Of a stretch of DNA of 64,000 bases, positions 1-64,000 are shown piece by piece. Source of the DNA: Salinivirgaceae bacterium (GTDB taxonomy: Bacteria > Bacteroidota > Bacteroidia > Bacteroidales > SZUA-534); the NCBI GenBank assembly GCA_024405635.1, contig JAKSOL010000007.1, positions 40,755 through 104,754 of the forward strand. The letters run 5' to 3'. Numbering within the stretch: position 1 is the first letter of the stretch; each line of letters opens with the position of its first letter. The notes below the pieces were generated by a model. The model saw nothing but the letters and a program-made list of their open reading frames with translations. It had not been told where the DNA came from and did no database searches. Both the position numbers and the translations under genes were made by a program.

Positions 1-48
1 CCAGAAAGAATTAATTGACAGATGTTTAACTAATAAAAATTCAGAATT

Positions 49-396
49 ATGAAGAAAATTGAGGCAATTATTCGTAAGACGAAATTTGAGGAAGTAAAAG
101 ATGCCCTCCTCAATTCGAACATCGACTGGTTTGAGTACTGCCCAGTACATGGTATTGGTCAAAGCCGACAAGAACGCATCTATCGTGGTGTGGTTTACAG
201 CACCGATATGATTGAGCGTATGAAAATTACCATTGTTTGCCGCGACGTGTTGGTTGATGCAACAGTTAAAGTTATTCGCGAAACTGCACACACTGGAAAT
301 GTAGGTGACGGCCGAATCTTTATCTCCGAAGTACTTGACTGCTGGTCAATTCGTACAGGCGACAATGGCGACACAGTACTAAAAGACAAGAAATAA
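49..396 (+). CDS. glnK: P-II family nitrogen regulatory protein
   Basis: 115-aa ORF with a P-II-like N-terminus (MKKIEAII), YRG in the T-loop region and a TG..GDGRIF motif. It lies directly upstream of an Amt transporter, the classic glnK-amtB pairing. Confidence 0.85.
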   Translation: MKKIEAIIRKTKFEEVKDALLNSNIDWFEYCPVHGIGQSRQERIYRGVVYSTDMIERMKITIVCRDVLVDATVKVIRETAHTGNVGDGRIFISEVLDCWSIRTGDNGDTVLKDKK

Positions 397-432
397 CCAT
401 TTGTTTATTAATCATTTAAATGTTTTGAAATT

Positions 433-1689
433 ATGTTAGCAACTATATTACAGGCCGTAGCCGAAAGTGCTATGGTTGAAGAAGCAAAGGACTTTGTAAA
501 CGGTTTGGATACCCTTTGGGTACTGTTGGGCGCTATGCTCGTGTTTTGGATGCAGCCAGGTTTTGCGTTGGTTGAGGCTGGTTTAACTCAAGCCAAAAAC
601 ACCGCCAACATTCTTATGAAGAACTTTATGGACTTTATGGCCGGTACTGTTCTTTATTGGATTCTTGGTTTTTCAATCATGTATGGTGCAGGCAACGCAT
701 TGTTTGGTTGGAGCGGTTTCTTCTTCATTGGCGAAGACAGCAACGTTCCTGCTGAGGCTACTTTCATTTTCCAAACTGTGTTTGCAGCAACCACAGCAAC
801 CATTGTTTCGGGTGCTATGGCTGAGCGTACCAAATTCTCAATGTATGTAATCTACTCAATGCTCATCTCTGCCTTTATTTACCCAATTGAGGGTCACTGG
901 TCATGGGGTGGCGGTTGGATGAGCGAACTTGGTTTCCACGACTTTGCAGGTTCAACTGTAGTTCACCTTTGCGGTGGAGCCTTGGCTTTGGCTGGTGCCA
1001 TTGTACTTGGTCCACGTATTGGCAAATACGACAAAAACGGCAACTCACGCGCTATTCCAGGTCACAACCTAGTGCTTTGCGCTTTGGGCGTGTTCTGCTT
1101 GTGGATTGGTTGGTTTGGTTTCAACCCATGTTCAACTGTTGCTGCAACTGGCTACGCAAATGCAGTGTCAATGTCGCACGTGTTTGTAACTACCAACATG
1201 GCTGCTGCAGTGGGCGGTTTGGTTGCTTTGTTCTACACTTGGATTGTAGAGGGAAAACCAGGTTTGTCAATGGTTTGCAACGGTGTGTTGGCCGGTTTGG
1301 TTGGTATAACTGCAGGTTGCGATTGCGTTGACATTTGGGCAGCTGCAATTATTGGTGGCGTTGTGTCATTGGTAATGTGTATGTCGGTAAGCTTTATCGA
1401 TAAGGTGCTAAAAGTTGACGACCCTGTTGGTGCTGTTTCAGTTCACGGCGTGGGCGGTTTGCTTGGTACCATTCTTACTGGCGTATTCTGCAACACTGAG
1501 GCTTACGGAGTAGAGGCTAGCATTGGCGTTCAAACTCTTGGCGCTGTTGCAGTTGCAGTGTTTGCCTTTGTAGTTGGCATGGTATTGTTCACCATCATTA
1601 AAAAGACCCACGGCTTGCGTTGCGATCGTCGCATCGAGGAAGAAGGTCTTGATGTTTACGAACACGGCGAGTCAGCTTACAACAACTAA
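433..1689 (+). CDS. amtB: ammonium transporter (Amt family)
   Basis: 418-aa polytopic membrane protein with Amt signatures (DFAGSTVVHLCGG, SVHGVGGLLG). It is paired with the P-II gene. Confidence 0.9.
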   Translation: MLATILQAVAESAMVEEAKDFVNGLDTLWVLLGAMLVFWMQPGFALVEAGLTQAKNTANILMKNFMDFMAGTVLYWILGFSIMYGAGNALFGWSGFFFIGEDSNVPAEATFIFQTVFAATTATIVSGAMAERTKFSMYVIYSMLISAFIYPIEGHWSWGGGWMSELGFHDFAGSTVVHLCGGALALAGAIVLGPRIGKYDKNGNSRAIPGHNLVLCALGVFCLWIGWFGFNPCSTVAATGYANAVSMSHVFVTTNMAAAVGGLVALFYTWIVEGKPGLSMVCNGVLAGLVGITAGCDCVDIWAAAIIGGVVSLVMCMSVSFIDKVLKVDDPVGAVSVHGVGGLLGTILTGVFCNTEAYGVEASIGVQTLGAVAVAVFAFVVGMVLFTIIKKTHGLRCDRRIEEEGLDVYEHGESAYNN

Positions 1690-1844
1690 TAACAGATTTG
1701 TTGAGTATCAGTTTTTATGGGGGCGGCCTTAGGGCCGTCTCTATTTTAATTTAACTGATGCTCCATTATAAAAACTGATAATTAAACAAACCGATGTCTT
1801 TGCTGAACAGACATCAATTTAACTAACTAAAAATTTAACGAACG

Positions 1845-3509
1845 ATGTGTGGAATTGTAGGTATTTTCAATATTGAGCAGCAATCAACCGAGCTGCGTAA
1901 CAAGGCGTTAGCCATGTCGGCAAAAATTCGTCACCGTGGTCCCGATTGGAGTGGTATTTACTGCGGTCAACGTTGCATCTTGGCTCACGAGCGCCTTTCA
2001 ATTGTCGATCCTCAAAGTGGTCGCCAACCTTTGTACTCGCCCGACCGCAAACAAGTTTTGGCGGTTAATGGCGAAATTTACAACCATCAAGCTATTCGTG
2101 CTCAATATGCTGGCAAATACGAGTTTCAAACTGGCTCCGACTGCGAAGTTATTCTTGCTCTTTACCGCGAAAAAGGCATCAATTTTCTTGAAGATTTGAA
2201 TGGCATTTTTGCTTTTGCTCTTTACGACGAGGAGCGCGACGAATTTCTTATTGCACGCGACCCAATTGGCGTTATTCCTCTTTACATTGGCAAAGATGCC
2301 GATGGCAAAGTGTATGTTGCCAGCGAGTTAAAAGCTCTTGAGGGCTTTTGCGATAGCTACGAACCTTTCCTTCCGGGCCATTACTATCACAGTGCCGAAG
2401 GTGAACTTAAACGCTGGTGGACTCGCGACTGGTTTGAGTATAATGCAGTAAAAAACAACCCAGCAAGTGTTGCCGAATTGCACGATGCTCTTGAGGCTGC
2501 AGTTAAGCGCCAACTTATGAGCGATGTGCCTTACGGTGTATTGCTATCGGGCGGTTTAGATAGTTCGGTAACTTCGGCTATTGCTAAAAAATTTGCTAGT
2601 AAACGTATTGAGAGTGGCGACAAAACCGAAGCTTGGTGGCCTCAACTTCACTCGTTTGCTGTGGGCCTAAAAGGTGCTCCCGATTTGGCCAAAGCCCGCG
2701 AGGTTGCTAAACACATTGGAACCGTTCATCACGAGATAAACTACACCGTGCAAGAGGGCTTAGACGCCATTCGCGATGTGATTTATTTTATTGAAACATA
2801 CGATGTTACAACCATTCGTGCCAGCACTCCAATGTATTTGCTTGCCCGTGTAATTCGCAGCATGGGTATAAAAATGGTATTGAGTGGCGAGGGTGCCGAC
2901 GAGATTTTTGGCGGTTACCTTTACTTCCACAAAGCTCCAAGTGCCGAAGAGTTCCACAAAGAAACTGTGCGCAAACTTGGTAAACTATATATGTACGACT
3001 GCCTACGTGCCAACAAATCGCTGAGCGCTTGGGGCATCGAAGGTCGCGTGCCTTTCCTCGACAAAGAATTTCTTGATGTTGCAATGCGCCTAAATCCTGA
3101 AGTTAAAATGTGCCCTGGTTCAACCATCGAAAAGAAAATTGTGCGCGAGGCATTTGCCGATATGTTGCCCGAGAGCGTTGCATGGCGTCAAAAAGAGCAA
3201 TTCTCCGACGGCGTAGGCTACAGCTGGATTGATAGCTTGAAAGAACTAACAGCAAGCCAAGTAACCGACGAGCAAATGGCTCATGCTGCCGAGCGTTTCC
3301 CAATAAACCCACCAATGAACAAAGAAGAGTACTACTATCGCAGCATCTTTGAGCAACACTTCCCAAGCGATTCGGCTGCGCGTAGTGTGCCTAGCGAAAA
3401 AAGTGTGGCTTGCTCTACTGCCATCGCTCTTGAGTGGGACGAGGCTTTCAAAAACCTTAACGACCCTAGCGGCCGCGCTGTAAAAGGTGTTCACGAAAGT
3501 GCTTATTAA
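1845..3509 (+). CDS. asnB: asparagine synthase (glutamine-hydrolysing)
   Basis: 554 aa. It has an MCGI Ntn-amidotransferase N-terminus and the SGGLDSS PP-loop motif. Confidence 0.9.
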   Translation: MCGIVGIFNIEQQSTELRNKALAMSAKIRHRGPDWSGIYCGQRCILAHERLSIVDPQSGRQPLYSPDRKQVLAVNGEIYNHQAIRAQYAGKYEFQTGSDCEVILALYREKGINFLEDLNGIFAFALYDEERDEFLIARDPIGVIPLYIGKDADGKVYVASELKALEGFCDSYEPFLPGHYYHSAEGELKRWWTRDWFEYNAVKNNPASVAELHDALEAAVKRQLMSDVPYGVLLSGGLDSSVTSAIAKKFASKRIESGDKTEAWWPQLHSFAVGLKGAPDLAKAREVAKHIGTVHHEINYTVQEGLDAIRDVIYFIETYDVTTIRASTPMYLLARVIRSMGIKMVLSGEGADEIFGGYLYFHKAPSAEEFHKETVRKLGKLYMYDCLRANKSLSAWGIEGRVPFLDKEFLDVAMRLNPEVKMCPGSTIEKKIVREAFADMLPESVAWRQKEQFSDGVGYSWIDSLKELTASQVTDEQMAHAAERFPINPPMNKEEYYYRSIFEQHFPSDSAARSVPSEKSVACSTAIALEWDEAFKNLNDPSGRAVKGVHESAY

Positions 3510-3576
3510 TTTCAGTTAATCGGTTTATAACGAATAACTAACACAAAAAGGTGAAACGTTTAACAAGAAACTGAGT

Positions 3577-4947
3577 ATGGATTCTTTGCACGAAGAATGT
3601 GGCGTTTTTGGCATCTTTGGCGTCGAAAATGCAGCCGAAATGGCCTACTATGGACTTCATGCGTTGCAACATCGTGGTCAAGAGGGTTGCGGCATTGTTG
3701 CTGTCGATTCTAACGGACAACTTAAACGCATTAAAGGCGAAGGGCTTGTTCACGAGGTGTTTAACGAGGATAAAATTGCTAATCTGACTGGCAATATGGC
3801 CATTGGCCACGTGCGTTACTCAACCACAGGTGGCGGTGGCATCGAAAATGTGCAGCCGTTTATGTACATACACAGTACAGGCGATTTTGCCTTAGCTCAT
3901 AATGGCAATCTTGTTAACTACAAGCATCTGCGCGAGCAAATGGAAGAGACTGGTAGTTTGTTCCGCTCGTCAAGCGATAGCGAAATTCTAGCTCATCTTA
4001 TTAAGAAAACAACCACAGGCAAAGACCAACCTCGCATCTATGCTCTTATTGATGCTCTTAACGTAATTGAGGGCGCCTTTGCATTCTTAATAATGACCGC
4101 CAACCGCATTTATGCTTGCCGCGACCGCAACGGTTTACGCCCGCTTGCTATTGGCACTTTGCCCAACGGCGGCTATGTTGTTGCTAGCGAAACATGTGCA
4201 TTCGACACCATTGGTGCCACTTTTTTGCGCGATGTTGAACCTGGCGAAATAGTGTCAATCGACAATCACGGTTTGCGAAGCAATTTCTTCACCCAAAACA
4301 CACGTCATGCCATGTGTGCCATGGAGTTCATATACTTTGCTCGCCCCGATAGCGATATTGACGGCTGCAATGTTCACACGTTTCGCAAAGAGTCGGGCCG
4401 ACGTTTGTTTGCCGAGGCTCCTGCCAATGCCGATATGGTGGTTGGTGTGCCCGACAGTAGTTTGAGCGCTGCTATGGGTTACGCCGAGGCTAGCGGTTTG
4501 CCCTACGAAATGGGGTTGATTAAAAACAAATACATTGCCCGAACCTTTATTCAACCATCGCAAGCGTTGCGCGAAAAAGGTGTTCGCATGAAACTCTCGG
4601 CTGTAAAGTCGGTGGTTAACGGAAAAAGGGTAGTGCTAATCGATGATTCAATTGTGCGAGGTACTACATCGTTGCGTATTGTAAACATGCTTCGCGAGGC
4701 TGGTGCTACCGAGGTTCATGTGCGCATTGCTAGCGCACCATTGCGCAAACCTTGTTTCTATGGCGTCGATATAAGTAACGAAGATGAACTTATTAGCGCT
4801 CGCTTTTCGGTTGACGAGGTTTGCAAAAAAATTGGAGCCGACTCGCTCGCTTTTCTTTCAGAAGATGCAATGAAAGCTAGTGCAAACCGCAACGACATGT
4901 GTTTTGCTTGTTTTAACGGAAAATATCCAACCAATGTTAATGGTTAA
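3577..4947 (+). CDS. purF: amidophosphoribosyltransferase
   Basis: 456 aa. It has a CGVFGI N-terminal nucleophile region and the PRPP-binding motif VVLIDDSIVRGTT. Confidence 0.9.
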   Translation: MDSLHEECGVFGIFGVENAAEMAYYGLHALQHRGQEGCGIVAVDSNGQLKRIKGEGLVHEVFNEDKIANLTGNMAIGHVRYSTTGGGGIENVQPFMYIHSTGDFALAHNGNLVNYKHLREQMEETGSLFRSSSDSEILAHLIKKTTTGKDQPRIYALIDALNVIEGAFAFLIMTANRIYACRDRNGLRPLAIGTLPNGGYVVASETCAFDTIGATFLRDVEPGEIVSIDNHGLRSNFFTQNTRHAMCAMEFIYFARPDSDIDGCNVHTFRKESGRRLFAEAPANADMVVGVPDSSLSAAMGYAEASGLPYEMGLIKNKYIARTFIQPSQALREKGVRMKLSAVKSVVNGKRVVLIDDSIVRGTTSLRIVNMLREAGATEVHVRIASAPLRKPCFYGVDISNEDELISARFSVDEVCKKIGADSLAFLSEDAMKASANRNDMCFACFNGKYPTNVNG

Positions 4948-4995
4948 ATAGCCATTCCCCCAAAAAAAAACGAGAAACGAAAAACGAATAAATAA

Positions 4996-6606
<1,611 letters not shown>

Positions 6607-6629
6607 CCTTATTTTAAGTTTATTAAAAC

Positions 6630-6665
6630 AAAAAATCCCCAAGTTTTGGCTTGGGGATTTTTTTG
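6630..6665. terminator. bidirectional rho-independent terminator between pyrG and the EamA gene
   Basis: Hairpin ATCCCCAAG/CTTGGGGAT flanked by an A-run and a T-run. Confidence 0.7.
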
Positions 6666-6687
6666 TATTGATAGTAAAAATGACTTG

Positions 6688-7614
6688 CTATTCGGTTTTT
6701 ATCAAATCGCTCTTGGCCTTGCTTTTGTTTACCATTATAACACCAACAACAACCAAAATGGCGGCTACCATTTTTTGCCAGTTGAGCGAGTCCATTCCAA
6801 GATAAATGCTCATTACAGCAGCAATTAGTGGTTGCAAATAAGTGTAAAGGCTTACAACGGTTGGCCGCAGACTTTTTTGTCCCACGGGAATAAGAAAATA
6901 GGCCACAAAGGTTGCCATAATAATCAAGTAGGATAGTTCAAGGTAGTAGTTTGTAGGAATGGTTGAGTAATTAACGCTTGCAAGGTCGGTTACACTGAAG
7001 GGCAACGACACTAAAAGCGAAAACAAAAACATCCACTTCATAAACGTAACTACACTGTATTTGGCAATTAGTGGGCGGAAAATGCCAAGGTACATGGCAA
7101 AAAATACGTTGTTGAAAATTAAAAGCACCACGCCCATCGGTTTGGTTTCCGATACACCATTTGAGCCTAGGCTTACGCTGTTGAGTATAAGCATCACCAC
7201 ACCAGCAAAACCAATAATCACGCCGCCTGCTTTTTTCCATGTAATTGGTTCTTTAAGAGCTATGGCGGCCACAATCATTGTAAAAATGGGCACAAGAGGC
7301 GAAATAATTGCAGCATCAAGTGATGTGGTTATGGTTATGCCAACCAAAAAAGTCATTTGGGTAAGAAACAAACCTAACATTGATGCTATGAATATTTTGC
7401 AAAAGTCGGCACGGTCAATTTTTTCTTTTGGCATAAAAACCGAAGCTAACCAAAGTAGCGCACTAGCGCCAAGTGCACGCAAGGTAAACAACCCTATGGG
7501 CGAAATTATGTGCGAGTTGGCAATACCTTTGCACACAATAATGTTGAATCCAAAAATGGCGTATGCCGTAAAGGCTGCAGCGTGGCCAATAAGTTTGTTG
7601 TTGTTTGCGTCCAT
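6688..7614 (-). CDS. EamA/DMT family transporter
   Basis: 308 aa with about 10 predicted TM helices and the two-fold EamA-like architecture. Confidence 0.75.
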   Translation of the reverse strand: MDANNNKLIGHAAAFTAYAIFGFNIIVCKGIANSHIISPIGLFTLRALGASALLWLASVFMPKEKIDRADFCKIFIASMLGLFLTQMTFLVGITITTSLDAAIISPLVPIFTMIVAAIALKEPITWKKAGGVIIGFAGVVMLILNSVSLGSNGVSETKPMGVVLLIFNNVFFAMYLGIFRPLIAKYSVVTFMKWMFLFSLLVSLPFSVTDLASVNYSTIPTNYYLELSYLIIMATFVAYFLIPVGQKSLRPTVVSLYTYLQPLIAAVMSIYLGMDSLNWQKMVAAILVVVGVIMVNKSKAKSDLIKTE

Positions 7615-7634
7615 TCTTTATGTTGTTGTTTGTG

Positions 7635-9737
7635 CTACGAAATGCGGCCCCAATCAAACTCATATCGCCAACGGCGGGTTAATTCGCTTAGCAGAATAGA
7701 GTTGTTGTTATTGGCAAGGGTAGGGTCGTTGTCTAGTACTTGCTCGGCAGCATTTCGGGCAATAATCAAAATTTGGTTGTCGGTGCTAAGGTTGGCAATT
7801 TTCAGGTTAATGTCTAGTCCGCTTTGTTGTGTTCCTTCAAGGTCGCCAGGTCCGCGCAGTTTAAGGTCGGCTTCGGCAATGGCAAAACCGTCGCTTGTTT
7901 GCACCATGGTTTGCAAGCGTTGGCGAGCATCGGTGGTAAGTTTATTGCCCGACATGAGTATGCAGTACGACTGGTCAGCTCCACGGCCTACACGTCCGCG
8001 TAATTGGTGCAGTTGGCTCAAACCAAATCGTTCAGCGCTTTCAATAACCATTACCGAGGCATTTGGCACGTTTACACCTACTTCAATCACTGTGGTTGCT
8101 ATCAGTATATCGGCCTGATGGTTTATGAAGTAGTTCATCGATATGTCTTTGTCGGCTGGTTTCATTTGTCCGTGTACCACGCTTATTGAGTATTGCGGTG
8201 GCGGAAAAGCGCGCAATATGCTTTCAACTCCATCTTCAAGGTACTTGTAGTCGCTCGACTCCGATTCCTTTATCATTGGATACACAATGTAAATCTGTCG
8301 GCCAAGTTTTATTTGGTCGCGCATAAATTGAAATACTTGCAGCCTTTTTGTGTCGAAGAAATGGTAGGTTTTAATTGGTTTTCGGCCTGGTGGCAGTTCG
8401 TCAATTACCGACACGTCGAGGTCGCCATACAGAGTCATTGCCAAGGTGCGAGGAATGGGTGTGGCGGTCATTATAAGCACGTGTGGTGGTGTGTTGTTTT
8501 TCTTCCACAATTTGGCGCGTTGTGCTACTCCAAAACGGTGTTGTTCGTCAATCACTACCATGCCAATGTTGTTAAACACCACGTTGTCTTCAATAAGTGC
8601 GTGAGTTCCAACCACAATTTTTAGTTGTCCTGAAGCTAAATCGTCAAGCAATTTTTTTCGCACCGATTGTTTGGTTGATCCTGTGAGTAATGCTACAGGC
8701 AGTCCCATTGGTTGCAGCAAATCGCAAAACGACTTGTAGTGCTGTGTGGCCAATATTTCGGTTGGTGCCATAATGCAAGCTTGAAAACCGTTGTCAATGG
8801 CCAACAATATGCTCATAAGTGCTACAAGTGTTTTTCCGCTACCAACATCGCCTTGCAGCAAACGGTTCATTTGGTAACCAGTGTTGGTGTCGTGTCTAAT
8901 CTCGTGTAGCACTCGTTTTTGTGCTCCAGTTAGTTCAAACGGAAGGTGCTTTGAGTAAAAGGTGTTAAAATATTCGCCTACAGTGGTAAACCTATGCCCG
9001 CCAAAGGCTTTGGCTCTATGTCCTTTTATTCGTAGCATTTTAAGTTGTATGTAAAACAACTCTTCAAATTTTAATCGAAAACGAGCCCTTTCAAGTTCTG
9101 CTTGGCTTTGTGGAATGTGTATGTTCATTAGCGCATCGCCAAGTTTCATAAGATTTAGTTGCTCAATAATGTAGGCGGGTAAAGTTTCGTGTATCGAGCC
9201 TTTTATTTGTTGGTGTAGAGCTATTTGAATGTTGTGAATGGTGCGCGATGTTACATTGCGCGTTTTCATTTTTTCGGTAGTGTTATATAGTGGCAATAGC
9301 GCTGCCGATAGGTTTTGTTTGTGCTTGTCCATTGTCTCCATTTCGGGGTGAACAATGTTCAAGTTGCGGTTAAATTCGCTAGGCTTACCAAACACCACAT
9401 ATTCCTCGTTCAGTTTTAGCGACGAGCGTATCCATTTAATTCCGCGAAACCATACCAACTGAATCAGTCCTGTTTCGTCGGCAAAATAGGCTATCATTCG
9501 CTGTTGACGGCCTTCGCCAATAACATCAACTTTGGTAATTCGGCCTTTAATCTGAACCCAACCAAGTTGCTCGTTTAATTGGTTAATGGGGTAGTATCGA
9601 GTGCGGTCAAGATGTCGGTACGGAAAGTAATACAACATGTCGCGAACTGTTTTTATGTTCAGTTCGGTTGCTAAAATGTTGGCTCGTTCGGTTCCAACAC
9701 CTTTTAGGTACGTTATGTTGTCGTCAAGGTTTAGCAA
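7635..9737 (-). CDS. recG: ATP-dependent DNA helicase RecG
   Basis: 700 aa. It has Walker A GDVGSGKT, DEQHRFG, and SF2 helicase motifs, with an N-terminal wedge-domain-length region. Confidence 0.9.
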   Translation of the reverse strand: MLNLDDNITYLKGVGTERANILATELNIKTVRDMLYYFPYRHLDRTRYYPINQLNEQLGWVQIKGRITKVDVIGEGRQQRMIAYFADETGLIQLVWFRGIKWIRSSLKLNEEYVVFGKPSEFNRNLNIVHPEMETMDKHKQNLSAALLPLYNTTEKMKTRNVTSRTIHNIQIALHQQIKGSIHETLPAYIIEQLNLMKLGDALMNIHIPQSQAELERARFRLKFEELFYIQLKMLRIKGHRAKAFGGHRFTTVGEYFNTFYSKHLPFELTGAQKRVLHEIRHDTNTGYQMNRLLQGDVGSGKTLVALMSILLAIDNGFQACIMAPTEILATQHYKSFCDLLQPMGLPVALLTGSTKQSVRKKLLDDLASGQLKIVVGTHALIEDNVVFNNIGMVVIDEQHRFGVAQRAKLWKKNNTPPHVLIMTATPIPRTLAMTLYGDLDVSVIDELPPGRKPIKTYHFFDTKRLQVFQFMRDQIKLGRQIYIVYPMIKESESSDYKYLEDGVESILRAFPPPQYSISVVHGQMKPADKDISMNYFINHQADILIATTVIEVGVNVPNASVMVIESAERFGLSQLHQLRGRVGRGADQSYCILMSGNKLTTDARQRLQTMVQTSDGFAIAEADLKLRGPGDLEGTQQSGLDINLKIANLSTDNQILIIARNAAEQVLDNDPTLANNNNSILLSELTRRWRYEFDWGRIS

Positions 9738-9752
9738 TGTGTTACCGTTTAA

Positions 9753-12449
9753 CTAAAAGTTGTCGTACCAGCTACGGCTCTTGTTGTATTTCAAGTCTTG
9801 CAAAACGGCCGATTTTACGTTAATGCTGAAACTATAGCTTTGGCGGGCTCCAAATGGAACCAATCGAACCGAAGCAACCCAGCAGTGCAAGTCGCGCGAT
9901 ATTGACATACTTGTATGTGTGAATTGTTTTGTGTCGAAATCGAAACCTGAATTCAAACCAATTTTCCATTTTGGAGTTAGGCTTAAGTCGCCGTTAAAAC
10001 TTAATGTTTGGCTAATTTTTTGCGACAAACCTTGGTTGGTGTATGTCAGGCTATAGTTTAACGACAAGCTCCAAGGCACATTAAAGTAGTCGTACTCGCG
10101 CAATTCGTCGCTCACGCCATCGCTGTGGTCTGCATCAATGTTTTTGGTTTCTTCGTCTTTGTTCTTTTCTGCTCGTTTTTTCGCTATGTCTTTCGAATTG
10201 AATTGATAACTGGTTGATAGCGAAGCTCGTGTTATGCGGAAAGGTTTGCCAGTAACGTCGTATTCAAATTTATCGATGCGCTTGCCCAAGTCGTCAAGTG
10301 CATAAAGGTCGCCTGTTGCATTAAAGTTTACGTTCAGTGTTTTAAACAATTTTGTGCGGCCTGTCATCGATATGTTGCTCCATTTGAATTGCTCGGCTAG
10401 CATATTGTAAGAGGTTGAAAAATTCAACGCATCAAAAATTACCACTTTGCGAGTTTGTGTTATTGTGTCTTTTAAGTCGCGCACTTTCATTTCAACTCGG
10501 TTGCCTAACGAGAACGAGAACGAACTTGTTTTTCCTTTGCCCGGTACTCCGTAAACAGCGTTCTTAAATATCGAATAACGCTTGCTAATGTCGTTTGCAT
10601 AAGCAGGGCAAGGGTCGCTGCGGTAGTATCCAAATTGATTGGTGCTAAAATCGGGTTTGTAACTATACGATATGCTTGGAGTCATTACGTGGCGCAATGC
10701 CAATATCGGTCCAATTTTGTATTGGTACATGCCATACAATGTGGTATTTACGCCTAACGATACGCCATACTCGTGCAACCATTTAAACTGATTGTGTTCT
10801 ACTTCTTTGTAATGGTAGTCGTATACTTTTTTGTTTGCGCTCGATCTTGCCTCGTTGAGTGTTGAATCGACAAATACTTTTTCGGTGTATTTCCAATACC
10901 ATCGGCCTGTGTAGTTCACACCAGGCGACACACTTAGGTATTTAAGCACCTTAAACGATTTGCTTATGGTTGGTTTGTGTTGTGCTCCGTATATAAACTT
11001 GTCTTTGGTTGATGGCGCAAACAAACTATCGATGTGTGTTTTTACCGAATTTTTGAACGATCCTGAGTACGATATGCCAATGTCTTCGTACCAACGTTGT
11101 TTGCCAACTGCATTTTTACGTTTAAATGGTTGAATGCGGCGCATCGATAGCGACAAATTAGGCAGTGTTAGGCTCAAACTTGAGTCGCGTGTGTTTTGTG
11201 TGTGCAACACGTTTATTGATGCATTAAACGGCGAGTTCCAAATACTATTCATTTGGTACGATATGCTCGACGATGTGGTGTTGGTTAAGTAATCGGACGA
11301 CGATGTTGAAACCTTTTTGTTGTACTCGCTGCTCGAAAAGTTTACGTTGGCGCTAAAGGTTGTGTTTGGTCGGAATTTTGGGTCTTGTGTGTGTGTCCAA
11401 GTTAGTTTGTACGATGTTCCTTCGCTGTAGTCGCTTAAGCCTTTTTCGCCTGTTACGGTTTTGGCGTATGTAAACGACATGTTGCCCGAGAATTTGTATC
11501 TCACTTTGTATCGGGTTGTTGAAGTTGCGTTCCACGAGCCTTTTGAGTAAACGCTACCACGAACAGTAAAATCAAAGTAATCGTTAATGGCCAAATAATA
11601 ACCACCGTCTGATAGGTAGAAACCACGGTTGCGCTCTTCGCCTACACGTGGCATTATAAAGCCCGATGTTCGTTTTTTGGTAATGGGGAAGTAACCAAAC
11701 GGCAATGCCAATGGAAGCGGTATGTCGGCCATAACCATATATGCGGGTCCCGACACTATGGCTTTGTCGGGTATAACTTTTCCTTTTGTTAGCATCAGGT
11801 AAAAGTGTGGGTCTTCCAACTCGCAAGTAGTGTATTTTCCGTGCAGAATGTTAATTGAGTTGTCGGCTTCTTTTTTTGTGAGTTGGCTGTGCAAATAGCC
11901 ATCTTGTTGTTCGCTATATAGGTTTTCAATGTAGCCGCGCTGTGTGTTTACGTTGTAGGTCAGCGTTTTAGCTTTCATTTCTTCATTTCCTTGTTTAAAT
12001 ACAGGAGCGCCAGTAACGTTGCCAGTGCTATCGGCAACTCCTTCGGCATACACAATGCCTTGGTCCATATCGGCCTCAATGTATGCGGCGGTAAGGTTAA
12101 TGTCGTCAAACTGAATTTCGGCATCGCCATAAAGGTAAACCTTGCCACCATCGAGCGAAAAAATGGTAGAGTCTTTGGCTGAGGTTGAAATGGTTGATTT
12201 GAATAGCGGCTTTTTATTTTTTTGAGCAGAATCGTTGGCTGCAATAGCAGATTTGCTCGCATCATTAGCTGGTTTTGATTGAAACTCGCTGCGAGTTTCT
12301 GTCGTTGCTATGTGCGATGCAGTGTCGGCTTTTGCAGTTGTAGTGTCTGTTGCCGGTTTATTATTGTTATTTTCAGCAGTTTGTCCCGATGCACTTGTTG
12401 CGCACATCAGTAAAACCAACACCGCTGAGAATATTCCTTTTGCTTTCAA
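9753..12449 (-). CDS. large outer-membrane protein, LptD-like (putative LPS assembly protein)
   Basis: 898 aa with a signal peptide, an OstA-like N-terminal region (GKVYLYGDAEIQFDDINLTA) and a long beta-rich C-terminus ending in an aromatic residue. Confidence 0.5.
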   Translation of the reverse strand: MKAKGIFSAVLVLLMCATSASGQTAENNNNKPATDTTTAKADTASHIATTETRSEFQSKPANDASKSAIAANDSAQKNKKPLFKSTISTSAKDSTIFSLDGGKVYLYGDAEIQFDDINLTAAYIEADMDQGIVYAEGVADSTGNVTGAPVFKQGNEEMKAKTLTYNVNTQRGYIENLYSEQQDGYLHSQLTKKEADNSINILHGKYTTCELEDPHFYLMLTKGKVIPDKAIVSGPAYMVMADIPLPLALPFGYFPITKKRTSGFIMPRVGEERNRGFYLSDGGYYLAINDYFDFTVRGSVYSKGSWNATSTTRYKVRYKFSGNMSFTYAKTVTGEKGLSDYSEGTSYKLTWTHTQDPKFRPNTTFSANVNFSSSEYNKKVSTSSSDYLTNTTSSSISYQMNSIWNSPFNASINVLHTQNTRDSSLSLTLPNLSLSMRRIQPFKRKNAVGKQRWYEDIGISYSGSFKNSVKTHIDSLFAPSTKDKFIYGAQHKPTISKSFKVLKYLSVSPGVNYTGRWYWKYTEKVFVDSTLNEARSSANKKVYDYHYKEVEHNQFKWLHEYGVSLGVNTTLYGMYQYKIGPILALRHVMTPSISYSYKPDFSTNQFGYYRSDPCPAYANDISKRYSIFKNAVYGVPGKGKTSSFSFSLGNRVEMKVRDLKDTITQTRKVVIFDALNFSTSYNMLAEQFKWSNISMTGRTKLFKTLNVNFNATGDLYALDDLGKRIDKFEYDVTGKPFRITRASLSTSYQFNSKDIAKKRAEKNKDEETKNIDADHSDGVSDELREYDYFNVPWSLSLNYSLTYTNQGLSQKISQTLSFNGDLSLTPKWKIGLNSGFDFDTKQFTHTSMSISRDLHCWVASVRLVPFGARQSYSFSINVKSAVLQDLKYNKSRSWYDNF

Positions 12450-12536
12450 ATCAAATAGATTGTACTACTTTTGTTAACCAAAAAATGGCAAAAAAATTGC
12501 CGTCAAAACTAATCAAAATTAAAGAGCCATTAAAGC

Positions 12537-13787
12537 ATGAATAAAAAAATAGCAACTTTGCTGATATTCTTTAATATAGCCACTTTTGGCAACTGTGTTT
12601 CGGCTCAGCAAAATGCGTCGGCACAACATTTGGTGGTGCTCGATGCTGGCCATGGTGGCCACGACACTGGTGCTATTGGTAAAAACAGCCGCGAAAAAGA
12701 TATTGTTCTTGCCATTACGCTTAAAGTGGGCGAGTACATTACCCAAAACGTACCTAACGTTAAGGTTATGTACACTCGCAAAACCGACGAGTTTATTGCT
12801 CTTGATGAGCGTGCTAACATTGCCAATCGTAACAATGCTGACTTGTTTGTGTCTATTCACGCCAACTCAAACAAAAGCAACAAACCTTTTGGTACCGAAA
12901 CTTTTGCAATGGGTTTGCATAAGTCGCAAGGCAACCTCGATGTGGCTCAAAAAGAGAACTCGGTTATTGTAATGGAGGACGATTACAACACTAAGTACGA
13001 GGGTTTTGACCCATCGTCGGCCGAATCGTACATCATCTTTTCGCTAATGCAAAACGTGTTTCTTGATAAAAGTTTGTCGCTTGCTAAACAGGTGCAAGAC
13101 GAGTTTCGCGACCGCGCCCGTCGTACCGACCGAGGTGTAAAACAAGCAGGTTTCTTGGTGCTTTGGCACACCAAAATGCCTAGCATACTCATCGAAACTG
13201 GTTTTATTTCTAATCCCGAAGAGGAAAAGTTCATTAGTTCAACTAACGGACAAGATTTGCTTGCATCGGCTATTTATCGTGCTATTAAAAACTACTTTGC
13301 CGAAATTGACAAGGACGAAGATTTGATGCGCCAAACCAAACCGCAAGCTTCTGAAACTAAAAAAGAGGATAAAAAGACCGACAAAAAACCAGCAAACGAG
13401 CAACCTAAATCTGAGGCAAAACCTGAACCTAAAGTTGAACCTAAACCTCAGCCAAAAACTGAACAAACAACCGCTCCTTCGGCTCAAAAAACGCAACCTC
13501 AAGCGCCAAAAACAGTAGCCGAGGCTCACAACATTTGCTACCGTGTGCAAGTTGCTACTTCAAACTCAAAACTCGACGCTAAAGCTAAGCAGTTTGCGGG
13601 TTTTAGCAATGTTTACGAGTTTTGCGAAGGAGGTAAGTATAAATACACGGTTGGTAAATTCGCAACCATTGCCGAGGCTAAAAAGTATCAGCAACAGGTT
13701 CGCGCAAAATATCCCGATGCTTTTGTCGTTGCTTTTGATGGTGATAAGAAAATATCGGTGTCTGAAGCACAAAAACTTGAAAAATAA
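12537..13787 (+). CDS. N-acetylmuramoyl-L-alanine amidase with P/K/E-rich linker and C-terminal SPOR-like domain
   Basis: Amidase_3 motifs (LDAGHGGHDTGA, SIHAN, ETGF), a low-complexity KPEPK linker, and a C-terminal YRVQVA...YKYTVGKF...A segment typical of SPOR. Confidence 0.85.
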   Translation: MNKKIATLLIFFNIATFGNCVSAQQNASAQHLVVLDAGHGGHDTGAIGKNSREKDIVLAITLKVGEYITQNVPNVKVMYTRKTDEFIALDERANIANRNNADLFVSIHANSNKSNKPFGTETFAMGLHKSQGNLDVAQKENSVIVMEDDYNTKYEGFDPSSAESYIIFSLMQNVFLDKSLSLAKQVQDEFRDRARRTDRGVKQAGFLVLWHTKMPSILIETGFISNPEEEKFISSTNGQDLLASAIYRAIKNYFAEIDKDEDLMRQTKPQASETKKEDKKTDKKPANEQPKSEAKPEPKVEPKPQPKTEQTTAPSAQKTQPQAPKTVAEAHNICYRVQVATSNSKLDAKAKQFAGFSNVYEFCEGGKYKYTVGKFATIAEAKKYQQQVRAKYPDAFVVAFDGDKKISVSEAQKLEK

Positions 13788-13793
13788 ACTGAC

Positions 13794-15026
13794 GTGAAAA
13801 GTCGCATTTTAACAATAACTGGCCTACTTGCGTTTGTTGCAATTGTAGGAGCCTACGTAGGCATTAATTACTTGAAAGGTTTAAGTGTGTTTAGTCATGC
13901 AAACACTTATGTTGTATCGTACTCGCGCATCGACGGTTTGCAAAAATCGGCTCATGTGGTGGTCAATGGTTTTCAAATTGGTAACGTAAGCAACGTTTAT
14001 CTCGATCCCGACCATTCGGGCAACATTACTGTTGAACTTACTGTAAATCAACAATACACCATTCCTAAAGCGTCAACTGCAAAAATCTACAGTAGCGACC
14101 TTATGGGCACCAAAGCTATTGAGATTATTTATAGCACCGACACTGCAATGATGCAAAACGGCGACACCTTACGTGCCGACTTTGAAGGCAGCCTTACCGA
14201 AATGGTTAGCGTGCAAATGCTTCCACTTAAAAACAAAGCCGAAGATTTGATTAAAGAAATGCAAGAGGTAATGGCTATCATTTCGTACATTTTTAATTCC
14301 GAAACTCGACAAAACATTACCGAAAGCTTTAGTCACATTAGAGCTACAATTGCTCATCTCGAAATGTCGTCAATTGCTCTCGATACCATCGTTTCGGGTC
14401 AGCAACGTCGCATCAATCGCATTATGTCAAACGTTGAGCAACTTGCGCAAACTTTGGGCAACCAATCGGACAATATCAACCAATCGTTGCAAAACATTGC
14501 AGGCATCACTTCCGATTTAAACAACGCCGATTTGCAAGGTTTGTTATTGTCAATCGACACTGTTGCTCAGTCGCTTAAAACGGTGCTTGCTACTGTTGAG
14601 CAAGGGCAGGGCACTGTTGGTAAACTTATGGCCAACGATACACTTTACTACAACATTCAGAACCTTTGTGCTAGCTTAAACAATCTTACCGACGACCTTT
14701 ATGCTAATCCGGGCAAATACATCAATGTGTCGATGATTGGTAAAAGCAAAAGCACCGTTGTCGCTCCCGACCAAACGCCTATTGAGGGCAACTCTTATTA
14801 TCGAATTTGCTTAATGTCATCGCGCACCGAATTGCAAACTACCGACAAGGTTTTTGCTGGTTACAATGTGGTTCGTTATGCTACAAACGGCACTTATCAC
14901 TATTTGTATGGCAACTACAAAAAGCAAAACAAAGCTTCCGACGATTTGGCTGAAATAAAAGCTAAGTTCCCTCAAGCTTGCCTTGTTGAAATGCGAGGTG
15001 GCTTTATTGTCGAATTCTTGAAGTAG
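13794..15026 (+). CDS. MlaD/MCE-family protein with C-terminal SPOR-like domain
   Basis: 410 aa with an N-terminal TM helix and an MCE-like region (VVSYSRIDGLQKSAHVVVNGFQIGNV). The C-terminus resembles the SPOR region of the neighbouring amidase. The start codon is GTG. Confidence 0.6.
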   Translation: MKSRILTITGLLAFVAIVGAYVGINYLKGLSVFSHANTYVVSYSRIDGLQKSAHVVVNGFQIGNVSNVYLDPDHSGNITVELTVNQQYTIPKASTAKIYSSDLMGTKAIEIIYSTDTAMMQNGDTLRADFEGSLTEMVSVQMLPLKNKAEDLIKEMQEVMAIISYIFNSETRQNITESFSHIRATIAHLEMSSIALDTIVSGQQRRINRIMSNVEQLAQTLGNQSDNINQSLQNIAGITSDLNNADLQGLLLSIDTVAQSLKTVLATVEQGQGTVGKLMANDTLYYNIQNLCASLNNLTDDLYANPGKYINVSMIGKSKSTVVAPDQTPIEGNSYYRICLMSSRTELQTTDKVFAGYNVVRYATNGTYHYLYGNYKKQNKASDDLAEIKAKFPQACLVEMRGGFIVEFLK

Positions 15027-15153
15027 TTTTTGCTTGTTGGCTCAAAACCTTGAGTCTTTGTATTTTGGTTTATACACAAAAAAAAGCCGGCAACTTAAAA
15101 GTGTCGGCTTTTTCAACTAATAAACATTTATGAAGTGATTCGGCTATCAAGTG

Positions 15154-15873
15154 TTAAATAGAGCGCTTTTCAACAAATTCGTTAAAAATGTCTTTGTACT
15201 TGTCGGCAACAATAATCATTTCACCGTTAATAACCACGTGGTTGCGTTCAATGGCTTCAATGGCATTAAGCGCAATGATAAACGAGCGGTGAATGCGCAT
15301 AAAACGGTCGGCAGGTAAATTCTCCTCAAGCGTTTTAAGGCTCATAAGCGTAAGCAACGGGCGTTGGCGCGATTTGGTCCAAACCTTAACATAATCTTTC
15401 AAACCCTCAAAGTAATACACATCGTCAAAGTCGATGCGAATTTGTTTGTAGTCCGATTTTATAAAAATGTAGTCGGCTGCAACTTGAGGTTTTTCGTCGG
15501 CTTGTTTTACTAATTTAAACCATTCAAGAGCTTTGTTTGCTGCGGTAAGAAACTCGTTGTAGTCAAACGGCTTAAGAAGGTAGTCAAGAGCATCAACCTT
15601 AAACCCGTCAACGGCATATTTGTCGTAAGCAGTAGTAAAAATGATGCGGCAGTTTTTGTTAATTAGCATTTTCGACATTTCCATACCAGTTAAACCAGGC
15701 ATTTGAATGTCAAGAAAAAGCAAATCAACTTGGTTTTGGTTAACAAAGTTAAGCGCATCCAAACCGTTGCTGAATTTGCCTTTTAGTTCCAAAAACGCAG
15801 TTTTGTTAACATAGTCTTCAATCAAGTCGAGCGCCATTGGCTCGTCGTCGGCAATGATGCAAGTAATGTTCAT
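15154..15873 (-). CDS. LytR/AlgR-family response regulator (REC + LytTR)
   Basis: 239 aa with a receiver domain (IIADDE...DIQMPG) and a LytTR C-terminus (RIHRSFII). Confidence 0.85.
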   Translation of the reverse strand: MNITCIIADDEPMALDLIEDYVNKTAFLELKGKFSNGLDALNFVNQNQVDLLFLDIQMPGLTGMEMSKMLINKNCRIIFTTAYDKYAVDGFKVDALDYLLKPFDYNEFLTAANKALEWFKLVKQADEKPQVAADYIFIKSDYKQIRIDFDDVYYFEGLKDYVKVWTKSRQRPLLTLMSLKTLEENLPADRFMRIHRSFIIALNAIEAIERNHVVINGEMIIVADKYKDIFNEFVEKRSI

Positions 15874-15876
15874 AAT

Positions 15877-16902
15877 CTACACTGTTTCAATTGATAAATA
15901 TGCGTGGTAGCAATCGTTTTCAATATAAGTCTTAAACTCGTGCTTGTTTGGATAAAGCAACAAAAGTTGTTTGCTAAGGTTTTCAATTCCTATCGATGCC
16001 TTTTCGGTAAGGTCGGCACTCTCTTGTTTAACGTATGGGTTTTTTGATGTAAAGGTTATTCTTGTTCCTTCAATGCTAATGTTAAATATGAGTTGCGATT
16101 TGCCTTGAGGCAATATTCCATGTTTAAACGAGTTCTCAATAAGCGAAATAAACATAAGCGGTGCAACTGTAATGCCGTTGGTCGAAGATGGAAAGTTTAC
16201 TTCAACTTCGGTGTGGGCAGCTGTACGCAGTTTCATTAAGTCGATGTATTTGCTCATAAAGTCAATTTCTTTGCTAAACTCAACGCGTTCTGAGTTGGTT
16301 TCGTAAAGCAAATAGCGCATCAGTTTACTCAAACTAATTAGGGTTTCTTTGGCCTTTTCGGGCGAACGGTCAACTAACGAGTAAATGTTGTTGAGCGAAT
16401 TGAAGAAAAAGTGGGGTTGTAGTTGGTATTTAAGGTGTTGCAGTTCTGACATAAGACGTTTGTTGTCGTTGTCGCGCTGTATTTGTTCCATGTTCTGTAG
16501 CCGCGAGTAAGTGCGTATAGCTAAAGCTATAAACAATGGCATAAGCAACGATATTGCGTTAAAGTAGAACATGTACGAGTTAAACATTGGCCTGTCCATT
16601 CCTGGATGGAAAATGTAGTGGCGCAGAATGCTCATTAAGTACGAGCATGCAAACAATGCGGCAATGTTTATTATTACAAATAATATCTTCTTGTTGTTAA
16701 AGAAAAACTTTTTGATGAAGTAGAAGTAGTTGACATAAAACACTACGGCATAAAAAGCAGTGTTAATCCACGAGTGTTCAATTAAAGCTCGCCACCTAAA
16801 AGGTTGTGCGCCGCCTAACATAAACATTGCTGGTATGCCTAACATTGCAATCCACACTAGCAAGTGGCTAATAATAATGGTTGGAGTTCCTGGTTTATTC
16901 AT
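15877..16902 (-). CDS. sensor histidine kinase (LytS/YehU-type His_kinase domain)
   Basis: 341 aa with N-terminal TM helices and the QLQPHFFFNSLN H-box. It is adjacent to the LytTR regulator. Confidence 0.8.
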   Translation of the reverse strand: MNKPGTPTIIISHLLVWIAMLGIPAMFMLGGAQPFRWRALIEHSWINTAFYAVVFYVNYFYFIKKFFFNNKKILFVIINIAALFACSYLMSILRHYIFHPGMDRPMFNSYMFYFNAISLLMPLFIALAIRTYSRLQNMEQIQRDNDNKRLMSELQHLKYQLQPHFFFNSLNNIYSLVDRSPEKAKETLISLSKLMRYLLYETNSERVEFSKEIDFMSKYIDLMKLRTAAHTEVEVNFPSSTNGITVAPLMFISLIENSFKHGILPQGKSQLIFNISIEGTRITFTSKNPYVKQESADLTEKASIGIENLSKQLLLLYPNKHEFKTYIENDCYHAYLSIETV

Positions 16903-17241
16903 ATTTCTTATTATAACAAACGTACGAATGTATTGGTTTGCTATTAGTTGTCCTAAAAATATAGAAGTTTGGGCAAAATTGAACTATAAAATGGCTGAAT
17001 GTGTTGCACATTTTTAATGTTGCTTTGTTCCAAAACTAAAGTTTTTGAATGGGTTTAGAATAATGTAACCTTGCAACTAAATAATTGATATTGGTAAAAT
17101 ATTGTTGGATTTTATTGAAAAAGTTGCATAAAAGTAAAATGTACTTTTATATTTGTAGTAGCACATTAAAGATGTGTGGCTATAAATATAAACGATTGAT
17201 AATTAAATAAATAGGGTAAAAATAAAAGGCCCATTTACATA

Positions 17242-17931
17242 ATGAGAACATCAGAAGAATACGAAATGCAAGAACGTCAGTTGGTGTCAATTGACTGCGC
17301 AATATTCGGCTATCACGAGGGCGAACTTAAACTATTGCTTTTTCATCGCGAAAAGGAACCTATGATTGGGCATTGGTCGTTGGTTGGTGGCTGGGTTAAT
17401 GGCAACGAGTCGGTTGACGATGCTGCGCAACGTGTTTTGCAACGCATAACAGGCCTTAACCACATATTTATGGAGCAAGTGTCGGTTTTTTCTGATCCAC
17501 AGCGCGATTCGGGTGGCCGCGTAATAAGCGTGTTGTTTTACTCGCTTATTGTGCTAAACGAGCAAACAATGGCTTTGTCAAACGAGTTTAATGCTCAATG
17601 GTGTTCGGTAAACGATTTGCCACAACTTATTTTTGACCATAACCAAATGGTTGACCAAGCATTGGCTAAATTGCAGCAAAAGGCAAGTTACTCGCTAATT
17701 GGTCGCGAATTGTTGCCTCAAAACTTTACTATAACTCAGTTGCGCAGTCTTTACGATTCTATTTTCAATAGAACTTTCGATCCGGGCAATTTTCGTAAAA
17801 AAGTTTTGTCGCTTGGTGTGTTGCAACGTCTTGATACAAAAGATAATAGCGAGTCGCGTAAAGGCGCTTATTACTATTGTTTCAACAATAACATTATTCC
17901 TGAATTATCTGGAAACATAATAAAACTATAA
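17242..17931 (+). CDS. NUDIX-domain protein with C-terminal DNA-binding-like domain (NrtR-like regulator)
   Basis: 229 aa with a NUDIX fold region (GHWSLVGGWV...E...AAQRVLQRITG) and a C-terminal extension. It is the first gene in front of galK-galT-galE. Confidence 0.6.
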   Translation: MRTSEEYEMQERQLVSIDCAIFGYHEGELKLLLFHREKEPMIGHWSLVGGWVNGNESVDDAAQRVLQRITGLNHIFMEQVSVFSDPQRDSGGRVISVLFYSLIVLNEQTMALSNEFNAQWCSVNDLPQLIFDHNQMVDQALAKLQQKASYSLIGRELLPQNFTITQLRSLYDSIFNRTFDPGNFRKKVLSLGVLQRLDTKDNSESRKGAYYYCFNNNIIPELSGNIIKL

Positions 17932-17943
17932 ATCTGCATAAAT

Positions 17944-19083
17944 ATGGGCATACAACAGAAATTTGTTGAGTTATTTGGTTCAGAACCAGTAATGTTTGAG
18001 GCTCCTGGTCGTGTTAATCTTATAGGCGAGCATACTGATTATAACGAGGGTTTTGTTCTTCCTGCGGCAGTTGACAAGGCTATAAAGTTTGCAATAAAAC
18101 CAAACTCTGTAGGTAAATATCGCTTTTATGCTTTTGATTTAAATGAGTCGTTTGAAACGGCTGATAACCAAATACATAAAAGTAATACTGCGTGGGCAAA
18201 TTATTTACTTGGTGTTATTGCTCAATTTGAAAAAGATGGAAACATGGTTCCCGCATTTGATTGCGTGTTTGGAGGCAACGTACCATTGGGAGCAGGCATG
18301 TCATCGTCGGCAGCCATTGAGGTTGGTATGGCGTTTGCCATTGATGTTACTTTTGGTTTTGGATACAACCGTTTACAACTTGTAAAATTCGCCCAAGAGG
18401 CTGAGCATGAGTATGCTGGTGTTAATTGCGGTATCATGGATCAATTTGCATCAATGTTTGGCAAAGCAGGACACGTAATAAAACTTGATTGCCGAAGCCT
18501 TGAATATCGCCATTTCCCTCTCGATATGTCGAAATATATGCTAGTGTTGGTAAACACAGGTGTAAAGCATTCGCTTGCTTCGAGCGAGTACAATAAACGC
18601 CGAGACGAGTGCGAAACTGGCGTGTCGGTTATTGCAAAGCATTATGCTAATATTAAGTCGCTACGCGATGTTACACTTGATATGCTTAATGACCATAAAG
18701 CCGAAATGGGCGATGTGGTTTACAAACGTTGCTCGTATATTGTTGAGGAAAATGCAAGACTTGAGGCCGGTTGTGAAGCTTTGAGTAGAGGAAATTTTGA
18801 AGAATTTGGTCGCTGTATGTTTGGTTCGCATGCGGGTTTACGCGATAAATACGAGGTTAGTTGCTCTGAACTTGACACGTTGGTTGAAATTGCAAGCAAA
18901 TCGGCAGGTGTACTTGGTTCGCGCATGATGGGCGGAGGCTTTGGTGGTTGCACCATTACACTGATTAACAAGAAAAATGTTGCTGAATTTGAAGCCACAG
19001 TTCGTTCGCAGTATCAAACTCCCGATGGCAAACAACCTGATATTTTTGAAGTTGTGATTGCTGATGGTGCACATCTTATTTAA
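17944..19083 (+). CDS. galK: galactokinase
   Basis: GRVNLIGEHTDYNEG signature and the GHMP motif GAGMSSSAA. Confidence 0.9.
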   Translation: MGIQQKFVELFGSEPVMFEAPGRVNLIGEHTDYNEGFVLPAAVDKAIKFAIKPNSVGKYRFYAFDLNESFETADNQIHKSNTAWANYLLGVIAQFEKDGNMVPAFDCVFGGNVPLGAGMSSSAAIEVGMAFAIDVTFGFGYNRLQLVKFAQEAEHEYAGVNCGIMDQFASMFGKAGHVIKLDCRSLEYRHFPLDMSKYMLVLVNTGVKHSLASSEYNKRRDECETGVSVIAKHYANIKSLRDVTLDMLNDHKAEMGDVVYKRCSYIVEENARLEAGCEALSRGNFEEFGRCMFGSHAGLRDKYEVSCSELDTLVEIASKSAGVLGSRMMGGGFGGCTITLINKKNVAEFEATVRSQYQTPDGKQPDIFEVVIADGAHLI

Positions 19084-19113
19084 TTGTTAATTAGCATTTT
19101 ATAACATTTTGAA

Positions 19114-20151
19114 ATGGATTTTACCGAAACAACACACCGTCGATTCAATCAGCTAAACGGCGAATGGGTATTAGTGTCGCCACATCGTGCAAAACGACCA
19201 TGGCTGGGGCAAGTTGAAAAAACTACACCCGATAATCGTCCGTCGTACGATCCTAAATGCTATTTGTGCCCAGGTAACACTCGCTCAGAAGGTGCAGTTA
19301 ACGACAATTATACTAGTACATACGTTTTTACTAACGATTTTAGTGCTTTGTTGCCAAATTCTGAAACGGGCGTTTACAAAGACAATTTGTTGTTGGCCGA
19401 AGCTGAACGTGGCATTTGCAAGGTTATTTGCTTCTCGCCCAATCATAGCCTTACTGTTCCCGAAATGACAGTTGAAGCCATTGCGCATGTTATTCAAGTG
19501 TGGATTGAGCAATTTAAGGAACTGGGCTCGATGAATTTTATCAATCACATTCAAATTTTTGAAAACAAAGGCAGCATAATGGGGTGCAGCAACCCGCATC
19601 CACATGGCCAAATTTGGGCGCAATCAACTGTGCCAGTTGAAGTTAGCAAAGAGCAAGCACACCAACAGGCTTATTTTGATGCAAATGGCCGCACTTTGCT
19701 CGAAGATTATGTGGCACTTGAACTTGAAAAACGCGAGCGCATTGTGGTTGAAAACGACACTTTTGTTGCTTTAGTACCTTTTTGGGCAACTTGGCCATTC
19801 GAAACAATGATTCTTCCAAAGCGAGCAGTGCAAAATATTACTCAACTAACTGATAAAGAACAAGTTGATTTTGCCGATTGTTACAAACGCTTGACCGTAA
19901 AATACGATAACCTTTTTGAGGTCTCGTTCCCGTATTCGGCAGGTGTGCATCAAGCTCCAACCGATGGCGCTAATCATCCAGAGTGGCATTTGCACATGCA
20001 TTTTTATCCACCATTGTTGCGATCGGCTACCGTTAAAAAATTTATGGTAGGATATGAGATGATGGCAAATGCTCAACGTGATTTAACTGCCGAACAAGCA
20101 GCTGCTAGGTTGAAAGATTTGTCAGAAGTGCATTATAAACAAAAAATGTAG
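19114..20151 (+). CDS. galT: galactose-1-phosphate uridylyltransferase
   Basis: 345 aa with the CYLCPGN zinc motif and the HPHGQ active-site motif. Confidence 0.9.
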
Positions 20152-20186
20152 ATAATCTTGGTTATATAATTAAAAATCAATATAAT

Positions 20187-21224
20187 ATGAAAGGTAAAAT
20201 TTTAGTAACAGGAGGTACGGGCTACATAGGTTCGCATACAGTGGTTGAACTTATTGAGCAAGGTTACGAGGTTGTGATTGTGGACAATCTGTCGAACTCA
20301 GAGCGTGAGGTAGTTGACCGCATTGAAAAGATTACTGGTGTTAAGCCAAAGTTTTACGAGTTCGATTTAAAAGATCAGCTAAAGGTTGACCAATTGTTTG
20401 CAACCGAAACAGGCATAAATGGTATTATACATTTTGCAGCATCAAAAGCTGTTGGCGAATCGGTACAAATGCCATTGGTTTATTATCGCAACAACCTGGT
20501 ATCGCTTGTAAATTTATTGGAAGCAATGCAAAAATATAACGTGCCAAACATTGTATTCTCGTCATCGTGTACAGTATATGGCCAGCCCGACAAGTTGCCT
20601 GTTGACGAGTCGGCTCCAATAAAGCCAGCCGAGTCGCCTTATGGCTACACAAAACAAGTGTGCGAGAATATTTTGCGCGATTCAATTCGTGCATTTGCAG
20701 GATCGGTTCATGGTATTGCGTTGCGTTACTTCAACCCAATTGGTGCGCATCCTTCTGGTTTAATTGGCGAGTTGCCTCGCGGTGTGCCAAATAACCTTAT
20801 GCCATACATCACCCAAACAGGTTACGGTATTCGCGAGCAATTGAGCGTGTTTGGTGACGATTATAATACTCCCGATGGTAGTTGCATTCGCGACTATATT
20901 CACGTTGTTGACCTTGCAAAGGCGCATATTGTGGCCATCAATCGTATGATTTCAGGTAAAAACAAAGCCGATTTTGAGATGTTTAACATTGGTACCGGCA
21001 ATGGCTATTCGGTATTCGATATTATTAAATCGTTTGAGCGTACCTCAGGCAAAAAACTGAATTACAAAGTAGTAGGCCGTAGAGCTGGCGATATTGAGCA
21101 AATTTGGGCCGATACTACTATTGCAAACAACGAGTTAGGTTGGAAAGCACAACTTACAATCGACGATATGACTCGCTCGGCTTGGCAGTGGGAGTTGAAT
21201 TGTCGCGAAAAAATGCAGAAATAG
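20187..21224 (+). CDS. galE: UDP-glucose 4-epimerase
   Basis: GGTGYIGSH Rossmann motif and the YGYTK catalytic motif. Confidence 0.9.
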   Translation: MKGKILVTGGTGYIGSHTVVELIEQGYEVVIVDNLSNSEREVVDRIEKITGVKPKFYEFDLKDQLKVDQLFATETGINGIIHFAASKAVGESVQMPLVYYRNNLVSLVNLLEAMQKYNVPNIVFSSSCTVYGQPDKLPVDESAPIKPAESPYGYTKQVCENILRDSIRAFAGSVHGIALRYFNPIGAHPSGLIGELPRGVPNNLMPYITQTGYGIREQLSVFGDDYNTPDGSCIRDYIHVVDLAKAHIVAINRMISGKNKADFEMFNIGTGNGYSVFDIIKSFERTSGKKLNYKVVGRRAGDIEQIWADTTIANNELGWKAQLTIDDMTRSAWQWELNCREKMQK

Positions 21225-21432
21225 AGTTCGTTTTTAGGTTGTTACTAAAGCCGCTTGTGCAATTGCAGAGCGGCTTTTTTATTGTCTATTTATTGATAGT
21301 TTGTGCCAAAAACAATTGGTTAGTATGCTGGGGCTTTTGGTTGATTATTGGTTGATGCCTTTTTGCCAAAATAATAGTGTATGTTGGTTATAGGTGTTAT
21401 TTTAGCGGCATATCATTAAACAACAATCAAAA

Positions 21433-22995
21433 ATGAACAACAATCATCCAAAAGGACTAATAGCAGCCGCTTTAGCTAACATGGGCGAGCGTTTCGGTTA
21501 CTATATCATGAATGCCGTATTGCTGCTATTTCTTTGCTCAAAGTTTGGCTTGAGCGACCAAACAAGCGGAATAATCTATTCGGTTTTTTATGCGCTTATT
21601 TATGTTTTGAGTCTTGTAGGTGGCATTATTGCCGACCGAAAACAAAACTACAAGGGAACCATTATGTCGGGACTTATTGTAATGGCTGTAGGGTATGTGT
21701 TGTTGTCGGTTCCAATAATGGCAACATCGTCAAATATGGTTTGGCTACTACCATTTACGTGTGCAGCTTTGCTTATGATAGCTTTTGGCAATGGTATGTT
21801 TAAAGGTAATTTGCAAGCTATTGTTGGTCAAATGTACGACAACTACGAAGCTGAAGCAGCAAAGCAAGGCGAAGAGGCTTTGCGCATAGCAAAAAGTAAA
21901 CGCGATTCGGGTTTTCAAATATTCTATGTGTTTATAAACATTGGTGGTTTGGTTGCTCCATTTGTAGCGCCTTTGCTACGCGGTTGGTGGCTTAGTCAAA
22001 ACGGATTGGCTTACAATGCAAGTTTGCCTGCACTTTGCCATAAGTATATAAACGATGCGGCAACAATGAATCAACTTGAATTGTCGAATCTTACAACACT
22101 TATTGAACAAGTTGGTGGCTCGGTGAACAACATGACTGATTTTTGTATGCAGTACCTGAATGTATTTAACACCGGAGTGCATTATTCGTTTGTTGCATCG
22201 GTAGTAGCCATGCTTATTTCACTTGTTATTTTCATTTGCACAAAGAATTTGTTTCCAACGCCTGCCAAAAAAACAGCAACAGTGGCAGTGGAGTACACCG
22301 CTGACGAAAAAGCTGCAATGGCTGCCGAAATAAAACAGCGATTATATGCGTTGTTTGCAGTGCTTGGCATTGCCATTTTCTTTTGGTTCTCGTTCCATCA
22401 AAATGGGCAATCGTTGTCAGTTTTTGCTCGCGATTTTGTGGTCACATCTTCTATTCCTCCTGAGATTTGGCAAGCTGTTAATCCGTTTTTTGTAATAGTA
22501 CTTACTCCAATTATCATGTTGATATTCGGTTCGTTAAGTCGAAAAGGTAAAGAAATATCAACACCAAAGAAAATAGCTATTGGTATGGGCATTGCAGCTC
22601 TTGCATACCTGTTTTTGGCTGTGTATGCAGCTGTTCAGTCATATCCTTCGGGAAACGCTTTTCGTGCAATGGATGTGGCAGCACAAGACCCAATGAAAGC
22701 AGGACCTTGGGTACTTATAGTTACTTACTTTTTCCTTACAGTTGCCGAGTTGTTCATTTCGCCTCTTGGTTTGTCGTTTGTGTCAAAAGTGGCGCCTAAA
22801 AACTTGCAAGGGCTTTGCCAAGGTTTGTGGCTTGGTGCTACAGCAGTAGGTAACTTGCTAATATGGATAGGTCCGCTTATGTATAACAATTTTGAACACC
22901 AATCAATGTGTTGGATAGTTTTCCTAGTTGTTTGCATAATATCAATGGGTGTTATGTTTGGTATGGTTAAATGGCTTGAACGTGTTTGTAAGTAG
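21433..22995 (+). CDS. POT/PTR2-family peptide MFS transporter
   Basis: 520-aa polytopic protein with an N-terminal ERFGYY-type motif (GERFGYYIMNAVL). Confidence 0.8.
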   Translation: MNNNHPKGLIAAALANMGERFGYYIMNAVLLLFLCSKFGLSDQTSGIIYSVFYALIYVLSLVGGIIADRKQNYKGTIMSGLIVMAVGYVLLSVPIMATSSNMVWLLPFTCAALLMIAFGNGMFKGNLQAIVGQMYDNYEAEAAKQGEEALRIAKSKRDSGFQIFYVFINIGGLVAPFVAPLLRGWWLSQNGLAYNASLPALCHKYINDAATMNQLELSNLTTLIEQVGGSVNNMTDFCMQYLNVFNTGVHYSFVASVVAMLISLVIFICTKNLFPTPAKKTATVAVEYTADEKAAMAAEIKQRLYALFAVLGIAIFFWFSFHQNGQSLSVFARDFVVTSSIPPEIWQAVNPFFVIVLTPIIMLIFGSLSRKGKEISTPKKIAIGMGIAALAYLFLAVYAAVQSYPSGNAFRAMDVAAQDPMKAGPWVLIVTYFFLTVAELFISPLGLSFVSKVAPKNLQGLCQGLWLGATAVGNLLIWIGPLMYNNFEHQSMCWIVFLVVCIISMGVMFGMVKWLERVCK

Positions 22996-23057
22996 TTCAT
23001 TTACAATAAAATAAAAGCGCTAACGGTGTGTAGCCGTTAGCATTTTTTTCAAAGTAG

Positions 23058-23645
23058 TTGCATGGCTTTATTAATTCACAATCGAAAAAACTAAAATTTG
23101 AAATGTTTATAGCTCGCGAAAAAAAGAGAACCAATATTGGCGAATACTTCTTGTACATGTTTCAAATTGAAGATATGATACGAGCTTGTAAGTTCGATTC
23201 TCAACTTATTGAGCAATATATACTTCCTCGTTATCCGTCTGATCCAGCAACGCGTTCGCAAATAGGTCAGTGGTATTTCGATTTGGCAGCAATGATGATA
23301 GAGGAGCATATTGAACAATCTGGCCATTTGCTAACCATTCGCAACAAGATTGACGAGGTTTTTGATTTTCACCAGTATTTGCTAACCAATAAAAAAGAAG
23401 GTGCGTATCAGCTTGAATTTGAGCAAGTTTGTCCGATTTTGTGTGAATTGCAAGCTAAGCAAACAAGTGAGCAAACCGACCTTATGGTGGCGCTAAACGC
23501 CATTTATGGCATTGTGTTGCTCAAAATGCAAAACAAAACAGTGTCAGCAGAAACCTTGTCGGCTATTACACAACTTTCCAAATGGATTGGAACACTATCG
23601 CTTCGGTTTAAAGAATATGAGGAAGGCGAGTTTAAATTAGAATAG
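23058..23645 (+). CDS. DUF4924-like protein
   Basis: The N-terminal region KRTNIGEYFLYMFQIEDMIRA matches my recollection of DUF4924. The likely true start is the ATG at 23103. Confidence 0.5.
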   Translation: MHGFINSQSKKLKFEMFIAREKKRTNIGEYFLYMFQIEDMIRACKFDSQLIEQYILPRYPSDPATRSQIGQWYFDLAAMMIEEHIEQSGHLLTIRNKIDEVFDFHQYLLTNKKEGAYQLEFEQVCPILCELQAKQTSEQTDLMVALNAIYGIVLLKMQNKTVSAETLSAITQLSKWIGTLSLRFKEYEEGEFKLE

Positions 23646-26265
23646 TACCACCTCGCATTTGCTCCTTTTCTTCTTTGTTCCGAACAATATTACGAACACC
23701 AATCACAAGCACATCGTCAATTTGTTCACGACTGCCTTTCCATTCTTCAAAGGTGTTTTTGAGTAGGTCGCGTTGCTCATTCATAGATAAATCGTAGTTG
23801 TCAACAATCAGTTGTTTTAGCCTTTTTGCCATAAATTTCATACCGTTGTCGCCACCAAATTGGTCTTGGTAGCCATCGGAGAATATGTAGAACGTGTCGC
23901 CATCCTTAAAAGGATATGTATGGTTTGTGTATTCTTCGGTTGAAGTGTTTGTGATGTTGCAAGTGATAGGAATTTTGTTTCCTTTAAGTTCAATCAGCTC
24001 TTTGTTCTGGAACAAAAACATTGGTCGCATTGCTCCAGCAAATTCTAAGGTTTCAGTATCAGCATCAATTACTGCAAGGGCAATATCCATACCATCGTTG
24101 TGGTTTTCGTGCACGCTACCGCCTTTTAACGATATTTTGATTTTTCGGTTTAAGTGTTTAAGAATTGTTGCAGGCTCGTATATGCCGTTGTGAATTATAA
24201 TAGAGTTGAGTAGGTAGTTGCCCACAATTGACATAAAGGCACCCGGTACTCCATGACCAGTACAATCAACAGCTGCAATAAAGTATTTGTTGTTAATGCG
24301 GTGGTACCAATAAAAATCGCCACTAACAATGTCTTTGGGCATAAATAGAACAAAACTTTCGGGGAATTCGCGCTGTAGATGCGAAATTTTGGGCATTAGG
24401 GCTGTTTGTATGCGTTTTGCATACTTTATACTTCCAAAAATCTCTTCTTGTTTTAATTCAAGTTCTTCTTTTTGTCGCAAAGCATTGTTACGTTGTTTTT
24501 CTGATTCGCGTTTTTGAACTTCAATTCGGGTTTCGTAAGTTTTTAGCGATGTTATGTCAGTTTCAATTGAAATAATAATCTTAACCCGGTTGTTTTTGTC
24601 CATTACAGGGGTTAATGTTGTTTGTGTCCATTTAGATTCATTACCATTTGGGTCTTTGTATTCGGTTTCATAATCTTGGTGCATTTTTTCGCGAATACAT
24701 GTAGGTAATACCAATTGAAGTTCTTTGTTTTTTATCACATCAAGAATATTCATTGGATGTCCTGATTTGTAGGTTTCCAAACTCATATTCATGTGGCGTG
24801 AGAATTGCGAGTTAAACCATGTTATGGTTCCGTCGGTTTTAAAAATGGCTATACTATTTTGTGTTTTGTCGGTTACTTGAGTTACTTGCTCAAGGGCTAT
24901 TGTTCGTTGCTCAAGTATCTCTTTTTGCGCTCTAAGCAACTCTCGTTGGTCAAGCAGGTCGTTGCGTTGTTTGGTAACCAAATCGTGTTGTAGACGAATT
25001 TCTTCTTTTTGGCGGTTAATAGTATCGGTGCGCTCTTTTGTGTTTTGAGCAACGGTTTTGTTCATGTTTAGCACTTTTTGGCGCGATGCATGAAAGTTGT
25101 CAAAATACACATATACAATAAATATCATTACTAGTACAGTTGCTATTGTTGTGTGTTCTGTGCCTTCTACTGGAGTACCAAATGTTTCGCAAATCAATGG
25201 CCACAAAATCAATATGTGTATGGTTATTAAAACTCCAAGTTTAATATAGTAGTCAGGATTTTTTTGTTTGTAATTGTATGCTGCAACTGTTAATAGGAAA
25301 AGCGATAACAATTCAAGTAATAGAGTAGGATGTATCATAACTCTATAGGGCAACACCAACGACACCAACGACACAATCAATCCTAATGTAATGGTAGTAT
25401 ATCCAACTTTACGTGAAAACTTTTGGTCTGGGTCAACCATGCACATTGTAATAAAGTAGTTGATTAGCAACAAACTGAGCATGAATAAGAATGTGCGTAT
25501 AATAGTTAATGTTGCTGTGGGCGAGGTTATTATGTTGCTTATTATGCACGGGTGCTGGCTTAAAAGCATGGTTAACGAACCTAAAACCAAAGCAACAAAT
25601 CCCGAAGTGCTTGCTGTTCGTTCAGCCCAAAGCATGTTTATCGATAGCCATAACTCAACAAACAATATCCAAAACAATCCACCTATCAGTAATTCATGTT
25701 TATTGGTCTTGTGTAAATATTCCTTAAACGATGTAAGGCTTATTTTAGTTGTTTGTGAGTATGGTAGATTTGAAATGCGAGCAGCGTATGTATATTCTGT
25801 TTTTGATTCAATGCTAAAATTTACATCAAAGTAATCTGATGGAATAGGGCGAGTTATAAATGGTTTTGTGCAACCAGTTTTTATAACGCCATGAAATTTA
25901 GTTGAGTAAAATTCAACATTACTCAAAAAACTATTTTTTAAACGCCAAACCAACGATTGGGCAACATTCGATTCGTTGCGAATGGTTACAAAAACCCAAT
26001 ATGTTTTGTTGTTTTGAACAGTAAACATTGGTTCGCTTAACAATGTGCAGTTCCTTAAATTGCTATCGGCTATAACCTGTTGAAAGGTCATTGTGTCGGT
26101 AGGGTCGTAAAACAAAAATGCTTCCTCTTCTAAACTCAAATTACCATCAAAATAGTAAAGTGAATCTATTACAATGTCGCATCGGCCTACTAGTGCCGAA
26201 CAAATAAATATGCCTAATAAAAGGCTTTTGATGGCTATTTGTTTTAGTTTTTCTATTAGTTGCAT
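23632..26265 (-). CDS. 7TMR-DISM sensor with PAS-like region and SpoIIE/PP2C phosphatase domain
   Basis: 877 aa with a signal/extracellular domain, 7 TM helices, a coiled coil, and a C-terminal PP2C-like region (DCTGHGVPGAFMS ... FSDGYQDQFGG). Confidence 0.7.
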   Translation of the reverse strand: MQLIEKLKQIAIKSLLLGIFICSALVGRCDIVIDSLYYFDGNLSLEEEAFLFYDPTDTMTFQQVIADSNLRNCTLLSEPMFTVQNNKTYWVFVTIRNESNVAQSLVWRLKNSFLSNVEFYSTKFHGVIKTGCTKPFITRPIPSDYFDVNFSIESKTEYTYAARISNLPYSQTTKISLTSFKEYLHKTNKHELLIGGLFWILFVELWLSINMLWAERTASTSGFVALVLGSLTMLLSQHPCIISNIITSPTATLTIIRTFLFMLSLLLINYFITMCMVDPDQKFSRKVGYTTITLGLIVSLVSLVLPYRVMIHPTLLLELLSLFLLTVAAYNYKQKNPDYYIKLGVLITIHILILWPLICETFGTPVEGTEHTTIATVLVMIFIVYVYFDNFHASRQKVLNMNKTVAQNTKERTDTINRQKEEIRLQHDLVTKQRNDLLDQRELLRAQKEILEQRTIALEQVTQVTDKTQNSIAIFKTDGTITWFNSQFSRHMNMSLETYKSGHPMNILDVIKNKELQLVLPTCIREKMHQDYETEYKDPNGNESKWTQTTLTPVMDKNNRVKIIISIETDITSLKTYETRIEVQKRESEKQRNNALRQKEELELKQEEIFGSIKYAKRIQTALMPKISHLQREFPESFVLFMPKDIVSGDFYWYHRINNKYFIAAVDCTGHGVPGAFMSIVGNYLLNSIIIHNGIYEPATILKHLNRKIKISLKGGSVHENHNDGMDIALAVIDADTETLEFAGAMRPMFLFQNKELIELKGNKIPITCNITNTSTEEYTNHTYPFKDGDTFYIFSDGYQDQFGGDNGMKFMAKRLKQLIVDNYDLSMNEQRDLLKNTFEEWKGSREQIDDVLVIGVRNIVRNKEEKEQMRGGTILI

Positions 26266-26270
26266 CTCTT

Positions 26271-28262
26271 TTATCGGTTTTTATAGGCTGTTATTCCACT
26301 ATTTAAATATTCTATAAATGCATCAACATTTAAGTTATATCCGCGTGGTTCTGCCAATAGGTTTTCGTCAGCGTCAAGCAGGCAGTAGTATGGTTGAGCA
26401 TTTATGTTGAATTTGCTCACTTGAATATCGGAATTGACTTTGCCTATTGTGGTTTTCATTTTTCCATCGTAGTCAGATTTTTTCCAATCTTGTTCATCAA
26501 GTTCGGTTTTGTCGTCAACGTATAGTTCAACTATTATGTAGTTGTCTGTCAATGTTTTAAGTACTCGGCTGTCTGACCATACACGAGCTTCCATCTCGCG
26601 ACAGTTTACGCATCCGTGACCTGTAAAACTTACAAACAAAGGTTTGTTTTGTTTGCGTGCACAATTTAGTGCTTGCTCATAGTCAAAATATCCTTGTAAA
26701 CCATGTGGTAAATGCAATATGTTGGCATATTTTGGATTTTCGCACAAATCAAATGTTTTACCATTGCTTTGTAGTGTAGTTTGTTGTACAAAGTCCATTG
26801 TTGACATTGGAGGTAAATATCCAGCTAGTGCTTTTAATGGAGCGCCCCACATGCCAGGAATTAAGTAAACCACAAATGCAAATGTGACAATTGATGTAAA
26901 TAATCGGCCAACCGATAGCTTCTCAATTGATTCATCATCGTTTGGTAGTTTTATCTTTCCAATTAGATAAAGTCCTAATAACGAGAAAATTACAATCCAT
27001 AAAGCAATGTAAACTTCGCGGTCAAGAATGCCCCAATGGTATGTTTGGTCGGCTACGCTTAAAAATTTTAAACCAAGTGCCAATTCAATAAACCCAAGCA
27101 CTACTTTAATAGTGTTTAACCAACTTCCTGATTTTGGTAGTTTATTTAACCAACTAGGAAAAAAAGCAAACAAAGTAAATGGTAGTGCAAATGCTACAGA
27201 AAAGGCAATCATTGTAATTATTGGTTCCCAAATGTCGCCACGAGTCGATTCAACTATAATTGTTCCAACAATTGGTCCTGTGCACGAGAACGAAACCAAT
27301 ACTAAAGTTGCTGCCATAAAAAATACACCAAGCAATCCGCCTTTATCTGCGTTTTGGTCGGCTTTGTTAACTAACCAACTTGGTAATGTAATTTCAAATG
27401 CACCTAAAAATGATGCAGCAAACACCATAAAAATTACAAAAAACAACACATTTGGTAGCCAATGGGTTGATATCCAATTAAAAATATCAGCAGTAATAGA
27501 TTGACCTCCAATAAAATATGTTGCAAGTATTATAATTGCTATGGGTAAGGTGTATAATGCTACGATTGACAAACCGTATGCCGATGCATTTAATCTGCTC
27601 TGTGATTTGCTTTTGCTATTTCGTATAAAAAACGAAACTGTCATTGGTATCATTGGAAATACGCAAGGTGTTAACAGTGCTGCAAATCCCCAAAGAATAG
27701 CTTCAAGTATTATTTTCCATAAAGTTGACAAGCTGCGCGTTGTTGCCGCTTCTATCTCTTTTTCAGTAGTTTGTTCGCTTATGTCTTCTGCTTGAAAAAT
27801 GCTGAAAACTTTTTCACCATTTGTGCATAGTTCGTCGTTGCATGCTTGATAATTTACTGTTACAGTTGCTGTAGGATTTTTTGTACTAACCTTTATTTGT
27901 TGTACAAACACTGCTGTTTGTGAAAAGTAGTAGGTCATTACATTGGCTATTTTGTCCATTTCGGCAATAGCTTTGCTAACTTCTATCACCGAATCAATAA
28001 GTTCAACTCCATTACCAACTGAAAATTCAAATTGCGTAGGTAGAACATAATTGCCTTCTGGCAACGATTGAGCATAAATGTGCCAACCTTTGTCAATGTT
28101 AGCAGTCAATTTTAATTCATAAGTTGAATCGGATGTCTGTTTGCAGCTTTTTTGCCATTTAACGGGCTCAATTAGTTGTGCTTTGGCTGCAATCGATAGC
28201 AATAGTACCAATGTTACAAGTGCTATTTGCTTTATATATGTTCTCATATATCTATATTTCAA
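26271..28262 (-). CDS. dsbD: protein-disulfide reductase DsbD family
   Basis: 663 aa. The central TM domain has CVFPMIP and SCTGPIVG motifs, and the C-terminal thioredoxin fold has a CVNC motif. Confidence 0.8.
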   Translation of the reverse strand: MKYRYMRTYIKQIALVTLVLLLSIAAKAQLIEPVKWQKSCKQTSDSTYELKLTANIDKGWHIYAQSLPEGNYVLPTQFEFSVGNGVELIDSVIEVSKAIAEMDKIANVMTYYFSQTAVFVQQIKVSTKNPTATVTVNYQACNDELCTNGEKVFSIFQAEDISEQTTEKEIEAATTRSLSTLWKIILEAILWGFAALLTPCVFPMIPMTVSFFIRNSKSKSQSRLNASAYGLSIVALYTLPIAIIILATYFIGGQSITADIFNWISTHWLPNVLFFVIFMVFAASFLGAFEITLPSWLVNKADQNADKGGLLGVFFMAATLVLVSFSCTGPIVGTIIVESTRGDIWEPIITMIAFSVAFALPFTLFAFFPSWLNKLPKSGSWLNTIKVVLGFIELALGLKFLSVADQTYHWGILDREVYIALWIVIFSLLGLYLIGKIKLPNDDESIEKLSVGRLFTSIVTFAFVVYLIPGMWGAPLKALAGYLPPMSTMDFVQQTTLQSNGKTFDLCENPKYANILHLPHGLQGYFDYEQALNCARKQNKPLFVSFTGHGCVNCREMEARVWSDSRVLKTLTDNYIIVELYVDDKTELDEQDWKKSDYDGKMKTTIGKVNSDIQVSKFNINAQPYYCLLDADENLLAEPRGYNLNVDAFIEYLNSGITAYKNR

Positions 28263-28344
28263 AATCTTTGTTCCGAAATATAGTAAATAGCTTGCTAAAC
28301 GCGTTGATTTTGGGGCATAAAAAAACGCAACGGTAAATGCTGCG

Positions 28345-29895
28345 TTACAAGTATATTTTTTCGTTCTTTTTATCCAAGAAATTGAACTCTAGGAAAGTAT
28401 TTGCTATTGAAGGGATAACTCGTAAGCGATGTAAGTATCGCATTTTCCAACGCATCTTTATTGAAAACAAACCTTTGTTTAGATAAGCTGCAATAAATGG
28501 GTGAACAACAAGGTTCACTCGTTTGTTTTTATAGTTTGTTAAGCCCCATCGAATAATATTTTCCAATTCGTCAACAATAAGGAATGGGGGAGTAACTTCG
28601 CCAGTTCCGTTGCACGAAGGGCATTTTTCGGTAGTGTGTACCTTTGTTTCAGGGCGCACACGTTGGCGAGTTATTTGTATTAGTCCAAATTTACTCAATG
28701 GCAGAACGTGATGACGTGCGCGGTCGCCTGCCATACATTCTTTCATGTATTCGTATAGTTTCTGCTTGTTTTCAGCAGTGTGCATATCAATAAAGTCAAT
28801 AACAATGATGCCGCCCATATCGCGCAACCTAAGTTGGCGAGCAATCTCAGCTGCAGCAATCATGTTAACATCAATTGCATTATCTTCTTGATTGATATTG
28901 TTTTGTGTCCGGTTGCCAGAGTTTACATCAATTACGTGCAGTGCCTCAGTGTGCTCAATTACCAAGTATGCACCTTTTTGCATTACTACAACCTTGCCAA
29001 ATAGTGTTTTAATCTGTTTTTCAAGGCCAAAATGGTCAAAAATTGGTTGTCCTTTATCGTAGAACTTTACAATTTTTTCTTGCTCAGGAGCAATAGCGTG
29101 GATGTAGTTATAGGCTTCCTCAAAAATCTTCTTGTCGTTTGTGTAAATGCTATTAAAGTCGGGGCTGAATGAGTCTCGTAGCATTGATGTTGTACGATCA
29201 AGTTCGCCAATCACCAATTTTGGTGGGGTCGATTTTCTAATAATGTTAAAGGCATTTTCCCATTTTTCAACCAATTCGCGTAATTCTGCGTCAAGGTCTG
29301 AAATTCGACAATTTTCAGCAACTGTACGTACAATTACACCATAGTTTTTAGGTTTAACACTTTCAATCATTTGGTGTAAGTGTTTCTTAACCTCGTCGCT
29401 TTTTATTTTTTGTGAAATAGAAACTCTGTTTGAAAATGGAATTAGTACCAAATTTCGCCCAGCTATTGATATTTCAGAAGTTAGTCTTGGGCCTTTGGTT
29501 GAAATGGGTTCTTTTGCTATCTGCACTAGGATTAGTTGACCTTCTTTAAGTACTTGATTTATTTTCCCGTGCTTGTCGATGTCTGGAGCCAATTCGAGAT
29601 TGTTGATTGATACAGGCCAATTCTTGCGCGATATAACGTTCTGAAGGTGGTCGTTCAACGATTTGAATTGGGGACCAAGGTCAAGGTAGTGTAGAAAAGC
29701 ATCTTTTTCATAACCAACATTTACAAACGCTGCATTCAGCCCAGGCATAACCTTTTTTACCTTAGCTAAATAGATATCACCAACCGCGTAATTGAAGTTA
29801 GTTTTTTCGCGGTTAAGTTCTACCAGTCGTTTGTCTTCCATAAGTGCAATTACAACCTCGCTTGGAGTTGAATTGATCACTAGTTCTTTATTCAC
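28345..29895 (-). CDS. rng: Rne/Rng-family ribonuclease (RNase G)
   Basis: 516 aa with an S1-like N-terminus, a catalytic core (IDVNSG, IVIDFIDM) and a CPSCNGTG zinc link. Confidence 0.85.
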   Translation of the reverse strand: MNKELVINSTPSEVVIALMEDKRLVELNREKTNFNYAVGDIYLAKVKKVMPGLNAAFVNVGYEKDAFLHYLDLGPQFKSLNDHLQNVISRKNWPVSINNLELAPDIDKHGKINQVLKEGQLILVQIAKEPISTKGPRLTSEISIAGRNLVLIPFSNRVSISQKIKSDEVKKHLHQMIESVKPKNYGVIVRTVAENCRISDLDAELRELVEKWENAFNIIRKSTPPKLVIGELDRTTSMLRDSFSPDFNSIYTNDKKIFEEAYNYIHAIAPEQEKIVKFYDKGQPIFDHFGLEKQIKTLFGKVVVMQKGAYLVIEHTEALHVIDVNSGNRTQNNINQEDNAIDVNMIAAAEIARQLRLRDMGGIIVIDFIDMHTAENKQKLYEYMKECMAGDRARHHVLPLSKFGLIQITRQRVRPETKVHTTEKCPSCNGTGEVTPPFLIVDELENIIRWGLTNYKNKRVNLVVHPFIAAYLNKGLFSIKMRWKMRYLHRLRVIPSIANTFLEFNFLDKKNEKIYL

Positions 29896-30045
29896 AATGT
29901 TGATTATTGATGGTTACGTTTCTATCAAAAAATGCTGATTGCTAAATTGATAGAAAGTTAGAGTTTTTGTTTGTTGCATAAAAAAACAATAAACCTTGAG
30001 AGGCCTAGCTCCGAAGGTTTATTGCTTGAAAAGTTAATTAACTAA

Positions 30046-30135
30046 TTAGCTTTTTTTGTGGCGATTCTTGCGCAAACGTTTTTTACGTTTGTGAGTAGCC
30101 ATTTTATGTCTTTTGTGTTTTTTACCGTTTGGCAT
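30046..30135 (-). CDS. 29-aa highly basic peptide (bS22 / AURKAIP1-COX24-like small ribosomal protein candidate)
   Basis: Hand-translated as MPNGKKHKRHKMATHKRKKRLRKNRHKKS*. It is too short for the ORF track. It lies just downstream of hup on the same strand and is followed by a hairpin and T-run terminator (about 29985-30022). Confidence 0.5.
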   Translation of the reverse strand: MPNGKKHKRHKMATHKRKKRLRKNRHKKS

Positions 30136-30155
30136 AGTTGTATATTTTTAAATGA

Positions 30156-30440
30156 TTATTTTTTTACGCTTTTTACTTTAACTGAGAAAGTTTTAGCTGG
30201 CTTAAATGATGGAATTGAGTGCTCAGGGATAATCAAAGTTGTGTTCTTTGAAATATTGCGTGCTGTTTTTTGAGCTCTTGTTTTTACAACAAAACTACCA
30301 AAACCTCTTAAGTATACGTTTTCTCCTTTTTCCAACGAAGCTTTGATTGAGTTCATGAAAGCCTCTACTGATTTTTGTACTGTTACTTTCTCGATGCCTG
30401 TGTGTCTCGAGATTTCGTTAACGATGTCTGCTTTTGTCAT
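30156..30440 (-). CDS. hup: HU family DNA-binding protein
   Basis: 94 aa: MTKADIVNEIS...GFGSF..K.R..R..RN typical of HU/IHF. Confidence 0.9.
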   Translation of the reverse strand: MTKADIVNEISRHTGIEKVTVQKSVEAFMNSIKASLEKGENVYLRGFGSFVVKTRAQKTARNISKNTTLIIPEHSIPSFKPAKTFSVKVKSVKK

Positions 30441-30639
30441 AGCTAAATCTTTTTATAATCAATAATTTAAGTTTTCCTCAAATGAGACCGCAAATATAGA
30501 GATTGAATAATGAACTCAAAACAAAAACTCAAAAAAAAAATCTTAAAATTTTCACTATTAAATGGATGCGTTTTTGCCTTATATATTATTGCGTAAATAT
30601 GGTTTTTATGAGGTGTTGTGTGTGTTTTATATTGCTTAA

Positions 30640-30975
30640 TTACAACATGTCTTTAACTTCTTTTAGCATGTCGCGAATCGATTCAAGCGAGCGAATGACT
30701 TCAAAGTTATTTATGGTGTCCTCTTTGTTGTCTTTTAGCTTTTTCTTAGCACCGTCAAGTGTGAGCCCGCGTTCTTTTACAAGGTGGTAAATAATGCCAA
30801 AGTTGTTTACATCGTTTTGAGTAAACATGCGGTTGCCTTTTTTGTTTCTTTGTGGTTTAATGACATCAAATTCGCGCTCCCAATATCTTATTAGCGAGGC
30901 ATTTACGTTAAACATGTCGGCTATTTCACCAATGGTGAAGAATAGCTTTTCTGTGGGTTGTTCTTTATATGGCAT
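30640..30975 (-). CDS. MerR family transcriptional regulator
   Basis: 111 aa with an N-terminal HTH: FTIGEIADMFNVNASLIRYWEREF. Confidence 0.8.
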   Translation of the reverse strand: MPYKEQPTEKLFFTIGEIADMFNVNASLIRYWEREFDVIKPQRNKKGNRMFTQNDVNNFGIIYHLVKERGLTLDGAKKKLKDNKEDTINNFEVIRSLESIRDMLKEVKDML

Positions 30976-30987
30976 AATAAATAGGTA

Positions 30988-31959
30988 TTAGTCAAAACTC
31001 ATTGTCATTTGGCTTGATGCGTTTATCATCTCGTCGTATTCCTCTGGTGTGAGGTCTGCATAGTAGTAGTTTACTGGGTTTTCGGTTTTGTCATTTTTTC
31101 GTACTTCGTAGTGTAAGTGTGGTGCTGTTGAACGTCCAGTGTTGCCAACTTCGCCAATTATATCGCCGCGCTTAACTTTTTTGCCCACTTTAACATATGT
31201 ATCGTTAAGATGTGCGTATAATGTTTTGTATCCAAAACCGTGGTCTATTATTACTTTTTTACCATAGCCACCGCTTGAAAATCCTGCACTAACAACAACA
31301 CCATCGCCTGTAGCGTGAACTTGTGTGCCAACTGGTGCTGTAAGGTCAATGCCGTTGTGCATTTTTAGTGTGCGGTATATTGGGTGTATTCTGTATCCAA
31401 AACCCGATGCAAATCGAGTTAGGTTTTTGTCTGAAATGGGAGATATAGCAGGTATTGATTTTAAATACTGTTCTTTTTCTTGTATCATTTTCATAACCTC
31501 GCTATACGATTCGGTTTGAGTTACAATTTTGTGCGTTAATCCGTCAATTTTGCTGGCTGTTTCAACCAATAGTTCTGAATTCGAAAGTTCTGATAAGTCT
31601 TTGTAAGGATCAACGCCTCCATGTCCTCCTTGTTTTTGGTCGTCTGTCATGGGGTCAATACCAAATATTAAGCGATAAATATTGTTGTCGTGCTTTTGAA
31701 TCTCGTCCATGCTTTGCTCTAAGGTCTTTAATTTTTGGTTCAAAATGTTGTATTGGGCCAAAAGCTCTTTATTCTCGCGTTTTTGATATTTCTCTGCAGG
31801 TGTGTCAAAAAAGAATGAGAAAACAAATACTATGAGGCATGAAATAGAAAAAAGTATCAGCACATTTTTGAAAAATCGGAGTACACGTTGCTTGCCTGTA
31901 ACTACAATTTCTTCGTAGCTAAGGTTATCGGGGTTGAATTTGTACTTGATTTTTGACAT
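30988..31959 (-). CDS. M23 family metallopeptidase
   Basis: 323 aa with a TM anchor, a coiled coil, and HNGIDL ... GNTGRSTAPHLHYE motifs. Confidence 0.85.
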   Translation of the reverse strand: MSKIKYKFNPDNLSYEEIVVTGKQRVLRFFKNVLILFSISCLIVFVFSFFFDTPAEKYQKRENKELLAQYNILNQKLKTLEQSMDEIQKHDNNIYRLIFGIDPMTDDQKQGGHGGVDPYKDLSELSNSELLVETASKIDGLTHKIVTQTESYSEVMKMIQEKEQYLKSIPAISPISDKNLTRFASGFGYRIHPIYRTLKMHNGIDLTAPVGTQVHATGDGVVVSAGFSSGGYGKKVIIDHGFGYKTLYAHLNDTYVKVGKKVKRGDIIGEVGNTGRSTAPHLHYEVRKNDKTENPVNYYYADLTPEEYDEMINASSQMTMSFD

Positions 31960-32053
31960 TTTCTTAACGTTTGACAGGCAAAACTAATGAAAAAAGATAT
32001 TTTTGCAATCTTTTTGAGAAAGTAAAATACATAACAACGATAATTGTAACTTT

Positions 32054-34663
32054 ATGAATTCTAAAGAGATACGTAACACCTTTAAGGAGTTTTTCGCATC
32101 AAAACAACACCAAATTGTGAGCAGTGCTCCAATGGTTGTGAAAGGTGACCCTACGTTGATGTTCACCAACGCAGGTATGAACCAATTTAAAGACATCTTT
32201 TTGGGCATATCGCCTCGTAAATGGCCTCGTGTTGCAAACAGCCAAAAATGTTTGCGCGTTTCAGGTAAGCATAACGACTTGGAGGAGGTTGGTCACGACA
32301 CCTACCACCATACAATGTTTGAAATGCTTGGAAACTGGTCGTTTGGCGATTACTTTAAAGAGGAGGCAATTGCTTGGGCATGGGAGTTGTTAACCGAAGT
32401 GTATAAACTTCCTGTCGATCGCTTGTATGCTACTGTGTTTGAGGGCGATGAGTCTGAAAACCTTGCGCTTGATACTGAGGCTGAAAACTTTTGGTTAAAA
32501 TATCTTCCTCGCGAACGTGTTATTCATGGCAACAAACATGATAACTTTTGGGAGATGGGCGCTACAGGTCCTTGCGGTCCTTGCTCTGAAATTCATATTG
32601 ACTTGCGCGACGATTCGGAACGCGAAAAAATTCCAGGCCGTGAGTTGGTTAACCAAAGCAACCCTCAAGTGATTGAAATTTGGAACCTTGTGTTTATGCA
32701 ATATAACCGCAAGGCCGACGGCTCGCTTGAATTGCTACCTCACAAACATGTTGATACCGGTATGGGTTTTGAACGCTTGTGCATGGCTTTGCAAGGCAAA
32801 AAATCAAACTACGATACCGATGTTTTTCAGCCTATAATTAAAGCTATTGGTAAACTTTGCGGTTGTGAGTATGGAAAATCGGAACAAGTTGACGTTGCAA
32901 TGCGTGTGGTTGCTGACCACTTGCGTACCATTGCATTCTCAATTACCGATGGCCAGTTGCCTTCAAACGCTAAAGCTGGTTACGTTATTCGCCGAATTTT
33001 GCGTCGTGCTGTTCGTTATGGATACACATTCTTGGGCCAACGTAACTCGTTTATGTATAAGTTATTGCCTGCTTTGATTGATAATATGGGCGATGCTTAT
33101 CCTGAACTTGGATTGCAAAAAAACTTGGTTGAAAAAGTGATGAAAGAGGAGGAAGATGCATTTCTTCGTACACTCGAAACTGGTATTAAATTGCTTGACA
33201 AGGTGATGGCAGAAACTAAAGCTGCTGGTAAAACACAAATTACAGGTGTAGAGGCATTTACATTGTACGATACCTTCGGTTTTCCTCTCGATTTAACAGA
33301 ACTGATTCTTCGCGAAAATGGATTGACCGTTAATCAAGAAGAATTTGATGCTGAAATGCAAAAGCAAAAAGACCGTGCTCGAAATGCTGCATCAATTGAA
33401 ACTGGCGATTGGGTTGAACTGAAAGAGGGCGAGAGTGAGTTTGTTGGCTATGATGTACTTGATGTTGATGTTGAGGTACTTCGTTACCGCAAAATCAAAC
33501 AAAAGAACAAAGAGTTGTTCCAAATAGTACTTAATCGTACTCCTTTCTATGCTGAAATGGGTGGTCAGTTGGGCGATACTGGTTATCTTGAGAGCGAAGA
33601 TGGTCGTATTGACATTATTGACACCAAGAAAGAAAACAACTTGAGTGTGCATTATGCTGAAAAAATGCCAGCAGATCCAACTGTTTCGTTCCGCGCAGTG
33701 GTTGATACCGAAAAACGTGAACAAACAACTTGCAACCATACTGCAACTCACTTGTTGCACTATGCATTGCGTCAAGTGCTAGGTACTCATGTTGAGCAAA
33801 AAGGATCTTTGGTATCGCCTAATAGTTTGCGTTTCGATTTCTCGCATTTCCAAAAAGTAACAGACGAAGAGTTGCGCCAAGTTGAGATTATTGCAAACAA
33901 ACTAGTTCGCGAAGATTTGCCACTTGACGAGGCTCGTAATATGCCAATTGACCAAGCAAAGGCAATGGGAGCAATGGCATTGTTTGGTGAAAAATATGGC
34001 GATTCGGTTCGAGTTATAAAATATGGCCCATCGGTTGAACTTTGCGGTGGTACTCACGTAGCATCAACTGGTCACATAGGTTCAATTCGTATTTTGGCCG
34101 AAAGTTCTGTTGCTGCAGGTGTTCGCCGTATTGAGGCTGTTACAGCTGCCAAAGCTGACGAAGTTTTTTACGCATCTCAAGATATTCACCGCAACATTAA
34201 AGCTTTGTTCAATAACACACCAAATCTTGAGCAAACAATACGCAAAGCTCTTGACGAAAACGTTGAATTGAAAAAGCAGATTGAGGAATTTATGGCCGAA
34301 AAAGCTAAAGCAGTAAAAGACGAGATTCTTGCTAAAGCTGAAATTAAAAATGGAGTGAAATTGGTAGTGCTTAAAGGCATTTATCCTGCCGATTTTGTTA
34401 AAAATGTTGCATTCCAAATTCGCGGACAAGAGAAAAACGCAACAGCATTTATTGCTGCAACCGTTGATACAGAAAAACCATTAATTACTGTTGCTTTGAG
34501 CGACGATCTTGTTGTTGCTGGTAAAAATGCAACAAATATGATTCGTAGCGTTGCCAAAGAAATTCAAGGTGGTGGCGGTGGTCAACCTTTCTTTGCGACT
34601 GCGGGCGGTAAAAATGCATCAGGTCTTGAAACTGCATTAAAAATGCTTGTTGAGTCAATTTAA
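32054..34663 (+). CDS. alaS: alanine--tRNA ligase
   Basis: 869 aa with the class II core, the editing-domain HTATHLLH motif, and a C-terminal DHHA1-like GGGG region. Confidence 0.95.
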
Positions 34664-34940
34664 TTAGGTTTTGTTTTTATATAAAAAGCGAGCAGAAATG
34701 TTCGCTTTTTTTGTTTTAGTAGGGTTCTCTTTAGCAAAAAAGCCGCCTCGCAATTGAGACGGCTTTTAGCAACTTTACAAAAACCTATTTATGAAAAAAA
34801 CTTATGAAGCAGATTGTATTATTTCTTCATTTGAACAAGACAAAGATACGGCGGTAAAAAACAGCAAAGAGTTAAGGTGTGGTTAAAAACTGTTAAGATT
34901 TGGTTAAAACGCGTTAACGGCCATTTAACTTTAACTACTT

Positions 34941-36542
34941 TTGGTCAATGCTAATAAATACACAACAGAATTGAAACGTCAACATTTTTCGGGATTGATT
35001 GTACTTATGATTCTTTCGCTAGTGGGGATTATAATGGTGCAAGTTTTTTGGATAAAACAAGCAATGAGTGTTCGTGACGAGCAGTTTGCTCAACATGTAA
35101 ATTGGGCATTGTCTCGAGCATCTTATCGCATTGAACGAAACCAAAACTTGTTGTATATAAATCATATAGCGCGTCATGCAGTTAGTCATCCTCATAATCG
35201 CGAGGAGTCTTTAATTATGACGTTAAATGATTTTGCCGATAATAGTCAACCTATTGAACTAACAATAAACGACAAAAAAATGCATGTTACGCACCATAAA
35301 AATGGGCTAAATACCGTAACAATGCAGTTCGACACCGTGATAAACAATGGAAATTACTCGCAAAACATAAAAACATACACATCAGTTACTCAAGGTGTCG
35401 ACGATGAAATTGACGATAATAGAGTAGATATTGAAAAACTGATGAACCAAATGGCCTATGAAATGGAAATGGGGCAGAATCCTGCTAATTATTTGGAACT
35501 ATCAGTTGTAAAATCGGCATTGGCATACGAACTACGAAATGTTGGACTTGATGCTCCGTTTGAGTTTGCGGTTACTAGCGATGGAAAACCTATGCAAAAC
35601 CTATCAAGCAAAGGTTTTCGAAATTCGTATCTAAAACACGCATATCGCACCAATTTGTTCCCAAACGAGATTTTTGCGCATTCAAACCAATTGGTTGTCT
35701 TTTTCCCTAATCGATTACAATCAATACTTCGTAAAATATTGTTGCCAATAGCAGCATCGGTACTATTTGCACTAATAATACTTATAACATTTGGCGTTAC
35801 GTTGCGAATGATGATTAACCAAAAACGAACTACCGAGGTCAAAACTGACTTTATGAACAACATGACGCATGAATTTAAAACACCATTGGCTACTATTCAA
35901 TTAGCAGCCGATTCAATATCGTCGCCAGGTGTGATAACCGAACCTGAAAAAATTCAACGTTTTATACAAATTATAAAGGAAGAAAACCGAAGAATGAATC
36001 GCCAAGTTGAGAGCGTGTTGCAAATGTCGTTACTTGACAAAAAAGATTTTAATCTTAACTTGCAACCTGCTCATATAGAACCAATTGTGGCAAAGGCAGT
36101 AAATAACTTTGGCCTTCAGATTGAAAAACGAAATGGCACCATAACATTTACCAATATGGCCGAAAACGATTGTTCGCGCATAGATGTGAATCACTTTGCA
36201 AATGTGATTTATAACCTTATTGACAATGCAAACAAGTACACTATTGATACTGAACCGCATATTGAAGTGCTAATGCGCAATGTGGGAAAGCACTTGTTTA
36301 TTGAGGTGAAAGACAATGGAATAGGAATGGATAGAGAAACTCAAGAAAAGATTTTTGAGAAATTTTATCGCCATCCAACTGGCGACGTACATACTGTAAA
36401 AGGTTTTGGGTTGGGCTTGAGTTATGCCAAGATAATTGTAATGTCGTGTAAAGGCGAAATACGCGTATCGAGCCAAAAAGGCGAGGGTAGTACATTTGAA
36501 ATATGCTTGCCTACAATTGAATCGTATGAAGTTGAAAATTAA
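34941..36542 (+). CDS. sensor histidine kinase (HisKA + HATPase_c)
   Basis: 533 aa with 2 TM helices, the H-box FMNNMTHEFKTPL, an N box and the G box GFGLGLS. It is followed by an OmpR-type regulator. Confidence 0.8.
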   Translation: MVNANKYTTELKRQHFSGLIVLMILSLVGIIMVQVFWIKQAMSVRDEQFAQHVNWALSRASYRIERNQNLLYINHIARHAVSHPHNREESLIMTLNDFADNSQPIELTINDKKMHVTHHKNGLNTVTMQFDTVINNGNYSQNIKTYTSVTQGVDDEIDDNRVDIEKLMNQMAYEMEMGQNPANYLELSVVKSALAYELRNVGLDAPFEFAVTSDGKPMQNLSSKGFRNSYLKHAYRTNLFPNEIFAHSNQLVVFFPNRLQSILRKILLPIAASVLFALIILITFGVTLRMMINQKRTTEVKTDFMNNMTHEFKTPLATIQLAADSISSPGVITEPEKIQRFIQIIKEENRRMNRQVESVLQMSLLDKKDFNLNLQPAHIEPIVAKAVNNFGLQIEKRNGTITFTNMAENDCSRIDVNHFANVIYNLIDNANKYTIDTEPHIEVLMRNVGKHLFIEVKDNGIGMDRETQEKIFEKFYRHPTGDVHTVKGFGLGLSYAKIIVMSCKGEIRVSSQKGEGSTFEICLPTIESYEVEN

Positions 36543-36553
36543 TTAGTTGCAAT

Positions 36554-37255
36554 ATGACAAAAAAACATATCCTTTTAGTTGAAGATGATTTGAACTTTGG
36601 TTCAGTAATGAAATCGTTTCTTGAAATGAACGATTTATATGTCGATTGGGTTGATGATGGCCAAAACGCTATTGATACGTTTAAAAAAGGTTTCTATGAT
36701 CTTTGCATACTTGATGTAATGTTGCCACATGTTGATGGTTTTACCATTGGTACGCAGATTAAGCAAACGAAACCAGCTATGCCTATCATTTATCTTACGG
36801 CTAAAAACATGAAAGAGGATATTATTAAAGGTTTTAAGATTGGTGCTGACGATTATATTACTAAACCATTTGACTCTGAGGTTCTTATATATAAAATAAA
36901 AGCCATTTTAAAACGTAATCCGTTTTCGCCAGCCGAGGCCGAACGTAACGATACCACTGTGAATATTGGTAGGTTTGTGTTTAACTTTCGCGATCGCTCG
37001 CTTACATTTGAAGATGGCACACAAAGCAAATTGTCGCCCAAAGAGGCTGATTTGCTCTTCTTTTTGCACCAAAATGTAAATAATGTTCTTGATCGCAATT
37101 ACACGCTTGAAAAAATATGGGGCGAAACTGGATATTTTACAGCTCGCAGTATGGATGTTTTTATTACTCGTTTGCGTAAGTTGCTAAAAGCCGACGAGAA
37201 TATTGAAATATCAAACGTACACGGTAGTGGCTACATTCTGAAAGTTAAGGAGTAG
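36554..37255 (+). CDS. OmpR/PhoB-family response regulator
   Basis: 233 aa with a receiver domain (LLVEDD...DVMLP) and a winged-helix C-terminus. Confidence 0.9.
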   Translation: MTKKHILLVEDDLNFGSVMKSFLEMNDLYVDWVDDGQNAIDTFKKGFYDLCILDVMLPHVDGFTIGTQIKQTKPAMPIIYLTAKNMKEDIIKGFKIGADDYITKPFDSEVLIYKIKAILKRNPFSPAEAERNDTTVNIGRFVFNFRDRSLTFEDGTQSKLSPKEADLLFFLHQNVNNVLDRNYTLEKIWGETGYFTARSMDVFITRLRKLLKADENIEISNVHGSGYILKVKE

Positions 37256-37342
37256 CGTCATTTGCTTATTTATTGCAACCAGTTGAAAACAAAAAGGGAA
37301 TTCACAATGTGAACTCCCTTTTTTATTGATAGTTTATTTTGC

Positions 37343-38023
37343 TTATTCAGCAACGTTCAAACTTGCTGCTTTTTCAGGCATATCAAGTGTTGTGTAAATG
37401 TTTTGAAGACCTTTAACAACGTTTTTGTTTGTTGGGTCGTACTCGTATGCTTTTTCAAACAAAGGCAAAGCTTCTTGGAATTTAGCATCAGCTTTAGCAT
37501 ATTCTGCTTTAAATTTATCAGGGTCGCTAGTGTTCATGCCACTTTCGTTAGCTGCTTTTTTAATGCTATTTGCTTCGTTGTACAATGGCATAGCTTTCTT
37601 TTGATAGCAACTACCAATAAGTTTTTTCATTGAAGCATCGTCAGGGAATTTGCCCAAACCTGCATTAAGGGTTTCAATTGCACCATCAACATCTTTGGTG
37701 TCCATTTGAATTTTGCCAAGTTGTTGGTACGATTTGTCAACCTTATAATCGGCCTCAATCGATTTGCGGAACAAAGCTATAGCTTCGTCGTTCATTTTTG
37801 CTTTAGCAGCGCAGTAAGCCGCGTTGTAGTTAATGTTTTTGTCAAGTTCTTTGCCATTTTTTTCGTTATCGGCAAGTACTTGAGTGTAAAGTTCGTATGC
37901 TTTTTTGTAGTCTTTGTTGCGATAAGCTTCGTTGCCGCTGTTTGTTGCTTCAACTACATCAAAATCTTGCGCTTGCACTGTCATTGCGAAGGCCAAAAGC
38001 GCCAAGGTGAATAAATTTTTCAT
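37343..38023 (-). CDS. tetratricopeptide-repeat protein (secreted or lipoprotein)
   Basis: 226 aa with a signal peptide and repeated TPR-like A..Y..A....P motifs. Confidence 0.7.
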   Translation of the reverse strand: MKNLFTLALLAFAMTVQAQDFDVVEATNSGNEAYRNKDYKKAYELYTQVLADNEKNGKELDKNINYNAAYCAAKAKMNDEAIALFRKSIEADYKVDKSYQQLGKIQMDTKDVDGAIETLNAGLGKFPDDASMKKLIGSCYQKKAMPLYNEANSIKKAANESGMNTSDPDKFKAEYAKADAKFQEALPLFEKAYEYDPTNKNVVKGLQNIYTTLDMPEKAASLNVAE

Positions 38024-38051
38024 AATACTAATGGTTTTAAAGGTTTATGTT

Positions 38052-38918
38052 TTATCCAAATACAATAGTCTTGTTGTTGTATACCAATATGCGGCGTTGA
38101 ATGTGATAGCGAATGGCTCGCGATAGCACAATTTTTTCAAGGTCTCGACCTTTCAACACTAGCGAGTCAATTGTGTCGCGGTGTGTAATGCGAGTAACAT
38201 CTTGTTCAATTATTGGACCTTCGTCAAGGTCGGTGGTTACGTAATGCGAAGTTGCACCAATAATTTTTACACCGCGTTTAAATGCTGCATGGTATGGTTT
38301 TGCGCCAGTGAATGCTGGCAAAAACGAGTGGTGTATATTGATGATTTTGTTTGGGTAGTGGTTTATAAAATCTTCTGACACTACTTGCATGTAACGAGCT
38401 AAAACAACAAATGATATGTCGTTGTCTTCCAATAATTTAAGCTCTTTTGCTTCTTGTTCTGCTTTATTTTCTTTAGTGATAGGAAAACAATAGTAAGGTA
38501 TGCCAAATTGCTCAACAACTTTACGCATGTCTTCGTGATTGCTTATAACCAATGGAATTTCAACTTCCCATTCTTTTGATTGGTATCGAGCCAAAATATC
38601 GAACAAGCAGTGGTCCATTTTTGATACAAACAACGCCATGCGAGGTTTGTCTTCCGATAGGTATATTTTAAACTCCATATCGTACGATGATGCGATAAGA
38701 GTTTGGAAATAGTCTTGAATCTTGTTTTTAGGAATAATAAATTCGCTTAAATCCCACTGAATGCGCATAAAAAACTGCCCATCTTCGTGGTCAACGTGCT
38801 GGTCAAGCTGAAGTATGTTTCCGTGGTTATTTTGAATAAACTCTGTAACCTTGGCTACAATTCCGCGTTGGTCGCGGCAGTGCATCAATATGGTTGCAGT
38901 GCTAACAGTAGTGTTCAT
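38052..38918 (-). CDS. purU: formyltetrahydrofolate deformylase
   Basis: 288 aa with an N-terminal ACT domain and a formyltransferase core (IINIHHSFLPAF.GA.PY). Confidence 0.85.
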   Translation of the reverse strand: MNTTVSTATILMHCRDQRGIVAKVTEFIQNNHGNILQLDQHVDHEDGQFFMRIQWDLSEFIIPKNKIQDYFQTLIASSYDMEFKIYLSEDKPRMALFVSKMDHCLFDILARYQSKEWEVEIPLVISNHEDMRKVVEQFGIPYYCFPITKENKAEQEAKELKLLEDNDISFVVLARYMQVVSEDFINHYPNKIINIHHSFLPAFTGAKPYHAAFKRGVKIIGATSHYVTTDLDEGPIIEQDVTRITHRDTIDSLVLKGRDLEKIVLSRAIRYHIQRRILVYNNKTIVFG

Positions 38919-39042
38919 TGTATATACTTTTTTTGAAAAACAGTGCCAAATGTATAAAAAACCTTACTTGCACAAAAATAATACGCGGGACTTTTTAGAT
39001 AGCTGAGGATGCTGAGTCAAATAACAAGAACGAAAGTGTTAC

Positions 39043-39077
39043 GTATTATATAATGCTCAATCTAAGACAAGTAAAAC
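39043..39077. repeat. repeat copy 1 (most degenerate, 31/35)
   Basis: GTATTATATAATGCTCAATCTAAGACAAGTAAAAC. Confidence 0.8.
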
Positions 39078-39253
39078 CATATCTACTCTTATCAACGGAA
39101 ATGGACTAAAATGATGTGGAATGTCTACTTTTGTAAAACTAAAACGCAGAAAAACAACGCCGATGTCTACTTCGGTAAATTATTAATTCAATAAAAAATT
39201 TTCTGTGTCTACTTTTTTGAGCTGGTACAAATTTTTTGGTCCAATGTTTTCAT

Positions 39254-39367
39254 TACCGTCATTTTGATATCAATTTTCGAAAAAAGTTACTGTCATTTTG
39301 AGTAGATTTTCCAATATTTTTACCGTCATTTTGAAACTAAATCATAATATTTGTACCGTCATTTTGA
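39254..39367 (+). repeat. four iteron-like copies of TAC(C/T)GTCATTTTGA at 33-34 bp spacing
   Basis: Copies start at 39254, 39288, 39321 and 39354. The last ends 19 bp before the ATG of the DUF4143 ATPase gene. Confidence 0.7.
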
Positions 39368-39385
39368 GCTCAATACTTATTTATC

Positions 39386-40732
39386 ATGGCCGAAATATAT
39401 CAAAGAGAGGCATTGCAAAGCCTCAGGGAATGGAAGGAAAAGGCTGAACGCAAACCACTTATATTAAGAGGTCCGCGTCAGGTTGGGAAAACTACACTCG
39501 TGGATATTTTCTCAAAGGATTTTGAATCGTACGTTTACCTAAACCTTGAAATCGAGGAAAACGCAAAACTATTCGATACGAGCAAAAACATAAACGAGCT
39601 AATAACCTCGATATTTTTCATTGGCGGGCAAAAGATCAACAAGACAAGCAGCCTACTTTTCATCGACGAGATACAGAACTCGGCACAGGCTGTTATGATG
39701 CTGAGATATTTCTACGAGCAGGCTCCATGGCTTTATGTAATATCAGCAGGCTCACTATTGGAAAACCTTGAAAAAAGGAATATCTCATTCCCTGTGGGCA
39801 GAGTGGAATATATGGCTTTGCGTCCATTCTCGTTCAAGGAATATGCGTGGGCAAATCTAGGCGAGGATGTCTACAACGCCATCAACTCCGTATCCATACC
39901 AGAGGCTTATCACAGCAAGCTGATAAAGGAATTCAACACATACACATTGATAGGCGGCATGCCAGAAGTGGTATCCAACTTCATAAAATACAAAGATATT
40001 CTGAAACTGAACGAGATATACGACACCCTGCTGACCGCGTATCGTGATGACATAGAGAAATACGCTCCAAGAGAGAGCATAACCAAGGCAATGCGTTACA
40101 TAATGGAACACGGTTTCCCATACGCGTCGCAGGAAATAGTATTGGGAGGCTTTGCAGGATCGGCTTACAAGTCAAGGGAAATCGGAGAGGCATTCTCGCT
40201 GCTATCAAAATCGATGCTAACAGAACTTGTGTATCCATCCACGTCAACCGAGATACCGGCTCCTCCAGATATGAAGCGCAGACCCAAACTAATGTGGCTC
40301 GATACAGGAATAGTAAACTACGCCTCTGGCCTTAGGAAAGAGATACTTGGCGCCAATGATATTCTCGACGTTTACAAAGGTAAGATTGCGGAACACATTG
40401 TAGGCCAGGAAATAATATCGACCGACAGCAGATGCTCTTTCCGAAGAAGCTACTGGGTAAGAAACAAACAAGGCTCTGACGCAGAAATGGATTTCACCTT
40501 ACAGAAAGACAACAAGATGATCCCAATAGAAGTAAAAGCAGGAACCAACGCACACTTAAAATCGCTTCACATCTATATGGAAGAATCAGATCAGAATGTA
40601 GCCATCAGAATTTGGTCGAACCCGATGCAAATAGATGACATAAAAACTCCGAAAGGCAAAACTTTCAAACTGATTAACCTGCCTTTCTACTATGTGAGCA
40701 AGATAAACGAGATTTTGGAAAAGGAGATATAA
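39386..40732 (+). CDS. AAA+ ATPase with DUF4143-type C-terminal domain
   Basis: 448 aa with Walker A GPRQVGKTT and Walker B LLFIDEIQ. Its length and architecture are typical of COG1373-like ATPases. It lies between the two degenerate repeats. Confidence 0.8.
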   Translation: MAEIYQREALQSLREWKEKAERKPLILRGPRQVGKTTLVDIFSKDFESYVYLNLEIEENAKLFDTSKNINELITSIFFIGGQKINKTSSLLFIDEIQNSAQAVMMLRYFYEQAPWLYVISAGSLLENLEKRNISFPVGRVEYMALRPFSFKEYAWANLGEDVYNAINSVSIPEAYHSKLIKEFNTYTLIGGMPEVVSNFIKYKDILKLNEIYDTLLTAYRDDIEKYAPRESITKAMRYIMEHGFPYASQEIVLGGFAGSAYKSREIGEAFSLLSKSMLTELVYPSTSTEIPAPPDMKRRPKLMWLDTGIVNYASGLRKEILGANDILDVYKGKIAEHIVGQEIISTDSRCSFRRSYWVRNKQGSDAEMDFTLQKDNKMIPIEVKAGTNAHLKSLHIYMEESDQNVAIRIWSNPMQIDDIKTPKGKTFKLINLPFYYVSKINEILEKEI

Positions 40733-40951
40733 GAAAAAAATCGGAGTTTTAGCGGAATCTATCTAAAAAGGGCACATTCCGCTAAAACTCCGAAAGGCAA
40801 ATTTTTAATTATTTATCTGATATTGTGAAAATTAGGCTATGTTCTCAGCAAAATGAGGTAGGGCGTTTTTAGGGATTTTAGGGGAAGTTCGAAAAGGTGA
40901 ATAACCTGCCTTTCTGGTATACGAGCAAGATTTATGTATCGTGATACATAA

Positions 40952-40986
40952 GTTTTACATAATGCTCAATCTAAGACAAGTAAAAC
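40952..40986. repeat. repeat copy 2 (33/35, shares the AATCTAAG variant with copy 1)
   Basis: GTTTTACATAATGCTCAATCTAAGACAAGTAAAAC. Confidence 0.95.
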
Positions 40987-41220
40987 ATAAGCCATACCCA
41001 AATCGCCTTCGTCGATTATTATATTTTTCAATTGTTCGCCTGTAATACGACGTGTTTGCAAAGTTTCCCAACCAAACGGCAGTGTGCCGTCGTTGTTGGC
41101 TTGAATGTAGTTCACAGCCTTAACATTAAGATCAGTTCTTGTTTCTGCTTCGATACAGAAGTAAACATTTTCGTCGCCTTTTATACGAAAAAAATGTCGT
41201 TGAATGTCTATTAGTTTCAT
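40966..41220 (-). CDS. hypothetical protein; last codons and stop are supplied by repeat copy 2
   Basis: 84-aa ORF. The C-terminal VLLVLD* is encoded by the reverse complement of the repeat, so the native 3' end is probably missing. Confidence 0.35.
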   Translation of the reverse strand: MKLIDIQRHFFRIKGDENVYFCIEAETRTDLNVKAVNYIQANNDGTLPFGWETLQTRRITGEQLKNIIIDEGDLGMAYVLLVLD

Positions 41221-41440
41221 AATTCTTGTTTTTATGTATTGTTTAGTTAGTTATTTGTTTATTTTTGCATCGAGTTCAGCGTCTTTATCGCTAAACAATG
41301 AATTGGCTTCCAACAGCGAGAGCAATTGTAGCTCTCCCATCGCGGATAGCCAATTTTTAATTTTACGACTATCGTAATACCACACATTGTTAGTAGCAAT
41401 AGATTGCTCTATTTTAGTACATATTTTATTGTCATTTTGA

Positions 41441-41475
41441 GTTTTACATAATGCTCAAACTCAGACAAGTAAAAC
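41441..41475. repeat. repeat copy 3 (consensus)
   Basis: Exact 35-mer. Confidence 0.95.
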
Positions 41476-41531
41476 TAATACAGAACAAGTACAACGAACT
41501 TGTTAACCGCATGCAGGCGGTGGTCTTTTAG
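41476..41531 (+). pseudogene. 3'-terminal fragment (last ~17 codons) of a HicB-like gene
   Basis: Encodes IQNKYNELVNRMQAVVF*, near-identical to the C-terminus of 43913..44308. It starts exactly at the repeat boundary. Confidence 0.8.
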
Positions 41532-41610
41532 GACTTAATCAACATTAAGGCGGTGCTGCATTCACCGCTTTTTTTTTGCTTTTAAAAAAAATTTTGTAAT
41601 TTTGTAGTGC

Positions 41611-41697
41611 TTTATAAGCATCCCTGGACTCGCTCCGAGATTGGGTTTGTGTCGAAAGGCTCATACCACCAAAGCCTAACAGTGTTAGGCTTTTTTT
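41611..41697 (+). ncRNA. candidate structured small RNA, copy A
   Basis: Upstream lie TTTG (41575-41578), an 18-nt spacer and TAATTTTG (41597-41604), which fit the Bacteroidetes -33/-7 promoter. The body contains a GAAA-tetraloop hairpin. It ends in the terminator AAAGCCTAAC-AGT-GTTAGGCTTTTTTT (41671-41697). A diverged homologous copy lies at 43741-43832 on the minus strand. Confidence 0.45.
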
Positions 41698-41927
41698 GTT
41701 AATGACGAGTTTGTTTTGATGACATTATAGCCGTCGTCAAAGTAATAATATACCTTTATTTTATCTATATGCCACAAATTGTACAATGCGTTGATAGCCT
41801 TATCTGTATCAATACCTCTTTCTAAGCATTGCAACACGATTTCAGCCTTTTGATGATTTATGGCATAACGTGCTTTTTTTTCAATATTACCAGTTCCTTT
41901 GGTTTGTTTCAAATCTGCTGGAATGCC
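41685..41927 (-). pseudogene. 3' half of a gene homologous to 43235..43734, truncated at the repeat
   Basis: The reading frame GIPADLKQTKGTGNIEKKARYA... runs right up to repeat copy 4. It aligns with ...DGIPADLKQTKGTGNIEKYARYA... of the longer copy. Confidence 0.8.
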
Positions 41928-41962
41928 GTTTTACATAATGCTCAAACTCAGACAAGTAAAAC
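41928..41962. repeat. repeat copy 4 (consensus)
   Basis: Exact 35-mer. Confidence 0.95.
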
Positions 41963-42374
41963 TTACAATACCCTTTACAGTGATGTTTTTTATGGTTGCA
42001 CCGCTCGAATACCCGAATAATCCGATACTGCGTGTTTCAGCCGAACTGTCAGCAACATTCATATTCGAAATGGTGTGGTTGTTGCCGTCAAAAACACCTT
42101 TAAACGGATTCCTTGCCTCGCCAATGCTAAACCACGGTTGATTGTTCAGGTCGATGTCCGCAATAAGTTTATAGTGCAAAGTATCAAATCCCTGTGTTCC
42201 GGCACTAACAACATACGACATAAACGCCAGTTCGTTAGCGGTTCCAATAATATATGGCGACTCTTTGCTGCCATCACCTTCTGTGAATTCTTCCATGGCG
42301 CCTTCCCATGCGTCTGCCGCATGAGTGTTAATCACCGCCAACACCATGACGATGCTAATGAATGTAATCTTTCT
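41963..42374 (-). pseudogene. internal fragment of a secreted GLUG-motif-type surface protein gene, truncated at both repeat boundaries
   Basis: The minus-strand frame begins mid-signal-peptide (RKITFISIVMVLAVINTHAADA) directly after a stop contributed by the repeat. It contains PFKGVFDGNNHTISNMNV and IGLFGYSSGATIKNITVKG and ends after about 137 codons inside repeat copy 4. Confidence 0.7.
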
Positions 42375-42409
42375 GTTTTACATAATGCTCAAACTCAGAC
42401 AAGTAAAAC
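42375..42409. repeat. repeat copy 5 (consensus)
   Basis: Exact 35-mer. Confidence 0.95.
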
Positions 42410-42604
42410 TTTTAGATGTTTCAAATCGGAGGGCGAGAATTTGCCCACCTCCGCCTTGTAAGTAACACGTGTTATTTTGCCGTTCTTTACGTAAAAAGAA
42501 ACTTTTACTACATTGCCGTTCTTTACAGCGTGAACGTGAATGGGTTTGTGTTCGCCAGAATAGAACAAAATTTTTATTCCAAGATATTCGTATATTACAG
42601 GCAT
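42395..42604 (-). CDS. DUF4160 family protein, 3' end replaced by repeat sequence
   Basis: MPVIYEYLGIKILFYSGEHKPIHVHA is typical of DUF4160. The terminal VLLV* is encoded by repeat copy 5. Confidence 0.75.
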   Translation of the reverse strand: MPVIYEYLGIKILFYSGEHKPIHVHAVKNGNVVKVSFYVKNGKITRVTYKAEVGKFSPSDLKHLKVLLV

Positions 42605-42676
42605 AAATTAAAACTCCTTATAATGATTATTTGTAATTCCCACGAAAGGCTTACTACTACTAAACGTTGCACAACA

Positions 42677-42943
42677 ATGTGCATTAACAAGATTATTGCC
42701 GATTGTAAAGCATTTAAGATTGGCAAAACTGGCGACCCTCAAAGCAGGGCGGCCAATTATGGCGATTTTGACAAAATGTATCTTTTGGTTCAAAGCAAAA
42801 ATTCGCTTCTGATTGATAGGCTTGAAGGCTACTATACCCAAAAGTATTACGGCCATAAAAAAAATATGAATATAAACAGAGGTTCTGCGGCTGTTATGGC
42901 TTCTTCTCATAGGACTTACTATTTATATATTGTTGTCAAATAG
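42677..42943 (+). CDS. hypothetical protein (88 aa)
   Basis: The start is taken at ATG 42677 (MCINKIIADCKAFKIGKTGDPQSR...). The upstream part of track ORF 42416..42943 is antisense to the DUF4160 gene. No family was recognised with confidence. Confidence 0.35.
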   Translation: MCINKIIADCKAFKIGKTGDPQSRAANYGDFDKMYLLVQSKNSLLIDRLEGYYTQKYYGHKKNMNINRGSAAVMASSHRTYYLYIVVK

Positions 42944-43192
42944 GCCATTATACATACTTAACGGATTTATGTCTGCTCCGTTGTCCCAAGTAACAATGCC
43001 GTCAACTACGCCAACTTTGGCAAATAATTCTTTGTCGATTAAGGCCTTAAAAACTGGGAAATAGCCTTTTTGTATGTTGTTTTTTAGATAGCATATTTTT
43101 TCTGTGCCATCATAAAATTGCACTTGTAAGGCATATTCGTCTATGTTATATACTTTAACCGACTTCACATCAAAAAAGGCTTTTTCCTTCAT
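42923..43192 (-). CDS. DUF2442 family protein
   Basis: 89 aa. The segment ...YALQVQFYDGTEKICYL...VDGIVTWDNGADINPLSMY is typical of DUF2442. The start codon lies only 7 nt from repeat copy 6. Confidence 0.8.
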   Translation of the reverse strand: MKEKAFFDVKSVKVYNIDEYALQVQFYDGTEKICYLKNNIQKGYFPVFKALIDKELFAKVGVVDGIVTWDNGADINPLSMYNGLFDNNI

Positions 43193-43199
43193 TGTTTTG

Positions 43200-43234
43200 G
43201 TTTTACATAATGCTCAAACTCAGACAAGTAAAAC
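43200..43234. repeat. repeat copy 6 (consensus)
   Basis: Exact 35-mer. Confidence 0.95.
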
Positions 43235-43734
43235 ACGATATTAGCAATATTAGTGAGTTGGCTGAAAATCGTGCAGAGTTCATGGCGTATGCGACAAATC
43301 CTGATTATACATCTACGTTCGACACTGGCAGCGGTGGTTTCTTGGCTAAACATAACTCACGAATACCTAACGACTCAACGTCAAAGAACGATATAGAGAA
43401 GTATGAGAAAGAAATAAGAATGTGCGATGTATTCGTAAAGGCTGGGCACAAGATTGTTTACAAAGAAGATGTCCAAGGGGAGTATGATGTGTTATTTGAC
43501 GGAATTCCAGCAGATTTGAAACAAACCAAAGGAACTGGTAATATCGAGAAATACGCAAGGTACGCCGTGAAGAGTCAGAAAGCAAAAATGGTGCTTTTTT
43601 GTTTGGAAAAGGACATAAATAGAAACAAAGCGGAGGAGGCACTAAGAGCGTTGTATATAGTAGATAAAATCAAAGTGTTGTATTATTATGAGGACAATAC
43701 GAATGTTGTTTTGTCTAATAAATCACTTCTATAA
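43235..43734 (+). CDS. hypothetical protein with possible PD-(D/E)xK-like motif (polymorphic-toxin / polyvalent-protein style)
   Basis: The frame is open from repeat copy 6, and the first internal ATG is at 43282 (MAYATNPDY...). The motif EYDVLFDGIPADLKQTKG suggests a D...D-x-K nuclease. The family assignment is tentative. Confidence 0.4.
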
Positions 43735-43740
43735 AATAGA

Positions 43741-43832
43741 AAAGCCCAACAATAACATTGTCAGGCTTTTAGTGGTACGAGTCTTTCGACACGTACCCTA
43801 TCTCGGGGCTAACCCAGGGACTGCCATTTAAG
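43741..43832 (-). ncRNA. candidate structured small RNA, copy B
   Basis: The reverse strand carries TTTG (43865-43868), an 18-nt spacer and TAATTTTG (43839-43846), the same promoter geometry as copy A. It has a 10-bp stem with a GAAA loop and a terminator hairpin (43741-43770) shared with the convergent gene. Confidence 0.45.
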
Positions 43833-43912
43833 ACACTACAAAATTACAAAATTTTTTATAAAAGCAAAAGAAAAAGCGGTGAATGCAGCACCGCCTTAAT
43901 GTTGATTAAGTC

Positions 43913-44308
43913 CTAAAAGACCACCGCCTGCATGCGGTTTACAAGTTCGTTGTACTTGTTCTGTATTATTGCTTTCTGCTTGTCCGATACTGGTACAAGT
44001 TTACGTTTGTATTTGCGCATCATTGCTGCGTTTAGACCTATTTCCTTGGCGAATGCTGTGGCGTTGATAAATGGAAATTGCTCAAAGAACCCAGATATGT
44101 CGTACACGTATTCTACTGCGATATTGTCACTATACCAATCTGGGTATTTCCCTGTTTGTTCCATGTGGTATTTGGCTTGCTCAACCATAACTTCCTCGAA
44201 GCATGTTTTAGCCTCTTGTTCTGTCATGCCACTGCCGTACACGCCTTGCGCATCGTTGGTGTAAATAGCAAAACCTCCGTCTGCGCCCCTCTCAATAACT
44301 GCTTTCAT
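43913..44308 (-). CDS. HicB-like antitoxin family protein (no hicA partner present)
   Basis: 131 aa. The N-terminus MKAVIERGADGGFAIYTNDAQGVYGSGMTEQEAKTCFEE is typical of the HicB/UPF0150 fold, and the C-terminal region is HTH-like. Confidence 0.6.
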   Translation of the reverse strand: MKAVIERGADGGFAIYTNDAQGVYGSGMTEQEAKTCFEEVMVEQAKYHMEQTGKYPDWYSDNIAVEYVYDISGFFEQFPFINATAFAKEIGLNAAMMRKYKRKLVPVSDKQKAIIQNKYNELVNRMQAVVF

Positions 44309-44393
44309 GTTCGTTTAGTTTTATCATTGTTCTTTAAAAAAAAAGTTGAACTGCCCCCCACTAAGGGGAGCAGCGTTCTACTTTAGTCCTGCG

Positions 44394-44428
44394 GTTTTAC
44401 ATAATGCTCAAACTCAGACAAGTAAAAC
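44394..44428. repeat. repeat copy 7 (consensus)
   Basis: Exact 35-mer. Confidence 0.95.
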
Positions 44429-45293
44429 GGCTAACGCTTTTTCAAAGGCAATTACCGAGCGCGAAGTCCGCAAAACCGACAAGTATGCTGCCGAGATTAA
44501 CGCCATTAAAGGCAAGTTGCTCGACTTTATCAACAAAGGCGCTGAAATTAAAGATTCGCACTTTGACAAATACAACGATATTGCTAACAAACAAGTGTTG
44601 CACCCATTTGTAAAAATTGTGCGTGCTTACATTAAGATTAACGGCAAAGAAAACGTTAAAAAGCAAGCCAACACCATTTGCACCAACATTGCAAATCTTT
44701 GCAAAGTATTGCCAGCCGATTTTGAATTTATGGCACAACTTAAAGCAATTGAAAAAAGCTTAAACAACTACATTGAGGGCAAAACAGCAACGCCTAAAAT
44801 GTTGCAAACCGAATTAAGCGGTTTAGGTCGCATTGCCGATAACGACGAAGATGCAAGCACTGCATATTTAGTTACTCTATCAAGAAAAGAAGTGTACGAA
44901 GATGGTTACAGAGATAGTGAAACATTGCTAAAATCTAACGACTACAATGCCGCTATTGCATTTTTTAATGACAAGAAAAAGCAATTGCAAAATATGGCAG
45001 AAGATGATGTTTGCGATTATGATTTAACTATGTGGGTAGGCGACTATGAGGATATTGTAGAAGAAGAATTTGCAGATTTTATAGGAGAACCAACCGATGG
45101 TTATGCGGTTTTAATTAAAGACAGCCATGGTTACTTAATAGAAAATGGCGATGGAAAAACCGAAAGGGATTTTGTGCTCGAAGATTGTAAGGTAAAATTA
45201 GTTAAGAAAGACGAATTAACAGACGAAATACAAATTAGTTTTGGATTTCCAAAACGATGGGTAAAATTAGGTTTAATACCTTCAAGATTATAA
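44429..45293 (+). pseudogene. 5'-truncated ORF of unknown function (mobile-element-like)
   Basis: The frame is open from repeat copy 7 for 100 codons before the first ATG. Track ORF 44346..45293 reads through the repeat (VLHNAQTQTSKT). It shares a YI-x-x-x-TATP motif with the N-terminal part of 45929..46789. Confidence 0.55.
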
Positions 45294-45309
45294 GATATAA
45301 CTAACAACA

Positions 45310-45340
45310 AAAAAGCCGCGCTTAAAGGCGTGGCTTTTTT
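45310..45340 (+). terminator. rho-independent terminator
   Basis: AAAAAGCCGCGC-TTAAA-GGCGTGGCTTTTTT. Confidence 0.7.
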
Positions 45341-45426
45341 ACTTTGACAAGGCAAAGTACCTTGATGGCGCAGGGGCGTTAATCAATATTTCAGCCTAAC
45401 GACAACGTCCGAAACGTATTCCCTGA

Positions 45427-45948
45427 TTGTCCGATGCAAGTATAAGGAAAAAATATATACACAAACAAGATATGCGAGAAAAAATAATAGAATATATCAA
45501 AAAGGCGTGGAACGGCGAAAAATGCAGCAGATTGCTGGATATAACCAGTGCAATTGACATACAAGCACTGGAAGTTGCAAATAGTATAATTGATAAATTA
45601 AACGAAATACAAGATAGAGAAAAATACGACCACATTAAAAAAGTTAAAATATATGCAGTCGATTTTGATCACACAAAAGAAAGACATTTTGGTGCAAATG
45701 AAACAAGGACAGACCAAATACCTTTAACATTTGATGATATACCTTTGTTAGTCGATACTTTATTGTCGCCGCAATTGGTAAGATTAGGAACATTACGCCA
45801 AGATACAGGAGCAGGAATACACTTTATTAGCCAGTTGGATAATGGTAAAATGATTTGCGTACTAATAAAAGTTAAGCCGCAAAAAGAAACTTATAAAAAT
45901 AGAACAATATATAAAAAGAAATTAAAAGATGGAAGCAAGAATAGTTGA
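45427..45948 (+). CDS. PBECR-like (Barnase/EndoU/ColicinE5-RelE-like) nuclease domain protein
   Basis: The motif DFDHTKERHFGANETRTDQIPLTFDDIPLLVDTLLSP resembles the H-x3-RH ... pit-x-eDi pattern of polyvalent-protein nuclease domains. The likely start is ATG 45472. Confidence 0.45.
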   Translation: MSDASIRKKYIHKQDMREKIIEYIKKAWNGEKCSRLLDITSAIDIQALEVANSIIDKLNEIQDREKYDHIKKVKIYAVDFDHTKERHFGANETRTDQIPLTFDDIPLLVDTLLSPQLVRLGTLRQDTGAGIHFISQLDNGKMICVLIKVKPQKETYKNRTIYKKKLKDGSKNS

Positions 45949-46789
45949 TTTTTATATGGTAGAAAACACCAATAAGGACAAACGCCTACGCTTAATGAAA
46001 ATGAAAGCGCTTGCACTGGCTGAACCGCTTGACGGTTTAGCCACAACCAAGTGTGCTAACAATCAACCTGCCGATATTGTTAATCGATATTTGGATTTAC
46101 TCGATAAGCCAACACGCGCCGCCGCAATGGGCGTTTTGTCGTCGGTTGAGCGCTTTATTGAGCAAGCCGATAATAATTACCCTTATATGGCTGAATTTGC
46201 GGCTATGGCTGTAAGTTTGAGCGATTATATTAACGAAGAAACGGCAACACCACAAATTGCAGCCATCGACCTTAATAACATTCATAAAATATCAGGCGTT
46301 AATGTTGATAATAGCGAATTAAAAGGCATTGTAAGTAGTAAAACGCTGCTTGCTCATCAGTTTGAGCCGCTGAACTTTGGTGGTAAGTGGAAACTGTTAT
46401 TTGGTCGCCCAACCGCGCCTTTTAAGGTAATGGTACACGGAGCGCCCGGAAATGGCAAATCAACTTTTGCTATACAATTCGCTAAATACCTTGCCAGCAG
46501 CCACAAGTTGCGTGTATTGTATATTGCTAATGAAGAGAGTTTTACATACACCTTTCAGGAGAAACTTATGCGCCTGAACGCAATAGACGACAACCTGAAA
46601 ATAGCCGATTCGCTACCTGATAACTTTGACGATTATGATGTAGCGTTTTTCGATTCAGTAAACACAATGAAACTCGATATTGACGATTTACGACGAATAT
46701 TCAAACAAAACGACAAAACTTCGTTTGTGTTGATTTTTCAAAACAACAAGAAAGGTCAATTTAGGGGTTCGCTTGAGTGTTTTACATAA
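45929..46789 (+). CDS. RecA-like/AAA ATPase (phage or plasmid type), 3' end cut by repeat
   Basis: Walker A is HGAPGNGKST and Walker B-like is YDVAFFDS. The ORF ends ...GSLECFT* with the last codons and the stop inside repeat copy 8. Confidence 0.55.
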   Translation: MEARIVDFYMVENTNKDKRLRLMKMKALALAEPLDGLATTKCANNQPADIVNRYLDLLDKPTRAAAMGVLSSVERFIEQADNNYPYMAEFAAMAVSLSDYINEETATPQIAAIDLNNIHKISGVNVDNSELKGIVSSKTLLAHQFEPLNFGGKWKLLFGRPTAPFKVMVHGAPGNGKSTFAIQFAKYLASSHKLRVLYIANEESFTYTFQEKLMRLNAIDDNLKIADSLPDNFDDYDVAFFDSVNTMKLDIDDLRRIFKQNDKTSFVLIFQNNKKGQFRGSLECFT

Positions 46790-46813
46790 TGCTCAAACTC
46801 AGACAAGTAAAAC
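46779..46813. repeat. repeat copy 8 (consensus, cas2-proximal)
   Basis: Exact 35-mer, 50 bp from the cas2 stop codon. Confidence 0.95.
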
Positions 46814-46863
46814 AGACTATTGGCTAATTTATTGAATAAGAGTATACTATCATTGGTTTGCTG

Positions 46864-47184
46864 TTAAAAAAAATCAATCAAATCGGGCTTTTTTAGCAAA
46901 ATCTCGTCATTTTTTCGTTTCTGTTTTCGTCCAAAATAATGGTAAGAAGCTTCGTTGTGTTTGTCATCTACCACTACTACACTTATTTGGCATTTGCCGC
47001 AAATAGCTTCCATTATTCGCTTTTTATGAACTAATGCGTTGGCCATAGAGTAACAATACCGTATATATAGATTGGAGTATAACTTATTGAATCCGTCCTT
47101 CTCTAGTTGACGCGAAAAATTCTTTTTACATTCCTTGCCTGTTGATGTGCGGTTGGAAATGTTCATAAAAACGTAAATCCACAT
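46864..47184 (-). CDS. cas2: CRISPR-associated endoribonuclease Cas2 (type II-like)
   Basis: 106 aa. MWIYVF.N...........F...L.KDGF......LY.RYC aligns with my recollection of type II-C Cas2. It lies immediately downstream of cas1 (3-nt gap). Confidence 0.8.
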   Translation of the reverse strand: MWIYVFMNISNRTSTGKECKKNFSRQLEKDGFNKLYSNLYIRYCYSMANALVHKKRIMEAICGKCQISVVVVDDKHNEASYHYFGRKQKRKNDEILLKKPDLIDFF

Positions 47185-47187
47185 AAC

Positions 47188-48045
47188 TTAAAACAATGAA
47201 GGGTAATATATTACACGTCGCTCACCTAAGTAAATCTGCGATAGCGAATAAGTTGTTTGTGACACATCGTCGGGTTTTATTGACTCGTAGAATAGCTCCA
47301 AAATGGCTTTTTTGAAGTTGTGGTCAATGCATCTTTGGCCGATGGTGTATAGTTCAAGCACTTTTTCGTCAACAAATGGTCGATATGGTTCCATAACATC
47401 GTCGCTCAACGGAAAGGAGTTGTATCGGTTTTTATGAAAAACACCAATCATTGGCAATAAACCTGAATTCATTAGCGCACGCGATACTACCGACCGCAAA
47501 ATGGCATATCCGTAGTTTAGCATATCGTTGGGACAATTGCCGTAACGGTCGCGTATAAAATCTTTGCCTAGCAAAAGTTTCCAATATGTTGCGGCTGCCA
47601 AAGCCTCGCGATTTGTTGTGTCGCCACTTTTAACATTCTTATGGTACTTGCTCAACACATCTTCTCCCTTGCCCAATTTTTGTAGCAATAGCGACTGGTT
47701 GTGTATCTTATGTTCTATTATCTGTTTCCAGATTTGTTTTCTAACGGGTTCTGTTGTCGCTAACTGCGCGTTAAAGGTCATTGTTTGCCGTACGTTTGAC
47801 TCTAAGTCTAAAGTCATGCTTACGGGCATGTGGCGCTCGTCGCAAAAAACTATGCTTATGTTGTTTTGAGACAACTTGTTAAGCAGTGGCACAGTGATGC
47901 GTACCGAATGGTTATCGACTAAAATACCCGACACGTCCTCTAACGAACGCATGATTGGGTCTTTATCTTCTTGACAAATTAAAAGCTGCCCATCTTTCAA
48001 CGATAGATCGGCTTTGTTTTCAAATACAAGTGTTTGTTTTGGCAT
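47188..48045 (-). CDS. cas1: CRISPR-associated endonuclease Cas1 (type II subtype)
   Basis: 285 aa, collinear with type II Cas1: IVFCDERHMP, NREALAAATYW, LNYGYAILRS, GVFHKNRYNSFPLSDDVMEPYRPFVD. The catalytic E, H and D/E positions are retained. Confidence 0.9.
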   Translation of the reverse strand: MPKQTLVFENKADLSLKDGQLLICQEDKDPIMRSLEDVSGILVDNHSVRITVPLLNKLSQNNISIVFCDERHMPVSMTLDLESNVRQTMTFNAQLATTEPVRKQIWKQIIEHKIHNQSLLLQKLGKGEDVLSKYHKNVKSGDTTNREALAAATYWKLLLGKDFIRDRYGNCPNDMLNYGYAILRSVVSRALMNSGLLPMIGVFHKNRYNSFPLSDDVMEPYRPFVDEKVLELYTIGQRCIDHNFKKAILELFYESIKPDDVSQTTYSLSQIYLGERRVIYYPSLF

Positions 48046-48167
48046 AATTGTTTTCTAAATGGTTTCTACTAAAGAATGAAAATAACAATGGGTGTGTAGG
48101 TTTGGTTGTACACAACCATATTTTTATTAACCTTGCAGTCTAAAATTTTGGTGGAGATATATCCACT

Positions 48168-48198
48168 AGAGTGCTTGGTAACCTCTTAAAAAACAAGG
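48168..48198 (+). promoter_or_regulatory. preQ1-I riboswitch candidate
   Basis: AGAGUGCUUGGUAACCUCUUAAAAAACAAGG. P1 pairs AGAG with CUCU. The loop CUUG (48174-48177) can pair with the tail CAAG (48194-48197) to form the pseudoknot. There is an A-rich tail, and the ATG at 48201 follows. The pattern parallels the Bacillus and Thermoanaerobacter preQ1-I aptamers, and the downstream genes are yhhQ-queC-queF. Confidence 0.7.
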
Positions 48199-48200
48199 AT

Positions 48201-48890
48201 ATGGTAAAAAAACAACCAACAGTGAGTGTGCTGTTTATGCTTTTCAGTGTACTCTTTTGTGTTTGCTTAATAGCTGCAAACATTTTCGAAACAAAGCAAG
48301 TGGCATTTTTCAGTCACAGCCAAACTGCAGGTGTAATTGTGTTTCCAATTTCGTACATCATAAACGATTGTGTGTGCGAGGTTTGGGGGTACAAAAAAAC
48401 ACGTTTACTCATTTGGCTTGGATTCTTAATGAATTTCTTTTTTGTAGCAGTTGGTGCTTTGTGCGATGCGCTTCCTCCTGCCGAGTATTGGGACAATCAA
48501 GCTGGTTTTCATGCAATTTTTGGACTTGCACCACGCATTGCAGCCGCGTCGTTTGTGGCTTTTGTTTGTGGCTCGTTTATCAATGCTTATGTAATGTCGC
48601 GAATGAAACTTCGCGATGGCGAGAATCGTTTTTCGCTTCGAGCTATCTTAAGTACAATTTTTGGCGAAAGTGTTGACTCTATTATATTTTTCCCATTGGC
48701 TTTGGGCGGCATTGTACCTTGGTCCGAAATGCCATGGCTAATGCTTTTTCAAGTTGGGTTAAAAACTGTGTACGAAATAATTGCTTTGCCAATCACTATT
48801 CGTGTAGTTCGTGCAGTTAAGCGAGCTGAAGGAACCGATGTTTACGATGAAGGTATTTCGTATAGCATTTGGAAATTGTTCGATTTGTAG
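48201..48890 (+). CDS. yhhQ: queuosine precursor transporter (YhhQ/VUT family)
   Basis: Polytopic membrane protein with the VFPISYIINDCVCEVWGY motif. The start is moved from the track GTG at 48171 to ATG 48201, because 48171-48198 is the riboswitch. Confidence 0.8.
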   Translation: MVKKQPTVSVLFMLFSVLFCVCLIAANIFETKQVAFFSHSQTAGVIVFPISYIINDCVCEVWGYKKTRLLIWLGFLMNFFFVAVGALCDALPPAEYWDNQAGFHAIFGLAPRIAAASFVAFVCGSFINAYVMSRMKLRDGENRFSLRAILSTIFGESVDSIIFFPLALGGIVPWSEMPWLMLFQVGLKTVYEIIALPITIRVVRAVKRAEGTDVYDEGISYSIWKLFDL

Positions 48891-48924
48891 GTGCGAGTAA
48901 ATTTTTAACCTAAAACCAAAAAAC

Positions 48925-49578
48925 ATGGATAGTGCATTAGTGGTTTTTAGTGGTGGACAAGATTCTACCACGTGCTTGTTTTGGGCAAAACAAAAGTTTA
49001 ATAGGGTTGTGGCCTTGTCGTTTACCTACGGACAAAAGCATGCAAAAGAAGTAGAGCAAGCAGAAATTATTGCTCGCGAGGCTGGTATAGAATGGCAATG
49101 TATTGATGCTAGTTTTATTTCAAATTTAGCATCTAACTCGTTAACCAACAGTACGATGCAAATGGATACTGAAAAACCCGCAGGTTCGCCTCCAAATACG
49201 TTTGTGCCTGGGCGGAATTTGTTCTTTTTGAGCATTGCAGCGGTAGTTGCTCGTGAACATGGCATAAAAAATATTGTTACAGGGGTTTCGCAAACCGATT
49301 TCAGTGGTTATCCCGATTGCCGCGACGAGTTTATTAAAAGTCTTAATCAAACCATAAATCTAGCAATGGATTACCAGTTTACTATACACACACCGCTAAT
49401 GTGGATTGATAAATGTCAAACTTGGGAAATGGCAGATAAGTTGGGCGTTTTTAATATTATTCGTACGCAAACAATAACTTGCTACAATGGAGTTATTGGC
49501 GATGGTTGTGGCAATTGTCCTGCTTGTAAATTACGTAAAATAGGATTGGATAAATATTTAAAAATCAGAAAAATATGA
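48925..49578 (+). CDS. queC: 7-cyano-7-deazaguanine synthase
   Basis: [15 protein letters not shown]-loop and a C-terminal Cys cluster, CYNG...[10 protein letters not shown]. Confidence 0.95.
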
Positions 49579-50030
49579 AAAGAGAAGATGAAGGCTTGCA
49601 ACAACTTGGACGCAAAACCGAATACCGACAAGATTACGCTCCAGAGGTGCTTGAAACATTTATGAACAAACACCCCGAAAACGATTATTGGGTGCGGTTT
49701 AATTGTCCAGAATTCACATCGTTATGTCCAATTACCGGTCAGCCCGATTTTGCTGAAATTGTGATAAAGTACATACCTGACCAAAAGATGGTTGAGAGCA
49801 AAAGTTTGAAACTATATCTATTTAGTTTCCGTAATCATGGCGATTTTCATGAGGATTGCGTTAATATAATAATGAAAGACCTTATTAAGTTAATGGATCC
49901 AAAATACATTGAAGTTATAGGTCTTTTTACGCCGCGCGGAGGTATAAGTATTTATCCTTATGTAAATTACGGACGTCCGGGTACAAAGTATGCAGAACTG
50001 GCAAGTAAGCGTTTTGCTGAACACGAATAG
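49575..50030 (+). CDS. queF: NADPH-dependent 7-cyano-7-deazaguanine reductase
   Basis: 151 aa with the [11 protein letters not shown] and [18 protein letters not shown] motifs. An ATGA overlap joins it to queC. Confidence 0.95.
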
Positions 50031-50178
50031 CAATAAATATGCATAAGCAACGGTTGCTAACTTGAAAACTTGTTGAAAAATTAAGAGAAAGTACGTAGTC
50101 GTTTGTTCTTGTTCAATGGGTAAAATACATTAGTTTCGCAACACGAATAATAGTGCGCAAGCATTATAAAACAAAAAT

Positions 50179-51900
50179 ATGATGAGTGACCTTTTCGAAG
50201 TCCTTAAATGGCTTTTTGTTTTTGTAGGTGCCTTGGGTGTGTTCCTTTATGGAATGAAACTAATGAGCGAGGCAGTACAAAAACTTGCAGGCGATGGAAT
50301 GCGTGGTATTTTGTCGCGAATGACCTCAAAACCATTCAATGGTATTCTAACTGGATTGGTAGTTACAACAGCAACCCAATCGTCGTCGGCAACAACGGTG
50401 ATGGTGGTTAGTTTTGTTAACGCTGGCCTTATTACGTTGGCGGGTGCAATAGGCATCATTATGGGAGCCAATATAGGTTCAACGGTAACATCGTGGATTA
50501 TCTCTATTTTTGGTCTTAAATTTTCACTTTCAGCAATAACACTTCCAATGGTAGCCATTTCGCTACCATTTATTTTTTCGTCAGATGCTAAACGTAAGTC
50601 GTTGGGCGAGTTCCTGATTGGCTTTTCGTTGTTGTTTCTTGGTCTCGATTTTATGACCGACAGTATTCCAGATGTTAGCCAATTTCCTGAAGTACTGAAA
50701 ATTATTGCAAGTTGGTCAAGTCACGGATATTTGTCAATTATATTATTTGCGCTGATTGGTGCAGTGTTTACAATGATAGCGCAAGCATCGTCGGCCATTA
50801 TGGCGGTTACTTTGTTTATGTGTAACAAAGGTTGGATTGGCTTTGATATGGCTGTTGCTTTGGTTATGGGACAAAACATTGGTACAACTATCACAGCAAA
50901 TTTGGCTGCAATGGTTGCAAATGTTACAGCTAAGAAAGCCGCTCGCGCACACTTGATTTTTAATTTGGTGGGTGTCATTCTTTGTTTGGTGGTTTTTTAT
51001 CCATTTATGCATCTACTTGACAATATATCAATGAGCGTGCAAGGCATGTCGCCATACAGTGAGCCAAGTGCAATTCCGTTGACATTGTCGCTTTTCCATA
51101 CAATATTCAATGTGGCAAATACTGTGATTTTGGTTGGGTTTATTCCTCAACTTATCAAGTTGGTAAATGTTTTGGTAAAATCAAATAAAGAGGAGGACGA
51201 AGAGTTCCGCTTGAAATTTATTTCTGGCGGTATGATGAGTACAGCCGAATTGTCGATAGTTGAGACGTTTAAAGAGATTGGTTTTTTTGCTGAACGGGTT
51301 CAGAAAATGTTTGGTTTTGACCAAGAGTTGCTTTATATCGACAACGAAAAAGATCACAACAAGTTGTTGGGTAGAATTGAAAAGTACGAGAAGATTTGTG
51401 ACAACCTAGAGTTGGAGATTGGCAGATACATAAACAAAATATCAGAGGGTAAGTTAAGTGCCGCATCAAAGCAGAAAACCATCTACATTTATCGAGAGGT
51501 GTCGGAGATTGAAAGCATTGGCGATAGTTGCTACAATCTTTCGCGCCACATCAATACAGCATTTTCTGCAAAAGCTCAGTTTACCGATAATCAGCATGCA
51601 AACATAAAGCAAATGTTTAATCTTGTTGATTTTGCATTAAACAACATGGTTACTTTGGTAAAAGACCGAACAAATGCAGAAGCTATAAATAAAGCCTATG
51701 CGCTTGAAAATGAGATAAATGATTTGCGCGCTAAGCTCAAGGCTCAAAATATATCCGATGTGGGCAATCAAGTTTATGATTATCAGCTTGGAGTGTGGTA
51801 TTTGGATATTATCACTGAGTGCGAAAAAATAGGCGATTACATAATAAATGTGATTGAGGCTCGGACTGAAACTAGTAGGAAAACAGTTTCTCAAATATAA
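50179..51900 (+). CDS. Na/Pi cotransporter family protein with PhoU-like C-terminal domain
   Basis: 573 aa with duplicated QSSSAT/QASSA motifs and a helical C-terminal domain. Confidence 0.85.
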   Translation: MMSDLFEVLKWLFVFVGALGVFLYGMKLMSEAVQKLAGDGMRGILSRMTSKPFNGILTGLVVTTATQSSSATTVMVVSFVNAGLITLAGAIGIIMGANIGSTVTSWIISIFGLKFSLSAITLPMVAISLPFIFSSDAKRKSLGEFLIGFSLLFLGLDFMTDSIPDVSQFPEVLKIIASWSSHGYLSIILFALIGAVFTMIAQASSAIMAVTLFMCNKGWIGFDMAVALVMGQNIGTTITANLAAMVANVTAKKAARAHLIFNLVGVILCLVVFYPFMHLLDNISMSVQGMSPYSEPSAIPLTLSLFHTIFNVANTVILVGFIPQLIKLVNVLVKSNKEEDEEFRLKFISGGMMSTAELSIVETFKEIGFFAERVQKMFGFDQELLYIDNEKDHNKLLGRIEKYEKICDNLELEIGRYINKISEGKLSAASKQKTIYIYREVSEIESIGDSCYNLSRHINTAFSAKAQFTDNQHANIKQMFNLVDFALNNMVTLVKDRTNAEAINKAYALENEINDLRAKLKAQNISDVGNQVYDYQLGVWYLDIITECEKIGDYIINVIEARTETSRKTVSQI

Positions 51901-51909
51901 TCAAACATT

Positions 51910-51936
51910 GAACGGGCTTCGGTCCGTTCTTTTTTT
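51910..51936 (+). terminator. rho-independent terminator
   Basis: GAACGG-GCTTCGGT-CCGTTC followed by T7. Confidence 0.8.
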
Positions 51937-51946
51937 AAGCAATTGT

Positions 51947-53218
51947 ATGGGTAGCGGATTGTTGCGATTTAGGTTGATTTTGATGAATTTCCTCGAATTT
52001 GCAATTTGGGGTGCATATTTAACTTGTATGGGAACCTATTTGGCATCGCATAATTTAGCGGCCAACATTGGAGTGTTTTATTCCATTCAAGGTGTGGTTT
52101 CTATTTTTATGCCAGCATTAATGGGCGTTATTGCCGATCGTTGGATTCCTGCACAAAAGACTCTTGGTATTTGTCATATTGTTGCTGGTGTGGCAATGAT
52201 AGGGGCAGGTTACTATGGTGTTATGTCGGGAGAAACGGTTCAGTTTGCTCCTTTGTTTGGTTTGTATGCTTTAGGCGTGGCGTTTTATATGCCAACACTG
52301 GCAATTTCAAATGCAGTAGCTTACAACGCACTTGATAGAGCTGGATTAGATACAATTAAAACTTATCCGCCAATACGAATTTTTGGAACAGTTGGTTTTA
52401 TAGTGTCAATGTTGTTTGTCGATTGGTTTGGATTTCAAAATTCGGCAGCACAGTTTGTTGTTAGTGGGGTGTTGGGAATAGTGCTTGGTGTGTATGCTTT
52501 TACATTGCCACATTGTGATGTTGGTTCTGCAACCGAAAAAAAATCGCTTGTAGAAGTGCTTGGGTTAAATGCTTTTGCATTATTTAAACAGAAAAAGATG
52601 GCGTTGTTTTTCATCTTTTCAATGTTGTTGGGTGTTTCGTTGCAAATAACTAATGGCTTTGCAAATCCATTTCTTGCCAGTTTTGAAGACATATCGCAAT
52701 ATGCCGATACTTTTGGTGTGAAACATGCAAATACACTTATTTCAATATCGCAAGTGTCTGAAACACTTTGTATTTTATTAATACCTTTTTGTTTGCATAG
52801 ATACGGAATAAAGCGGGTGATGCTAATTGCAATGTTTGCATGGGTGTTTCGGTTTGCATTCTTTGGATTAGGAAATCCAGGCAATGGCGTATGGCTATTT
52901 GTTCTATCGTGCATTGTATATGGAGTTGCTTTCGATTTTTTCAATATCAGCGGGTCGTTATTTGTTGATAAGGAAACAAATGTTGAAATACGAGCATCGG
53001 CACAAGGTTTGTTTATGCTTATGACAAATGGCGTTGGTGCAACTATTGGAACGTTAATGGCGCAAATGGTTGTTAATAGGTTTGTGTATTCGCAAACCGA
53101 GCCAATGTTAATATGGCAAGGCTGGCAAACTTCGTGGTATGTTTTTTCAGGATACGCACTTGTTGTGGCAGTGTTGTTTGCACTGATTTTTAAATACAAG
53201 CATCAGCTAGATAAATAA
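51947..53218 (+). CDS. nucleoside permease (NupG/XapB-like MFS)
   Basis: The start is taken at ATG 51947, after the terminator; track ORF 51854 overlaps the upstream gene. The N-terminus LRFRLILMNFLEFAIWGAYLT resembles NupG-family proteins, and there are 12 TM helices. Confidence 0.75.
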   Translation: MGSGLLRFRLILMNFLEFAIWGAYLTCMGTYLASHNLAANIGVFYSIQGVVSIFMPALMGVIADRWIPAQKTLGICHIVAGVAMIGAGYYGVMSGETVQFAPLFGLYALGVAFYMPTLAISNAVAYNALDRAGLDTIKTYPPIRIFGTVGFIVSMLFVDWFGFQNSAAQFVVSGVLGIVLGVYAFTLPHCDVGSATEKKSLVEVLGLNAFALFKQKKMALFFIFSMLLGVSLQITNGFANPFLASFEDISQYADTFGVKHANTLISISQVSETLCILLIPFCLHRYGIKRVMLIAMFAWVFRFAFFGLGNPGNGVWLFVLSCIVYGVAFDFFNISGSLFVDKETNVEIRASAQGLFMLMTNGVGATIGTLMAQMVVNRFVYSQTEPMLIWQGWQTSWYVFSGYALVVAVLFALIFKYKHQLDK

Positions 53219-53233
53219 ATTACAAAAAATCAA

Positions 53234-54190
53234 ATGGTTATGAAACGTATTTCGGTTGGTATTGACATAGGAGGAACCAACACTGCGCTTGGGTTGGTTG
53301 ATGTTGATGGAAATGTTTTGGCTCAAGATTCGGTAAAGACTTGTGCCGATGTGAATGACGAGGTTAAAACAATTGCCGATACTATTAGCAAATTGTTGCA
53401 AAGTATTGAACCTGTTGAAGTTGTGGGTATTGGCATTGGTGCTCCAAATGGTAATTATTATAGTGGATGTATTGAAGGGGCAGCAAATCTGCATTGGAAA
53501 GGCAAAGTTGAACTTGTTAAATTGATGCGTCAGTATATTGATGTTCCTACATTTCTTACAAACGATGCAAATGCTGCAGCAATAGGTGAAATGGTGTATG
53601 GAGCGGCAAAGGGAATGAAAGATTTTATTGTGATAACGCTAGGAACGGGGCTTGGTAGCGGTATTGTTGTTAACGGACGTTTGCTGTATGGTCACGATGG
53701 TTTTGCTGGCGAACTTGGGCATGTTAATGCTATTCGTAATGGGCGAATTTGTGGTTGCGGACGCCGTGGCTGTGTTGAAACGTATGTTTCTGCAACTGGA
53801 GTGGTGCGTACAGCAACAGAACTATTATCGGAAAGTATGGAGCCAAGCGAGTTGCGCAGTATTCCAAACTCAGAACTTACAAGTCTTGCGGTAACACAGG
53901 CGGCTAATCGTGGCGATTCAATAGCTAAGCAAGTATTTGAGCGTACTGGCGAAATTCTTGGTCGTGCGTTGGCTGACGCAATTGCGTTTTCTAGTCCACA
54001 AGCCATTTTCTTGTTTGGAGGATTAGCTGGCGCGGGCGATTTACTATTTGAACCTACACGTCGAAGTTTAGACGAAAATGTACTGAGTATATTTAAAGGG
54101 AAAGCAAAAATATTGCCATCAGGATTAAAATCGAATGCTGCTATATTGGGAGCAAGCGCTCTTGTTTGGGGTGAGCTTAATCAGAATTAA
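53234..54190 (+). CDS. ROK family sugar kinase (glucokinase-like)
   Basis: GIDIGGTNT, the ROK Cys motif CGCGRRGCVETY, and GELGH. Confidence 0.85.
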   Translation: MVMKRISVGIDIGGTNTALGLVDVDGNVLAQDSVKTCADVNDEVKTIADTISKLLQSIEPVEVVGIGIGAPNGNYYSGCIEGAANLHWKGKVELVKLMRQYIDVPTFLTNDANAAAIGEMVYGAAKGMKDFIVITLGTGLGSGIVVNGRLLYGHDGFAGELGHVNAIRNGRICGCGRRGCVETYVSATGVVRTATELLSESMEPSELRSIPNSELTSLAVTQAANRGDSIAKQVFERTGEILGRALADAIAFSSPQAIFLFGGLAGAGDLLFEPTRRSLDENVLSIFKGKAKILPSGLKSNAAILGASALVWGELNQN

Positions 54191-55109
54191 TTTGCTTTTG
54201 AGCTTATATGGTATTAAAGGCTGGCCAACTTGGTTAGCCTTTTTTTTGTTAAATCAAATCTGCATTCTTGAATCAATGTTGTTAAAACGCAAATTTTTGC
54301 ATCCTCCTGCATTGTGAGTTCAATCAATAATCGTCGCCCATGCTGTCAGTAACCTGTGTGTCGAGTTTACGAATTCCCGAAGCAGGATTGTAGGCTAGGC
54401 CACTCTCAAGGCGTTCAAATGAAAGTTAAACTTTGCTTCTGTACAGAAGAATATACGTTCGTTATTCTTCAACTAGAATGTTCAGTGTTGGCTTTTAATC
54501 TGTTTCATTTTTTTTCTAGTTGTTTCGCTGTTGCTCAGTAATGAAGTTTATTGTGCTGATTAATAGTGGATTACTATTGATTTGACCTGCTTTTAACCTT
54601 CTGACGTTTCAATATTTGTTTTTTAGCTTGCAGTGATACGTAAATAATTGATTTTTCAAGTGCTATTGTGGCTTTTTGCGTTTCGAAAGTAGAAAAGTGG
54701 TGTTTGTGAAATTCGGCAATCAGTTTCCTGTTGAAACAAAAGAGTAGAGTAGGAGGCGGTTCAGCTTGAGATGTGATTCTATGCTTTGGTTGAATAGTTA
54801 GCGTTTATTGTTCTTGTTTTGAAGTTTCTTGAAAAGTAACAATTTGTAAGTATTTCGAATTGTAATATAAGGTACAATCTCTATTTTTTACAATCATCAA
54901 TAATTTAGTTTGTTGTGTGTAAAAGTCGCGTAATCAATCATTTACGTCATTTATTTAAAACAAAACAACAAGCAGTTGCGGCAATTAATTAAAATTTGGA
55001 TTGTTTTAGGATTATTTTAAGTCACTAACTAATTAAAAATCAATAATATATACTATTAAAGTTAAATATAAAGTTTAACCCTTAAGGCTAGAATTATAAA
55101 TTTATCTAT

Positions 55110-55180
55110 TTACATTTGTAACAATTCAAAATTTACAAATGTGATATTTTGAAAATTTACAAATGTTACATTTGCAAAAA
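55110..55180 (+). promoter_or_regulatory. cluster of TTTACAAATGT / ACATTTG(T/C)AA(A) inverted motifs, putative promoter/operator of the XRE gene
   Basis: Forward copies are at 55132-55142 and 55156-55166. Inverted copies are at 55112-55121 and 55168-55178. TACATTTG at 55167-55174 fits the TAnnTTTG -7 box, 30 nt before ATG 55204. Confidence 0.45.
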
Positions 55181-55203
55181 AGTAACAACAAAGGTTTTTA
55201 TAA

Positions 55204-55704
55204 ATGGAAATAAGTGAACGAATAAAACGAATGATAACAGCCGAAGGGCTTACATCGTCGCAATTTGCTGACAGGGCTGGCATAGCACGTTCAAATGTGT
55301 CGCACATTTTGTCGGGGCGCAGTGCTCCGGGACTAGAAGCGTTGCAAAAAATGTTAGCAGCTTTTCCTAGATTTAATGCTGAATGGCTGGTTTTAGACAA
55401 GGGACCAATGTATAAAGAACCTCGCCAAACAAGCATTTTCGAAGCAATAGCAGAGGCTACAGGTGAGTCGGTTGACGATTTAACAGTTACAGAACAAGTA
55501 AATAAAACAGAGGTAGAGGAGTCTTCTTCAGTAAATGCTTTGTCGGCCAAAAGAGTTAATGTTGTTAGTTCTGGCAATCAAACTCAGGCTGTTATGTCTG
55601 AATTTGTGGAGCCGTCGTTGCCCATTGAGCATAAAGAACGAGAAATTGAGCGCATTGTGGTGTTTTATAAAGATCATACGTTTACTGAATACATCAATCA
55701 GTAA
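55204..55704 (+). CDS. XRE-family helix-turn-helix protein
   Basis: 166 aa with an N-terminal HTH: LTSSQFADRAGIARSNVSHILSGRSAPGLEALQKML. The antisense track ORF 55110..55577 is rejected. Confidence 0.7.
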   Translation: MEISERIKRMITAEGLTSSQFADRAGIARSNVSHILSGRSAPGLEALQKMLAAFPRFNAEWLVLDKGPMYKEPRQTSIFEAIAEATGESVDDLTVTEQVNKTEVEESSSVNALSAKRVNVVSSGNQTQAVMSEFVEPSLPIEHKEREIERIVVFYKDHTFTEYINQ

Positions 55705-55758
55705 ACAAAAAAAGGCGATCAATTAAGGTCGCCTTTTTTGTTGTCGTAATATCTTGGT

Positions 55759-56688
55759 TTATCCTTTAATTTCAAGCATTGCATCAATCGATTTTTGCGC
55801 CTTTTGGCTCAATTCAGCATTTAGCGAAACTACATTTGTTTCATTTTCAAGCACGTCAAGAACTTTTTCTAGTGTTATTTTCTTCATTTGAGCACAAATT
55901 AGCTTATCGTTCAATGGTATAAACTCTTTTTCTGGGCTGTCTTGCTGAAGTTTATATATAGTTCCTAGTTCTGTAGCTATCACAAACTGTTTTTTGTTTG
56001 AATTTTTTGCATGCTTAACCATTCCAGCGGTTGAGTACATATAAACGTTTTGCATCGATAGCACTTCGTCGTCCCATGAGCATAAGGCTTCTGGATGAAT
56101 CAAAATATCAGCATTAGGAAACTTCTCGGCAGCTTGTTTTATCATATCGGCCGATATTTTATGGTGAACGCAGCAGTTTCCATTCCATAAGTTTAGTTTG
56201 CGTCCTGTTTTTTTCTGAATCCAACCTCCAAGGTTAGCGTCTGGCACAAACAGTATTTCTTTGTCTTTTGGAAGCGACGAAACTACGTTTAGTGCATTTG
56301 CCGATGTGCAACAAACATCAGTGTAAGCTTTAGTTTCGGCTGTAGTGTTTACATAGCTCACAACCAATCCATTAGAATTTGCTTCTTTCCATTTCTTTAG
56401 TTCGTATCCAGTAATCGATTCGGCCAAAGAACAACCAGCAGTAGGATCGGGTATTAGCACTTTTTTATTGGGAGAGATTACAGCTGCAGTTTCTGCCATA
56501 AAGTGAACACCACAAAAAACAATAATACTAGCATTAGTTCTGCCAGCTTCTTGCGACAAGCCTAACGAATCGCCCAGATAATCAGCTATGTCTTGAATTT
56601 CTGGTCGGGTATAATAGTGGGCAAGAATTACGGCGTTTTTTTCGCGTTTAAGTTGCTCAATGCGTTTAATAATCTCTTTGTTGTCCAT
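55759..56688 (-). CDS. nadA: quinolinate synthase
   Basis: NadA-like throughout (ILAHYY, FCGVHFMAETA, CCVHHK). The start is taken at MDNKEII (56688) rather than at the track start 56736. Confidence 0.9.
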   Translation of the reverse strand: MDNKEIIKRIEQLKREKNAVILAHYYTRPEIQDIADYLGDSLGLSQEAGRTNASIIVFCGVHFMAETAAVISPNKKVLIPDPTAGCSLAESITGYELKKWKEANSNGLVVSYVNTTAETKAYTDVCCTSANALNVVSSLPKDKEILFVPDANLGGWIQKKTGRKLNLWNGNCCVHHKISADMIKQAAEKFPNADILIHPEALCSWDDEVLSMQNVYMYSTAGMVKHAKNSNKKQFVIATELGTIYKLQQDSPEKEFIPLNDKLICAQMKKITLEKVLDVLENETNVVSLNAELSQKAQKSIDAMLEIKG

Positions 56689-57123
56689 ATTGTAAATTGT
56701 TGGATTTATTAAGTGCAAATTTGGCAAATTGTGCATAGCTTATCAATAAACTATCTGGGATTTTTTTCGAAAATAAAAAAGAAGTGTAGTCATACTACTA
56801 GGTTAATTCAAGTATATGATTGGTTTTGCGACAGCTTAACGAATGTTTTAAAGTTGTTCTTTTAATAGACAAGTGGCTGTTAGTAAACATAAGTCGATAT
56901 GTTGAAATTGGAGGATATGTGTTTTTATTTTTGTACAAATGCTTGTGGGTTCAATGATTTGTTTAGTTGTAATAAATTGAATAATAGGCGGGTCAATTAT
57001 TGTTTACAAGTGTAAAAATGTTTCAAAACTGCATAAATACAAATGTAAATTACGTAAAGCGATTTATCGTTGAAATATGTAAATTGACATAAACGGGCGT
57101 TTGGTGATTAAGAATAAGGGGAT

Positions 57124-57666
57124 ATGTACTTTCAAATTGATAGAAAAATGTTACAAATTGTAAGAAGGCTTTTTCGCTGCTTTATTTTGGTTTGTATGCT
57201 ATGCGGATGCGTTTCGACGCAAATGGCAACAAGTTCAAAAGATGAAACTAAAGTGTTATCTTCCAAATTTGGAGTTCAATTATCTCAAAAGAAGGATAAC
57301 ATTGCATTATATAGTGAATGTGCATCGTGGATAGGAACTCCATACAAGACTGGTGGAACTTCTCGTAGTGGTGTCGATTGCTCTGGCTTTGTACAAAGTG
57401 TATATAAAAAGGTGTATAACAAGAAGTTAAGTCGCGAATCAATTGAAATGTTGCGTGTAGATTGCAGCAAGATTATGAAAAGCCGCTTGCGCGAAGGCGA
57501 TTTGGTTTTTTTTCATACGGGTAAGAAACGCAAACCAAACCATGTTGGTATTTACTTGAAAGATGGCAAGTTTGTTCATGCTAGTTCTTCAAGAGGCGTT
57601 ATGGTTAGTGATTTGAGTGAAACTTATTTCTTAGACACTTGGCACACGGCTGGTAGAGTTAAATAA
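57124..57666 (+). CDS. NlpC/P60 (C40) family peptidase lipoprotein
   Basis: Lipobox-like LCGC, the catalytic GVDCSGFV motif, and HVGIY. Confidence 0.8.
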   Translation: MYFQIDRKMLQIVRRLFRCFILVCMLCGCVSTQMATSSKDETKVLSSKFGVQLSQKKDNIALYSECASWIGTPYKTGGTSRSGVDCSGFVQSVYKKVYNKKLSRESIEMLRVDCSKIMKSRLREGDLVFFHTGKKRKPNHVGIYLKDGKFVHASSSRGVMVSDLSETYFLDTWHTAGRVK

Positions 57667-58353
57667 ATCTATTTAACATAATGTATTGCGTGAGATTTGT
57701 GCGATTAAATTTTGCTTGTAGAAATAGGAAAGTGGGCTATTTTTTGTAAATGTGTAATGGTTAGCAATTGTGTCTTTTTTCTGATTAATCATTGCGTCTC
57801 AAAATAGTAGGTTTATTTTTAGTGAGTATAATTCTTATTTTACGTAACCAAATTTTGATTCTTGTTGTTTGTCATTAAATCAAATTTTTTGTTGAGCAAT
57901 AAATTTTAGACACGCATATATAAGTATCGGTTTGTTATAATTGTCTGTTAGATTTCAGATTATTTTCATTCTTAACAATTTGTATCTGCAAATGCTACCA
58001 AATTTTTTTTTGGTAATCATTATATATGTATTGGCGCTTTAAATTCCTAACTATTAAAGGCATTTTTCCATTAAAAAATATAATTACCATTTTGTCTTAT
58101 AATTTATATTATGTTAAATAGCATGTTTGAAAAAATGTAGCCTATTCTCAAAAATGTTGCATATAATTAACAGATTATCAAATAAATAGTAATGCGAAAA
58201 ATAAGTCCCGATTGTTGTCGGGACTTTCAAAGCAGATATTTTATTGACTAATTATTTTCAAAAAAACGGAAAGTTGGTTTGTGATAACGTAAACAAAAAA
58301 CCTGTGCTTAGAAACTTTGGCAAATGCCAATTAGTCAATCAAGAACCGAAAGA

Positions 58354-58596
58354 TTATTTTTCGCGAGCTTGACTAACAACCAATTTACGACCTAAAAATT
58401 CGCTGCCAGCTAGTTGGTCAATTGCGTTTTGAGCTGCGGCATTGTCGGTCATTTCAACAAAACCGAATCCTTTGCTGCGTTTTGTTGCTTTGTCAACAAT
58501 GATTTTTGACGATACAACTTCGCCAAATGCGCTGAAAACTTCTTTCAACTGTTCTTCTGTAGCCTTGTAATTTAGGTTACCAACGTAAATGTTCAT
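58354..58596 (-). CDS. RNA-binding protein with RRM domain
   Basis: 80 aa with RNP-2 IYVGNL and RNP-1 KGFGFVEM. Confidence 0.9.
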   Translation of the reverse strand: MNIYVGNLNYKATEEQLKEVFSAFGEVVSSKIIVDKATKRSKGFGFVEMTDNAAAQNAIDQLAGSEFLGRKLVVSQAREK

Positions 58597-58950
58597 AAAA
58601 AATACTAATAAGTTATTAAAATGGTCTAATTGAACTTGTTATGGTTCAATTATTTAGACAAATGTATCATTATTTTAATTCAGAAAAATAAAAATGAAAT
58701 TTTATTTTTATTACATAAACGTAATGTAAATCAATTAGTTACAATTGAATGGTATTTATTATATAAGCCTCTACTCCACTGCTTGTTGTCTTTTTAAAAC
58801 GCACAAAGCTCCTCTTATTTTTAACTCTTGTTAGAACAGATTTACTTAATATTATATGGTGTATTTTGCTCGTACATTGGTGAGTTTTTTGGTCTTTTAA
58901 GTGTTGTGGTATTCAATTCTTTATTACATTTGCGGCCGAATAGAAAAATT

Positions 58951-59001
58951 ATGAACAACACACTACATCATCATCACCATCATTGCAATTCAAGCCGCTA
59001 A
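58951..59001 (+). CDS. his operon leader peptide (16 aa, six consecutive His codons)
   Basis: Hand-translated as ATG AAC AAC ACA CTA CAT CAT CAT CAC CAT CAT TGC AAT TCA AGC CGC TAA = MNNTLHHHHHHCNSSR*. It lies about 100 nt upstream of hisG. Confidence 0.7.
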   Translation: MNNTLHHHHHHCNSSR

Positions 59002-59042
59002 TGCCGCATGAACTGATGATGCTGTAGGTAAAGATAATCCAA

Positions 59043-59068
59043 GGCTCGCAGGAATGCGGGCCTTTTTT
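59043..59068 (+). terminator. attenuator terminator of the his leader
   Basis: GGCTCGC-AGGAAT-GCGGGCC followed by T6. Alternative pairings exist: the His-codon run 58969-58976 with 59014-59021, and 59004-59009 with 59054-59059. Confidence 0.65.
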
Positions 59069-59104
59069 GTTTATGACTGAATAACTATAAAAATATTACG
59101 AATT

Positions 59105-59959
59105 ATGTTACTACGAATTGCTGTACAAGCCAAAGGTCGCTTGTTTGAAGAAACTATGACAATGCTTTCGGAATCAAGCATCAAAATTGAGCAAAGTAAA
59201 CGTACATTGCTAATGCCAGCAAAGAACTTCCCTGTTGAGATTCTTTATTTGCGCGATGATGATATTCCACAAGCAGTTGCAAGTGGTATTGCCGACGTTG
59301 GTATTGTGGGCGAAAATGAATTTGAAGAGCGTGCTGAGGATGCTGAAATTATTAAACGTTTAGATTTCAGTAAGTGTCGTCTTTCTATTGCTATACCAAA
59401 AGAAATTGACTATGATGGTCCACAATGGTTAAATGGCAAAAAGATTGCCACTTCGTACCCTGGTATTTTGCAACGTTTTCTTGATAAAAACGGAGTGAAA
59501 GCTGAAATTCATGTAATTACAGGTTCGGTTGAAATTGCTCCTGGCATTGGTCTTGCCGATTGCATTTTTGACATTGTAAGTTCAGGTAGTACTTTGGTTA
59601 GCAATAACTTAAAGGAAGTTGAAGTTGTAATGAAATCGGAAGCTGTTCTTATTGGAAACAAACAACTTTGTGCTGAAAAACGTGAGATATTGAGCGAATT
59701 GCTATTCCGTTTCGACTCATATAAAAATGCTGAAGGCAAGAAGTATATCATTCTAAATATTCCAAACAATAAGATTCAAGCCGCAACAGAATTGCTTCCA
59801 GGAATGAAATCGCCAACTGTTACCCCACTTGCAACCGAGGGTTGGTCGTCGCTAGCATCGGTTATTGAGGAAAAAACATTTTGGGAAGTTATTGGAAAGC
59901 TAAAAGGACTTGGAGCAGAAGGCATTTTGGTAATGCCTATCGAAAAAATGATTCTTTAA
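59105..59959 (+). CDS. hisG: ATP phosphoribosyltransferase (long form)
   Basis: 284 aa. LRIAVQ.KGRL at the N-terminus and a C-terminal regulatory domain. Confidence 0.9.
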   Translation: MLLRIAVQAKGRLFEETMTMLSESSIKIEQSKRTLLMPAKNFPVEILYLRDDDIPQAVASGIADVGIVGENEFEERAEDAEIIKRLDFSKCRLSIAIPKEIDYDGPQWLNGKKIATSYPGILQRFLDKNGVKAEIHVITGSVEIAPGIGLADCIFDIVSSGSTLVSNNLKEVEVVMKSEAVLIGNKQLCAEKREILSELLFRFDSYKNAEGKKYIILNIPNNKIQAATELLPGMKSPTVTPLATEGWSSLASVIEEKTFWEVIGKLKGLGAEGILVMPIEKMIL

Positions 59960-59960
59960 T

Positions 59961-61244
59961 ATGAAGATTGTAAAATATCCGAATAAGGCTGAATGGGCAG
60001 AACTATTGGCTCGTCCGTCGTTTGATAACTCAAGCCTTACAGCTACTGTTAAAGGAGTTTTGGATGATATTCGCACTCGTGGCGATGTGGCTGTGCGCGA
60101 ATACGAACTAAAGTTTGACAAAGTACAACTAGTTGATCTTAGAGTTTCGGACGCAGAGTTTGTTGAAGCTGAAGCTTTGATATCAGACGAGTTAAAAAGT
60201 GCAATTTGCTCAGCAAAAGAGAATATTGCCAAATTTCATGCAGCGCAAGACACTCCATTACCTTGTGTTGAAACAATGCAAGGCGTTAAGTGTTGGCAAA
60301 AAGCAATGCCAATTCAGCGTGTTGGGTTGTATATTCCTGGTGGTACTGCCCCACTTTTTTCAACCGTATTGATGCTTGCAGTTCCTGCACAAATAGCAGG
60401 TTGTAAGGAGATTACACTTTGTTCGCCTCCAAATAAAGAAGGAAAAATACACCCTGCAGTATTGTATGCAGCAAAAGTTGCCGGTGTTAACAACATTTTT
60501 AAGATTGGTGGAGTTCAAGCAATTGGTGCTATGGCTTATGGAACCGAATCGGTGAACAAAGTATATAAGATATTTGGTCCTGGTAATCAGTTTGTTACAT
60601 GTGCAAAGCAGATTGTAAGTTTGAAAGATGTTGCAATTGATATGCCAGCAGGACCATCGGAAGTTGAAGTTATTGCCGACGAAACAGCAAACGCTTCATT
60701 TGTAGCAGCCGATTTATTGTCGCAAGCTGAGCATGGTGCTGATAGTCAAGCTATTCTTATTACATCGAGCGAAAAACTTGCAACCGATGTAATGGTAGAA
60801 GTTGAGCGTCAGGTGGCGGCACTTCCACGTTTAGCTTTGGCCGAAAAGTCGCTTGAACATAGCCGAATTATTGTGGTTCACAATCTTGAGGAGGTAATTG
60901 ATATTACAAACGAGTATGCCCCAGAGCACTTGATTATTCAAACCAAAAACTACATGGAGATTGCTGAGCGTATTTGCAATGCCGGCTCACTATTCCTTGG
61001 TCACTTAACCCCAGAAAGTGCTGGCGATTACGCATCAGGAACTAACCATACACTGCCTACTAGCGGTTATGCAAAGGCTTACAGTGGTGTGAATCTTGAT
61101 AGTTTCCGCAAAAAAATGACTTACCAAGAAATAACTTCAGAAGGTATAAGAAACATAGCCGAAATTGTGGAAACGATGGCAGAGAACGAAGAGTTGTTTG
61201 CTCATAAAAACGCAATGACACTGAGAAAAATGAGTAATAAATAG
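59961..61244 (+). CDS. hisD: histidinol dehydrogenase
   Basis: 427 aa with the motifs IDMPAGPSEV and SQAEHG. Confidence 0.95.
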   Translation: MKIVKYPNKAEWAELLARPSFDNSSLTATVKGVLDDIRTRGDVAVREYELKFDKVQLVDLRVSDAEFVEAEALISDELKSAICSAKENIAKFHAAQDTPLPCVETMQGVKCWQKAMPIQRVGLYIPGGTAPLFSTVLMLAVPAQIAGCKEITLCSPPNKEGKIHPAVLYAAKVAGVNNIFKIGGVQAIGAMAYGTESVNKVYKIFGPGNQFVTCAKQIVSLKDVAIDMPAGPSEVEVIADETANASFVAADLLSQAEHGADSQAILITSSEKLATDVMVEVERQVAALPRLALAEKSLEHSRIIVVHNLEEVIDITNEYAPEHLIIQTKNYMEIAERICNAGSLFLGHLTPESAGDYASGTNHTLPTSGYAKAYSGVNLDSFRKKMTYQEITSEGIRNIAEIVETMAENEELFAHKNAMTLRKMSNK

Positions 61245-61269
61245 TTGGTTAATATAAATTCAAAACCAG

Positions 61270-62310
61270 ATGAATATGTTGAATATCAACACATTAGTTC
61301 GCCCATGCATAGCACGATTAAAACCATACTCGTGTGCTCGCGATGAGTTTAAGGGTGAGGCTCGTGTTTTTGTTGATGCAAACGAAAATCCGTTTGACGA
61401 AAACAAATACAACCGCTATCCTGATCCATTGCAGATGGCTGTTAAACAGCAAATTGCAGGGCTGAAAAAAGTTCGTCCAACTCAAATTATGCTTGGTAAT
61501 GGTAGCGATGAACCCATCGATTTGATTTACCGCATTTTTTGTGAACCTACAGTAAACAATGCAGTTGCAATTGCTCCAACATACGGAATGTATGGTGTTT
61601 GTGCCGACATTAACAATGTTGAGTATAGGTCGGTTAACTTAAACGATGATTACTCGCTTGATGCTAGTAGATTACTTGCCGCAGTTGATGCTAATACTCG
61701 AGTTATTTGGCTTTGTTCGCCAAACAATCCAACAGGTAATTTGCTCAATCGTAGCGAAATAAAGAAGATTCTTGTTGGTTTTAATGGCATTGTTGTTGTT
61801 GACGAAGCTTATGTTGACTTTTCATCTGAAGAGTCGTGGTTAAGTGAGTTGAGTAACTACCCTAATTTGATTGTGTTACAAACATTTAGCAAGGCTTGGG
61901 GAATGGCATCGGTACGTTGTGGAATGGCATTTGCTAGCGAAGAGATTATTGGCTATTTCAACAAAGTAAAGTATCCGTATAACATTAACAAGTTGACCCA
62001 AGAGTTTGTTCTTAGCCGCTTGCAGAATGTTGAATTAAAGGAAAAACAAACCAAAATAATTCTAGATGAACGTCCAAAATTAGTGTCGGAACTTGAAAAA
62101 CTTTCAGTTGTAGAAAAAGTTTATGCAAGCGATGCTAACTTCTTGCTAGTCAGGGTTGACAATGCTCCCAAAATATACAACGAATTAGCTATCAGAGGTA
62201 TTGTTGTTCGTAGCCGCCACAACATAGTTTTGTGTAACAACTGTTTGCGCATCACTATAGGAACGGCTGACGAAAACAAGATTATTGTTGAAACATTGAA
62301 AGAACTATAA
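61270..62310 (+). CDS. hisC: histidinol-phosphate aminotransferase
   Basis: 346 aa class II aminotransferase with the PLP-lysine context TFSKAWG. Confidence 0.9.
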
Positions 62311-62311
62311 C

Positions 62312-63463
62312 ATGGCGCGCAAACTATTATTTATTGACCGCGACGGAACTCTTATTAAAGAACCAGCTGACGAGCAAATTGACAGTCTTGAAAAATTGCA
62401 GTTTGTACCTGAAATGTTTCGTAATTTGTCGTTTGTGGCAAAAAATCTTGACTTTGAACTAGTTATGGTGTCAAATCAAGACGGTTTAGGCACCGACGCT
62501 TATCCTGAAAGTCAATTTAGACCTTTACATAATCTAATAATTCAAACACTTAAAGGCGAAGGCATTTGTTTTTCAGCCGAAAAAATTGACAACCACTTCC
62601 CTGCCGATAATCATCCAAACCGCAAACCGGGAATAGGAATGCTCTCCGAGTACATAAATAATCCTAATTATGATTTGGCAGGTAGTTATGTGATTGGTGA
62701 CCGCGAAACTGATGCTCAGTTGGCTCGAAATTTGGGCTGTAAAGCTTTGATTATTTCAAATCCAGACATTACAACCATTGAAGGAAAAACCGATTTTTCT
62801 TCGGTTCACGAACTAGGCCCACAAGCCGATGGTGTTACTTATGTTGACTCGTGGAATCGTATTTCGGAGTTGCTTTTTGCTGGTGAGCGAACAGCAACCG
62901 TTAAGCGAACAACCAAAGAAACAGATATTTACGTAAACATTAATCTTGACGGTACTGGTAAATGTGAAATAAGTACCGGATTGGGATTTTTTGACCACAT
63001 GCTTGAGCAAATTGGACGACATTCAGGCTCTGACTTAACAATTAAAGTTAAAGGAGACTTACATGTTGATGAGCATCACACAATTGAAGACACTGCAATA
63101 GCTCTAGGCGAGGCTATTTTGAAGGCACTTGGCGACAAACGAGGTATTGAGCGATATGGTTTTTGCTTGCCAATGGACGATTGTTTGTGTCAGGTTGCAC
63201 TTGATTTTGGTGGCCGTGCTTGGCTTGTTTATGATGCAGAATTTAAACGCGAAAAAATTGGAGATATGCCAACCGAAATGTTCCTTCATTTTTTCAAAAG
63301 TTTGAGCGATGCTGCACGTATGAACTTGAATATTAAGGCTGAAGGTGAAAATGAGCATCACAAAATTGAAGGCATATTCAAAGCATTAGCCAAATCGATA
63401 AAAATGGCAGTGAAACGTGATATTTATAAATACGAACTACCCAGCACAAAAGGAATGCTATGA
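62312..63463 (+). CDS. hisB: bifunctional histidinol-phosphatase / imidazoleglycerol-phosphate dehydratase
   Basis: 383 aa with an N-terminal HAD motif (FIDRDGT) and C-terminal IGPD motifs ([17 protein letters not shown]). Confidence 0.9.
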
Positions 63464-64000
63464 AAATAGTTGTAATTAAATACAATGCAGGCAACATTCG
63501 CTCGGTTTGCAATGCGCTTAAACGCTTAGGCTACGAGGCTGAAATTACCGACGATGTTGAAAAAATTAAAGCAGCCGACAAAGTGATTTTTCCTGGCGTT
63601 GGCGAGGCTTCAACCACAATGAAATACCTTCGCGAATCGGGGTTAGATAAAGTGATTGTAAGTTTAAAACAACCCGTTTTGGGCATCTGCCTAGGCATGC
63701 AACTGATGTGTAAATTTTCAGAAGAAGGCAATGTTGATTGTCTTGGCATTTTTGATGTGCCAGTAAAACGATTTCAACTCCCAGCACAAAACGTTGATAA
63801 TCTGAAAATTCCACAAATGGGTTGGAATACCATCACTTCAGTTAAGAGCCCACTTTATAATGCTCAGCTCGAAAATCAGTATGTTTATTTTGTTCACAGC
63901 TACTATGTTCCTCTTTGCGATTATACCGCTGCAACAACCAACTATACAATAAGTTATAGCTCGTCGTTGCATCGCGATAATTTTTATGCAACACAGTTTC
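63460..64000 (+). CDS. hisH: imidazole glycerol phosphate synthase glutaminase subunit (partial, runs off the window)
   Basis: Hand-translated from ATG 63460, which overlaps the hisB stop as ATGA: [32 protein letters not shown]...GVG...GICLGMQL. It is absent from the ORF track because no stop codon falls inside the window. Confidence 0.85.

Follow-up and report, generated by a model that had tools for sequence, protein, structure and literature searches.

A cas9-less clade of Bacteroidales type II-C-related cas1-cas2 loci with repeat arrays that hold inserts of 0.15–3.5 kb

In the window, the whole 64-kb stretch of DNA analysed here, a type II cas1 gene and a diverged cas2 gene lie next to a short leader, eight repeats of 35 nt (R1 to R8) and seven long inter-repeat segments (S1 to S7). 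The features are as follows, beginning at the cas end.

47188..48045, minus strand: cas1, 285 aa, type II Cas1 of a cas9-less clade (TIGR03639, PADLOC, alignment, tree)
46864..47184, minus strand: cas2, 106 aa, diverged (PADLOC, TIGR01573, alignment with II-C Cas2)
46814..46863, minus strand: leader, 50 bp, from the cas2 stop codon to the first (newest) repeat (read from the sequence)
46779..46813, minus strand: R1, leader-adjoining repeat, GTTTTACTTGTCTGAGTTTGAGCATTATGTAAAAC in the cas orientation
44429..46778, unstranded: S7, newest, 2350 bp; N-truncated 287-aa ORF, 158-173-aa ORF and a phage-type ATPase cut at R1
44394..44428, minus strand: R2, repeat match
43235..44393, unstranded: S6, 1159 bp; LPD3/phrog_23416 protein (C-terminal 165 aa), sRNA-like stretch between genes, and one complete gene (131 aa)
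43200..43234, minus strand: R3, repeat match
42410..43199, unstranded: S5, 790 bp; small gene pair (DUF4160-like, DUF2442-like) and a 175-aa ORF
42375..42409, minus strand: R4, repeat match
41963..42374, unstranded: S4, 412 bp; single frame open from end to end, phrog_30905 match
41928..41962, minus strand: R5, repeat match
41476..41927, unstranded: S3, 452 bp; ~76-85% identity to an inverted stretch within S6
41441..41475, minus strand: R6, repeat match
40987..41440, unstranded: S2, 454 bp; 84-aa ORF running into the repeat
40952..40986, minus strand: R7, older variant with 2 mismatches, in the GTCTTAGATTG form also found in the related L005 lineage
39078..40951, unstranded: S1, oldest, 1874 bp; complete AAA_14/DUF4143 ATPase gene at 39386-40732 (Pfam match)
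39043..39077, minus strand: R8, degenerate terminal copy with 4 mismatches (repeat scan)

All eight repeats reported in the initial annotation were recovered at the same positions, R1 to R6 being identical, and the segment lengths agreed with those it gave. The chance expectation for 35-mer matches in the window was 0. A search of both strands of the whole window allowing up to 7 errors detected no additional copy, whether direct, degenerate or inverted (anti-repeat); the segments are not split by hidden repeats, in line with the initial annotation. Two substitutions common to the six proximal repeats were absent from the two distal ones; distal repeats were degenerate also in the related loci L005, L018, L097 and L105. 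No conserved repeat promoter or repeat hairpin was found.

The Cas1 protein scored 284 bits against TIGR03639 (cut-off 120), matched PADLOC Cas1_II with E = 1e-96 and could be aligned to the E. faecalis and S. pyogenes Cas1 structures 5xvn and 4zkj. In accord with the view that cas1 is intact, the catalytic residues E147, H204 and E219 were present, and they were invariant across the clade described below, from whose Cas1 proteins the 8-aa K-R-P-L loop of canonical II-C Cas1 was missing. Cas2 matched PADLOC Cas2_II (E = 2.5e-13) and TIGR01573 only at E = 0.004, and its canonical catalytic Asp was replaced (N-terminus MWIYVFMNIS). It aligned with canonical II-C Cas2, with which it shares the DGF and C-terminal EFF motifs, and is a diverged but real Cas2. 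The last repeat (end 46813) lies 50 bp from the end of cas2 (46864), as noted initially. Neither cas9 nor a tracrRNA or anti-repeat was present anywhere in the window, which also matches the first description, and there was no Cas9-sized gene: the longest ORF (898 aa) was 36 kb distant and had no NCBIfam match, and the other four of the five ORFs of at least 600 aa encoded RecG, a SiaA-like phosphatase, DsbD and AlaS. The preQ1 riboswitch that had been placed near cas1 could not be substantiated; the only match (48165-48202) was sub-threshold, at 15.1 bits where the gathering score is 39.

The segments had been said to carry genes. This holds for some complete genes; most of the contents are truncated gene fragments. 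The S7 ATPase matched phrog_6891 over profile positions 13-159 of 310, and its full-length homologues had 482-500 aa, one of them on a phage contig that also encodes holin, lysozyme and tail proteins. The LPD3-type protein of S6 matched phrog_23416 over profile positions 270-391 of 459. Both ends of S3 cut genes (final 75 codons of the LPD3-like gene, final ~18 of the 131-aa gene), and S4 is an internal gene fragment, since its frame is open from end to end. S2 ended in a 15-nt motif, TTATTGTCATTTTGA, that recurs upstream of the ATPase gene in S1. Four 33-bp tandem motifs precede this gene, whose product corresponds to the PADLOC candidate defence gene PDC-S01 (E = 2e-171).

The clade was defined by Cas1 proteins with at least roughly 49% identity to the window Cas1. 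These proteins formed one clan in 100 of 100 neighbour-joining bootstraps, nested among canonical Bacteroidales II-C Cas1. No Cas9-sized ORF was present in any clade locus with enough upstream sequence, and the repeats (34-36 nt) were irregularly spaced at 147-3483 bp, with a median of 586 bp (54 spacers from 12 loci), whereas about 70 sister loci (Cas1 identity of 48% or less) had a Cas9-sized ORF of ~1200 aa adjoining cas1 and spacers of 28-31 bp (1365 unique). Rare inserts of 365-2252 bp between perfect repeats were found in the Cas9-containing sister arrays, so the integrase of this lineage may occasionally take long DNA; no transposase was encoded in the two long inserts of locus L027, the only sister-array inserts screened. 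In one close lineage (L001/L005), cas1 was frameshifted. The architecture was recovered in at least 12 lineages from many projects and assemblers, and long spacing without cas9 characterises the whole family and is no peculiarity of a single locus. No description of the same layout was found in the literature searched.

A comparison of strains for gain at the cas-proximal end, as the initial annotation had proposed, revealed one extra unit beside the leader in L105. This array equalled those of L103, L104, L106 and L107 plus exactly one 557-bp spacer and one repeat adjoining the leader; the Cas1 proteins were the same, and the common spacers were 99.5-100% identical. Similarly, L012 and L013 had cas1, the leader and a distal spacer in common with L014 and differed from it in the two proximal spacers. 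The arrays thus extend at the cas-proximal end, each step duplicating a repeat.

Across the clade, 41 of the 72 insert ORFs ran open into a spacer edge; in several spacers a single frame was open throughout. PHROG profiles and full-length homologues revealed genes cut at repeat edges, the orientation of the insert ORFs was mixed (32 vs 40), and related, nested, inverted spacer pairs occurred in three arrays (S3/S6 in the window). None of the 72 ORFs encoded a transposase or integrase. The inserts are random fragments in either orientation, mostly of phage or mobile-element DNA. Some contained ordinary cellular genes (CstA, AraC plus SDR, TonB_C); these may be flanking chromosome rather than captures. 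Analysis of the insert ends showed A at position 4 in 64 of 108 ends (background 0.29, p = 4e-11). This signature was alike at left and right ends, was seen at every locus and was absent from the canonical sister spacers of ~30 bp. Database searches recovered no exact protospacer for the inserts, and the clade repeat was absent from IMG/VR. The analysis thus shows that cas9 is lost clade-wide, that spacing is long and irregular, that growth is polarised and duplicative, that the inserts are fragments and that their end motif is symmetric.

The initial reading of a type II-derived adaptation module with a polarised array, oversize inserts and no effector was upheld in the window and the clade. 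Of its three explanations, long-fragment integration by Cas1-Cas2 fitted best, because growth is polarised and duplicates the repeat, the fragments are random and in both orientations, and both ends bear the same signature. We consider it reasonably probable that the locus is a cas9-less descendant of a Bacteroidales type II-C adaptation module, whose Cas1-Cas2 inserts long DNA of unmeasured length into an array possibly used via RNA. Cas1-Cas2 would still act as an integrase at the leader-proximal repeat, with the 35-bp repeat duplicated per event as in ordinary CRISPR adaptation. The incoming DNA would be neither measured nor trimmed, so that whole linear fragments of ~0.15-3.5 kb, mostly of phage or other mobile-element origin and occasionally from cellular genes, would be inserted in either orientation. 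Both ends are apparently chosen alike, the strand that would give the attacking 3'-OH tending to end in ...T(T)NNN-3', and probably one Cas1 active site grips each end while the middle forms a loop, as in transposition by casposases; both this looped-out geometry and the role of Cas1-Cas2 as the responsible enzyme are what we infer. In known Cas1-Cas2 complexes, a structural ruler measures prespacers of ~30 bp, and type II-A acquisition requires Cas9; the proposed integration would need to bypass both.

The downstream use is a best guess and the weakest step of the proposal. Read-through from cas1-cas2, for instance, might yield long array transcripts homologous to invaders, and these would work with no Cas effector, in the manner of a piRNA cluster. 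Neither orientation bias nor a conserved repeat promoter or hairpin lends support to such RNA-based use, and the array could also be an archive that a mobile Cas1-Cas2 module leaves as a by-product. In the latter case, the cas1-cas2-leader-repeat unit would itself be a mobile element, a kind of casposon-like reversal that spreads between genomes, with the inserts as a promiscuous by-product of no benefit to the host. We regard this as unlikely. In its favour, the window and L001 were 90.7% identical in nucleotides only over cas1-cas2-leader-first repeat, beginning at the cas1 ATG, with unrelated flanks, and the chromosomal context differed in every lineage. Moreover, cas1-cas2 lay between direct repeats in L020 and L015, L097 had an inverted repeat copy upstream of cas1, and L020 duplicated the repeat plus 101 bp of leader. 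However, neither terminal inverted repeats nor a target-site duplication surrounded the window module, and searches of IMG/VR viral contigs and PLSDB plasmids yielded no member of the clade. The intact, catalytically conserved cas1 through a deep clade suggests selection, which would fit a successful selfish element as well. This alternative concerns the purpose of the module and is compatible with integration by Cas1-Cas2.

We give little credence to an integron-like platform on which Cas1-Cas2 gathers whole useful genes (defence, toxin-antitoxin) for expression. The complete PDC-S01 ATPase in S1, another adjoining the array of L015, the small complete genes in S5 and S6 and the several intact ORFs in some long inserts would suit it, but most inserts interrupt a gene at one edge or at both, several consist of internal gene sequence, and the mixed orientation is accompanied by no common promoter or cassette-like structure. 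The gene-capture function suggested at first is thus disfavoured. Still less credible is a decaying II-C locus that lost cas9 and whose array was then filled by processes unrelated to Cas1, such as mobile-element insertion or recombination with repeat-bearing elements. Descent from II-C was confirmed, the catalytic Asp of Cas2 is lost in many clade members, and one lineage has the cas1 frameshift. Decay itself did not hold up, given a diverse, deep, monophyletic clade with invariant catalytic residues and ongoing acquisition: full-length, mostly perfect repeats flank every insert with no 30-bp spacer remnants, the one observed gain of a unit fell precisely beside the leader, and both insert ends bear a symmetric motif. 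For the recombination with mobile elements bearing the repeat that the initial annotation offered separately, no support was found: the repeat was missing from IMG/VR, and the 72 insert ORFs yielded no integrase, transposase or terminal inverted repeats. Finally, that metagenome assemblers joined unrelated contigs at a common 35-mer is barely conceivable: all loci come from short-read metagenome assemblies, and at the L012 junction that follows a shared 147-bp spacer the assembler may have strayed into a phage genome, but assemblers with k-mers above 35 can resolve a 35-bp repeat, the same architecture recurs across lineages, projects and assemblers, identical arrays came from different samples (L009/L010/L011; L103/L104/L106), and an independent k=31 contig (L098) equalled S7 exactly and stopped inside the repeat at both ends, which argues against the chimera considered initially.

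Among known systems, eukaryotic piRNA clusters offer a functional analogy only: both are genomic archives in which cut-down, nested pieces of invaders lie in either orientation and related elements are sampled repeatedly, whereas the insertion mechanism here is unrelated and transcription or a small-RNA machinery would be hypothetical. Prophage and mobile-element insertions into CRISPR arrays, such as S. pyogenes prophages in CRISPR repeats (10.1101/2020.10.09.333658), likewise place kilobase-scale DNA between repeats; the present segments have no integrase or element ends and recur at every array position clade-wide. Integrons (IntI, attI/attC cassettes) resemble the arrays in their ordered kilobase inserts, the short repeated site between them and the addition of new units beside the enzyme gene, but they use a tyrosine recombinase instead of Cas1-Cas2, imperfect attC palindromes instead of identical 35-mers, and complete cassettes instead of truncated fragments in both orientations. 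Casposons, the Cas1-family casposase transposons, also combine a Cas1-family integrase with kilobase DNA, a target duplication analogous to the repeat duplication, ends treated alike and, as appears here, a mobile module. In contrast to them, the present Cas1 belongs to the CRISPR type II enzymes and not to the casposases, it is paired with Cas2, PolB is lacking, and the cargo is arbitrary foreign DNA that has no terminal inverted repeats and piles up in tandem at one site. The closest relatives are the Bacteroidales type II-C systems (cas9-cas1-cas2, 36-nt repeats, 29-30-bp spacers), within which Cas1 is nested and to which Cas2 is orthologous; the order cas1, cas2, leader, array, the unstructured repeats of ~35 nt, the degenerate terminal repeat and the leader-proximal duplicative growth are common to both. 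The cas9-less loci differ from them in having no cas9, tracrRNA or anti-repeat, in spacers of 147-3483 bp, in a GTTTTA...AAAAC instead of a GTTGTG...ACAAC repeat, and in the symmetric spacer-end motif, the 8-aa Cas1 deletion and the loss of the Cas2 Asp. This branch of Bacteroidales from gut and rumen thus keeps the DNA-capturing half of CRISPR-Cas9 (Cas1-Cas2, leader and 35-bp repeats) and stores pieces of phage and other DNA of 0.15-3.5 kb instead of 30 bp, a behaviour unlike that of described CRISPR systems.

The array in the window was examined with a direct repeat scan, and the genes beside it were classified with profile searches. The core features were as follows:

39043, 40952, 41441, 41928, 42375, 43200, 44394 and 46779, all on one strand: eight copies of the 35-nt repeat
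46864–47184: cas2, diverged (PADLOC Cas2_II, E = 2.5e-13; TIGR01573, E = 0.004 only)
47188–48045, minus strand: cas1 of type II (TIGR03639, 284 bits against a cut-off of 120)

Six of the eight repeats were identical, whereas the copies at 40952 and 39043 carried two and four mismatches, respectively; no copy was expected by chance. The number, positions and identity of the repeats were those given in the initial annotation, as was the leader of 50 bp between the cas2 stop codon and the end of the last repeat. Near-identical direct repeats within 23–55 nt and degenerate terminal copies (here the two distal ones) are features of CRISPR arrays in general, but the intervening segments were not regular spacers of approximately 21–72 bp. 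From oldest to newest, they measured 1874, 454, 452, 412, 790, 1159 and 2350 bp (range 412–2350 bp). A fuzzy scan that covered both strands of the 64 kb and tolerated up to 7 errors per 35 nt revealed no hidden, degenerate, partial or inverted repeat copy. The segments therefore cannot be divided into spacers of normal length, in agreement with the first reading of their lengths, and an anti-repeat for a tracrRNA is absent. In a check for dispersal of the REP or MITE type that covered the 64-kb window, all eight copies of the 35-mer belonged to the array, and the repeats of relatives were likewise restricted to the cas1-cas2 neighborhood. An assembly chimera, which had been named as a possible artifact, is spoken against by contig L098, assembled independently at k=31, which equaled the newest segment (S7, 44429–46778) exactly. 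Both ends of this contig broke off inside the repeat, which is the behavior expected of a k=31 assembler at a genuine 35-bp repeat.

The window Cas1 matched PADLOC Cas1_II with E = 1e-96, and its residues 4–231 aligned with the Cas1 structures of E. faecalis and S. pyogenes. The catalytic residues E147, H204 and E219 were invariant among relatives. Together with the TIGR03639 match, these results confirmed an intact type II Cas1 active site in a protein that nests among II-C Cas1. The window Cas2 could be aligned with canonical II-C Cas2, with its catalytic Asp replaced. Compared with canonical II-C proteins, the Cas1 of the clade to which the window belongs carried D44 for E and H46 for Q, and was missing an 8-aa stretch near the C-terminus with a conserved K-R-P-L motif. 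Cas2 of the clade was without the canonical N-terminal extension, and its catalytic Asp was lost in many members, the window included. Integration does not require the nuclease activity of Cas2.

No effector for array-derived guide RNAs was found at the locus. The largest ORF in the window (898 aa) had no NCBIfam match, and the other four ORFs of at least 600 aa encoded RecG, a SiaA-like phosphatase, DsbD and AlaS; none of these large ORFs was Cas9. No tracrRNA with an anti-repeat was present on either strand of the 64 kb. The ORF survey and the repeat scan thus upheld the earlier statement that the window holds neither cas9 nor an anti-repeat/tracrRNA. Only about 125 bp separated cas1 from the que genes, and no Cas9-sized ORF adjoined cas1 in 12 related lineages. 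The repeat RNAs were unstructured, folding no better than shuffled sequence, which ruled out a repeat hairpin or a Cas6-type processing signal; unstructured repeats are usual for type II. Reading by eye, we saw no conserved Bacteroidetes -7/-33 promoter motif inside the repeats. In the Neisseria II-C system, a promoter lies within the repeat. Rfam gave zero matches at the gathering score across the whole window and only chance-level matches within the segments. A preQ1 riboswitch had been placed near cas1 in the initial annotation; its position was matched by a PreQ1-I candidate at 48165–48202, but the score of 15.1 bits was under the gathering score of 39. This candidate lay directly upstream of a queuosine-precursor transporter, queC and queF, a gene context that a PreQ1-I riboswitch plausibly fits.

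Loss of cas9 extended across the whole clade. Cas1 homologues were traced to contigs from genomes and metagenomes, and the largest ORFs and the best repeat-family spacing were scripted for 97 loci, which split cleanly into two groups by Cas1 identity to the window. The cas9-less group (Cas1 approximately 49–95% identical) comprised the window and loci L001/L005, L002, L003, L006, L007, L009–11, L012–14, L015–17, L018–L021, L097 and L103–110. No Cas9-sized ORF was found beside cas1 in this group, and the genes neighboring cas1-cas2 differed in every lineage. Each lineage had its own repeat of 34–36 nt, usually of the form GTTTTA...AAAAC, at irregular intervals of hundreds to thousands of bases. 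The long irregular array first noticed in the window therefore recurs across the clade, beside cas1-cas2 and without an adjoining cas9. In 12 cas9-less loci, 54 spacers measured 147–3483 bp (median 586), which is again outside the regular 21–72 bp range, and L105, a rumen locus, contained eight further spacers of 270–891 bp. In contrast, the sister group (about 70 loci, Cas1 at most 48% identical) was ordinary II-C, with a Cas9-sized ORF of approximately 1200–1250 aa ending at the cas1 start, arrays with a period of 65–66 bp, and 1365 unique spacers of 28–31 bp.

In a neighbor-joining tree (a distance method), the cas9-less Cas1 proteins formed one clan in 100 of 100 bootstraps, nested among canonical II-C. 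In one sub-branch, which includes the window, the array lay 3' of cas2, and in the other a repeat lay approximately 115–154 bp upstream of cas1, sometimes with more repeats downstream. The best 120 database matches to the window Cas1 (90%-identity clusters) were all at least 52% identical and by inference fall on the cas9-less side, which indicates a large clade of at least 120 such clusters. The clade was common in rumen and gut Bacteroidales. Searches of IMG/VR viral contigs and of PLSDB plasmids turned up no Cas1 of the clade. Its arrays would escape standard CRISPR finders. In the lineage closest to the window (L001 8260–9117 and L005 1–701; Cas1 approximately 94% identical), cas1 was frameshifted in two independent assemblies, leaving an ORF of 191 aa, and a short four-repeat array lay in a chromosomal context unlike that of the window.

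Array growth was polarised and duplicative. The Cas1 protein P0059 was identical on 15 contigs. Loci L103, L104, L106 and L107 had the order leader, repeat, s1 (657 bp), repeat, s2 (726 bp), repeat, s3 (374 bp), repeat. L105, from a different rumen sample, had leader, repeat, a new 557-bp spacer, repeat, s1, repeat, s2, repeat, s3, repeat and onward. The shared parts were 99.5–100% identical, and the most distal L105 repeats were degenerate. This comparison indicates that one long spacer and one repeat were gained exactly at the cas2-proximal end, at which a comparison of strains for gain or loss of segments had been suggested. Loci L012/L013 and L014, which encode the same Cas1 protein, were 99.8% identical from cas1 through cas2 and the leader to the first repeat; their two proximal spacers differed, whereas a distal spacer was common at 99.4%. 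In the window, two substitutions were common to the six leader-proximal repeats, and the two distal repeats retained an older form that was also found in the related L005 lineage. Such a gradient would arise if the first repeat served as the template for every new one. Addition of a spacer and a repeat at the leader end, as in CRISPR arrays generally, was thus evident in the L105 set, in L012/L014 and in the window.

The spacer ends carried a symmetric motif. When the spacers were read inward, 5' to 3', from each end, A occupied position 4 at 64 of 108 ends (background 0.29, p = 4e-11), with enrichment at positions 2–6 and a return to background by position 7. The signal was similar at left and right ends (31/54 and 33/54) and drew on every locus, and internal control positions were flat. 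Put differently, the 3'-ending strand at both spacer ends tended to read ...T(T)NNN-3'. The position-4 signal was absent from the 1365 canonical sister spacers. A motif so specific in position and strand, and shared by the two ends, suggests that an enzymatic step acts on both in an equivalent way.

Long inserts also occurred in Cas9-containing sister arrays, rarely, between perfect repeats and near the trailer end: 2252 bp (12789–15040) and 1015 bp (15077–16091) in L027, 607 bp (12313–12919) in L050 and 365 bp (6731–7095) in L036. The position-4 A was found at only 2 of their 8 ends. The L027 inserts, which were the ones screened, contained no transposase, and one had a weak LPD3-like match. 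These inserts suggest, as an inference, that the integrase of the lineage can occasionally accept long DNA and that Cas9 normally sets the 30-bp spacer size.

The inserts are fragments, neither cassettes nor mobile elements with ends. The ATPase ORF of S7 ran into the repeat and covered positions 13–159 of a 310-position PHROG profile, whereas full-length homologues were 482–500 aa, one of them encoded on a phage contig alongside holin, lysozyme and tail genes. The start of S6 (43235–44393) fell inside an LPD3/phrog_23416 gene (profile positions 270–391 of 459). S4 (41963–42374) was one open frame from edge to edge. S3 (41476–41927, 452 bp) had approximately 76–85% identity to an inverted stretch within S6, and both of its ends were intragenic. 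The 72 ORFs of 70 aa or longer across loci included 41 that were open at a spacer edge. The segments do carry genes, as first reported, but mostly as edge-truncated fragments. ORF orientation relative to the cas genes was mixed (32 versus 40), with no bias that would point to antisense use. PHROG matches across the inserts included a baseplate hub, ATPases, regulators and LPD3 (three times); Pfam matches included the cellular genes CstA, AraC plus SDR, and TonB_C, mostly at distal or atypical positions. No transposase or integrase was found among insert ORFs across loci. Some spacers of L009 and L020 had approximately 70% nucleotide similarity to gut phage contigs. Nested, related and inverted spacer pairs were present inside single arrays in three cases (the window, L097 and L105), indicating repeated sampling of related invaders.

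Several further features of the inserts were observed. In the 12 cas9-less loci, including the window, inward-pointing (N-terminally truncated) genes at spacer edges outnumbered outward-pointing ones approximately two to one: of the open runs of 70 codons or more at 108 edges, 42 faced inward and 22 outward (Wilcoxon p = 0.003). The excess may stem from the mechanism or from selection against truncated proteins that are expressed. On the minus strand, S5 (42410–43199) carried a DUF4160-like and DUF2442-like small gene pair, and on the opposite strand a 175-aa ORF reminiscent of a GIY-YIG or T5orf172-type protein. Such small genes are typical accessories of mobile elements. S3 and S6 contained inverted copies (41596–41700 and 43745–43850) of a conserved non-coding unit of approximately 90 nt between two terminators, the first a hairpin, preceded by a Bacteroidetes-type promoter motif (TTTG, about 18 nt, TAATTTTG). 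Its flanks were approximately 97% conserved and its body had paired-looking changes between the copies. The unit resembles a small RNA gene belonging to the source element; Rfam gave no family for it, only chance-level matches.

In S1 (39078–40951), four tandem copies of a motif with the core TTACCGTCATTTTGA (39246–39369, period 33–34 bp) lay upstream of an ATPase gene (PDC-S01, AAA_14/DUF4143), and a comparable ATPase was also encoded beside the L015 array. A fifth copy was located at 41426–41442, at the extreme end of S2 and abutting the repeat. These motifs appear iteron- or operator-like, and related elements may be the source of S1 and S2. Short duplicates of the 3' end of the S1 ATPase gene followed the gene at 40784–40806 and 40898–40931. 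A 147-bp spacer of L012 that is common to L014 (2725–2871) ran on, with no repeat, into at least 2.2 kb of phage-like genes including an Amidase_2/SH3 endolysin (L012 13810–16170). Either L012 contains a longer form of this spacer, or the assembler ran on from the spacer into the donor phage. In L014, two spacers opened with the same 43-nt sequence (4164–4206 and 5465–5507), 0 and 7 nt after the repeat; the shared start extended to approximately 50 nt in pairwise alignment, with complete divergence beyond. The shared stretch may mark either a favored start site or a DNA end that is conserved among distinct source molecules.

Database searches recovered no source for the window segments. By blastn, no match was found for S1–S7 among 50,697 phage records or for S3–S7 among plasmids. 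In IMG/VR, there were no relatives of the S7 ATPase, no exact match to a 28-mer conserved between S3 and S6 or to a 27-mer common to two L014 spacers, and zero matches to the degenerate repeat pattern. By tblastn, the S7 ATPase had phage matches at 26–39% identity only. The newest L105 spacer had no phage nucleotide match, and its best protein matches were 75–87% identical. Homologues of a gene fragment in this spacer were located in L111 (7800–8695), L112 (3365–5104) and L113 (565–2613), in a cassette-like array of approximately 775-bp units with perfect 28-nt palindromes (GTAGAGACGCGATTAATCGCGTCTCTAC) between them, among toxin-antitoxin genes and next to hisS. This array may represent an integron-like system, or a cassette system of another kind, in Bacteroidales.

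The cas1-cas2-leader-repeat module itself appears to move between genomic sites. Nucleotide identity between the window and L001 (90.7%) was confined to the interval that begins at the cas1 start codon and reaches the first repeat (window 48046–46792), and the 8 kb of L001 had no further match to the window. In L020 and L015, cas1-cas2 was bracketed by direct repeats (L015 repeat at 1–35), and in L020 the repeat plus 101 bp of leader was duplicated exactly (9846–9981 and 13618–13753). L097 carried an inverted repeat copy at 2904–2944, 560 bp upstream of cas1.

The evidence best supports a mechanism in which Cas1-Cas2, independently of Cas9, integrates long linear DNA, not cut to a measured length, at the leader-proximal repeat. 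Among the explanations offered in the initial annotation, this one is best supported by the leader-end gain, the fragmentary inserts and the symmetric end motif. Cas1-Cas2 would catalyze the long insertions, each integration would duplicate the repeat, and both fragment ends would be recognized symmetrically. Two distal active sites may hold the two ends, with the middle looped out as in a casposase. If the array has a downstream function, homology-based use of transcribed long fragments, by analogy with a piRNA cluster, is weakly suggested. The main rival is that the module is a selfish mobile integrase and the archive its by-product. Integron-like capture of whole genes is disfavored because the insert genes are truncated. 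Four findings weigh against insertion of mobile elements and against recombination with elements that carry the repeat: recombinases and element ends were lacking, IMG/VR gave no match to the repeat, L105 had gained a unit at the leader end, and the end motif was symmetric.

Beyond long-fragment integration by Cas1-Cas2, we tentatively consider, as a somewhat doubtful reading, that these loci form a distinct Cas1-Cas2 class: an effector-free, ruler-free archive of kilobase invader fragments at the leader-repeat, with symmetric ends, serving homology-based protection or regulation (through long RNA or recombination) without a Cas nuclease, and compact enough to be mobile between genomes. If so, the loci would be a natural intermediate between the transposition of casposons and CRISPR adaptation. 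If the clade Cas1-Cas2 does insert kilobase DNA without Cas9, the views that the Cas1-Cas2 ruler fixes spacer length and that type II acquisition depends on Cas9 would need revision, the clade would be a living link between casposase-type transposition and CRISPR adaptation, and the purpose of an effector-less memory of long invader fragments would become a question. A small two-protein integrase that writes long DNA directionally and site-specifically beside a 35-bp repeat would also be of interest for DNA recording and large-cargo insertion.

A literature search of limited coverage and consultation of the 2025 CRISPR-Cas classification (PMC12669027) yielded no account of type II modules that lack cas9 and carry long spacers, so that an earlier description is possible. 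The locus differs from integrons, which have the IntI tyrosine recombinase as integrase, palindromic attC sites and complete, co-oriented cassettes; here there was no integrase, the repeats were identical and unstructured, and the ORFs were truncated and in both orientations. It also differs from casposons: the window Cas1 belongs to the type II CRISPR clade with a Cas2 partner rather than to the casposase clade, no polymerase (casposon PolB) was present among the locus ORFs, and the segments were not bounded by terminal inverted repeats, which together with a target-site duplication delimit casposons. The symmetric end motif of the clade differs from PAM-directed, Cas9-dependent selection. 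Measured against type II systems and CRISPR arrays, the locus is without Cas9, tracrRNA and short regular spacers, but it has the Cas1, the Cas2, the repeat and the polarity, and it is a derived, effector-less type II-C adaptation module.

Follow-up and report, generated by a model that had tools for sequence, protein, structure and literature searches.

The window analysed here (64,000 nucleotides from a Salinivirgaceae bacterium) carries eight copies of a 35-nt repeat between positions 39043 and 46813, six of them perfect and two degenerate (Table 1). The repeat, GTTTTACATAATGCTCAAACTCAGACAAGTAAAAC, was matched seven times in the window with at most three mismatches, against none expected from shuffled sequences. 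The two degenerate copies are those farthest from a cas1-cas2 pair. The older variant TCTAAG is common to copy 40952..40986, the terminal copy and the related locus L001, and in the window, as in locus L122, the newer repeats all have a point variant in common. A preliminary description had the array start at 40952; the repeats from there onward stand, but the eighth, degenerate copy moves the true start to 39043, and the oldest unit had been missed. The adjacent cas1 and cas2 genes had been overlooked as well. Near-identical direct repeats of 35 nt lie within the range of the CRISPR class (about 23-55 nt), and cas1 and cas2 adjoin the array, with 50 bp between the array and cas2. However, where CRISPR arrays have short spacers of similar length (about 21-72 nt), the segments here are unique and 412-2350 bp long.

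Table 1. Repeats, segments, genes and adaptation module of the array (positions in the window).
Feature	Position	Strand	Observation
Terminal repeat, farthest from cas genes	39043..39077		degenerate, 4 mismatches
Segment A, oldest, 1874 bp	39078..40951		complete gene inside, with upstream region and terminator hairpin
AAA_14 + DUF4143 ATPase, complete	39386..40732	+	both Pfam profiles covered in full
Repeat	40952..40986		2 mismatches; older variant
Segment B, 454 bp	40987..41440		carries ORF 40966..41220 (-)
Perfect repeat	41441..41475		repeat match
Segment C, 452 bp	41476..41927		inverted, diverged copy of part of segment F
Perfect repeat	41928..41962		repeat match
Segment D, 412 bp	41963..42374	-	one stop-free frame, 137 codons
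Perfect repeat	42375..42409		repeat match
DUF4160 gene, 3'-truncated	42395..42604	-	profile positions 1-47 of 65 covered
Segment E, 790 bp	42410..43199		DUF4160 and DUF2442 genes
DUF2442 gene, complete	42923..43192	-	ATG 7 nt from repeat
Perfect repeat	43200..43234		repeat match
Segment F, 1159 bp	43235..44393		truncated phage gene and HicB-like gene
Phage gene, 5'-truncated	43237..43734	+	phrog_23416 positions 270-391 of 459
HicB-like gene, complete	43913..44308	-	profile match
Perfect repeat	44394..44428		repeat match
Segment G, newest, 2350 bp	44429..46778	+	three ORFs
5'-truncated ORF	44429 to 45293	+	internal alignment to homologs
Weakly PBECR2-like ORF	45427..45948	+	profile match
AAA_24/RadA-like ATPase, 3'-truncated	45929..46789	+	homolog comparison
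Leader-proximal perfect repeat	46779..46813		L001 and L005 homology ends here
Putative leader, 50 bp between cas2 and first repeat	46814..46863	-	about 90% identity in L001, L005
cas2, 106 aa	46864..47184	-	TIGR01573 match below its cut-off
cas1, 285 aa, type II family	47188..48045	-	TIGR03639, 284.5 bits (cut-off 120)

The Cas1 protein matches structures of type II Cas1 in the PDB (E about 1e-50), and Cas2 aligns over its full length with the Cas2 of Cas9-linked loci (27-32% identity, E about 1e-13). No Cas1 with about 49% or more identity to that of the window has a Cas9 beside it, and in a neighbour-joining tree the Cas9-less loci form one clade, sister to Cas9-linked loci. The catalytic residues E147, H204, D215 and D216 are invariant across 30 members of this clade, in which Cas1 lacks 8-10 residues near the C-terminus by comparison with the sister group. 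No Cas9 was found in the 64-kb window, where the largest ORFs encode LptD, AlaRS, RecG, DsbD and a SpoIIE-type protein, and no Cas9-sized ORF adjoins cas1 in the window or any clade locus. A search of Rfam gave no tracrRNA match, and blastn-short revealed no anti-repeat, Cas9-linked control loci likewise giving no clear recovery. No effector was detected in about 20 loci of the clade, nor any processing signal in the Rfam and anti-repeat searches.

The layout recurs throughout one clade of Bacteroidales, in many species and environments. At least 120 Cas1 clusters have 52-95% identity to the window Cas1. Wherever the contig reaches the array, repeats of 35-36 nt separate segments of 164-3483 bp (12 arrays: the window, L001, L003, L007, L009, L016, L018, L019, L020, L097, L103 and L122), whereas in more than 60 loci of the sister clade an ORF of Cas9 size ends at cas1, and a conserved repeat of 36 nt separates spacers of 29-30 nt. 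Most loci come from metagenome assemblies, which are prone to break inside such arrays. The absence of Cas9 and the many contigs that break at the array might suggest either an assembly artefact or a defunct type II-C locus in which later insertions or rearrangements took the place of the ordinary spacers. We hold this to be the least probable of the explanations considered: none of the 12 arrays retains a 30-bp spacer, the repeats are perfect, Cas1 has kept its active site, and independent samples and assemblies yielded the same array (L009-L012; L101/L102/L104).

According to the preliminary description, almost every repeat junction interrupts an ORF. Homolog and profile comparisons place at least 8 of the 14 segment ends of the window inside genes, with the complete AAA_14/DUF4143 ATPase, HicB-like and DUF2442 genes as exceptions; the observation is borne out. 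The ORF entering segment G at 44429 stays open for 100 codons past the repeat without an ATG; it is 86% identical to residues 208-376 of a 457-aa protein and aligns internally, from roughly residue 130 or later, with about 100 further relatives, indicating that it is 5'-truncated. The ORF entering segment F at 43235 is likewise 5'-truncated, as it matches only internal positions of phrog_23416. At the other end of segment G, the homology of the ATPase to full-length relatives (482-500 aa) stops at the repeat, while the relatives continue past it, leaving the protein short by about 30-45 conserved C-terminal residues. The terminal codons of the DUF4160 gene (VLLV and the stop) are derived from the repeat, as are the final six codons and the stop of ORF 40966..41220, for which homolog and profile searches gave no homologs. 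The frame of segment D opens without ATG right after a repeat-borne TAA, with a signal-peptide-like sequence (RKITFISIV...), and stays open into the next repeat. The earlier label of a GLUG-type protein gained no support: the frame had no Pfam match even at E=1 and only a self match in the protein search; a weak match to phrog_30905 was obtained. Segment C comprises only the 3' ends of two genes (41685..41927 and 41476..41531) and the intergenic region between them. It aligns end to end, inverted, to internal columns 267-734 of segment F, and both its ends therefore lie inside genes. In these comparisons full-length homologs extended beyond the junctions.

Other arrays gave a similar picture. 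Junction ORFs are truncated genes in four of them, and truncated minor head, baseplate hub and tape-measure genes abut junctions outside the window. Over 10 arrays, the stop-free runs abutting junctions have a median of 73 codons, close to the 66 at random internal positions and far above the 36 of shuffled sequence, a result that speaks against gene cassettes. The earlier view of the segments as arbitrary pieces of foreign DNA is supported by these phage genes and by the family of ATPase 45929..46789, which occurs in a phage-like contig that also encodes a holin and an endolysin. Database searches found no near-identical source sequence for any window segment. Some fragments hold small genes in full, which is expected of random pieces 0.2-3.5 kb long. 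Phage origin is not obvious for every insert: in L003, the start of an intact CstA-like gene lies 11 nt past a repeat.

Such whole genes raise the question of an integron-like platform, in which the repeats would be recombination sites and the segments gene cassettes for expression. Integrons too are chromosomal arrays with gene-sized inserts between repeats, added at one end. Besides the complete AAA ATPase, HicB-like and DUF2442 genes, the start of some genes 7-11 nt past a repeat (DUF2442 here, CstA-like in L003) and internal Bacteroidetes-type promoters fit this reading. However, integrons rely on a tyrosine recombinase and an attC per cassette, and their cassettes are as a rule complete ORFs without promoters, all pointing the same way, whereas the junctions here cut genes, in the window and in four other arrays, and segment orientation is mixed. 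Each array has a single repeat sequence of its own, and the repeats of different arrays resemble one another only in their GTTT...AAAC ends; they are therefore made locally by duplication rather than carried by the insert as attC is. No integron-type tyrosine recombinase was found between the flanking housekeeping genes purU and Vut_1 (a YhhQ-type transporter gene), an interval that contains, apart from the segments, no ORFs but cas1 and cas2. An integron-like platform is thus quite improbable, and the earlier statement that these are not integron cassettes is upheld.

We then consider how the arrays grow. Degenerate repeats are always at the end distal to the cas genes. Loci L103 and L109, compared with L101, L102 and L104, contain exactly one extra 557-bp segment and one repeat beside the leader, next to identical cas genes and within flanks that are 100% and 99.8% identical. 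This one-unit gain is the signature of CRISPR adaptation, in which arrays grow at the leader end and the repeat is copied each time. Three loci (L111, L112 and L115) encode an identical Cas1 protein and have three different first segments. In L001, the closest relative of the window, about 90% identity extends over cas1, cas2, leader and first repeat, and is followed by entirely different segments; the gene-repeat junctions of the window are not conserved elsewhere, in keeping with the preliminary reading. The homology of L005 also stops at the leader-proximal repeat. From sequence data, the comparative anatomy of these loci shows what we take to be acquisition of long fragments at the leader repeat.

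Site-specific integration of phages or mobile elements into CRISPR repeats mimicked as attachment sites, followed by decay, would also leave phage-like DNA between repeats. A preprint reports prophage integration into CRISPR repeats in Streptococcus pyogenes (bioRxiv 10.1101/2020.10.09.333658), where kilobases of phage DNA likewise lie between two CRISPR repeats. That case involves a whole prophage with its own integrase in a normal array, whereas the arrays described here hold many sub-genic fragments and no integrase. Neither integrases nor att-like repeat fragments were found within the segments, which are pieces of 0.16-3.5 kb with both ends inside genes; all 63 of 63 are small, none being a whole element, and the 557-bp unit was gained cleanly with one exact duplication of the repeat. 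This origin therefore appears very improbable.

The segment ends themselves have a symmetric bias, NNAAA...TTTNN. Position 4 inward from the junction is A in 61 of 108 ends, against a background of 28.5% (p = 2e-9), and this signature is absent from 1356 spacers of the Cas9-linked sister clade. Two arrays contain a short segment that reproduces, in inverted orientation, an interior stretch of a longer segment; identity is 96-100% at its two ends and 36-66% in the middle. Tentatively, variants of already archived regions may be recaptured by homology.

The closest known system is the adaptation module of Bacteroidales type II-C loci, which shares the type II Cas1 (TIGR03639) with a matching Cas2, repeats of 35-36 nt with short inverted termini, a leader beside the cas genes, polarised growth with repeat duplication and degenerate distal repeats. 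The window clade differs by having no Cas9 and no detected tracrRNA, segments of 164-3483 bp instead of 29-30 nt, a repeat sequence unconstrained between loci and the two-sided end signature. Casposons likewise depend on an enzyme of the Cas1 family for the insertion of kilobase-sized DNA, and their target sequence is duplicated, as proposed here. Casposons are self-mobilising, with terminal inverted repeats and a family B polymerase, and have no Cas2. The inserts described here are instead arbitrary pieces of foreign DNA that lack inverted ends and follow one another in a single array next to Cas1-Cas2; they are separated by direct repeats, and no polymerase match was found among the segment ORFs searched.

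Taken together, these sequence comparisons make it likely that the locus is a CRISPR-type array built by a type II-derived Cas1-Cas2 integrase without adjacent Cas9, which captures long foreign fragments. In place of 30-bp spacers, Cas1-Cas2 would insert stretches of double-stranded DNA about 0.16-3.5 kb long, for the most part of phage or other mobile-element origin, and each insertion at the leader-adjacent repeat would duplicate the 35-nt repeat. The end points of the fragments would ignore gene boundaries, which is why junctions slice through genes. Structurally characterised Cas1-Cas2 complexes measure spacer length; here the absence of the Cas9-dependent measuring step of type II adaptation would have led to the loss of this ruler. 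As in casposon integration, each DNA end would be engaged independently of the other, with a weak two-sided rule favouring 3' ends of the form ...TTTNN. Complete host-like genes in some segments (CstA-like in L003, the AAA ATPase here) imply that capture may not be specific for invaders. Literature searches and two major CRISPR surveys gave no description of such kilobase-segment arrays, and the integrase seems to archive long foreign DNA in a manner not found described.

The same mechanism could operate without a function, an integrase inserting any DNA ends after the loss of Cas9 and the arrays being neutral junk or a selfish by-product. The lack of an effector in about 20 loci, the host-like genes among the segments and the failure to find processing signals agree with this, but decay would be expected of an idle integrase, whereas catalytic residues are invariant and the partner Cas2 is conserved across a clade in which Cas1 identity falls to about 49%. 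Repeats are perfect, arrays have gained units recently, and the module occurs in many species and environments. We thus regard an absence of function as unlikely. The array is probably a heritable archive of invader DNA serving defence, a role in which our confidence is low. Possible routes are long sense and antisense transcripts, homology, or an effector whose gene lies elsewhere in the genome. As no effector, tracrRNA or processing signal was found, this role comes without a mechanism, and only tentatively do we propose the full scheme of an effector-less, adaptation-only and ruler-less module that would archive kilobase invader DNA under a ...TTTNN-3' rule and act via long RNAs or homology. 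Animal piRNA clusters likewise collect the remains of invaders in both orientations and are a possible source of complementary RNA; the analogy is functional only, and nothing here pointed to transcription, processing or an Argonaute-like effector.

Standard array finders are tuned to short spacers, and loci with kilobase segments have therefore likely been missed systematically. The 2025 CRISPR-Cas classification describes its arrays as found by CRISPRCasFinder at near-default settings. A kilobase-writing integrase made of two small proteins, with a 35-nt target and a defined site, would suit DNA recording and insertion. The usual view is that Cas1-Cas2 has a fixed spacer length. A naturally occurring clade inserting fragments of 0.16-3.5 kb, if true, would show that the ruler can be lost, and raises the question of the role of a long archive of invader fragments without a Cas effector. 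Kilobase capture would likewise, if true, bring casposon integration and CRISPR adaptation functionally closer to each other.

We searched the window for the 35-nt direct repeat GTTTTACATAATGCTCAAACTCAGACAAGTAAAAC and found seven matches at three mismatches or fewer, while dinucleotide-preserving shuffles gave 0 matches. An eighth copy, with four mismatches, lies further from the cas genes. The preliminary description had placed the array at 40952-46813; its repeats were recovered, and its start has to be moved, since the eighth copy extends the array to 39043-46813, one unit more. The segments between the repeats, named from A (oldest, distal) to G (newest, leader-proximal), measure 1874, 454, 452, 412, 790, 1159 and 2350 bp, respectively. 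An Rfam search of positions 38000-49000 returned only sub-threshold noise.

Positions in the window of the array, selected segments and cas genes
Feature	Position	Strand	Remark
Repeat, eighth copy	start 39043		four mismatches
Direct repeats with core TTACCGTCATTTTGA	39246-39367		four copies, ~33 bp apart
Repeat copy	start 40952		two mismatches
Perfect repeat copies (n=6)	starts 41441, 41928, 42375, 43200, 44394, 46779
Segment C	41476-41927
Perfect promoter-type motif and hairpin, segment C	41575-41705	+
Segment F	43235-44393		left-entering ORF matches phrog_23416 positions 270-391 of 459
Perfect promoter-type motif and hairpin, segment F	43735-43868	-
Segment G	44429-46778		both ends inside genes
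Putative cas2	46864..47184	-	106 aa; fifty bases past last perfect repeat
cas1	47188..48045	-	285 aa; type II family

The repeat junctions had been proposed to cut through genes, and homolog and profile comparisons place at least 8 of the 14 segment ends inside genes. The ATPase of segment G aligns to relatives of 482-500 aa until ...FRGSxE and then ends within the repeat, in the repeat-derived residues CFT*; the relatives run on for 30-45 conserved residues beyond the junction. At the left end of this segment, the entering ORF is 5'-truncated, as had been suspected: it corresponds to residues 208-376 of a 457-aa protein (86% identity), and with about 100 further relatives the match also begins internally, at position ~130 or later. 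Segment E carries a truncated DUF4160 gene, which matches the Pfam profile over positions 1-47 of 65 and the PHROG profile over 1-39 of 86 and whose last codons, VLLV*, are supplied by the repeat. It also holds a complete DUF2442 gene, the ATG of which is separated from the repeat by 7 nt. Segment D begins with RKITFISIVMVLAVINTHAADA directly after a repeat-borne TAA and consists of a single frame of 137 codons, stop-free into the next repeat. Its initial designation as GLUG-type was dropped because no Pfam match of any kind was obtained at E up to 1; a homolog search with this segment returned itself alone. Segment C aligns end to end, in inverted orientation, to internal columns 267-734 of segment F and therefore contains only the 3' ends of two genes plus the intergenic spacer, in agreement with the first reading of its ORFs. 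The right end of segment F falls in the upstream region of a complete HicB-like gene, 85 nt away from it, and segment A includes a complete AAA_14/DUF4143 ATPase gene. The TTACCGTCATTTTGA direct repeats adjoin the upstream side of this ATPase gene, in the oldest segment, and could be an operator-like array.

Stop-free runs abutting the junctions of 10 arrays have a median of 73 codons, similar to random internal positions (66; shuffled sequence, 36), and the junctions are therefore not placed between genes. We also considered that repeats had been inserted into a pre-existing island. This was rejected, as neighbouring segments do not hold the missing gene parts, and it is also contradicted by segment C, which represents part of segment F as an inverted allele.

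The inserts are arbitrary pieces that range from less than one gene to several genes and are largely derived from phages. The ATPase of segment G has a full-length relative in a phage-like contig that also carries holin and endolysin genes and a tail-type gene of 1016 aa, and a relative of the HicB-like protein (64% identity) in an IMG/VR viral contig. Similar origins were found in related loci (each designated L and a number, with its own coordinates). A junction ORF of L009 covers positions 165-271 of 459 of phrog_23416, with a Pfam LPD3 domain inside, and its DNA matches the fecal phage record MT839296.1, where the gene encodes 412 aa, follows a 501-aa ORF and runs on for ~190 codons beyond the cut in the L009 array. 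L001 segment 3 corresponds to positions 312-430 of 438 of phrog_19194, and L097 segment 2 to positions 182-312 of 319 of the baseplate hub family phrog_4930. A called gene of L122 that matches tape-measure proteins (TMP_3) begins in a segment and continues across the repeat at 9415-9449. Fragments of the phrog_23416/phrog_19194 minor-head/'polyvalent' family recur in three arrays (window 43237-43734, L001 segment 3 and L009 segment 5), and an LPD3 domain is present in both L009 segment 5 and L001 segment 1; the recurrence of the minor-head/'polyvalent' fragments may reflect a preference for capturing DNA close to one part of the phage genome. Two L103 junction ORFs had been guessed to belong to the same family, and neither PHROGs nor Pfam confirmed this. 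Not every insert is clearly viral, as L003 includes a CstA-like gene in full length plus the gene next to it. No match was obtained when a phage collection was searched with the DNA of segments F and G and of L103 and L097 segments, or when the segment F ORF was compared with phages by tblastn. IMG/VR likewise returned nothing for an exact 38-mer taken from the stretch conserved between segments C and F, or when it was scanned with the ATPase and the product of the first segment G ORF as protein guides.

Segments C and F share a further element, in which ~70-100 nt and then a hairpin with a U-run follow a perfect promoter motif of the Bacteroidetes type (TTTG-N18-TAATTTTG). Folding gave z = -3.9 for the segment F copy and z = -1.3 for that of segment C. 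The element may be a phage small-RNA gene that was carried whole. Another promoter-like sequence, TTGAAATTTTTGTATTTTTGC, lies inside segments of three unrelated arrays (L019 1862-1893, L097 6987-7018 and L103 ~1490-1515), with a perfect match over 32 nt between L019 and L097.

We collected 129 related and comparison loci from a protein search, from scans of genomes and metagenomes and from twelve look-ups of genomic context, and sorted them by script into two groups, which split cleanly by Cas1 identity to the window Cas1. At ~49% identity or more, the loci have no Cas9-sized ORF upstream, locus-specific repeats of 35-36 nt and segments of 164-3483 bp. At 43-48%, an ORF of ~1200 aa ends at cas1, the 36-nt repeat is conserved (GTTGTGGTTTGATGTAGGAATCAAAAGATATACAAC) and the spacers are 29-30 nt long (1356 unique). 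Long-segment arrays were present in the Cas9-less group wherever the contig extends to them. We recovered 12 such arrays with 63 segments (window, L001, L003, L007, L009, L016, L018, L019, L020, L097, L103 and L122), with a median segment of ~566 bp for the first 54. Such fragment sizes, together with the lack of integrases, argue against mobile elements having integrated into the repeats, and this explanation fails. A neighbour-joining tree groups all Cas9-less loci into a single clade, with the Cas9-linked loci as its sister group. At least 120 protein clusters have 52-95% identity to the window Cas1, and the genomic context of the clusters sampled first was without Cas9 in 6 of 6 cases. Repeats of the Cas9-less clade are identical within an array and have little in common between arrays beyond their GTTT...AAAC termini, as expected without the constraint of a Cas9-tracrRNA pair. 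A blastn-short search for an anti-repeat yielded none, and it gave no clear signal in the Cas9-linked control loci either. Chromosomal neighbours of the Cas9-less loci differ each time.

Each array adjoins a Cas1-Cas2 of type II descent whose active site is intact. The window Cas1 scores 284.5 bits with the type II model TIGR03639 (cut-off 120), solved type II Cas1 structures match the profile of the Cas1 clade at E ~1e-50, and the catalytic residues E147, H204, D215 and D216 do not vary across 30 clade members. Cas1 is 284-287 aa long in the Cas9-less clade versus 294-296 aa in Cas9-linked loci, because of a deletion of ~8 residues near the C-terminus that are present in all Cas9-linked relatives. 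The neighbouring ORF is too diverged to match curated Cas2 models or PDB sequences, and we assign it as Cas2 from its similarity to the Cas2 of Cas9-linked relatives (full-length alignment, 27-32% identity, E ~1e-13). It has N at the conserved Asp of their FDLP motif. Cas9 is absent from the 64-kb window, whose largest ORFs encode LptD, a SpoIIE-type sensor, AlaRS, RecG and DsbD; purU and the gene of a Vut_1 (YhhQ-type) transporter border the island. The stretch from cas1 through cas2 to the leader (46792-48046) is ~90% identical to L005 8259-9512. Upstream of cas1 lies an aminotransferase gene in L005 and the Vut_1 transporter gene in the window, a difference that points to either a moved module or rearranged genomes.

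Arrays gain new units next to the leader, and the repeat is duplicated exactly in the process. Five loci (L101, L102, L104, L103 and L109) have the same Cas1 protein and are 100% identical over cas1, cas2, leader and first repeat. L103 and L109 differ from the other three by exactly one additional 557-bp segment and one 35-nt repeat after the first repeat, and past this unit collinearity between the two groups resumes, at 99.8% identity. Another group with one Cas1 protein shows three different sequences after the first repeat, depending on the sample, and many of its contigs end within that repeat. L001 and L005 are ~90% identical to the window from cas1 through the first repeat, where similarity ends, and the L001 segments all differ from those of the window. 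Degenerate repeats are always the most distal from the cas genes (window, L001, L003, L016, L018, L097, L103 and L122). In the window, the two oldest repeats carry TCTAAG, as in L001, and the six newer ones ACTCAG; in L122, a G common to the four cas-proximal repeats is absent from the older ones. Repeat variants are thus inherited, and newer repeats are therefore copies of the leader-proximal repeat. Such local production of repeats, together with the truncated genes, the mixed orientation and the lack of a recombinase, argues against a cassette platform of the integron type, and this explanation fails. A dead array or an assembly artefact fails as well, considering the perfect repeats, the recent gains, the conservation of Cas1 and the recovery of the same array from independent samples.

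Several loci have additional features in or next to their arrays. An exact 136-nt leader copy lies inside the L020 array right after a repeat (9846-9981, 13618-13753), and cas1-cas2 of this locus lies between two repeats. L122 has an 87-nt internal leader copy (6523-6609 versus 9888-9974, 99%), also right after a repeat and at the point where its repeat variant switches. Upstream of cas1 in L097, a full inverted copy of the repeat (2910-2943) is followed by a third allele (2944-3502) of a region held twice in the downstream array. Directly past the degenerate array end of L103, HigB-like/HTH and NTP_transf_2/HepT toxin-antitoxin pairs occupy 6314-8662.

The segment ends share a signature. In all 12 arrays (window 39078-46778), positions 3-5 inward from either junction are A-rich, with A at position 4 in 61 of 108 ends (background 28.5%; p = 2e-9), and no bias was seen at positions 1-2 and 6-12. 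Because these positions are A-rich at both ends, the captured duplex tends to end in ...TTTNN-3' on both strands. Nothing comparable was found in the 1356 spacers of the Cas9-linked sister clade (maximum 34%). The signature looks like a selection or trimming rule acting at both ends. Two segments are inverted end-to-end homologs of the inside of another segment in the same array: segment C of the window, corresponding to 43499-43968 in segment F, and L097 segment 4 (7122-7664), corresponding to 5835-6361 in segment 2. In both pairs, the outermost 45-140 nt are 96-100% identical and the mid-part is 36-66% identical; a third pair, in L103, overlaps only partially. Survivorship may account for their inverted orientation, since direct duplicates would be lost by deletion. 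As for the near-identical ends, homology-guided recapture could have produced them, or they could be conserved regions that flank a variable phage gene.

We propose that Cas1-Cas2 would be the enzyme that inserts the segments, that the two DNA ends would be captured independently, as in casposon integration, and that fixed spacer length would have been lost along with Cas9. A Cas9-integrase complex has been reported to make fragments of precise length in type II-A systems (PMC8034620). Our full-text literature search, whose coverage was incomplete so that an earlier description is possible, found no Cas1-Cas2 arrays in which the inserts are hundreds to thousands of bases long. To our knowledge, CRISPRCasFinder does not consider spacers of such size. 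This program was used at near-default settings to detect arrays for the 2025 updated CRISPR-Cas classification, and neither that classification nor the 2023 deep-clustering survey describes such arrays. Our preferred guess is that the archive serves as a defence memory, through long RNAs, homology or an effector acting in trans; the main alternative is an archive without function. We regard the system of these Bacteroidales as machinery for CRISPR adaptation that lacks an effector and makes a radically different product.

Follow-up and report, generated by a model that had tools for sequence, protein, structure and literature searches.

A locus in a gut Bacteroidales genome that looks like an undescribed CRISPR offshoot archiving long DNA fragments

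The window analyzed here, a 64,000-nucleotide stretch of a Salinivirgaceae bacterium assembly (GCA_024405635.1), contains between positions 39043 and 46813 an array of eight copies of a 35-nt repeat, parted by seven segments of 412-2350 bp each (Table 1). The repeat, GTTTTACATAATGCTCAAACTCAGACAAGTAAAAC, has inverted termini of a type II-like form (GTTTTAC...GTAAAAC); its leader-near copies are perfect and its far-end copies degenerate, the terminal one more so than its neighbor. The order cas1, cas2, leader and array is kept in a single orientation throughout, while the captured fragments themselves are of mixed orientation relative to the leader. Measured against the usual criteria for a CRISPR array, the repeat length falls within the accepted range of 23-50 nt, whereas the spacers lie outside the short, similar lengths of ~25-45 nt.

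Table 1. Positions of the adaptation genes, leader, repeats and spacers, counted from the first nucleotide of the window
Feature	Position	Strand	Remarks
cas1, type II family, 285 aa, intact	47188..48045	-	TIGR03639 cas1_NMENI 284.5 bits (cut-off 120); PF01867 E = 1e-30
cas2, 106 aa, 3 nt downstream of cas1	46864..47184	-	weak TIGR01573 match, E = 0.004
Leader, 50-bp, AT-rich, cas2 stop to first repeat	46814..46863	-	read from sequence
Repeat 1, leader-proximal, perfect	46779..46813	-	
Spacer 7, 2350 bp	44429..46778	-	3'-terminal 287 codons of a gene encoding 457 aa or more, 173-aa ORF, ATPase without ~33 C-terminal aa
Repeat 2, perfect	44394..44428	-	
Spacer 6, 1159 bp	43235..44393	-	C-terminal part of phrog_23416-like gene, terminator hairpins, complete hicB-like gene, last 16 nt of hicA
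Repeat 3, perfect	43200..43234	-	
Spacer 5, 790 bp	42410..43199	-	complete DUF2442 gene, 100-aa ORF, DUF4160 gene truncated at codon 65/66
Repeat 4, perfect	42375..42409	-	
Spacer 4, 412 bp	41963..42374	-	self-derived copy, codons 2-138 of 757-aa T9SS surface-protein gene
Repeat 5, perfect	41928..41962	-	
Spacer 3, 452 bp	41476..41927	-	inverted, 76%-identical homologue of internal spacer 6 part; 3' ends of two genes
Repeat 6, perfect	41441..41475	-	
Spacer 2, 454 bp	40987..41440	-	first 78 codons of Strawberry-notch-type helicase and upstream DNA
Repeat 7, 2 mismatches	40952..40986	-	
Spacer 1, 1874 bp	39078..40951	-	complete AAA_14/DUF4143 ATPase gene (39386-40732, + strand) and duplicated remnant of its 3' end
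Terminal degenerate repeat	39043..39077	-	33/35 positions as in the 40952 copy

Inspection of the Cas1 alignment shows that E147, H204 and E219 are invariant, and in tblastn the cas2 product is 28-31% identical (E 1e-11 to 1e-15) to its counterparts in genuine cas9-cas1-cas2 loci. The first-pass annotation had likened the segments to outsized spacers without making use of these genes; with the type II cas1, the cas2 and the leader immediately adjoining the array, that analogy becomes closer still. This cas1 is the sole one in the genome, which is 99.8% complete and in which neither a match to the Cas9 profile TIGR01865 nor any other CRISPR array was found. Further, no tracrRNA-like anti-repeat was detected on either strand outside the array and a leader remnant on contig C8, the best match there being 16 nt with one mismatch (E of at least 0.7), though a very degenerate one could escape such a search. 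The remnant (G000:C8:646-805) matches the stretch from the 3' end of cas2 through the leader to the repeat, with 84% identity over 161 nt.

Longer parents or full-length homologues could be identified for six of the seven segments, and all of them extend beyond the repeat edges, in agreement with the first-pass annotation, which had described the repeat junctions as interrupting ORFs. The clearest case is spacer 4, read earlier as a cut inside a larger GLUG-type surface gene: it reproduces, at 100% identity, nt 4-415 of a 757-aa T9SS/GLUG/Flg_new gene that this genome carries on a different contig (G000:C14:45931-46342), and the identity ends exactly at both repeat edges. In spacer 2, the 78 residues of the ORF at 40966..41220, seen from the outset to take its last codons and stop from the repeat, correspond to residues 1-79 of proteins that measure 607-1609 aa and have AAA_34 and Helicase_C_4 domains. 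All 790 nt of spacer 5 are present at 99.7% identity in a contig from another sample (L061), flanked there by no repeat on either side, and the DUF4160 protein of that contig is 96 aa long and covers profile positions 1-64 of 65; the array ORF (42395..42604), ended by the repeat as first proposed, has 69 aa and covers positions 1-47, and is thus short by 27 aa.

The remaining cuts follow the same pattern. Positions 44393-43834 of spacer 6 are matched at 99.5% by contig L059, in which hicA (PF07927), the partner noted earlier as lacking, immediately precedes an identical hicB. The array edge at 44393 lies 16 nt short of the hicA stop. The PHROG match in this spacer spans profile positions 270-391 of 459. 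Spacer 3 is an inverted 76% match to an internal piece of 43235-44393 and hence contains no more than the 3' ends of two genes, the hicB-like one and its neighbor, as had been noted for 41685..41927 and 41476..41531. In spacer 7, the ORF entering at 44429, observed earlier to be open for 100 codons past the repeat without an ATG, corresponds to residues 208-347 of the 457-aa protein P0129 (contig L087) and is identical from residue 208, so that 207 aa are missing. The RecA-like ATPase of the same spacer (45929..46789), likewise rightly seen as cut by the last repeat, aligns to homologues of 482-485 aa (P0122, P0123) only as far as residue 452.

In all four parent sequences (C14, L059, L061 and L087) the DNA continues past the exact spacer edge, the homologues do not naturally end at these positions, and no gene-repeat junction is common to different lineages. 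Hence, the two observations named in the first-pass annotation as contrary to its reading, natural gene ends at the junctions and junctions conserved between genomes, were not encountered. Among 27 spacers of seven lineages, 40 of the 54 ends border on an open frame of 40 codons or more, as against 18.9 +/- 3.3 (maximum 29) in 300 shuffles of the spacers and 48.7 +/- 2.0 in random chromosomal pieces of matched lengths. The parents, the homologues and the unshared junctions support the view that each segment was cut arbitrarily from longer DNA and is not a cassette.

The segments derive from phages and other mobile elements, and in occasional cases from the host's own chromosome. The phage and mobile-element content proposed earlier is borne out by the HicAB parent, which neighbors a weak HK97-gp10 tail match, by an ATPase homologue on contig L063, which is phage-like and encodes holin and lysozyme, and by the Strawberry-notch-type helicase; the label of a PBECR-like nuclease is not, the 173-aa ORF lacking a Pfam or PHROG family match and reaching only E = 0.16 against a PBECR3 protein in BLASTP. 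Similarly, the earlier description of the segments as arbitrary pieces of foreign DNA holds as regards their being cut irrespective of genes, but not as regards uniformly foreign origin, since spacer 4 is host chromosomal DNA. No PAM is visible at the protospacer flanks, of which only four to five are known, too few to exclude a weak one. Additionally, captured intrinsic terminators lie within the array on the leader strand, making a single long array-spanning transcript unlikely.

The same architecture, with cas1-cas2, a 34-36-nt repeat and no Cas9, is shared by no fewer than seven further Bacteroidales lineages (G032/L043, L057, L065-L067, L073, L054, L051 and probably L071). The repeats are lineage-specific, the spacers span 147-2350 bp (median 454 bp, n = 27), and the position of cas9 is in every case occupied by housekeeping genes. 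The AAA_14 ATPase of spacer 1 is not conserved beside the module in these other lineages. A gradient of repeat decay is seen in four lineages. Between L065/L066 and L067, Cas1 is 100% identical and the leader and upstream genes are common to both, while the leader-proximal spacers are wholly different; the start of the third spacer is held in common, which repeated capture of one DNA end could also give. Some loci are decaying: cas1 is broken in G032/L055 by a TAG codon and a frame break and in L057 by a C-terminal frameshift, indicating that the arrays can outlive the enzyme, and L068 keeps cas1-cas2 and lacks the repeat.

In the Cas1 tree, one branch (support 100/98) separates 12 Cas9-less from 16 Cas9-adjacent loci; tblastn with a Bacteroidales Cas9 query recovers Cas9 in none of the former and in all of the latter, groups that are defined by the very feature counted and were sampled for their resemblance to a single query. 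Each of the 16 Cas9-adjacent loci either has an ordinary array or lacks long spacers. The Cas9-less clade is further marked by an 8-aa deletion in Cas1, found in 117/117 informative database clusters at 52% identity or above, the corresponding segment (consensus xxRPLxxx) being kept in 16/16 Cas9-linked relatives. The dN/dS ratio is 0.07 for cas1 and 0.08 for cas2 (the latter against G032); deeper pairs have saturated dS and a dN of 0.16-0.37. As judged from these substitution ratios, Cas1 of the clade is under purifying selection.

Taken together, the locus probably descends from a type II CRISPR system, has lost Cas9 and kept the adaptation part only, namely cas1, cas2, leader and array, and inserts long, arbitrarily cut DNA. 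We found no description of such a system in the literature. We infer that Cas1-Cas2 is the enzyme responsible for the capture. It would attach each 3' end of a linear fragment at one border of the leader-proximal 35-nt repeat, with gap repair then doubling the repeat, as for ordinary spacers. Fragments would, however, be left untrimmed in place of being cut to ~30 bp, so that pieces of 0.15-2.4 kb would be inserted as such, ignoring gene boundaries and orientation. Against kilobase capture it must be held that characterized Cas1-Cas2 structures measure prespacers of ~30 bp and that Cas9 is required for type II-A acquisition; additionally, we know of no precedent for the integration of kilobase pieces other than by casposases.

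As a best guess, the archive might still serve as a memory of invaders without a Cas effector, by way of long sense or antisense transcripts or of expressed fragments, a proposal that we consider doubtful. The more general proposition, that the Bacteroidales Cas1-Cas2 clade of at least 117 sequence clusters is a length-unrestricted capture integrase whose kilobase archives of invader DNA are protective in the absence of a Cas effector, is somewhat less likely again. Under it, protection could proceed through long antisense or double-stranded RNA and host RNases, or through an expressed antitoxin or truncated phage proteins. Were this true, the clade would represent a novel kind of heritable memory in prokaryotes, as well as a natural enzyme that writes long DNA into a defined site.

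The same capture chemistry could also operate without any present function: following the loss of Cas9, leftover Cas1-Cas2 would sometimes insert untrimmed DNA, and the array would be a neutral, decaying scar. This alternative, about as doubtful as the memory proposal for the single archive, accords with the inactivated Cas1 in two of the lineages and the repeat-less L068, the tolerated self-derived spacer, the decayed solo leader-repeat on C8, and an array that has terminators within it and no effector beside it. However, a single well-supported branch sets the Cas9-less loci apart, with a common deletion in at least 117 clusters, and their ORFs are intact and retain the catalytic residues over 49-100% identity with a dN/dS of ~0.07. 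A neutral gene would not remain open across such divergence, which counts against this explanation.

Integron-like or other site-specific recombination, in which the 35-nt repeats would be recombination sites and the segments mobile cassettes, is highly improbable. Unrelated segments parted by one repeat with inverted termini would suit it, as would the complete small genes in some of them (hicB, DUF2442 and the AAA_14 ATPase). It is contradicted by the lack, in every lineage, of a tyrosine or serine recombinase within the locus or next to it (in the present genome, no recombinase is found by Pfam and NCBIfam among the ORFs of 37343-51900, nor between purU and the queuosine genes), by a repeat of 35 nt as opposed to an attC hairpin of 57-141 nt, and by the edges: these cut genes, at least nine of the ten with known parents or homologues falling within one, as befits the earlier claim that the array is the opposite of integron cassettes.

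Equally remote is homologous recombination between array repeats and those of phages or plasmids, in lieu of the integration of free fragments. Virus-borne mini-arrays exist, and the source elements of spacers 3 and 6 are related; however, in none of the four parents does the repeat, or anything resembling it, occur at the edge or close by, the genome search found the repeat outside the array only at the C8 remnant, and the source of spacer 4 is an ordinary chromosomal gene. Least credible of all is an artefact of assembly or binning, in which a short repeat would have given rise to chimeric joins, for, despite the draft, metagenome-derived assembly and an exact spacer 4 duplicate that short reads resolve poorly, the segments have chromosomal depth in the source run (~25x, with spacer 4 at 51x as two copies predict), contigs of a run from another study span the junctions of segment 1 with the repeat and of the repeat with the leader as well as both spacer 5 edges, and the architecture recurs in independent assemblies by other groups and assemblers.

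The reading of the locus as a retained adaptation module that captures long DNA may finally be set against known systems. Eukaryotic piRNA clusters offer an analogy only, in that one locus gathers long invader fragments in mixed orientation; the machinery is unrelated, and the present array is known from its sequence and not from transcripts or small RNAs. Among the closest is the type II-C adaptation module of Bacteroidota (Cas1-Cas2, leader and 36-47-nt repeats), with which the locus shares a TIGR03639 Cas1, Cas2, a leader by cas2, a 35-nt repeat with GTTTT...AAAAC termini, a degenerate distal repeat, strain-specific content and inserts from phages and mobile elements. It differs from that module in having no Cas9, tracrRNA-like anti-repeat or visible PAM, spacers of 147-2350 bp against ~30 bp, a tolerated self-derived spacer and a Cas1 without the xxRPLxxx segment. 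Stand-alone adaptation modules, i.e., cas1-cas2 with or without an array and no effector genes, have been noted (Koonin and Makarova 2019, PMC6452270), and the absence of an effector module is common to both; long spacers are not mentioned in the portion of that paper drawn on here, whereas the present loci have a Cas1 clade of their own and arrays of kilobase inserts. Integrons likewise place an integrase gene beside a growing array of unrelated segments with one kind of repeat, but employ a tyrosine recombinase, attC hairpins and whole-ORF cassettes in place of the short repeat and cut genes seen here, where IntI is lacking. Casposons, in contrast, have terminal inverted repeats, a PolB gene and a distinct Cas1 branch (casposase), whereas here the PolB gene is absent and the inserts, without common ends, are arrayed at one site beside a type II Cas1 and Cas2; in both, a Cas1-fold integrase inserts, or in the present case would insert, kilobase DNA with duplication of its target.

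Between purU and the Vut_1/queC/queF cluster, the host genome (G000; 2.66 Mb in 36 contigs, 99.8% complete; the window corresponds to G000:C34:40755-104754) carries eight copies of the 35-nt direct repeat GTTTTACATAATGCTCAAACTCAGACAAGTAAAAC in an array that is read on the minus strand after cas1, cas2 and a leader. The seven segments between the repeats are numbered as spacers, from segment 1 at the far end to segment 7 at the leader side. Neither a recombinase nor a Cas9 gene was found in the locus, and searches across the whole host genome recovered no Cas9, no second Cas1, no conventional CRISPR array and nothing similar to a tracrRNA anti-repeat; Rfam at gathering thresholds gave no match in the window. 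The genome encodes substrates of the type IX secretion system (T9SS), and the relatives of the host are Bacteroidales of gut and rumen metagenomes.

Components of the array in the window, with its neighbours, and spacers of related arrays in other Bacteroidales (Cas1 identities are to the window's Cas1)
Feature	Position	Strand	Length	Remarks
purU	38052-38918			one flank of the locus
Repeat, further degenerate copy	39043			
Repeat copy with 2 mismatches	40952			
Repeat, perfect copies (n=6)	41441, 41928, 42375, 43200, 44394, 46779			
Segments 1-7 (n=7)	between repeats		1874, 454, 452, 412, 790, 1159, 2350 bp	
Leader	adjoins last repeat	minus	50 bp	
cas2	46864-47184	minus	106 aa	
cas1	47188-48045	minus		type II, intact; TIGR03639 score 284.5 bits (cut-off 120)
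Vut_1/queC/queF cluster	from 48171			other flank of the locus
G032 spacers			572, 233, 598 bp	Cas1 94% identical; cas1-cas2-leader, then closely related 35-nt repeat
L057 spacer			324 bp	Cas1 68% identical
L071			>720 bp	Cas1 61% identical; one repeat, then the given length
L065/L066 spacers			437, 2043 bp	Cas1 58% identical
L067 spacers			184, 672, 147, 616, 574, 456, 417, 319 bp	Cas1 58% identical
L073 (genome G181) spacers			409, 232, 342 bp	Cas1 55% identical
L054 spacers			516, 296, 852 bp	Cas1 54% identical
L051 spacer			about 557 bp	Cas1 49% identical

The first-pass annotation had proposed that the repeats slice through genes, and every interruption it listed was borne out, the sole unsupported detail being the label 'PBECR-like' given to a 173-aa ORF. 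Segment 4 (41963-42374), described as a piece of a larger surface protein gene, is 100% identical to G000:C14:45931-46342 on another contig of the host, where it constitutes nucleotides 4-415 of a gene whose 757-aa product is a secreted protein of GLUG/Flg_new type bearing a T9SS sorting domain; the identity breaks off precisely at the repeat on either side, and the flanks of this parent do not resemble the repeat. Segment 5 (42410-43199) is wholly contained, at 99.7% identity, in a 2296-nt contig from another sample (L061), which has no repeat at either edge of the match. Its DUF4160 ORF, truncated by the repeat, encodes 69 aa and covers two thirds of the Pfam profile, as against 96 aa and the full profile in L061; an exact-protein look-up with the 100-aa ORF of the same segment returned no match. 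Similarly, the hicB noted as lacking hicA lies in segment 6, whose edge falls 16 nt before the hicA stop codon in the parent contig L059, which has hicA (PF07927) and a hicB identical to that of the segment. Segment 3 retains only the 3' ends of two genes, the same two as in segment 6, and is an inverted homologue, 76% identical, of an internal part of the latter. The frame entering segment 7 (44429) starts at codon 208 of the 457-aa protein P0129 on contig L087, and the ATPase of this segment is cut about 33 codons before its end, its homologues measuring 482-485 aa; one of these homologues is encoded, together with holin, lysozyme and PBECR3, on a contig of phage-like character. Nothing close to segment 7 was found in phage records by blastn, nor to two of its proteins in IMG/VR. 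Finally, the 84-aa ORF of segment 2 corresponds to the first 78 residues of helicases that measure 607-1609 aa and contain AAA_34 and Helicase_C_4 domains. The phage-like and mobile-element content comprises HicAB, DUF4160/DUF2442, a phage ATPase and a Strawberry-notch-type helicase; the broader designation 'foreign DNA' agrees with these phage-like and mobile-element sources but not with the one segment that derives from the host chromosome.

The manner of cutting was examined for 27 spacers from seven lineages by counting those ends next to which a frame stays open for 40 codons or more. Such frames were observed at 40 of the 54 ends, as against 18.9 +/- 3.3 for shuffled spacers and 48.7 +/- 2.0 for random chromosomal pieces of equal lengths; hence, the cuts behave as though DNA densely packed with small genes had been cut at random, and are unlike cassette borders. 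As regards a PAM, the few known protospacer flanks, four downstream (AACACGG, TCGTTGA, AATCAAA, TTGCTTT) and three upstream (TGAAAGA, AGGAGGG, AATTATG), have no motif in common. Gene-repeat units shared across genomes were also sought, and zero spacers are common between lineages.

Several lines of evidence bear on the reality of the assembled structure. All segments stand at chromosomal depth in the source run, with the piece corresponding to segment 4 at 2x the depth of its neighbours; contigs from a run of a different study span the junction of segment 1 with the repeat, that of the repeat with leader and cas2, and segment 5 at either edge; and the same architecture is present in assemblies from other groups. 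The sequencing runs listed for this stretch include none of RNA. In X3, a run from another study, the flanks, cas1-cas2 and segments 1 and 5 are covered, with almost nothing on segments 6 and 7. A recent gain at the leader end would fit this gap, but the gap consists only of absent contig cover, and as no contig was seen to join across it the pattern is not counted as evidence.

The sequences within the array display further features of their own. Intrinsic-terminator-like hairpins are enriched across window positions 38900-48200 (18 versus 7.7 +/- 3.4 in shuffles), most having arrived with the captured fragments. Spacers 3 and 6 share, in inverted orientation, a stretch of ~100 nt with conserved hairpins and terminators (41590-41700 and 43735-43850), situated between the 3' end of hicB and the neighbouring gene and without a match in Rfam, which may represent a small RNA belonging to the parent element. 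In segment 1, four tandem ~33-bp units, each with ACCGTCATTTTGA at its end, occupy 39246-39367 just upstream of a gene for an AAA_14/DUF4143 ATPase, and spacer 2 terminates in the similar TTGTCATTTTGA. The final ~60 nt of the ATPase gene (40643-40704) are repeated beyond its stop codon at 40784-40931 with 85-91% identity, as if the 3' end of a second copy had been left over; this ATPase is not conserved as a neighbour of the cas1-cas2 module. Elsewhere in the genome, a short decayed remnant lies next to two tRNA genes (G000:C33:64200-64410; L011 6217-6408). Its identity to stretches of spacers 2 and 7 is 85-93%, and it was probably left behind by an integrated element akin to the sources of these spacers.

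Comparable arrays occur in other Bacteroidales. In G032, an uncultured Bacteroidetes MAG of a different species, one spacer cuts a lipoprotein gene at codon 36, and more distant loci (Cas1 49-68% identical) are built alike, the repeat of 34-36 nt being peculiar to each. The position of cas9 is taken in these relatives by housekeeping genes that differ lineage by lineage, and the fetched flanks of the giant-spacer relatives contain no Cas9 match. No spacer parents were detected for G032 (78% complete) or G181 within their own genomes. Further copies of the L073 repeat, spaced 210 and 622 bp, lie on another contig of G181 (G181:C7:5826-6701) and are probably a second giant-spacer array.

Among Bacteroidales loci with Cas1 at most 47% identical, cas9 adjoins cas1 in 16 of 16, and most of these have ordinary arrays with a period of 65-66 bp. 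A maximum-likelihood Cas1 tree separates 12 Cas9-less from the 16 Cas9-linked loci by a single branch (support 100/98), the groups being defined by the counted feature and the loci sampled by similarity to one query. Further, a segment of 8 aa that includes a conserved RPL motif is present in all 16 Cas9-linked Cas1 proteins and missing from those of the Cas9-less clade, one member of which has an unrelated insert there. The deletion (xxRPLxxx) falls after about residue 255, at about 47270-47290 of the window on the minus strand. This independent marker agrees with the tree, and the absence of the segment from 117 of 117 informative database clusters at least 52% identical to the window's Cas1 indicates that the clade is large. 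The segment may be what determines coupling to Cas9 or controls length. An ordinary array with a 47-nt repeat lies 2.3 kb upstream of a clade-member cas1 in genome G034 (L044); with a sulfatase gene between array and cas1 and the contig end just past cas2, this genome is uninformative as to the locus's own array.

The catalytic residues of Cas1 (E147, H204 and E219 in the window's numbering) are invariant, and dN/dS between the host and G032 amounts to 0.07 (cas1) and 0.08 (cas2); deeper pairs have saturated dS, with dN at 0.16-0.37. Such purifying selection over a deep Cas9-less clade argues for some function. Loci L065/L066 and L067 have identical Cas1 as well as a common leader and upstream genes; their leader-proximal spacers have nothing in common, and the third spacer is the same over its initial 147 nt (L065 13810-13956; L067 2725-2871). 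Additionally, two L067 spacers (at 4164-4206 and 5465-5507) start 7 nt apart in one source DNA, and these common or near-identical starts hint at capture from preferred DNA ends. In four lineages, the repeats are perfect by the leader and decayed at the distal end. The host has, at G000:C8:646-805 (L007 646-805), a decayed second copy of the repeat (1 mismatch) and leader that extends over ~80 nt at the 3' end of cas2 and shows 84% identity to the window's version. Complete GNAT acetyltransferase genes lie on its array side and the contig begins 645 nt away; it seems to be what is left of a second locus. This copy, a nonsense codon and frame break in the cas1 of G032/L055, a frameshift in that of L057, and L068, where cas1-cas2 is present and the repeat was not found, are signs of decay.

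The best-supported reading is ordinary leader-proximal Cas1-Cas2 integration with repeat duplication, acting on long untrimmed fragments. We infer Cas1-Cas2 to be the acting enzyme; it would insert each fragment, long and untrimmed, next to the leader while the repeat is duplicated, the sources being phage-like or mobile-element DNA and, once, the host chromosome. Cuts blind to gene boundaries and the lack of a visible PAM fit the absence of Cas9, and a self-derived spacer is harmless without an effector. Known Cas1-Cas2 complexes measure prespacers of ~30 bp; consequently, a looped-out or two-complex mode, more casposase-like, would be needed. The captured leader-strand terminators and the mixed orientation of the fragments argue against one simple long guide transcript.

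Few features of CRISPR are as constant as spacer length, since the Cas1-Cas2 ruler fixes it. If integration of long fragments is true, a natural clade inserting fragments 5-80 times longer would imply that this ruler can be bypassed, which is relevant to how CRISPR adaptation arose from the integration of long DNA in the manner of casposons. Such a clade would also raise the question of what selects for an effector-less archive of long invader fragments, and would furnish a candidate for an enzyme that inserts long DNA site-specifically and independently of sequence, of use in molecular recording and genome writing. Standard CRISPR finders limit spacer length, so that such arrays go unreported, and in metagenomes of gut and rumen the family may be missed on a wide scale.

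Full-text literature outside most subscription journals contained no account of arrays whose spacers measure hundreds or even thousands of bp, and none of Cas9-less type II modules or Cas1-linked cassettes with such arrays. Stand-alone adaptation modules are already known (PMC6452270). The tests for integrons and for casposons were both negative for the locus. Unlike type II systems, it is devoid of Cas9 and tracrRNA, which define them, and its spacers differ from the short, uniform ones by which CRISPR arrays are defined. The locus operates in the manner of CRISPR adaptation and is of type II descent, and it stands a real chance of being a memory system of a functionally new kind.

Follow-up and report, generated by a model that had tools for sequence, protein, structure and literature searches.

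The repeat array described here probably belongs to a CRISPR-derived locus that has been pared down to its adaptation module, comprising cas1, cas2, a 50-nt leader and the repeat array, and that has no effector. We found no published description of a stand-alone Cas1-Cas2 accompanied by an array of kilobase spacers. The locus lies in a 64,000-nt stretch of contig JAKSOL010000007.1 from a Salinivirgaceae bacterium (assembly GCA_024405635.1), hereafter the window. Eight direct copies of a 35-nt repeat, GTTTTACATAATGCTCAAACTCAGACAAGTAAAAC, span positions 39043-46813 and bound seven segments of 412-2350 bp (Table 1). None is inverted near cas1. Partial matches elsewhere in the window, among which a tracrRNA anti-repeat would be sought, all carry at least 11 mismatches, and the entire 2.66-Mb genome holds one further copy, which is linked to a leader on contig C8. 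An earlier note on this DNA had started the array at 40952; the repeat array it described is real, but the oldest repeat (39043) and segment S1 had been left out. The cas2 and type II cas1 genes, which begin 50 nt past the last repeat, were also absent from that note. The repeat itself has 7-nt inverted termini.

Table 1 Features of the array and the adjoining genes (positions in the window)
Feature	Position	Strand	Description
R1	39043..39077	+	Oldest copy, leader-distal; degenerate, 4 mismatches
S1	39078..40951		1874 bp; complete AAA_14/DUF4143 ATPase gene 39386-40732 (+)
R2	40952..40986	+	Older variant (...CAATCTAAGAC...), 2 mismatches; identical to repeats of sister strain L083
S2	40987..41440		454 bp; ORF 40966..41220 (-) cut at 3' end, second ORF fragment
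R3	41441..41475	+	First copy of the newer variant
S3	41476..41927		452 bp; 3' ends of HicB-like gene and nuclease-like gene
R4	41928..41962	+	Repeat copy
S4	41963..42374	-	412 bp; exact copy of gene fragment on contig C14 of the same genome
R5	42375..42409	+	Repeat copy
S5	42410..43199		790 bp; DUF4160 (-), 106-aa ORF 42623-42943 (+), complete DUF2442 gene (-)
R6	43200..43234	+	Repeat copy
S6	43235..44393		1159 bp; 5'-truncated ORF 43237-43734 (+), terminators, complete HicB-like gene 43913-44308 (-)
R7	44394..44428	+	Repeat copy
S7	44429..46778	+	2350 bp, nearest the leader; ORF open from junction to 45293, ORF 45472-45948, AAA_24 ATPase 45929-46789
R8	46779..46813	+	Leader-proximal copy
Leader	46814..46863	-	50 nt, array to cas2; conserved in orphan leader-repeat unit (C8) and in L053
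cas2	46864..47184	-	106 aa; homologous to Bacteroidetes type II-C Cas2; conserved N-terminal Asp lost
cas1	47188..48045	-	285 aa, type II; clade-specific 8-aa deletion near C-terminus

Cas1 scores 284.5 bits on the type II model TIGR03639, for which the cut-off is 120 bits. Its catalytic residues E147, H204 and D215/D216/E219 are conserved, and its best PDB match is 5XVN. Cas2 matches TIGR01573 over its full length (E 0.004) and, in tblastn searches, the Cas2 encoded downstream of canonical cas1 in L012 and L016 (E 1e-15 to 1e-17). Both proteins descend from type II-C. With dN/dS values of 0.18 for cas1 and 0.08 for cas2, both genes are under purifying selection. The neighbours of cas1 are yhhQ, queC and queF. 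A search with TIGR01865 found no Cas9 in the 99.8%-complete genome, in which no ordinary CRISPR array was found either, and Cas9 is likewise absent from G173, G423 and G424. In a census of type II Cas1 relatives, Cas9 lies at most 10 kb away in 219 of 225 distant relatives, compared to 57 of the 72 in the closest band.

The Cas1 proteins associated with long-spacer arrays (~285 aa, from Bacteroidales) form one clade, apart from most canonical ~295-aa Cas1, with moderate FastTree support (0.80). Array statistics for this clade were taken only from loci readable past the first repeat, which amount to 11 arrays from different genomes or samples. Their 49 spacers measure 176-3483 bp, with no short ones among them, and are separated by repeats of 33-36 nt that differ in sequence from array to array; most follow the pattern GTTTT...AAAAC, and all end in AAAC. 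No adjoining Cas9 was found at any of these inspected loci. The canonical relative G258 has a Cas9-sized ORF, followed by cas1, cas2 and 30-bp spacers.

Genes are cut at 10 of the 14 junctions between repeats and segments, and for four of these cuts the sequence of a parent or homologue provides proof. The earlier note had stated that almost every junction interrupts an ORF, which holds for these ten; the remaining four cut no gene (S1 at either end and the right-hand junctions of S6 and S5, the latter lying 7 nt upstream of the start codon of DUF2442), and the long segments do carry whole genes. S4 is identical at 412/412 positions to C14:45931-46342, corresponding to codons 2-138 of a gene for a 757-aa T9SS surface protein. 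Both of its ends thus lie inside the parent gene, whose ATG directly adjoins the fragment on C14, as expected from the earlier reading of a segment that starts mid-gene and ends ~137 codons into a larger surface protein. At the right end of S7, the ATPase breaks off at ...GSLE, 33 codons short of its full length: P0271, a 516-aa homologue with 94% identity, runs on for 33 residues, more than 100 other homologues extend ~32 residues beyond the same point, and the DNA ceases to resemble the parent-like contig L081 exactly at 46778. At the left end of S2, the ORF is cut after ...GMAY, where a copy in L083 that is 95.8% identical has at least 79 further codons. The second ORF fragment, at the right end, shows ~75% similarity to an interior stretch of a MuF_C/AAA_24 gene from L081. 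Over its whole length, S3 is homologous, in inverted orientation and at 76% identity, to sequence from the interior of S6, which places both of its junctions within genes and agrees with the description of 41685..41927 and 41476..41531 as mere 3' ends.

At the left end of S6, the truncated ORF enters at position 270 of the 459 positions of phrog_23416 and aligns up to position 391. The frame entering S7 was again seen to be open for ~100 codons without an ATG. The DUF4160 gene of S5 does take its 3' end from the repeat and matches Pfam positions 1-47 of 65; it is therefore probably truncated. Aligning segments to homologues, one of two checks proposed earlier, located the truncation points of S4 (both ends), S7 (right) and S2 (left). 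The other, a search for a flanking motif common to the truncation points in the parents, returned none among the three ends with known parental flanks, and hence no sign of a PAM.

Across the 49 spacers of the 11 arrays, a frame of at least 50 codons is open at 61% of the spacer edges, compared to 24% in shuffled sequence (27 spacers) and 86 +/- 4% in random pieces of this genome. Genes are thus cut far more often than by chance, though somewhat less often than in random pieces of chromosome; either the source DNA is unlike the chromosome, or the choice of end points is not entirely random. Eight of the 49 spacers are single open frames from end to end, i.e. internal gene pieces, and S2, S3 and S4 contain no complete gene. 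Such spacers argue against a gene-cassette platform, in which Cas1-Cas2, like an integron integrase, would gather useful genes (toxin-antitoxin, defence, ATPases) for expression from the array and the cut genes would be collateral. This reading draws on the whole genes found in long spacers (the S1 ATPase, DUF2442 and HicB-like genes and, in L083, a RelE-like gene accompanied by small partners), on edges cutting genes less often than those of random chromosomal pieces, and on an ATG located 0-17 nt from the leader-side junction in several spacers. However, the ATG enrichment near junctions is non-significant (P about 0.08), gene orientation across the array is mixed, spacer lengths are variable and attC-like structure is absent. 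We therefore regard a cassette platform as unlikely.

Both the exact internal gene fragment in S4 and the overlapping captures support the proposal that the segments are arbitrary captured pieces and not integron-type cassettes. S3 and S6, as well as S2 and spacer 2 of L083, each represent two independent captures from related elements, which overlap in sequence, differ in their end points and are oppositely oriented. That the pieces are foreign DNA is true in part: pieces of mobile elements are present, but S4 derives from an element that resides in the host's own genome, with relaxase and MobC genes beside the parent gene, so that foreign DNA is not the only source. The comparison to spacers at 20-80 times the usual scale turned out to go beyond analogy, with type II Cas1 and Cas2 serving the array and a CRISPR-like polarity.

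This polarity is visible in the degenerate repeats at the leader-distal end and in a 2-nt repeat variant common to the six leader-side repeats, a pattern repeated in L086. In a related system, L075 has an extra 557-bp spacer at the leader end, compared to four other samples with identical Cas1 and leader. A contig of the present species from the X4 run joins S2, repeat, leader and cas2, meaning that this strain lacks S3-S7, and L083 has different spacers despite flanks that are 99.2% identical over 10 kb. From these comparisons, we infer that acquisition is polarised at the leader, with the repeat duplicated each time. The system appears to be active, with acquisition ongoing, and some of the strain differences could reflect spacer loss via recombination between repeats.

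The same comparisons make it very unlikely that the locus is a dead relic, in which Cas9 was lost from a type II-C locus and the array was later swollen by unrelated insertions or rearrangements while Cas1-Cas2 stood idle. The lack of an effector and of short spacers would suit a relic, as would the in-frame stops in the related cas2 of L044. The leader-end gain in L075 and the changed array of L083, both between near-identical strains, do not, and neither do the repeat variants spreading from the leader end, the purifying selection on cas1 and cas2, the exact repeats bounding every segment or the same architecture in 11 arrays with different repeats. As the genome is a draft of 36 contigs in which S4 has an exact duplicate, unrelated contigs might also have been fused at a short repeat during assembly. 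However, the same junctions are present in independent public assemblies (X3 and X4 contigs; L083), ten more arrays of like build come from other assemblies, and a chimera would not flank every piece with an exact 35-nt repeat, leaving an artefact with a negligible probability.

CRISPR adaptation is thought to be tied to a molecular ruler, giving ~30-bp spacers, and to an effector that uses them. The locus resembles the type II-C CRISPR-Cas systems of Bacteroidetes in its Cas1, which passes the type II model, its homologous Cas2, its 33-36-nt repeats and the order cas1-cas2-leader-array, as well as in the degenerate terminal repeat, leader-end gain and repeat duplication per insertion. It differs from them in having no Cas9 in the locus or genome, in the 8-aa C-terminal deletion of Cas1 and the lost N-terminal Asp of Cas2, and in its spacers of 412-2350 bp (176-3483 bp in the clade), none of them short, as opposed to a uniform ~30 bp. 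Casposons are self-moving, self-synthesising Cas1-solo transposons that bring along a cas1 of their own as well as a family B polymerase and have terminal inverted repeats. They share with this locus a Cas1-family integrase, the insertion of kilobase DNA and duplication of a short target. Here, however, Cas1 is stationary, of derived type II ancestry and partnered with Cas2, the cargo is unrelated with unconserved ends, the repeats are direct, and housekeeping genes neighbour cas1 instead of a family B DNA polymerase.

In an integron, the cassettes are complete ORFs that mostly lack promoters, and a variable attC follows each of them. The array is similar to an integron in its gene-sized units, split by short recombination-type repeats beside a presumed integrase gene, but the repeats are identical 35-mers instead of variable attC hairpins, and the units are mostly gene fragments. 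No IntI tyrosine recombinase lies by the array, as PF00589 matches were found on contigs C5, C36, C23 and C21 only, with none on C34. The direct repeats with inverted termini and the gene-sized segments rich in mobile-element genes might still suggest the array of a site-specific recombinase, integron-like or otherwise, or a MITE/REP repeat scattered in a mobile-element graveyard. Both are highly improbable, given that the array's 128-kb contig has no tyrosine recombinase, the repeats are identical in sequence, in a single orientation and restricted to the locus and one leader-linked copy, the segments next to S4 do not adjoin it in its parent, and complete promoterless cassettes are exceptional. 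A further likeness, by analogy only, is to animal piRNA clusters, which also gather mobile-element fragments in either orientation as a record of invaders; the array shares no homology with them and shows no sign of small-RNA production.

A CRISPR adaptation module recording long DNA fragments is the best explanation for these observations, and a likely one. The Cas1-Cas2 integrase would insert double-stranded DNA of ~0.2-3.5 kb at the leader-proximal repeat and duplicate the 35-bp repeat with each insertion, in the manner of ordinary spacer acquisition, except that no ~30-bp length ruler applies. Fragments would be drawn from resident and incoming mobile elements and cut irrespective of gene boundaries, so that genes are sliced at the repeats and whole genes are found in long fragments only. 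Cas1-Cas2 presumably carries out the insertions, and a single complex may grip a looped fragment at its two ends, which would fit the lower spacer limit of ~176 bp, near the persistence length of DNA.

A natural Cas1-Cas2 lineage that appears to insert fragments 6-100x longer, without an effector, is relevant to the working of the ruler and to the transition between casposon-like integration and the acquisition of spacers. For DNA recording and insertion, an integrase able to write kilobase DNA at a defined site would be attractive. Since standard CRISPR finders limit spacer length, such arrays have probably escaped detection systematically in the Bacteroidales of gut and rumen, where they constitute an unread record of the mobile elements met by uncultured bacteria. 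More tentatively, this Bacteroidales clade might be a Cas9-independent recorder of kilobase DNA whose fragments serve defence or regulation (homology- or long-RNA-based) or gene capture. Use of the stored fragments would define a new functional class of CRISPR derivative and not a by-product of Cas9 loss; use against mobile elements would make it an effector-free bacterial counterpart of piRNA clusters. Intrinsic terminators lie within the spacers on both strands and argue against a single long array transcript. In S1, four 33-bp tandem repeats are located upstream of the ATPase gene.

Housekeeping genes flank the array and its cas genes: purU at one end and yhhQ-queC-queF at the opposite end. 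The 285-aa ORF was identified as Cas1 from its matches to PF01867 (1e-30) and to the type II model TIGR03639 (284 bits, cut-off 120). The 106-aa ORF corresponds to Cas2: it matches TIGR01573 weakly though over its full length, and by tblastn it is clearly homologous to the Cas2 encoded downstream of canonical type II-C cas1 genes. The genome, which is 99.8% complete, contains no Cas9 and, in a crude scan, no ordinary CRISPR array, while no tyrosine recombinase was found on the contig of the array. An orphan repeat with one mismatch, joined to a leader copy and the final ~65 nt of cas2, occurs on another contig of the same genome, C8, next to GNAT acetyltransferase genes; that contig begins 645 nt ahead of the repeat.

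Features of the array, its cas genes and related loci
Feature	Location	Strand	Remarks
35-nt direct repeat, eight copies (R1 oldest, R8 leader-proximal)	39043-46813	+	mismatches: four at 39043, two at 40952; six copies towards 46813 identical
Spacers S1-S7 (S7 nearest the leader)			1874, 454, 452, 412, 790, 1159, 2350 bp
cas2, 106-aa ORF	46864-47184	minus	50 nt past the last repeat
cas1, 285-aa ORF	47188-48045		after cas2
Four 33-bp tandem repeats (S1)	39246-39367		...ACCGTCATTTTGA
Motif similar to the 33-bp repeats	41420-41440		end of S2
Source of S4	C14:45931-46342		own genome
Block holding the S4 parent	C14 (L072) 6636-12202		own genome
Remnants of S2 and S7	C33 64197-64408		own genome
Orphan repeat-leader unit	C8 (L007) 646-800		own genome
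Part of S7 compared with L081	45298-46778		shared: intergenic 45298-45457 (98.8%) and 3' part of ATPase gene
S1-type ATPase gene	L082 1823-4151		another MAG
Nearest Cas1 outside the clade	L041 (G026:C63) 41-713 and 3058-4343		
~90-nt element	L055 (G422) ~13900-14100		in a 2254-bp spacer
Repeat-plus-leader copy	L086 6484-6609		98% identical to 9849-9974
Consecutive 983-bp spacers	L086 6517-8517		
Long-spacer arrays in relatives	G173 (two arrays), L045, L047, L053, L055, L075, L083, L084, L086		second G173 array on a separate contig (L058)

The earlier note had proposed that the repeats slice through genes, and we found that 10 of the 14 spacer junctions indeed do so. Its wording that almost every junction interrupts an ORF went too far, as both ends of S1 and the right ends of S5 and S6 leave genes uncut; these three spacers hold complete genes. 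One case is S4, correctly recognized as a piece of a larger surface-protein gene, since 412 of its 412 bp are identical to a stretch of contig C14 of the same genome. This stretch corresponds to codons 2-138 of a 757-aa gene, whose ATG immediately abuts the captured fragment. The parent protein contains Flg_new_2 repeats and a Por_Secre_tail, and its gene adjoins those for a MobC/NikA-like protein and a relaxase. The surrounding block resembles a mobilisable element, with the order DUF6291, MobC/NikA-like, MobA/VirD2 relaxase, a 142-aa ORF (judged by eye to be HNH-like) and the T9SS surface-protein gene.

At its right end, S7 carries an AAA_24 ATPase that is likewise truncated by the repeat, stopping after ...GSLE, where more than 100 homologues run ~32 residues further. 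A further homologue, P0271 (516 aa, MuF_C plus AAA_24), is 94% identical and extends 33 residues beyond ...GSLE, and the DNA similarity to its contig, L081, stops exactly at 46778, the final base of S7. L081 carries an N-terminal MuF_C region in place of orf2 and of the differing ATPase N-terminus in the window, so these elements are mosaic. Truncation was also borne out for the S2 ORF 40966..41220, cut after ...GMAY, as a 95.8% identical copy on L083, a contig from a relative, extends for at least 79 more codons. The entire S3 corresponds, in inverted orientation and at 76% identity, to an internal part of S6, so that both of its ends lie inside genes held more fully by S6. The DUF4160 ORF covers only positions 1-47 of the 65 in the Pfam model, and S6 orf1 aligns to positions 270-391 of a phage family with 459 positions; a search for a longer homologue of S6 orf1 found none.

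The three known parental ends (both of S4 and the right one of S7) did not have the shared flanking motif that the earlier note had suggested looking for, and no PAM can be derived from these three flanks. No DNA match to S2-S7 was found in phage or plasmid collections. Tblastn against phages returned only weak partial matches for the S7 ATPase and none for S7 orf1, and IMG/VR scans with three spacer proteins as queries gave no relatives. Among the neighbors of P0122, none matched S7 orf1 or orf2, and Rfam searches gave nothing real. The repeat was not found in the 40 relatives searched or in JGI metagenome contigs, and second copies of the spacers of the G173 and G423 arrays were absent from their own genomes. 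The GC content of the spacers falls inside the host range. On contig C33 of the same genome, short remnants matching parts of S2 and S7 at 85-93% identity stand side by side near a tRNA-like gene (by eye), as though an integrated element of this kind had left them behind. The AAA_14/DUF4143 ATPase gene of S1 is preceded by tandem repeats, as is an 84.5% identical gene in another MAG, where a DUF4143 gene fragment of 300 bp, duplicated in direct orientation, lies on either side of it; the S1-type ATPase unit may itself be mobile.

The closest relatives of this Cas1 form a large set of 284-287 aa proteins, 52-68% identical and derived largely from metagenomes of gut and rumen Bacteroidales, which group as one clade (FastTree, support 0.80). 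The clade takes in every Cas1 found beside a long-spacer array and leaves the canonical type II-C Cas1 of ~295 aa outside, and all of its contigs that extend past the first repeat show repeats of 33-36 nt and long spacers. The chromosomal site of the module differs between lineages. None of the long-spacer loci has a Cas9 beside cas1; Cas9 is wholly absent from G173, G423 and G424, and G422 carries one on a different contig. A census with one genome taken per genus placed a Cas9 no more than 10 kb from 219 of the 225 distant type II Cas1 relatives, but from only 57 of the 72 in the closest band. In the canonical relative G258 (48% identity), an ORF of 1558 aa precedes cas1, cas2 and an array of 36-nt repeats and 30-bp spacers. 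Outside the clade, the nearest Cas1 is the one on L041: it is 294 aa long, lacks the 8-aa deletion of the clade and lies at 2.3 kb from a normal array made of 47-nt repeats and 30-nt spacers. The contig breaks off 83 nt past cas2 in ...AATAAAAC, where an array belonging to this Cas1 could begin, and the locus may represent an intermediate form.

We pooled 49 spacers from 11 arrays, which ranged from 176 to 3483 bp (median 557 bp) and included no short ones. Their open-frame statistics confirm that the pieces are clearly not integron cassettes. A frame stays open for at least 50 codons at 60 of the 98 spacer edges (61%), compared with 24% in shuffled sequence and 86 ± 4% in random genome pieces, and eight of the 49 spacers form a single open frame from end to end, where 0.6 (shuffled) and 23 (random genome pieces) are expected. 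Gene boundaries are commoner in spacers than in random chromosome, an excess that could come from mobile-element sources with small genes or from a bias in the end points. Clustering of gene starts just inside the leader-side junction was not significant (7 of 36, with 3.9 ± 1.8 expected).

Cas1 retains its catalytic residues. Cas1 proteins of the clade share a deletion of 8 aa close to the C-terminus, and the N-terminal Asp is missing from most of the clade's Cas2 proteins. Relative to L053, a 94% identical relative, cas1 has a dN/dS of 0.18 and cas2 one of 0.08. The repeats decay at the leader-distal end. At the two variable bases, R2 agrees with the relatives L053 and L083, while R3-R8 have a common derived state, as expected if insertions copy the leader-proximal repeat; the repeats of L086 follow the same polarity pattern. 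Turnover is visible among close strains. In four samples with the Cas1 P0059, the array reads leader-R-657-R-726-R-374, and in a fifth (L075) the same leader is followed by an additional 557-bp spacer before the same three, which are 99.5-100% identical between samples. In the public run X4, a contig passes from S2 straight into the last repeat, leader and cas2, indicating a strain of this species without S3-S7, and in run X3 S5 lies between repeats in a different context. Across 10 kb covering the cas genes and flank, L083 is 99.2% identical to the window, yet its array opens with a 1370-bp spacer not in the window, and its spacer 2 is an independent capture of the S2 region, inverted and longer.

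The most economical reading is that ordinary Cas1-Cas2 chemistry at the leader-repeat junction would act on long fragments, whose two ends might meet through looping; at 176 bp, the shortest spacer approaches the persistence length of DNA. No effector is evident for the long-spacer array. Full-text literature searches and a review yielded no description of long-spacer Cas1-Cas2 arrays, although one may still exist. A scan for sigma-70-type promoters gave no excess, and by eye no Bacteroidetes -7 motif was consistent across the repeats of different arrays. RNA contigs from run X10 fell on the S1 ATPase and on cas2/cas1 and none on S2-S7, at a depth uninformative for array transcription. Terminators within the spacers make a single long array transcript unlikely.

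The ~90-nt element in the Alloprevotella array of L055 has 91-98% identical copies on at least five other contigs of G422 and thus looks like a small repeated (MITE-like) element. The interior of the L086 array contains a copy of repeat plus leader, and its two consecutive 983-bp spacers may be a duplicated unit.
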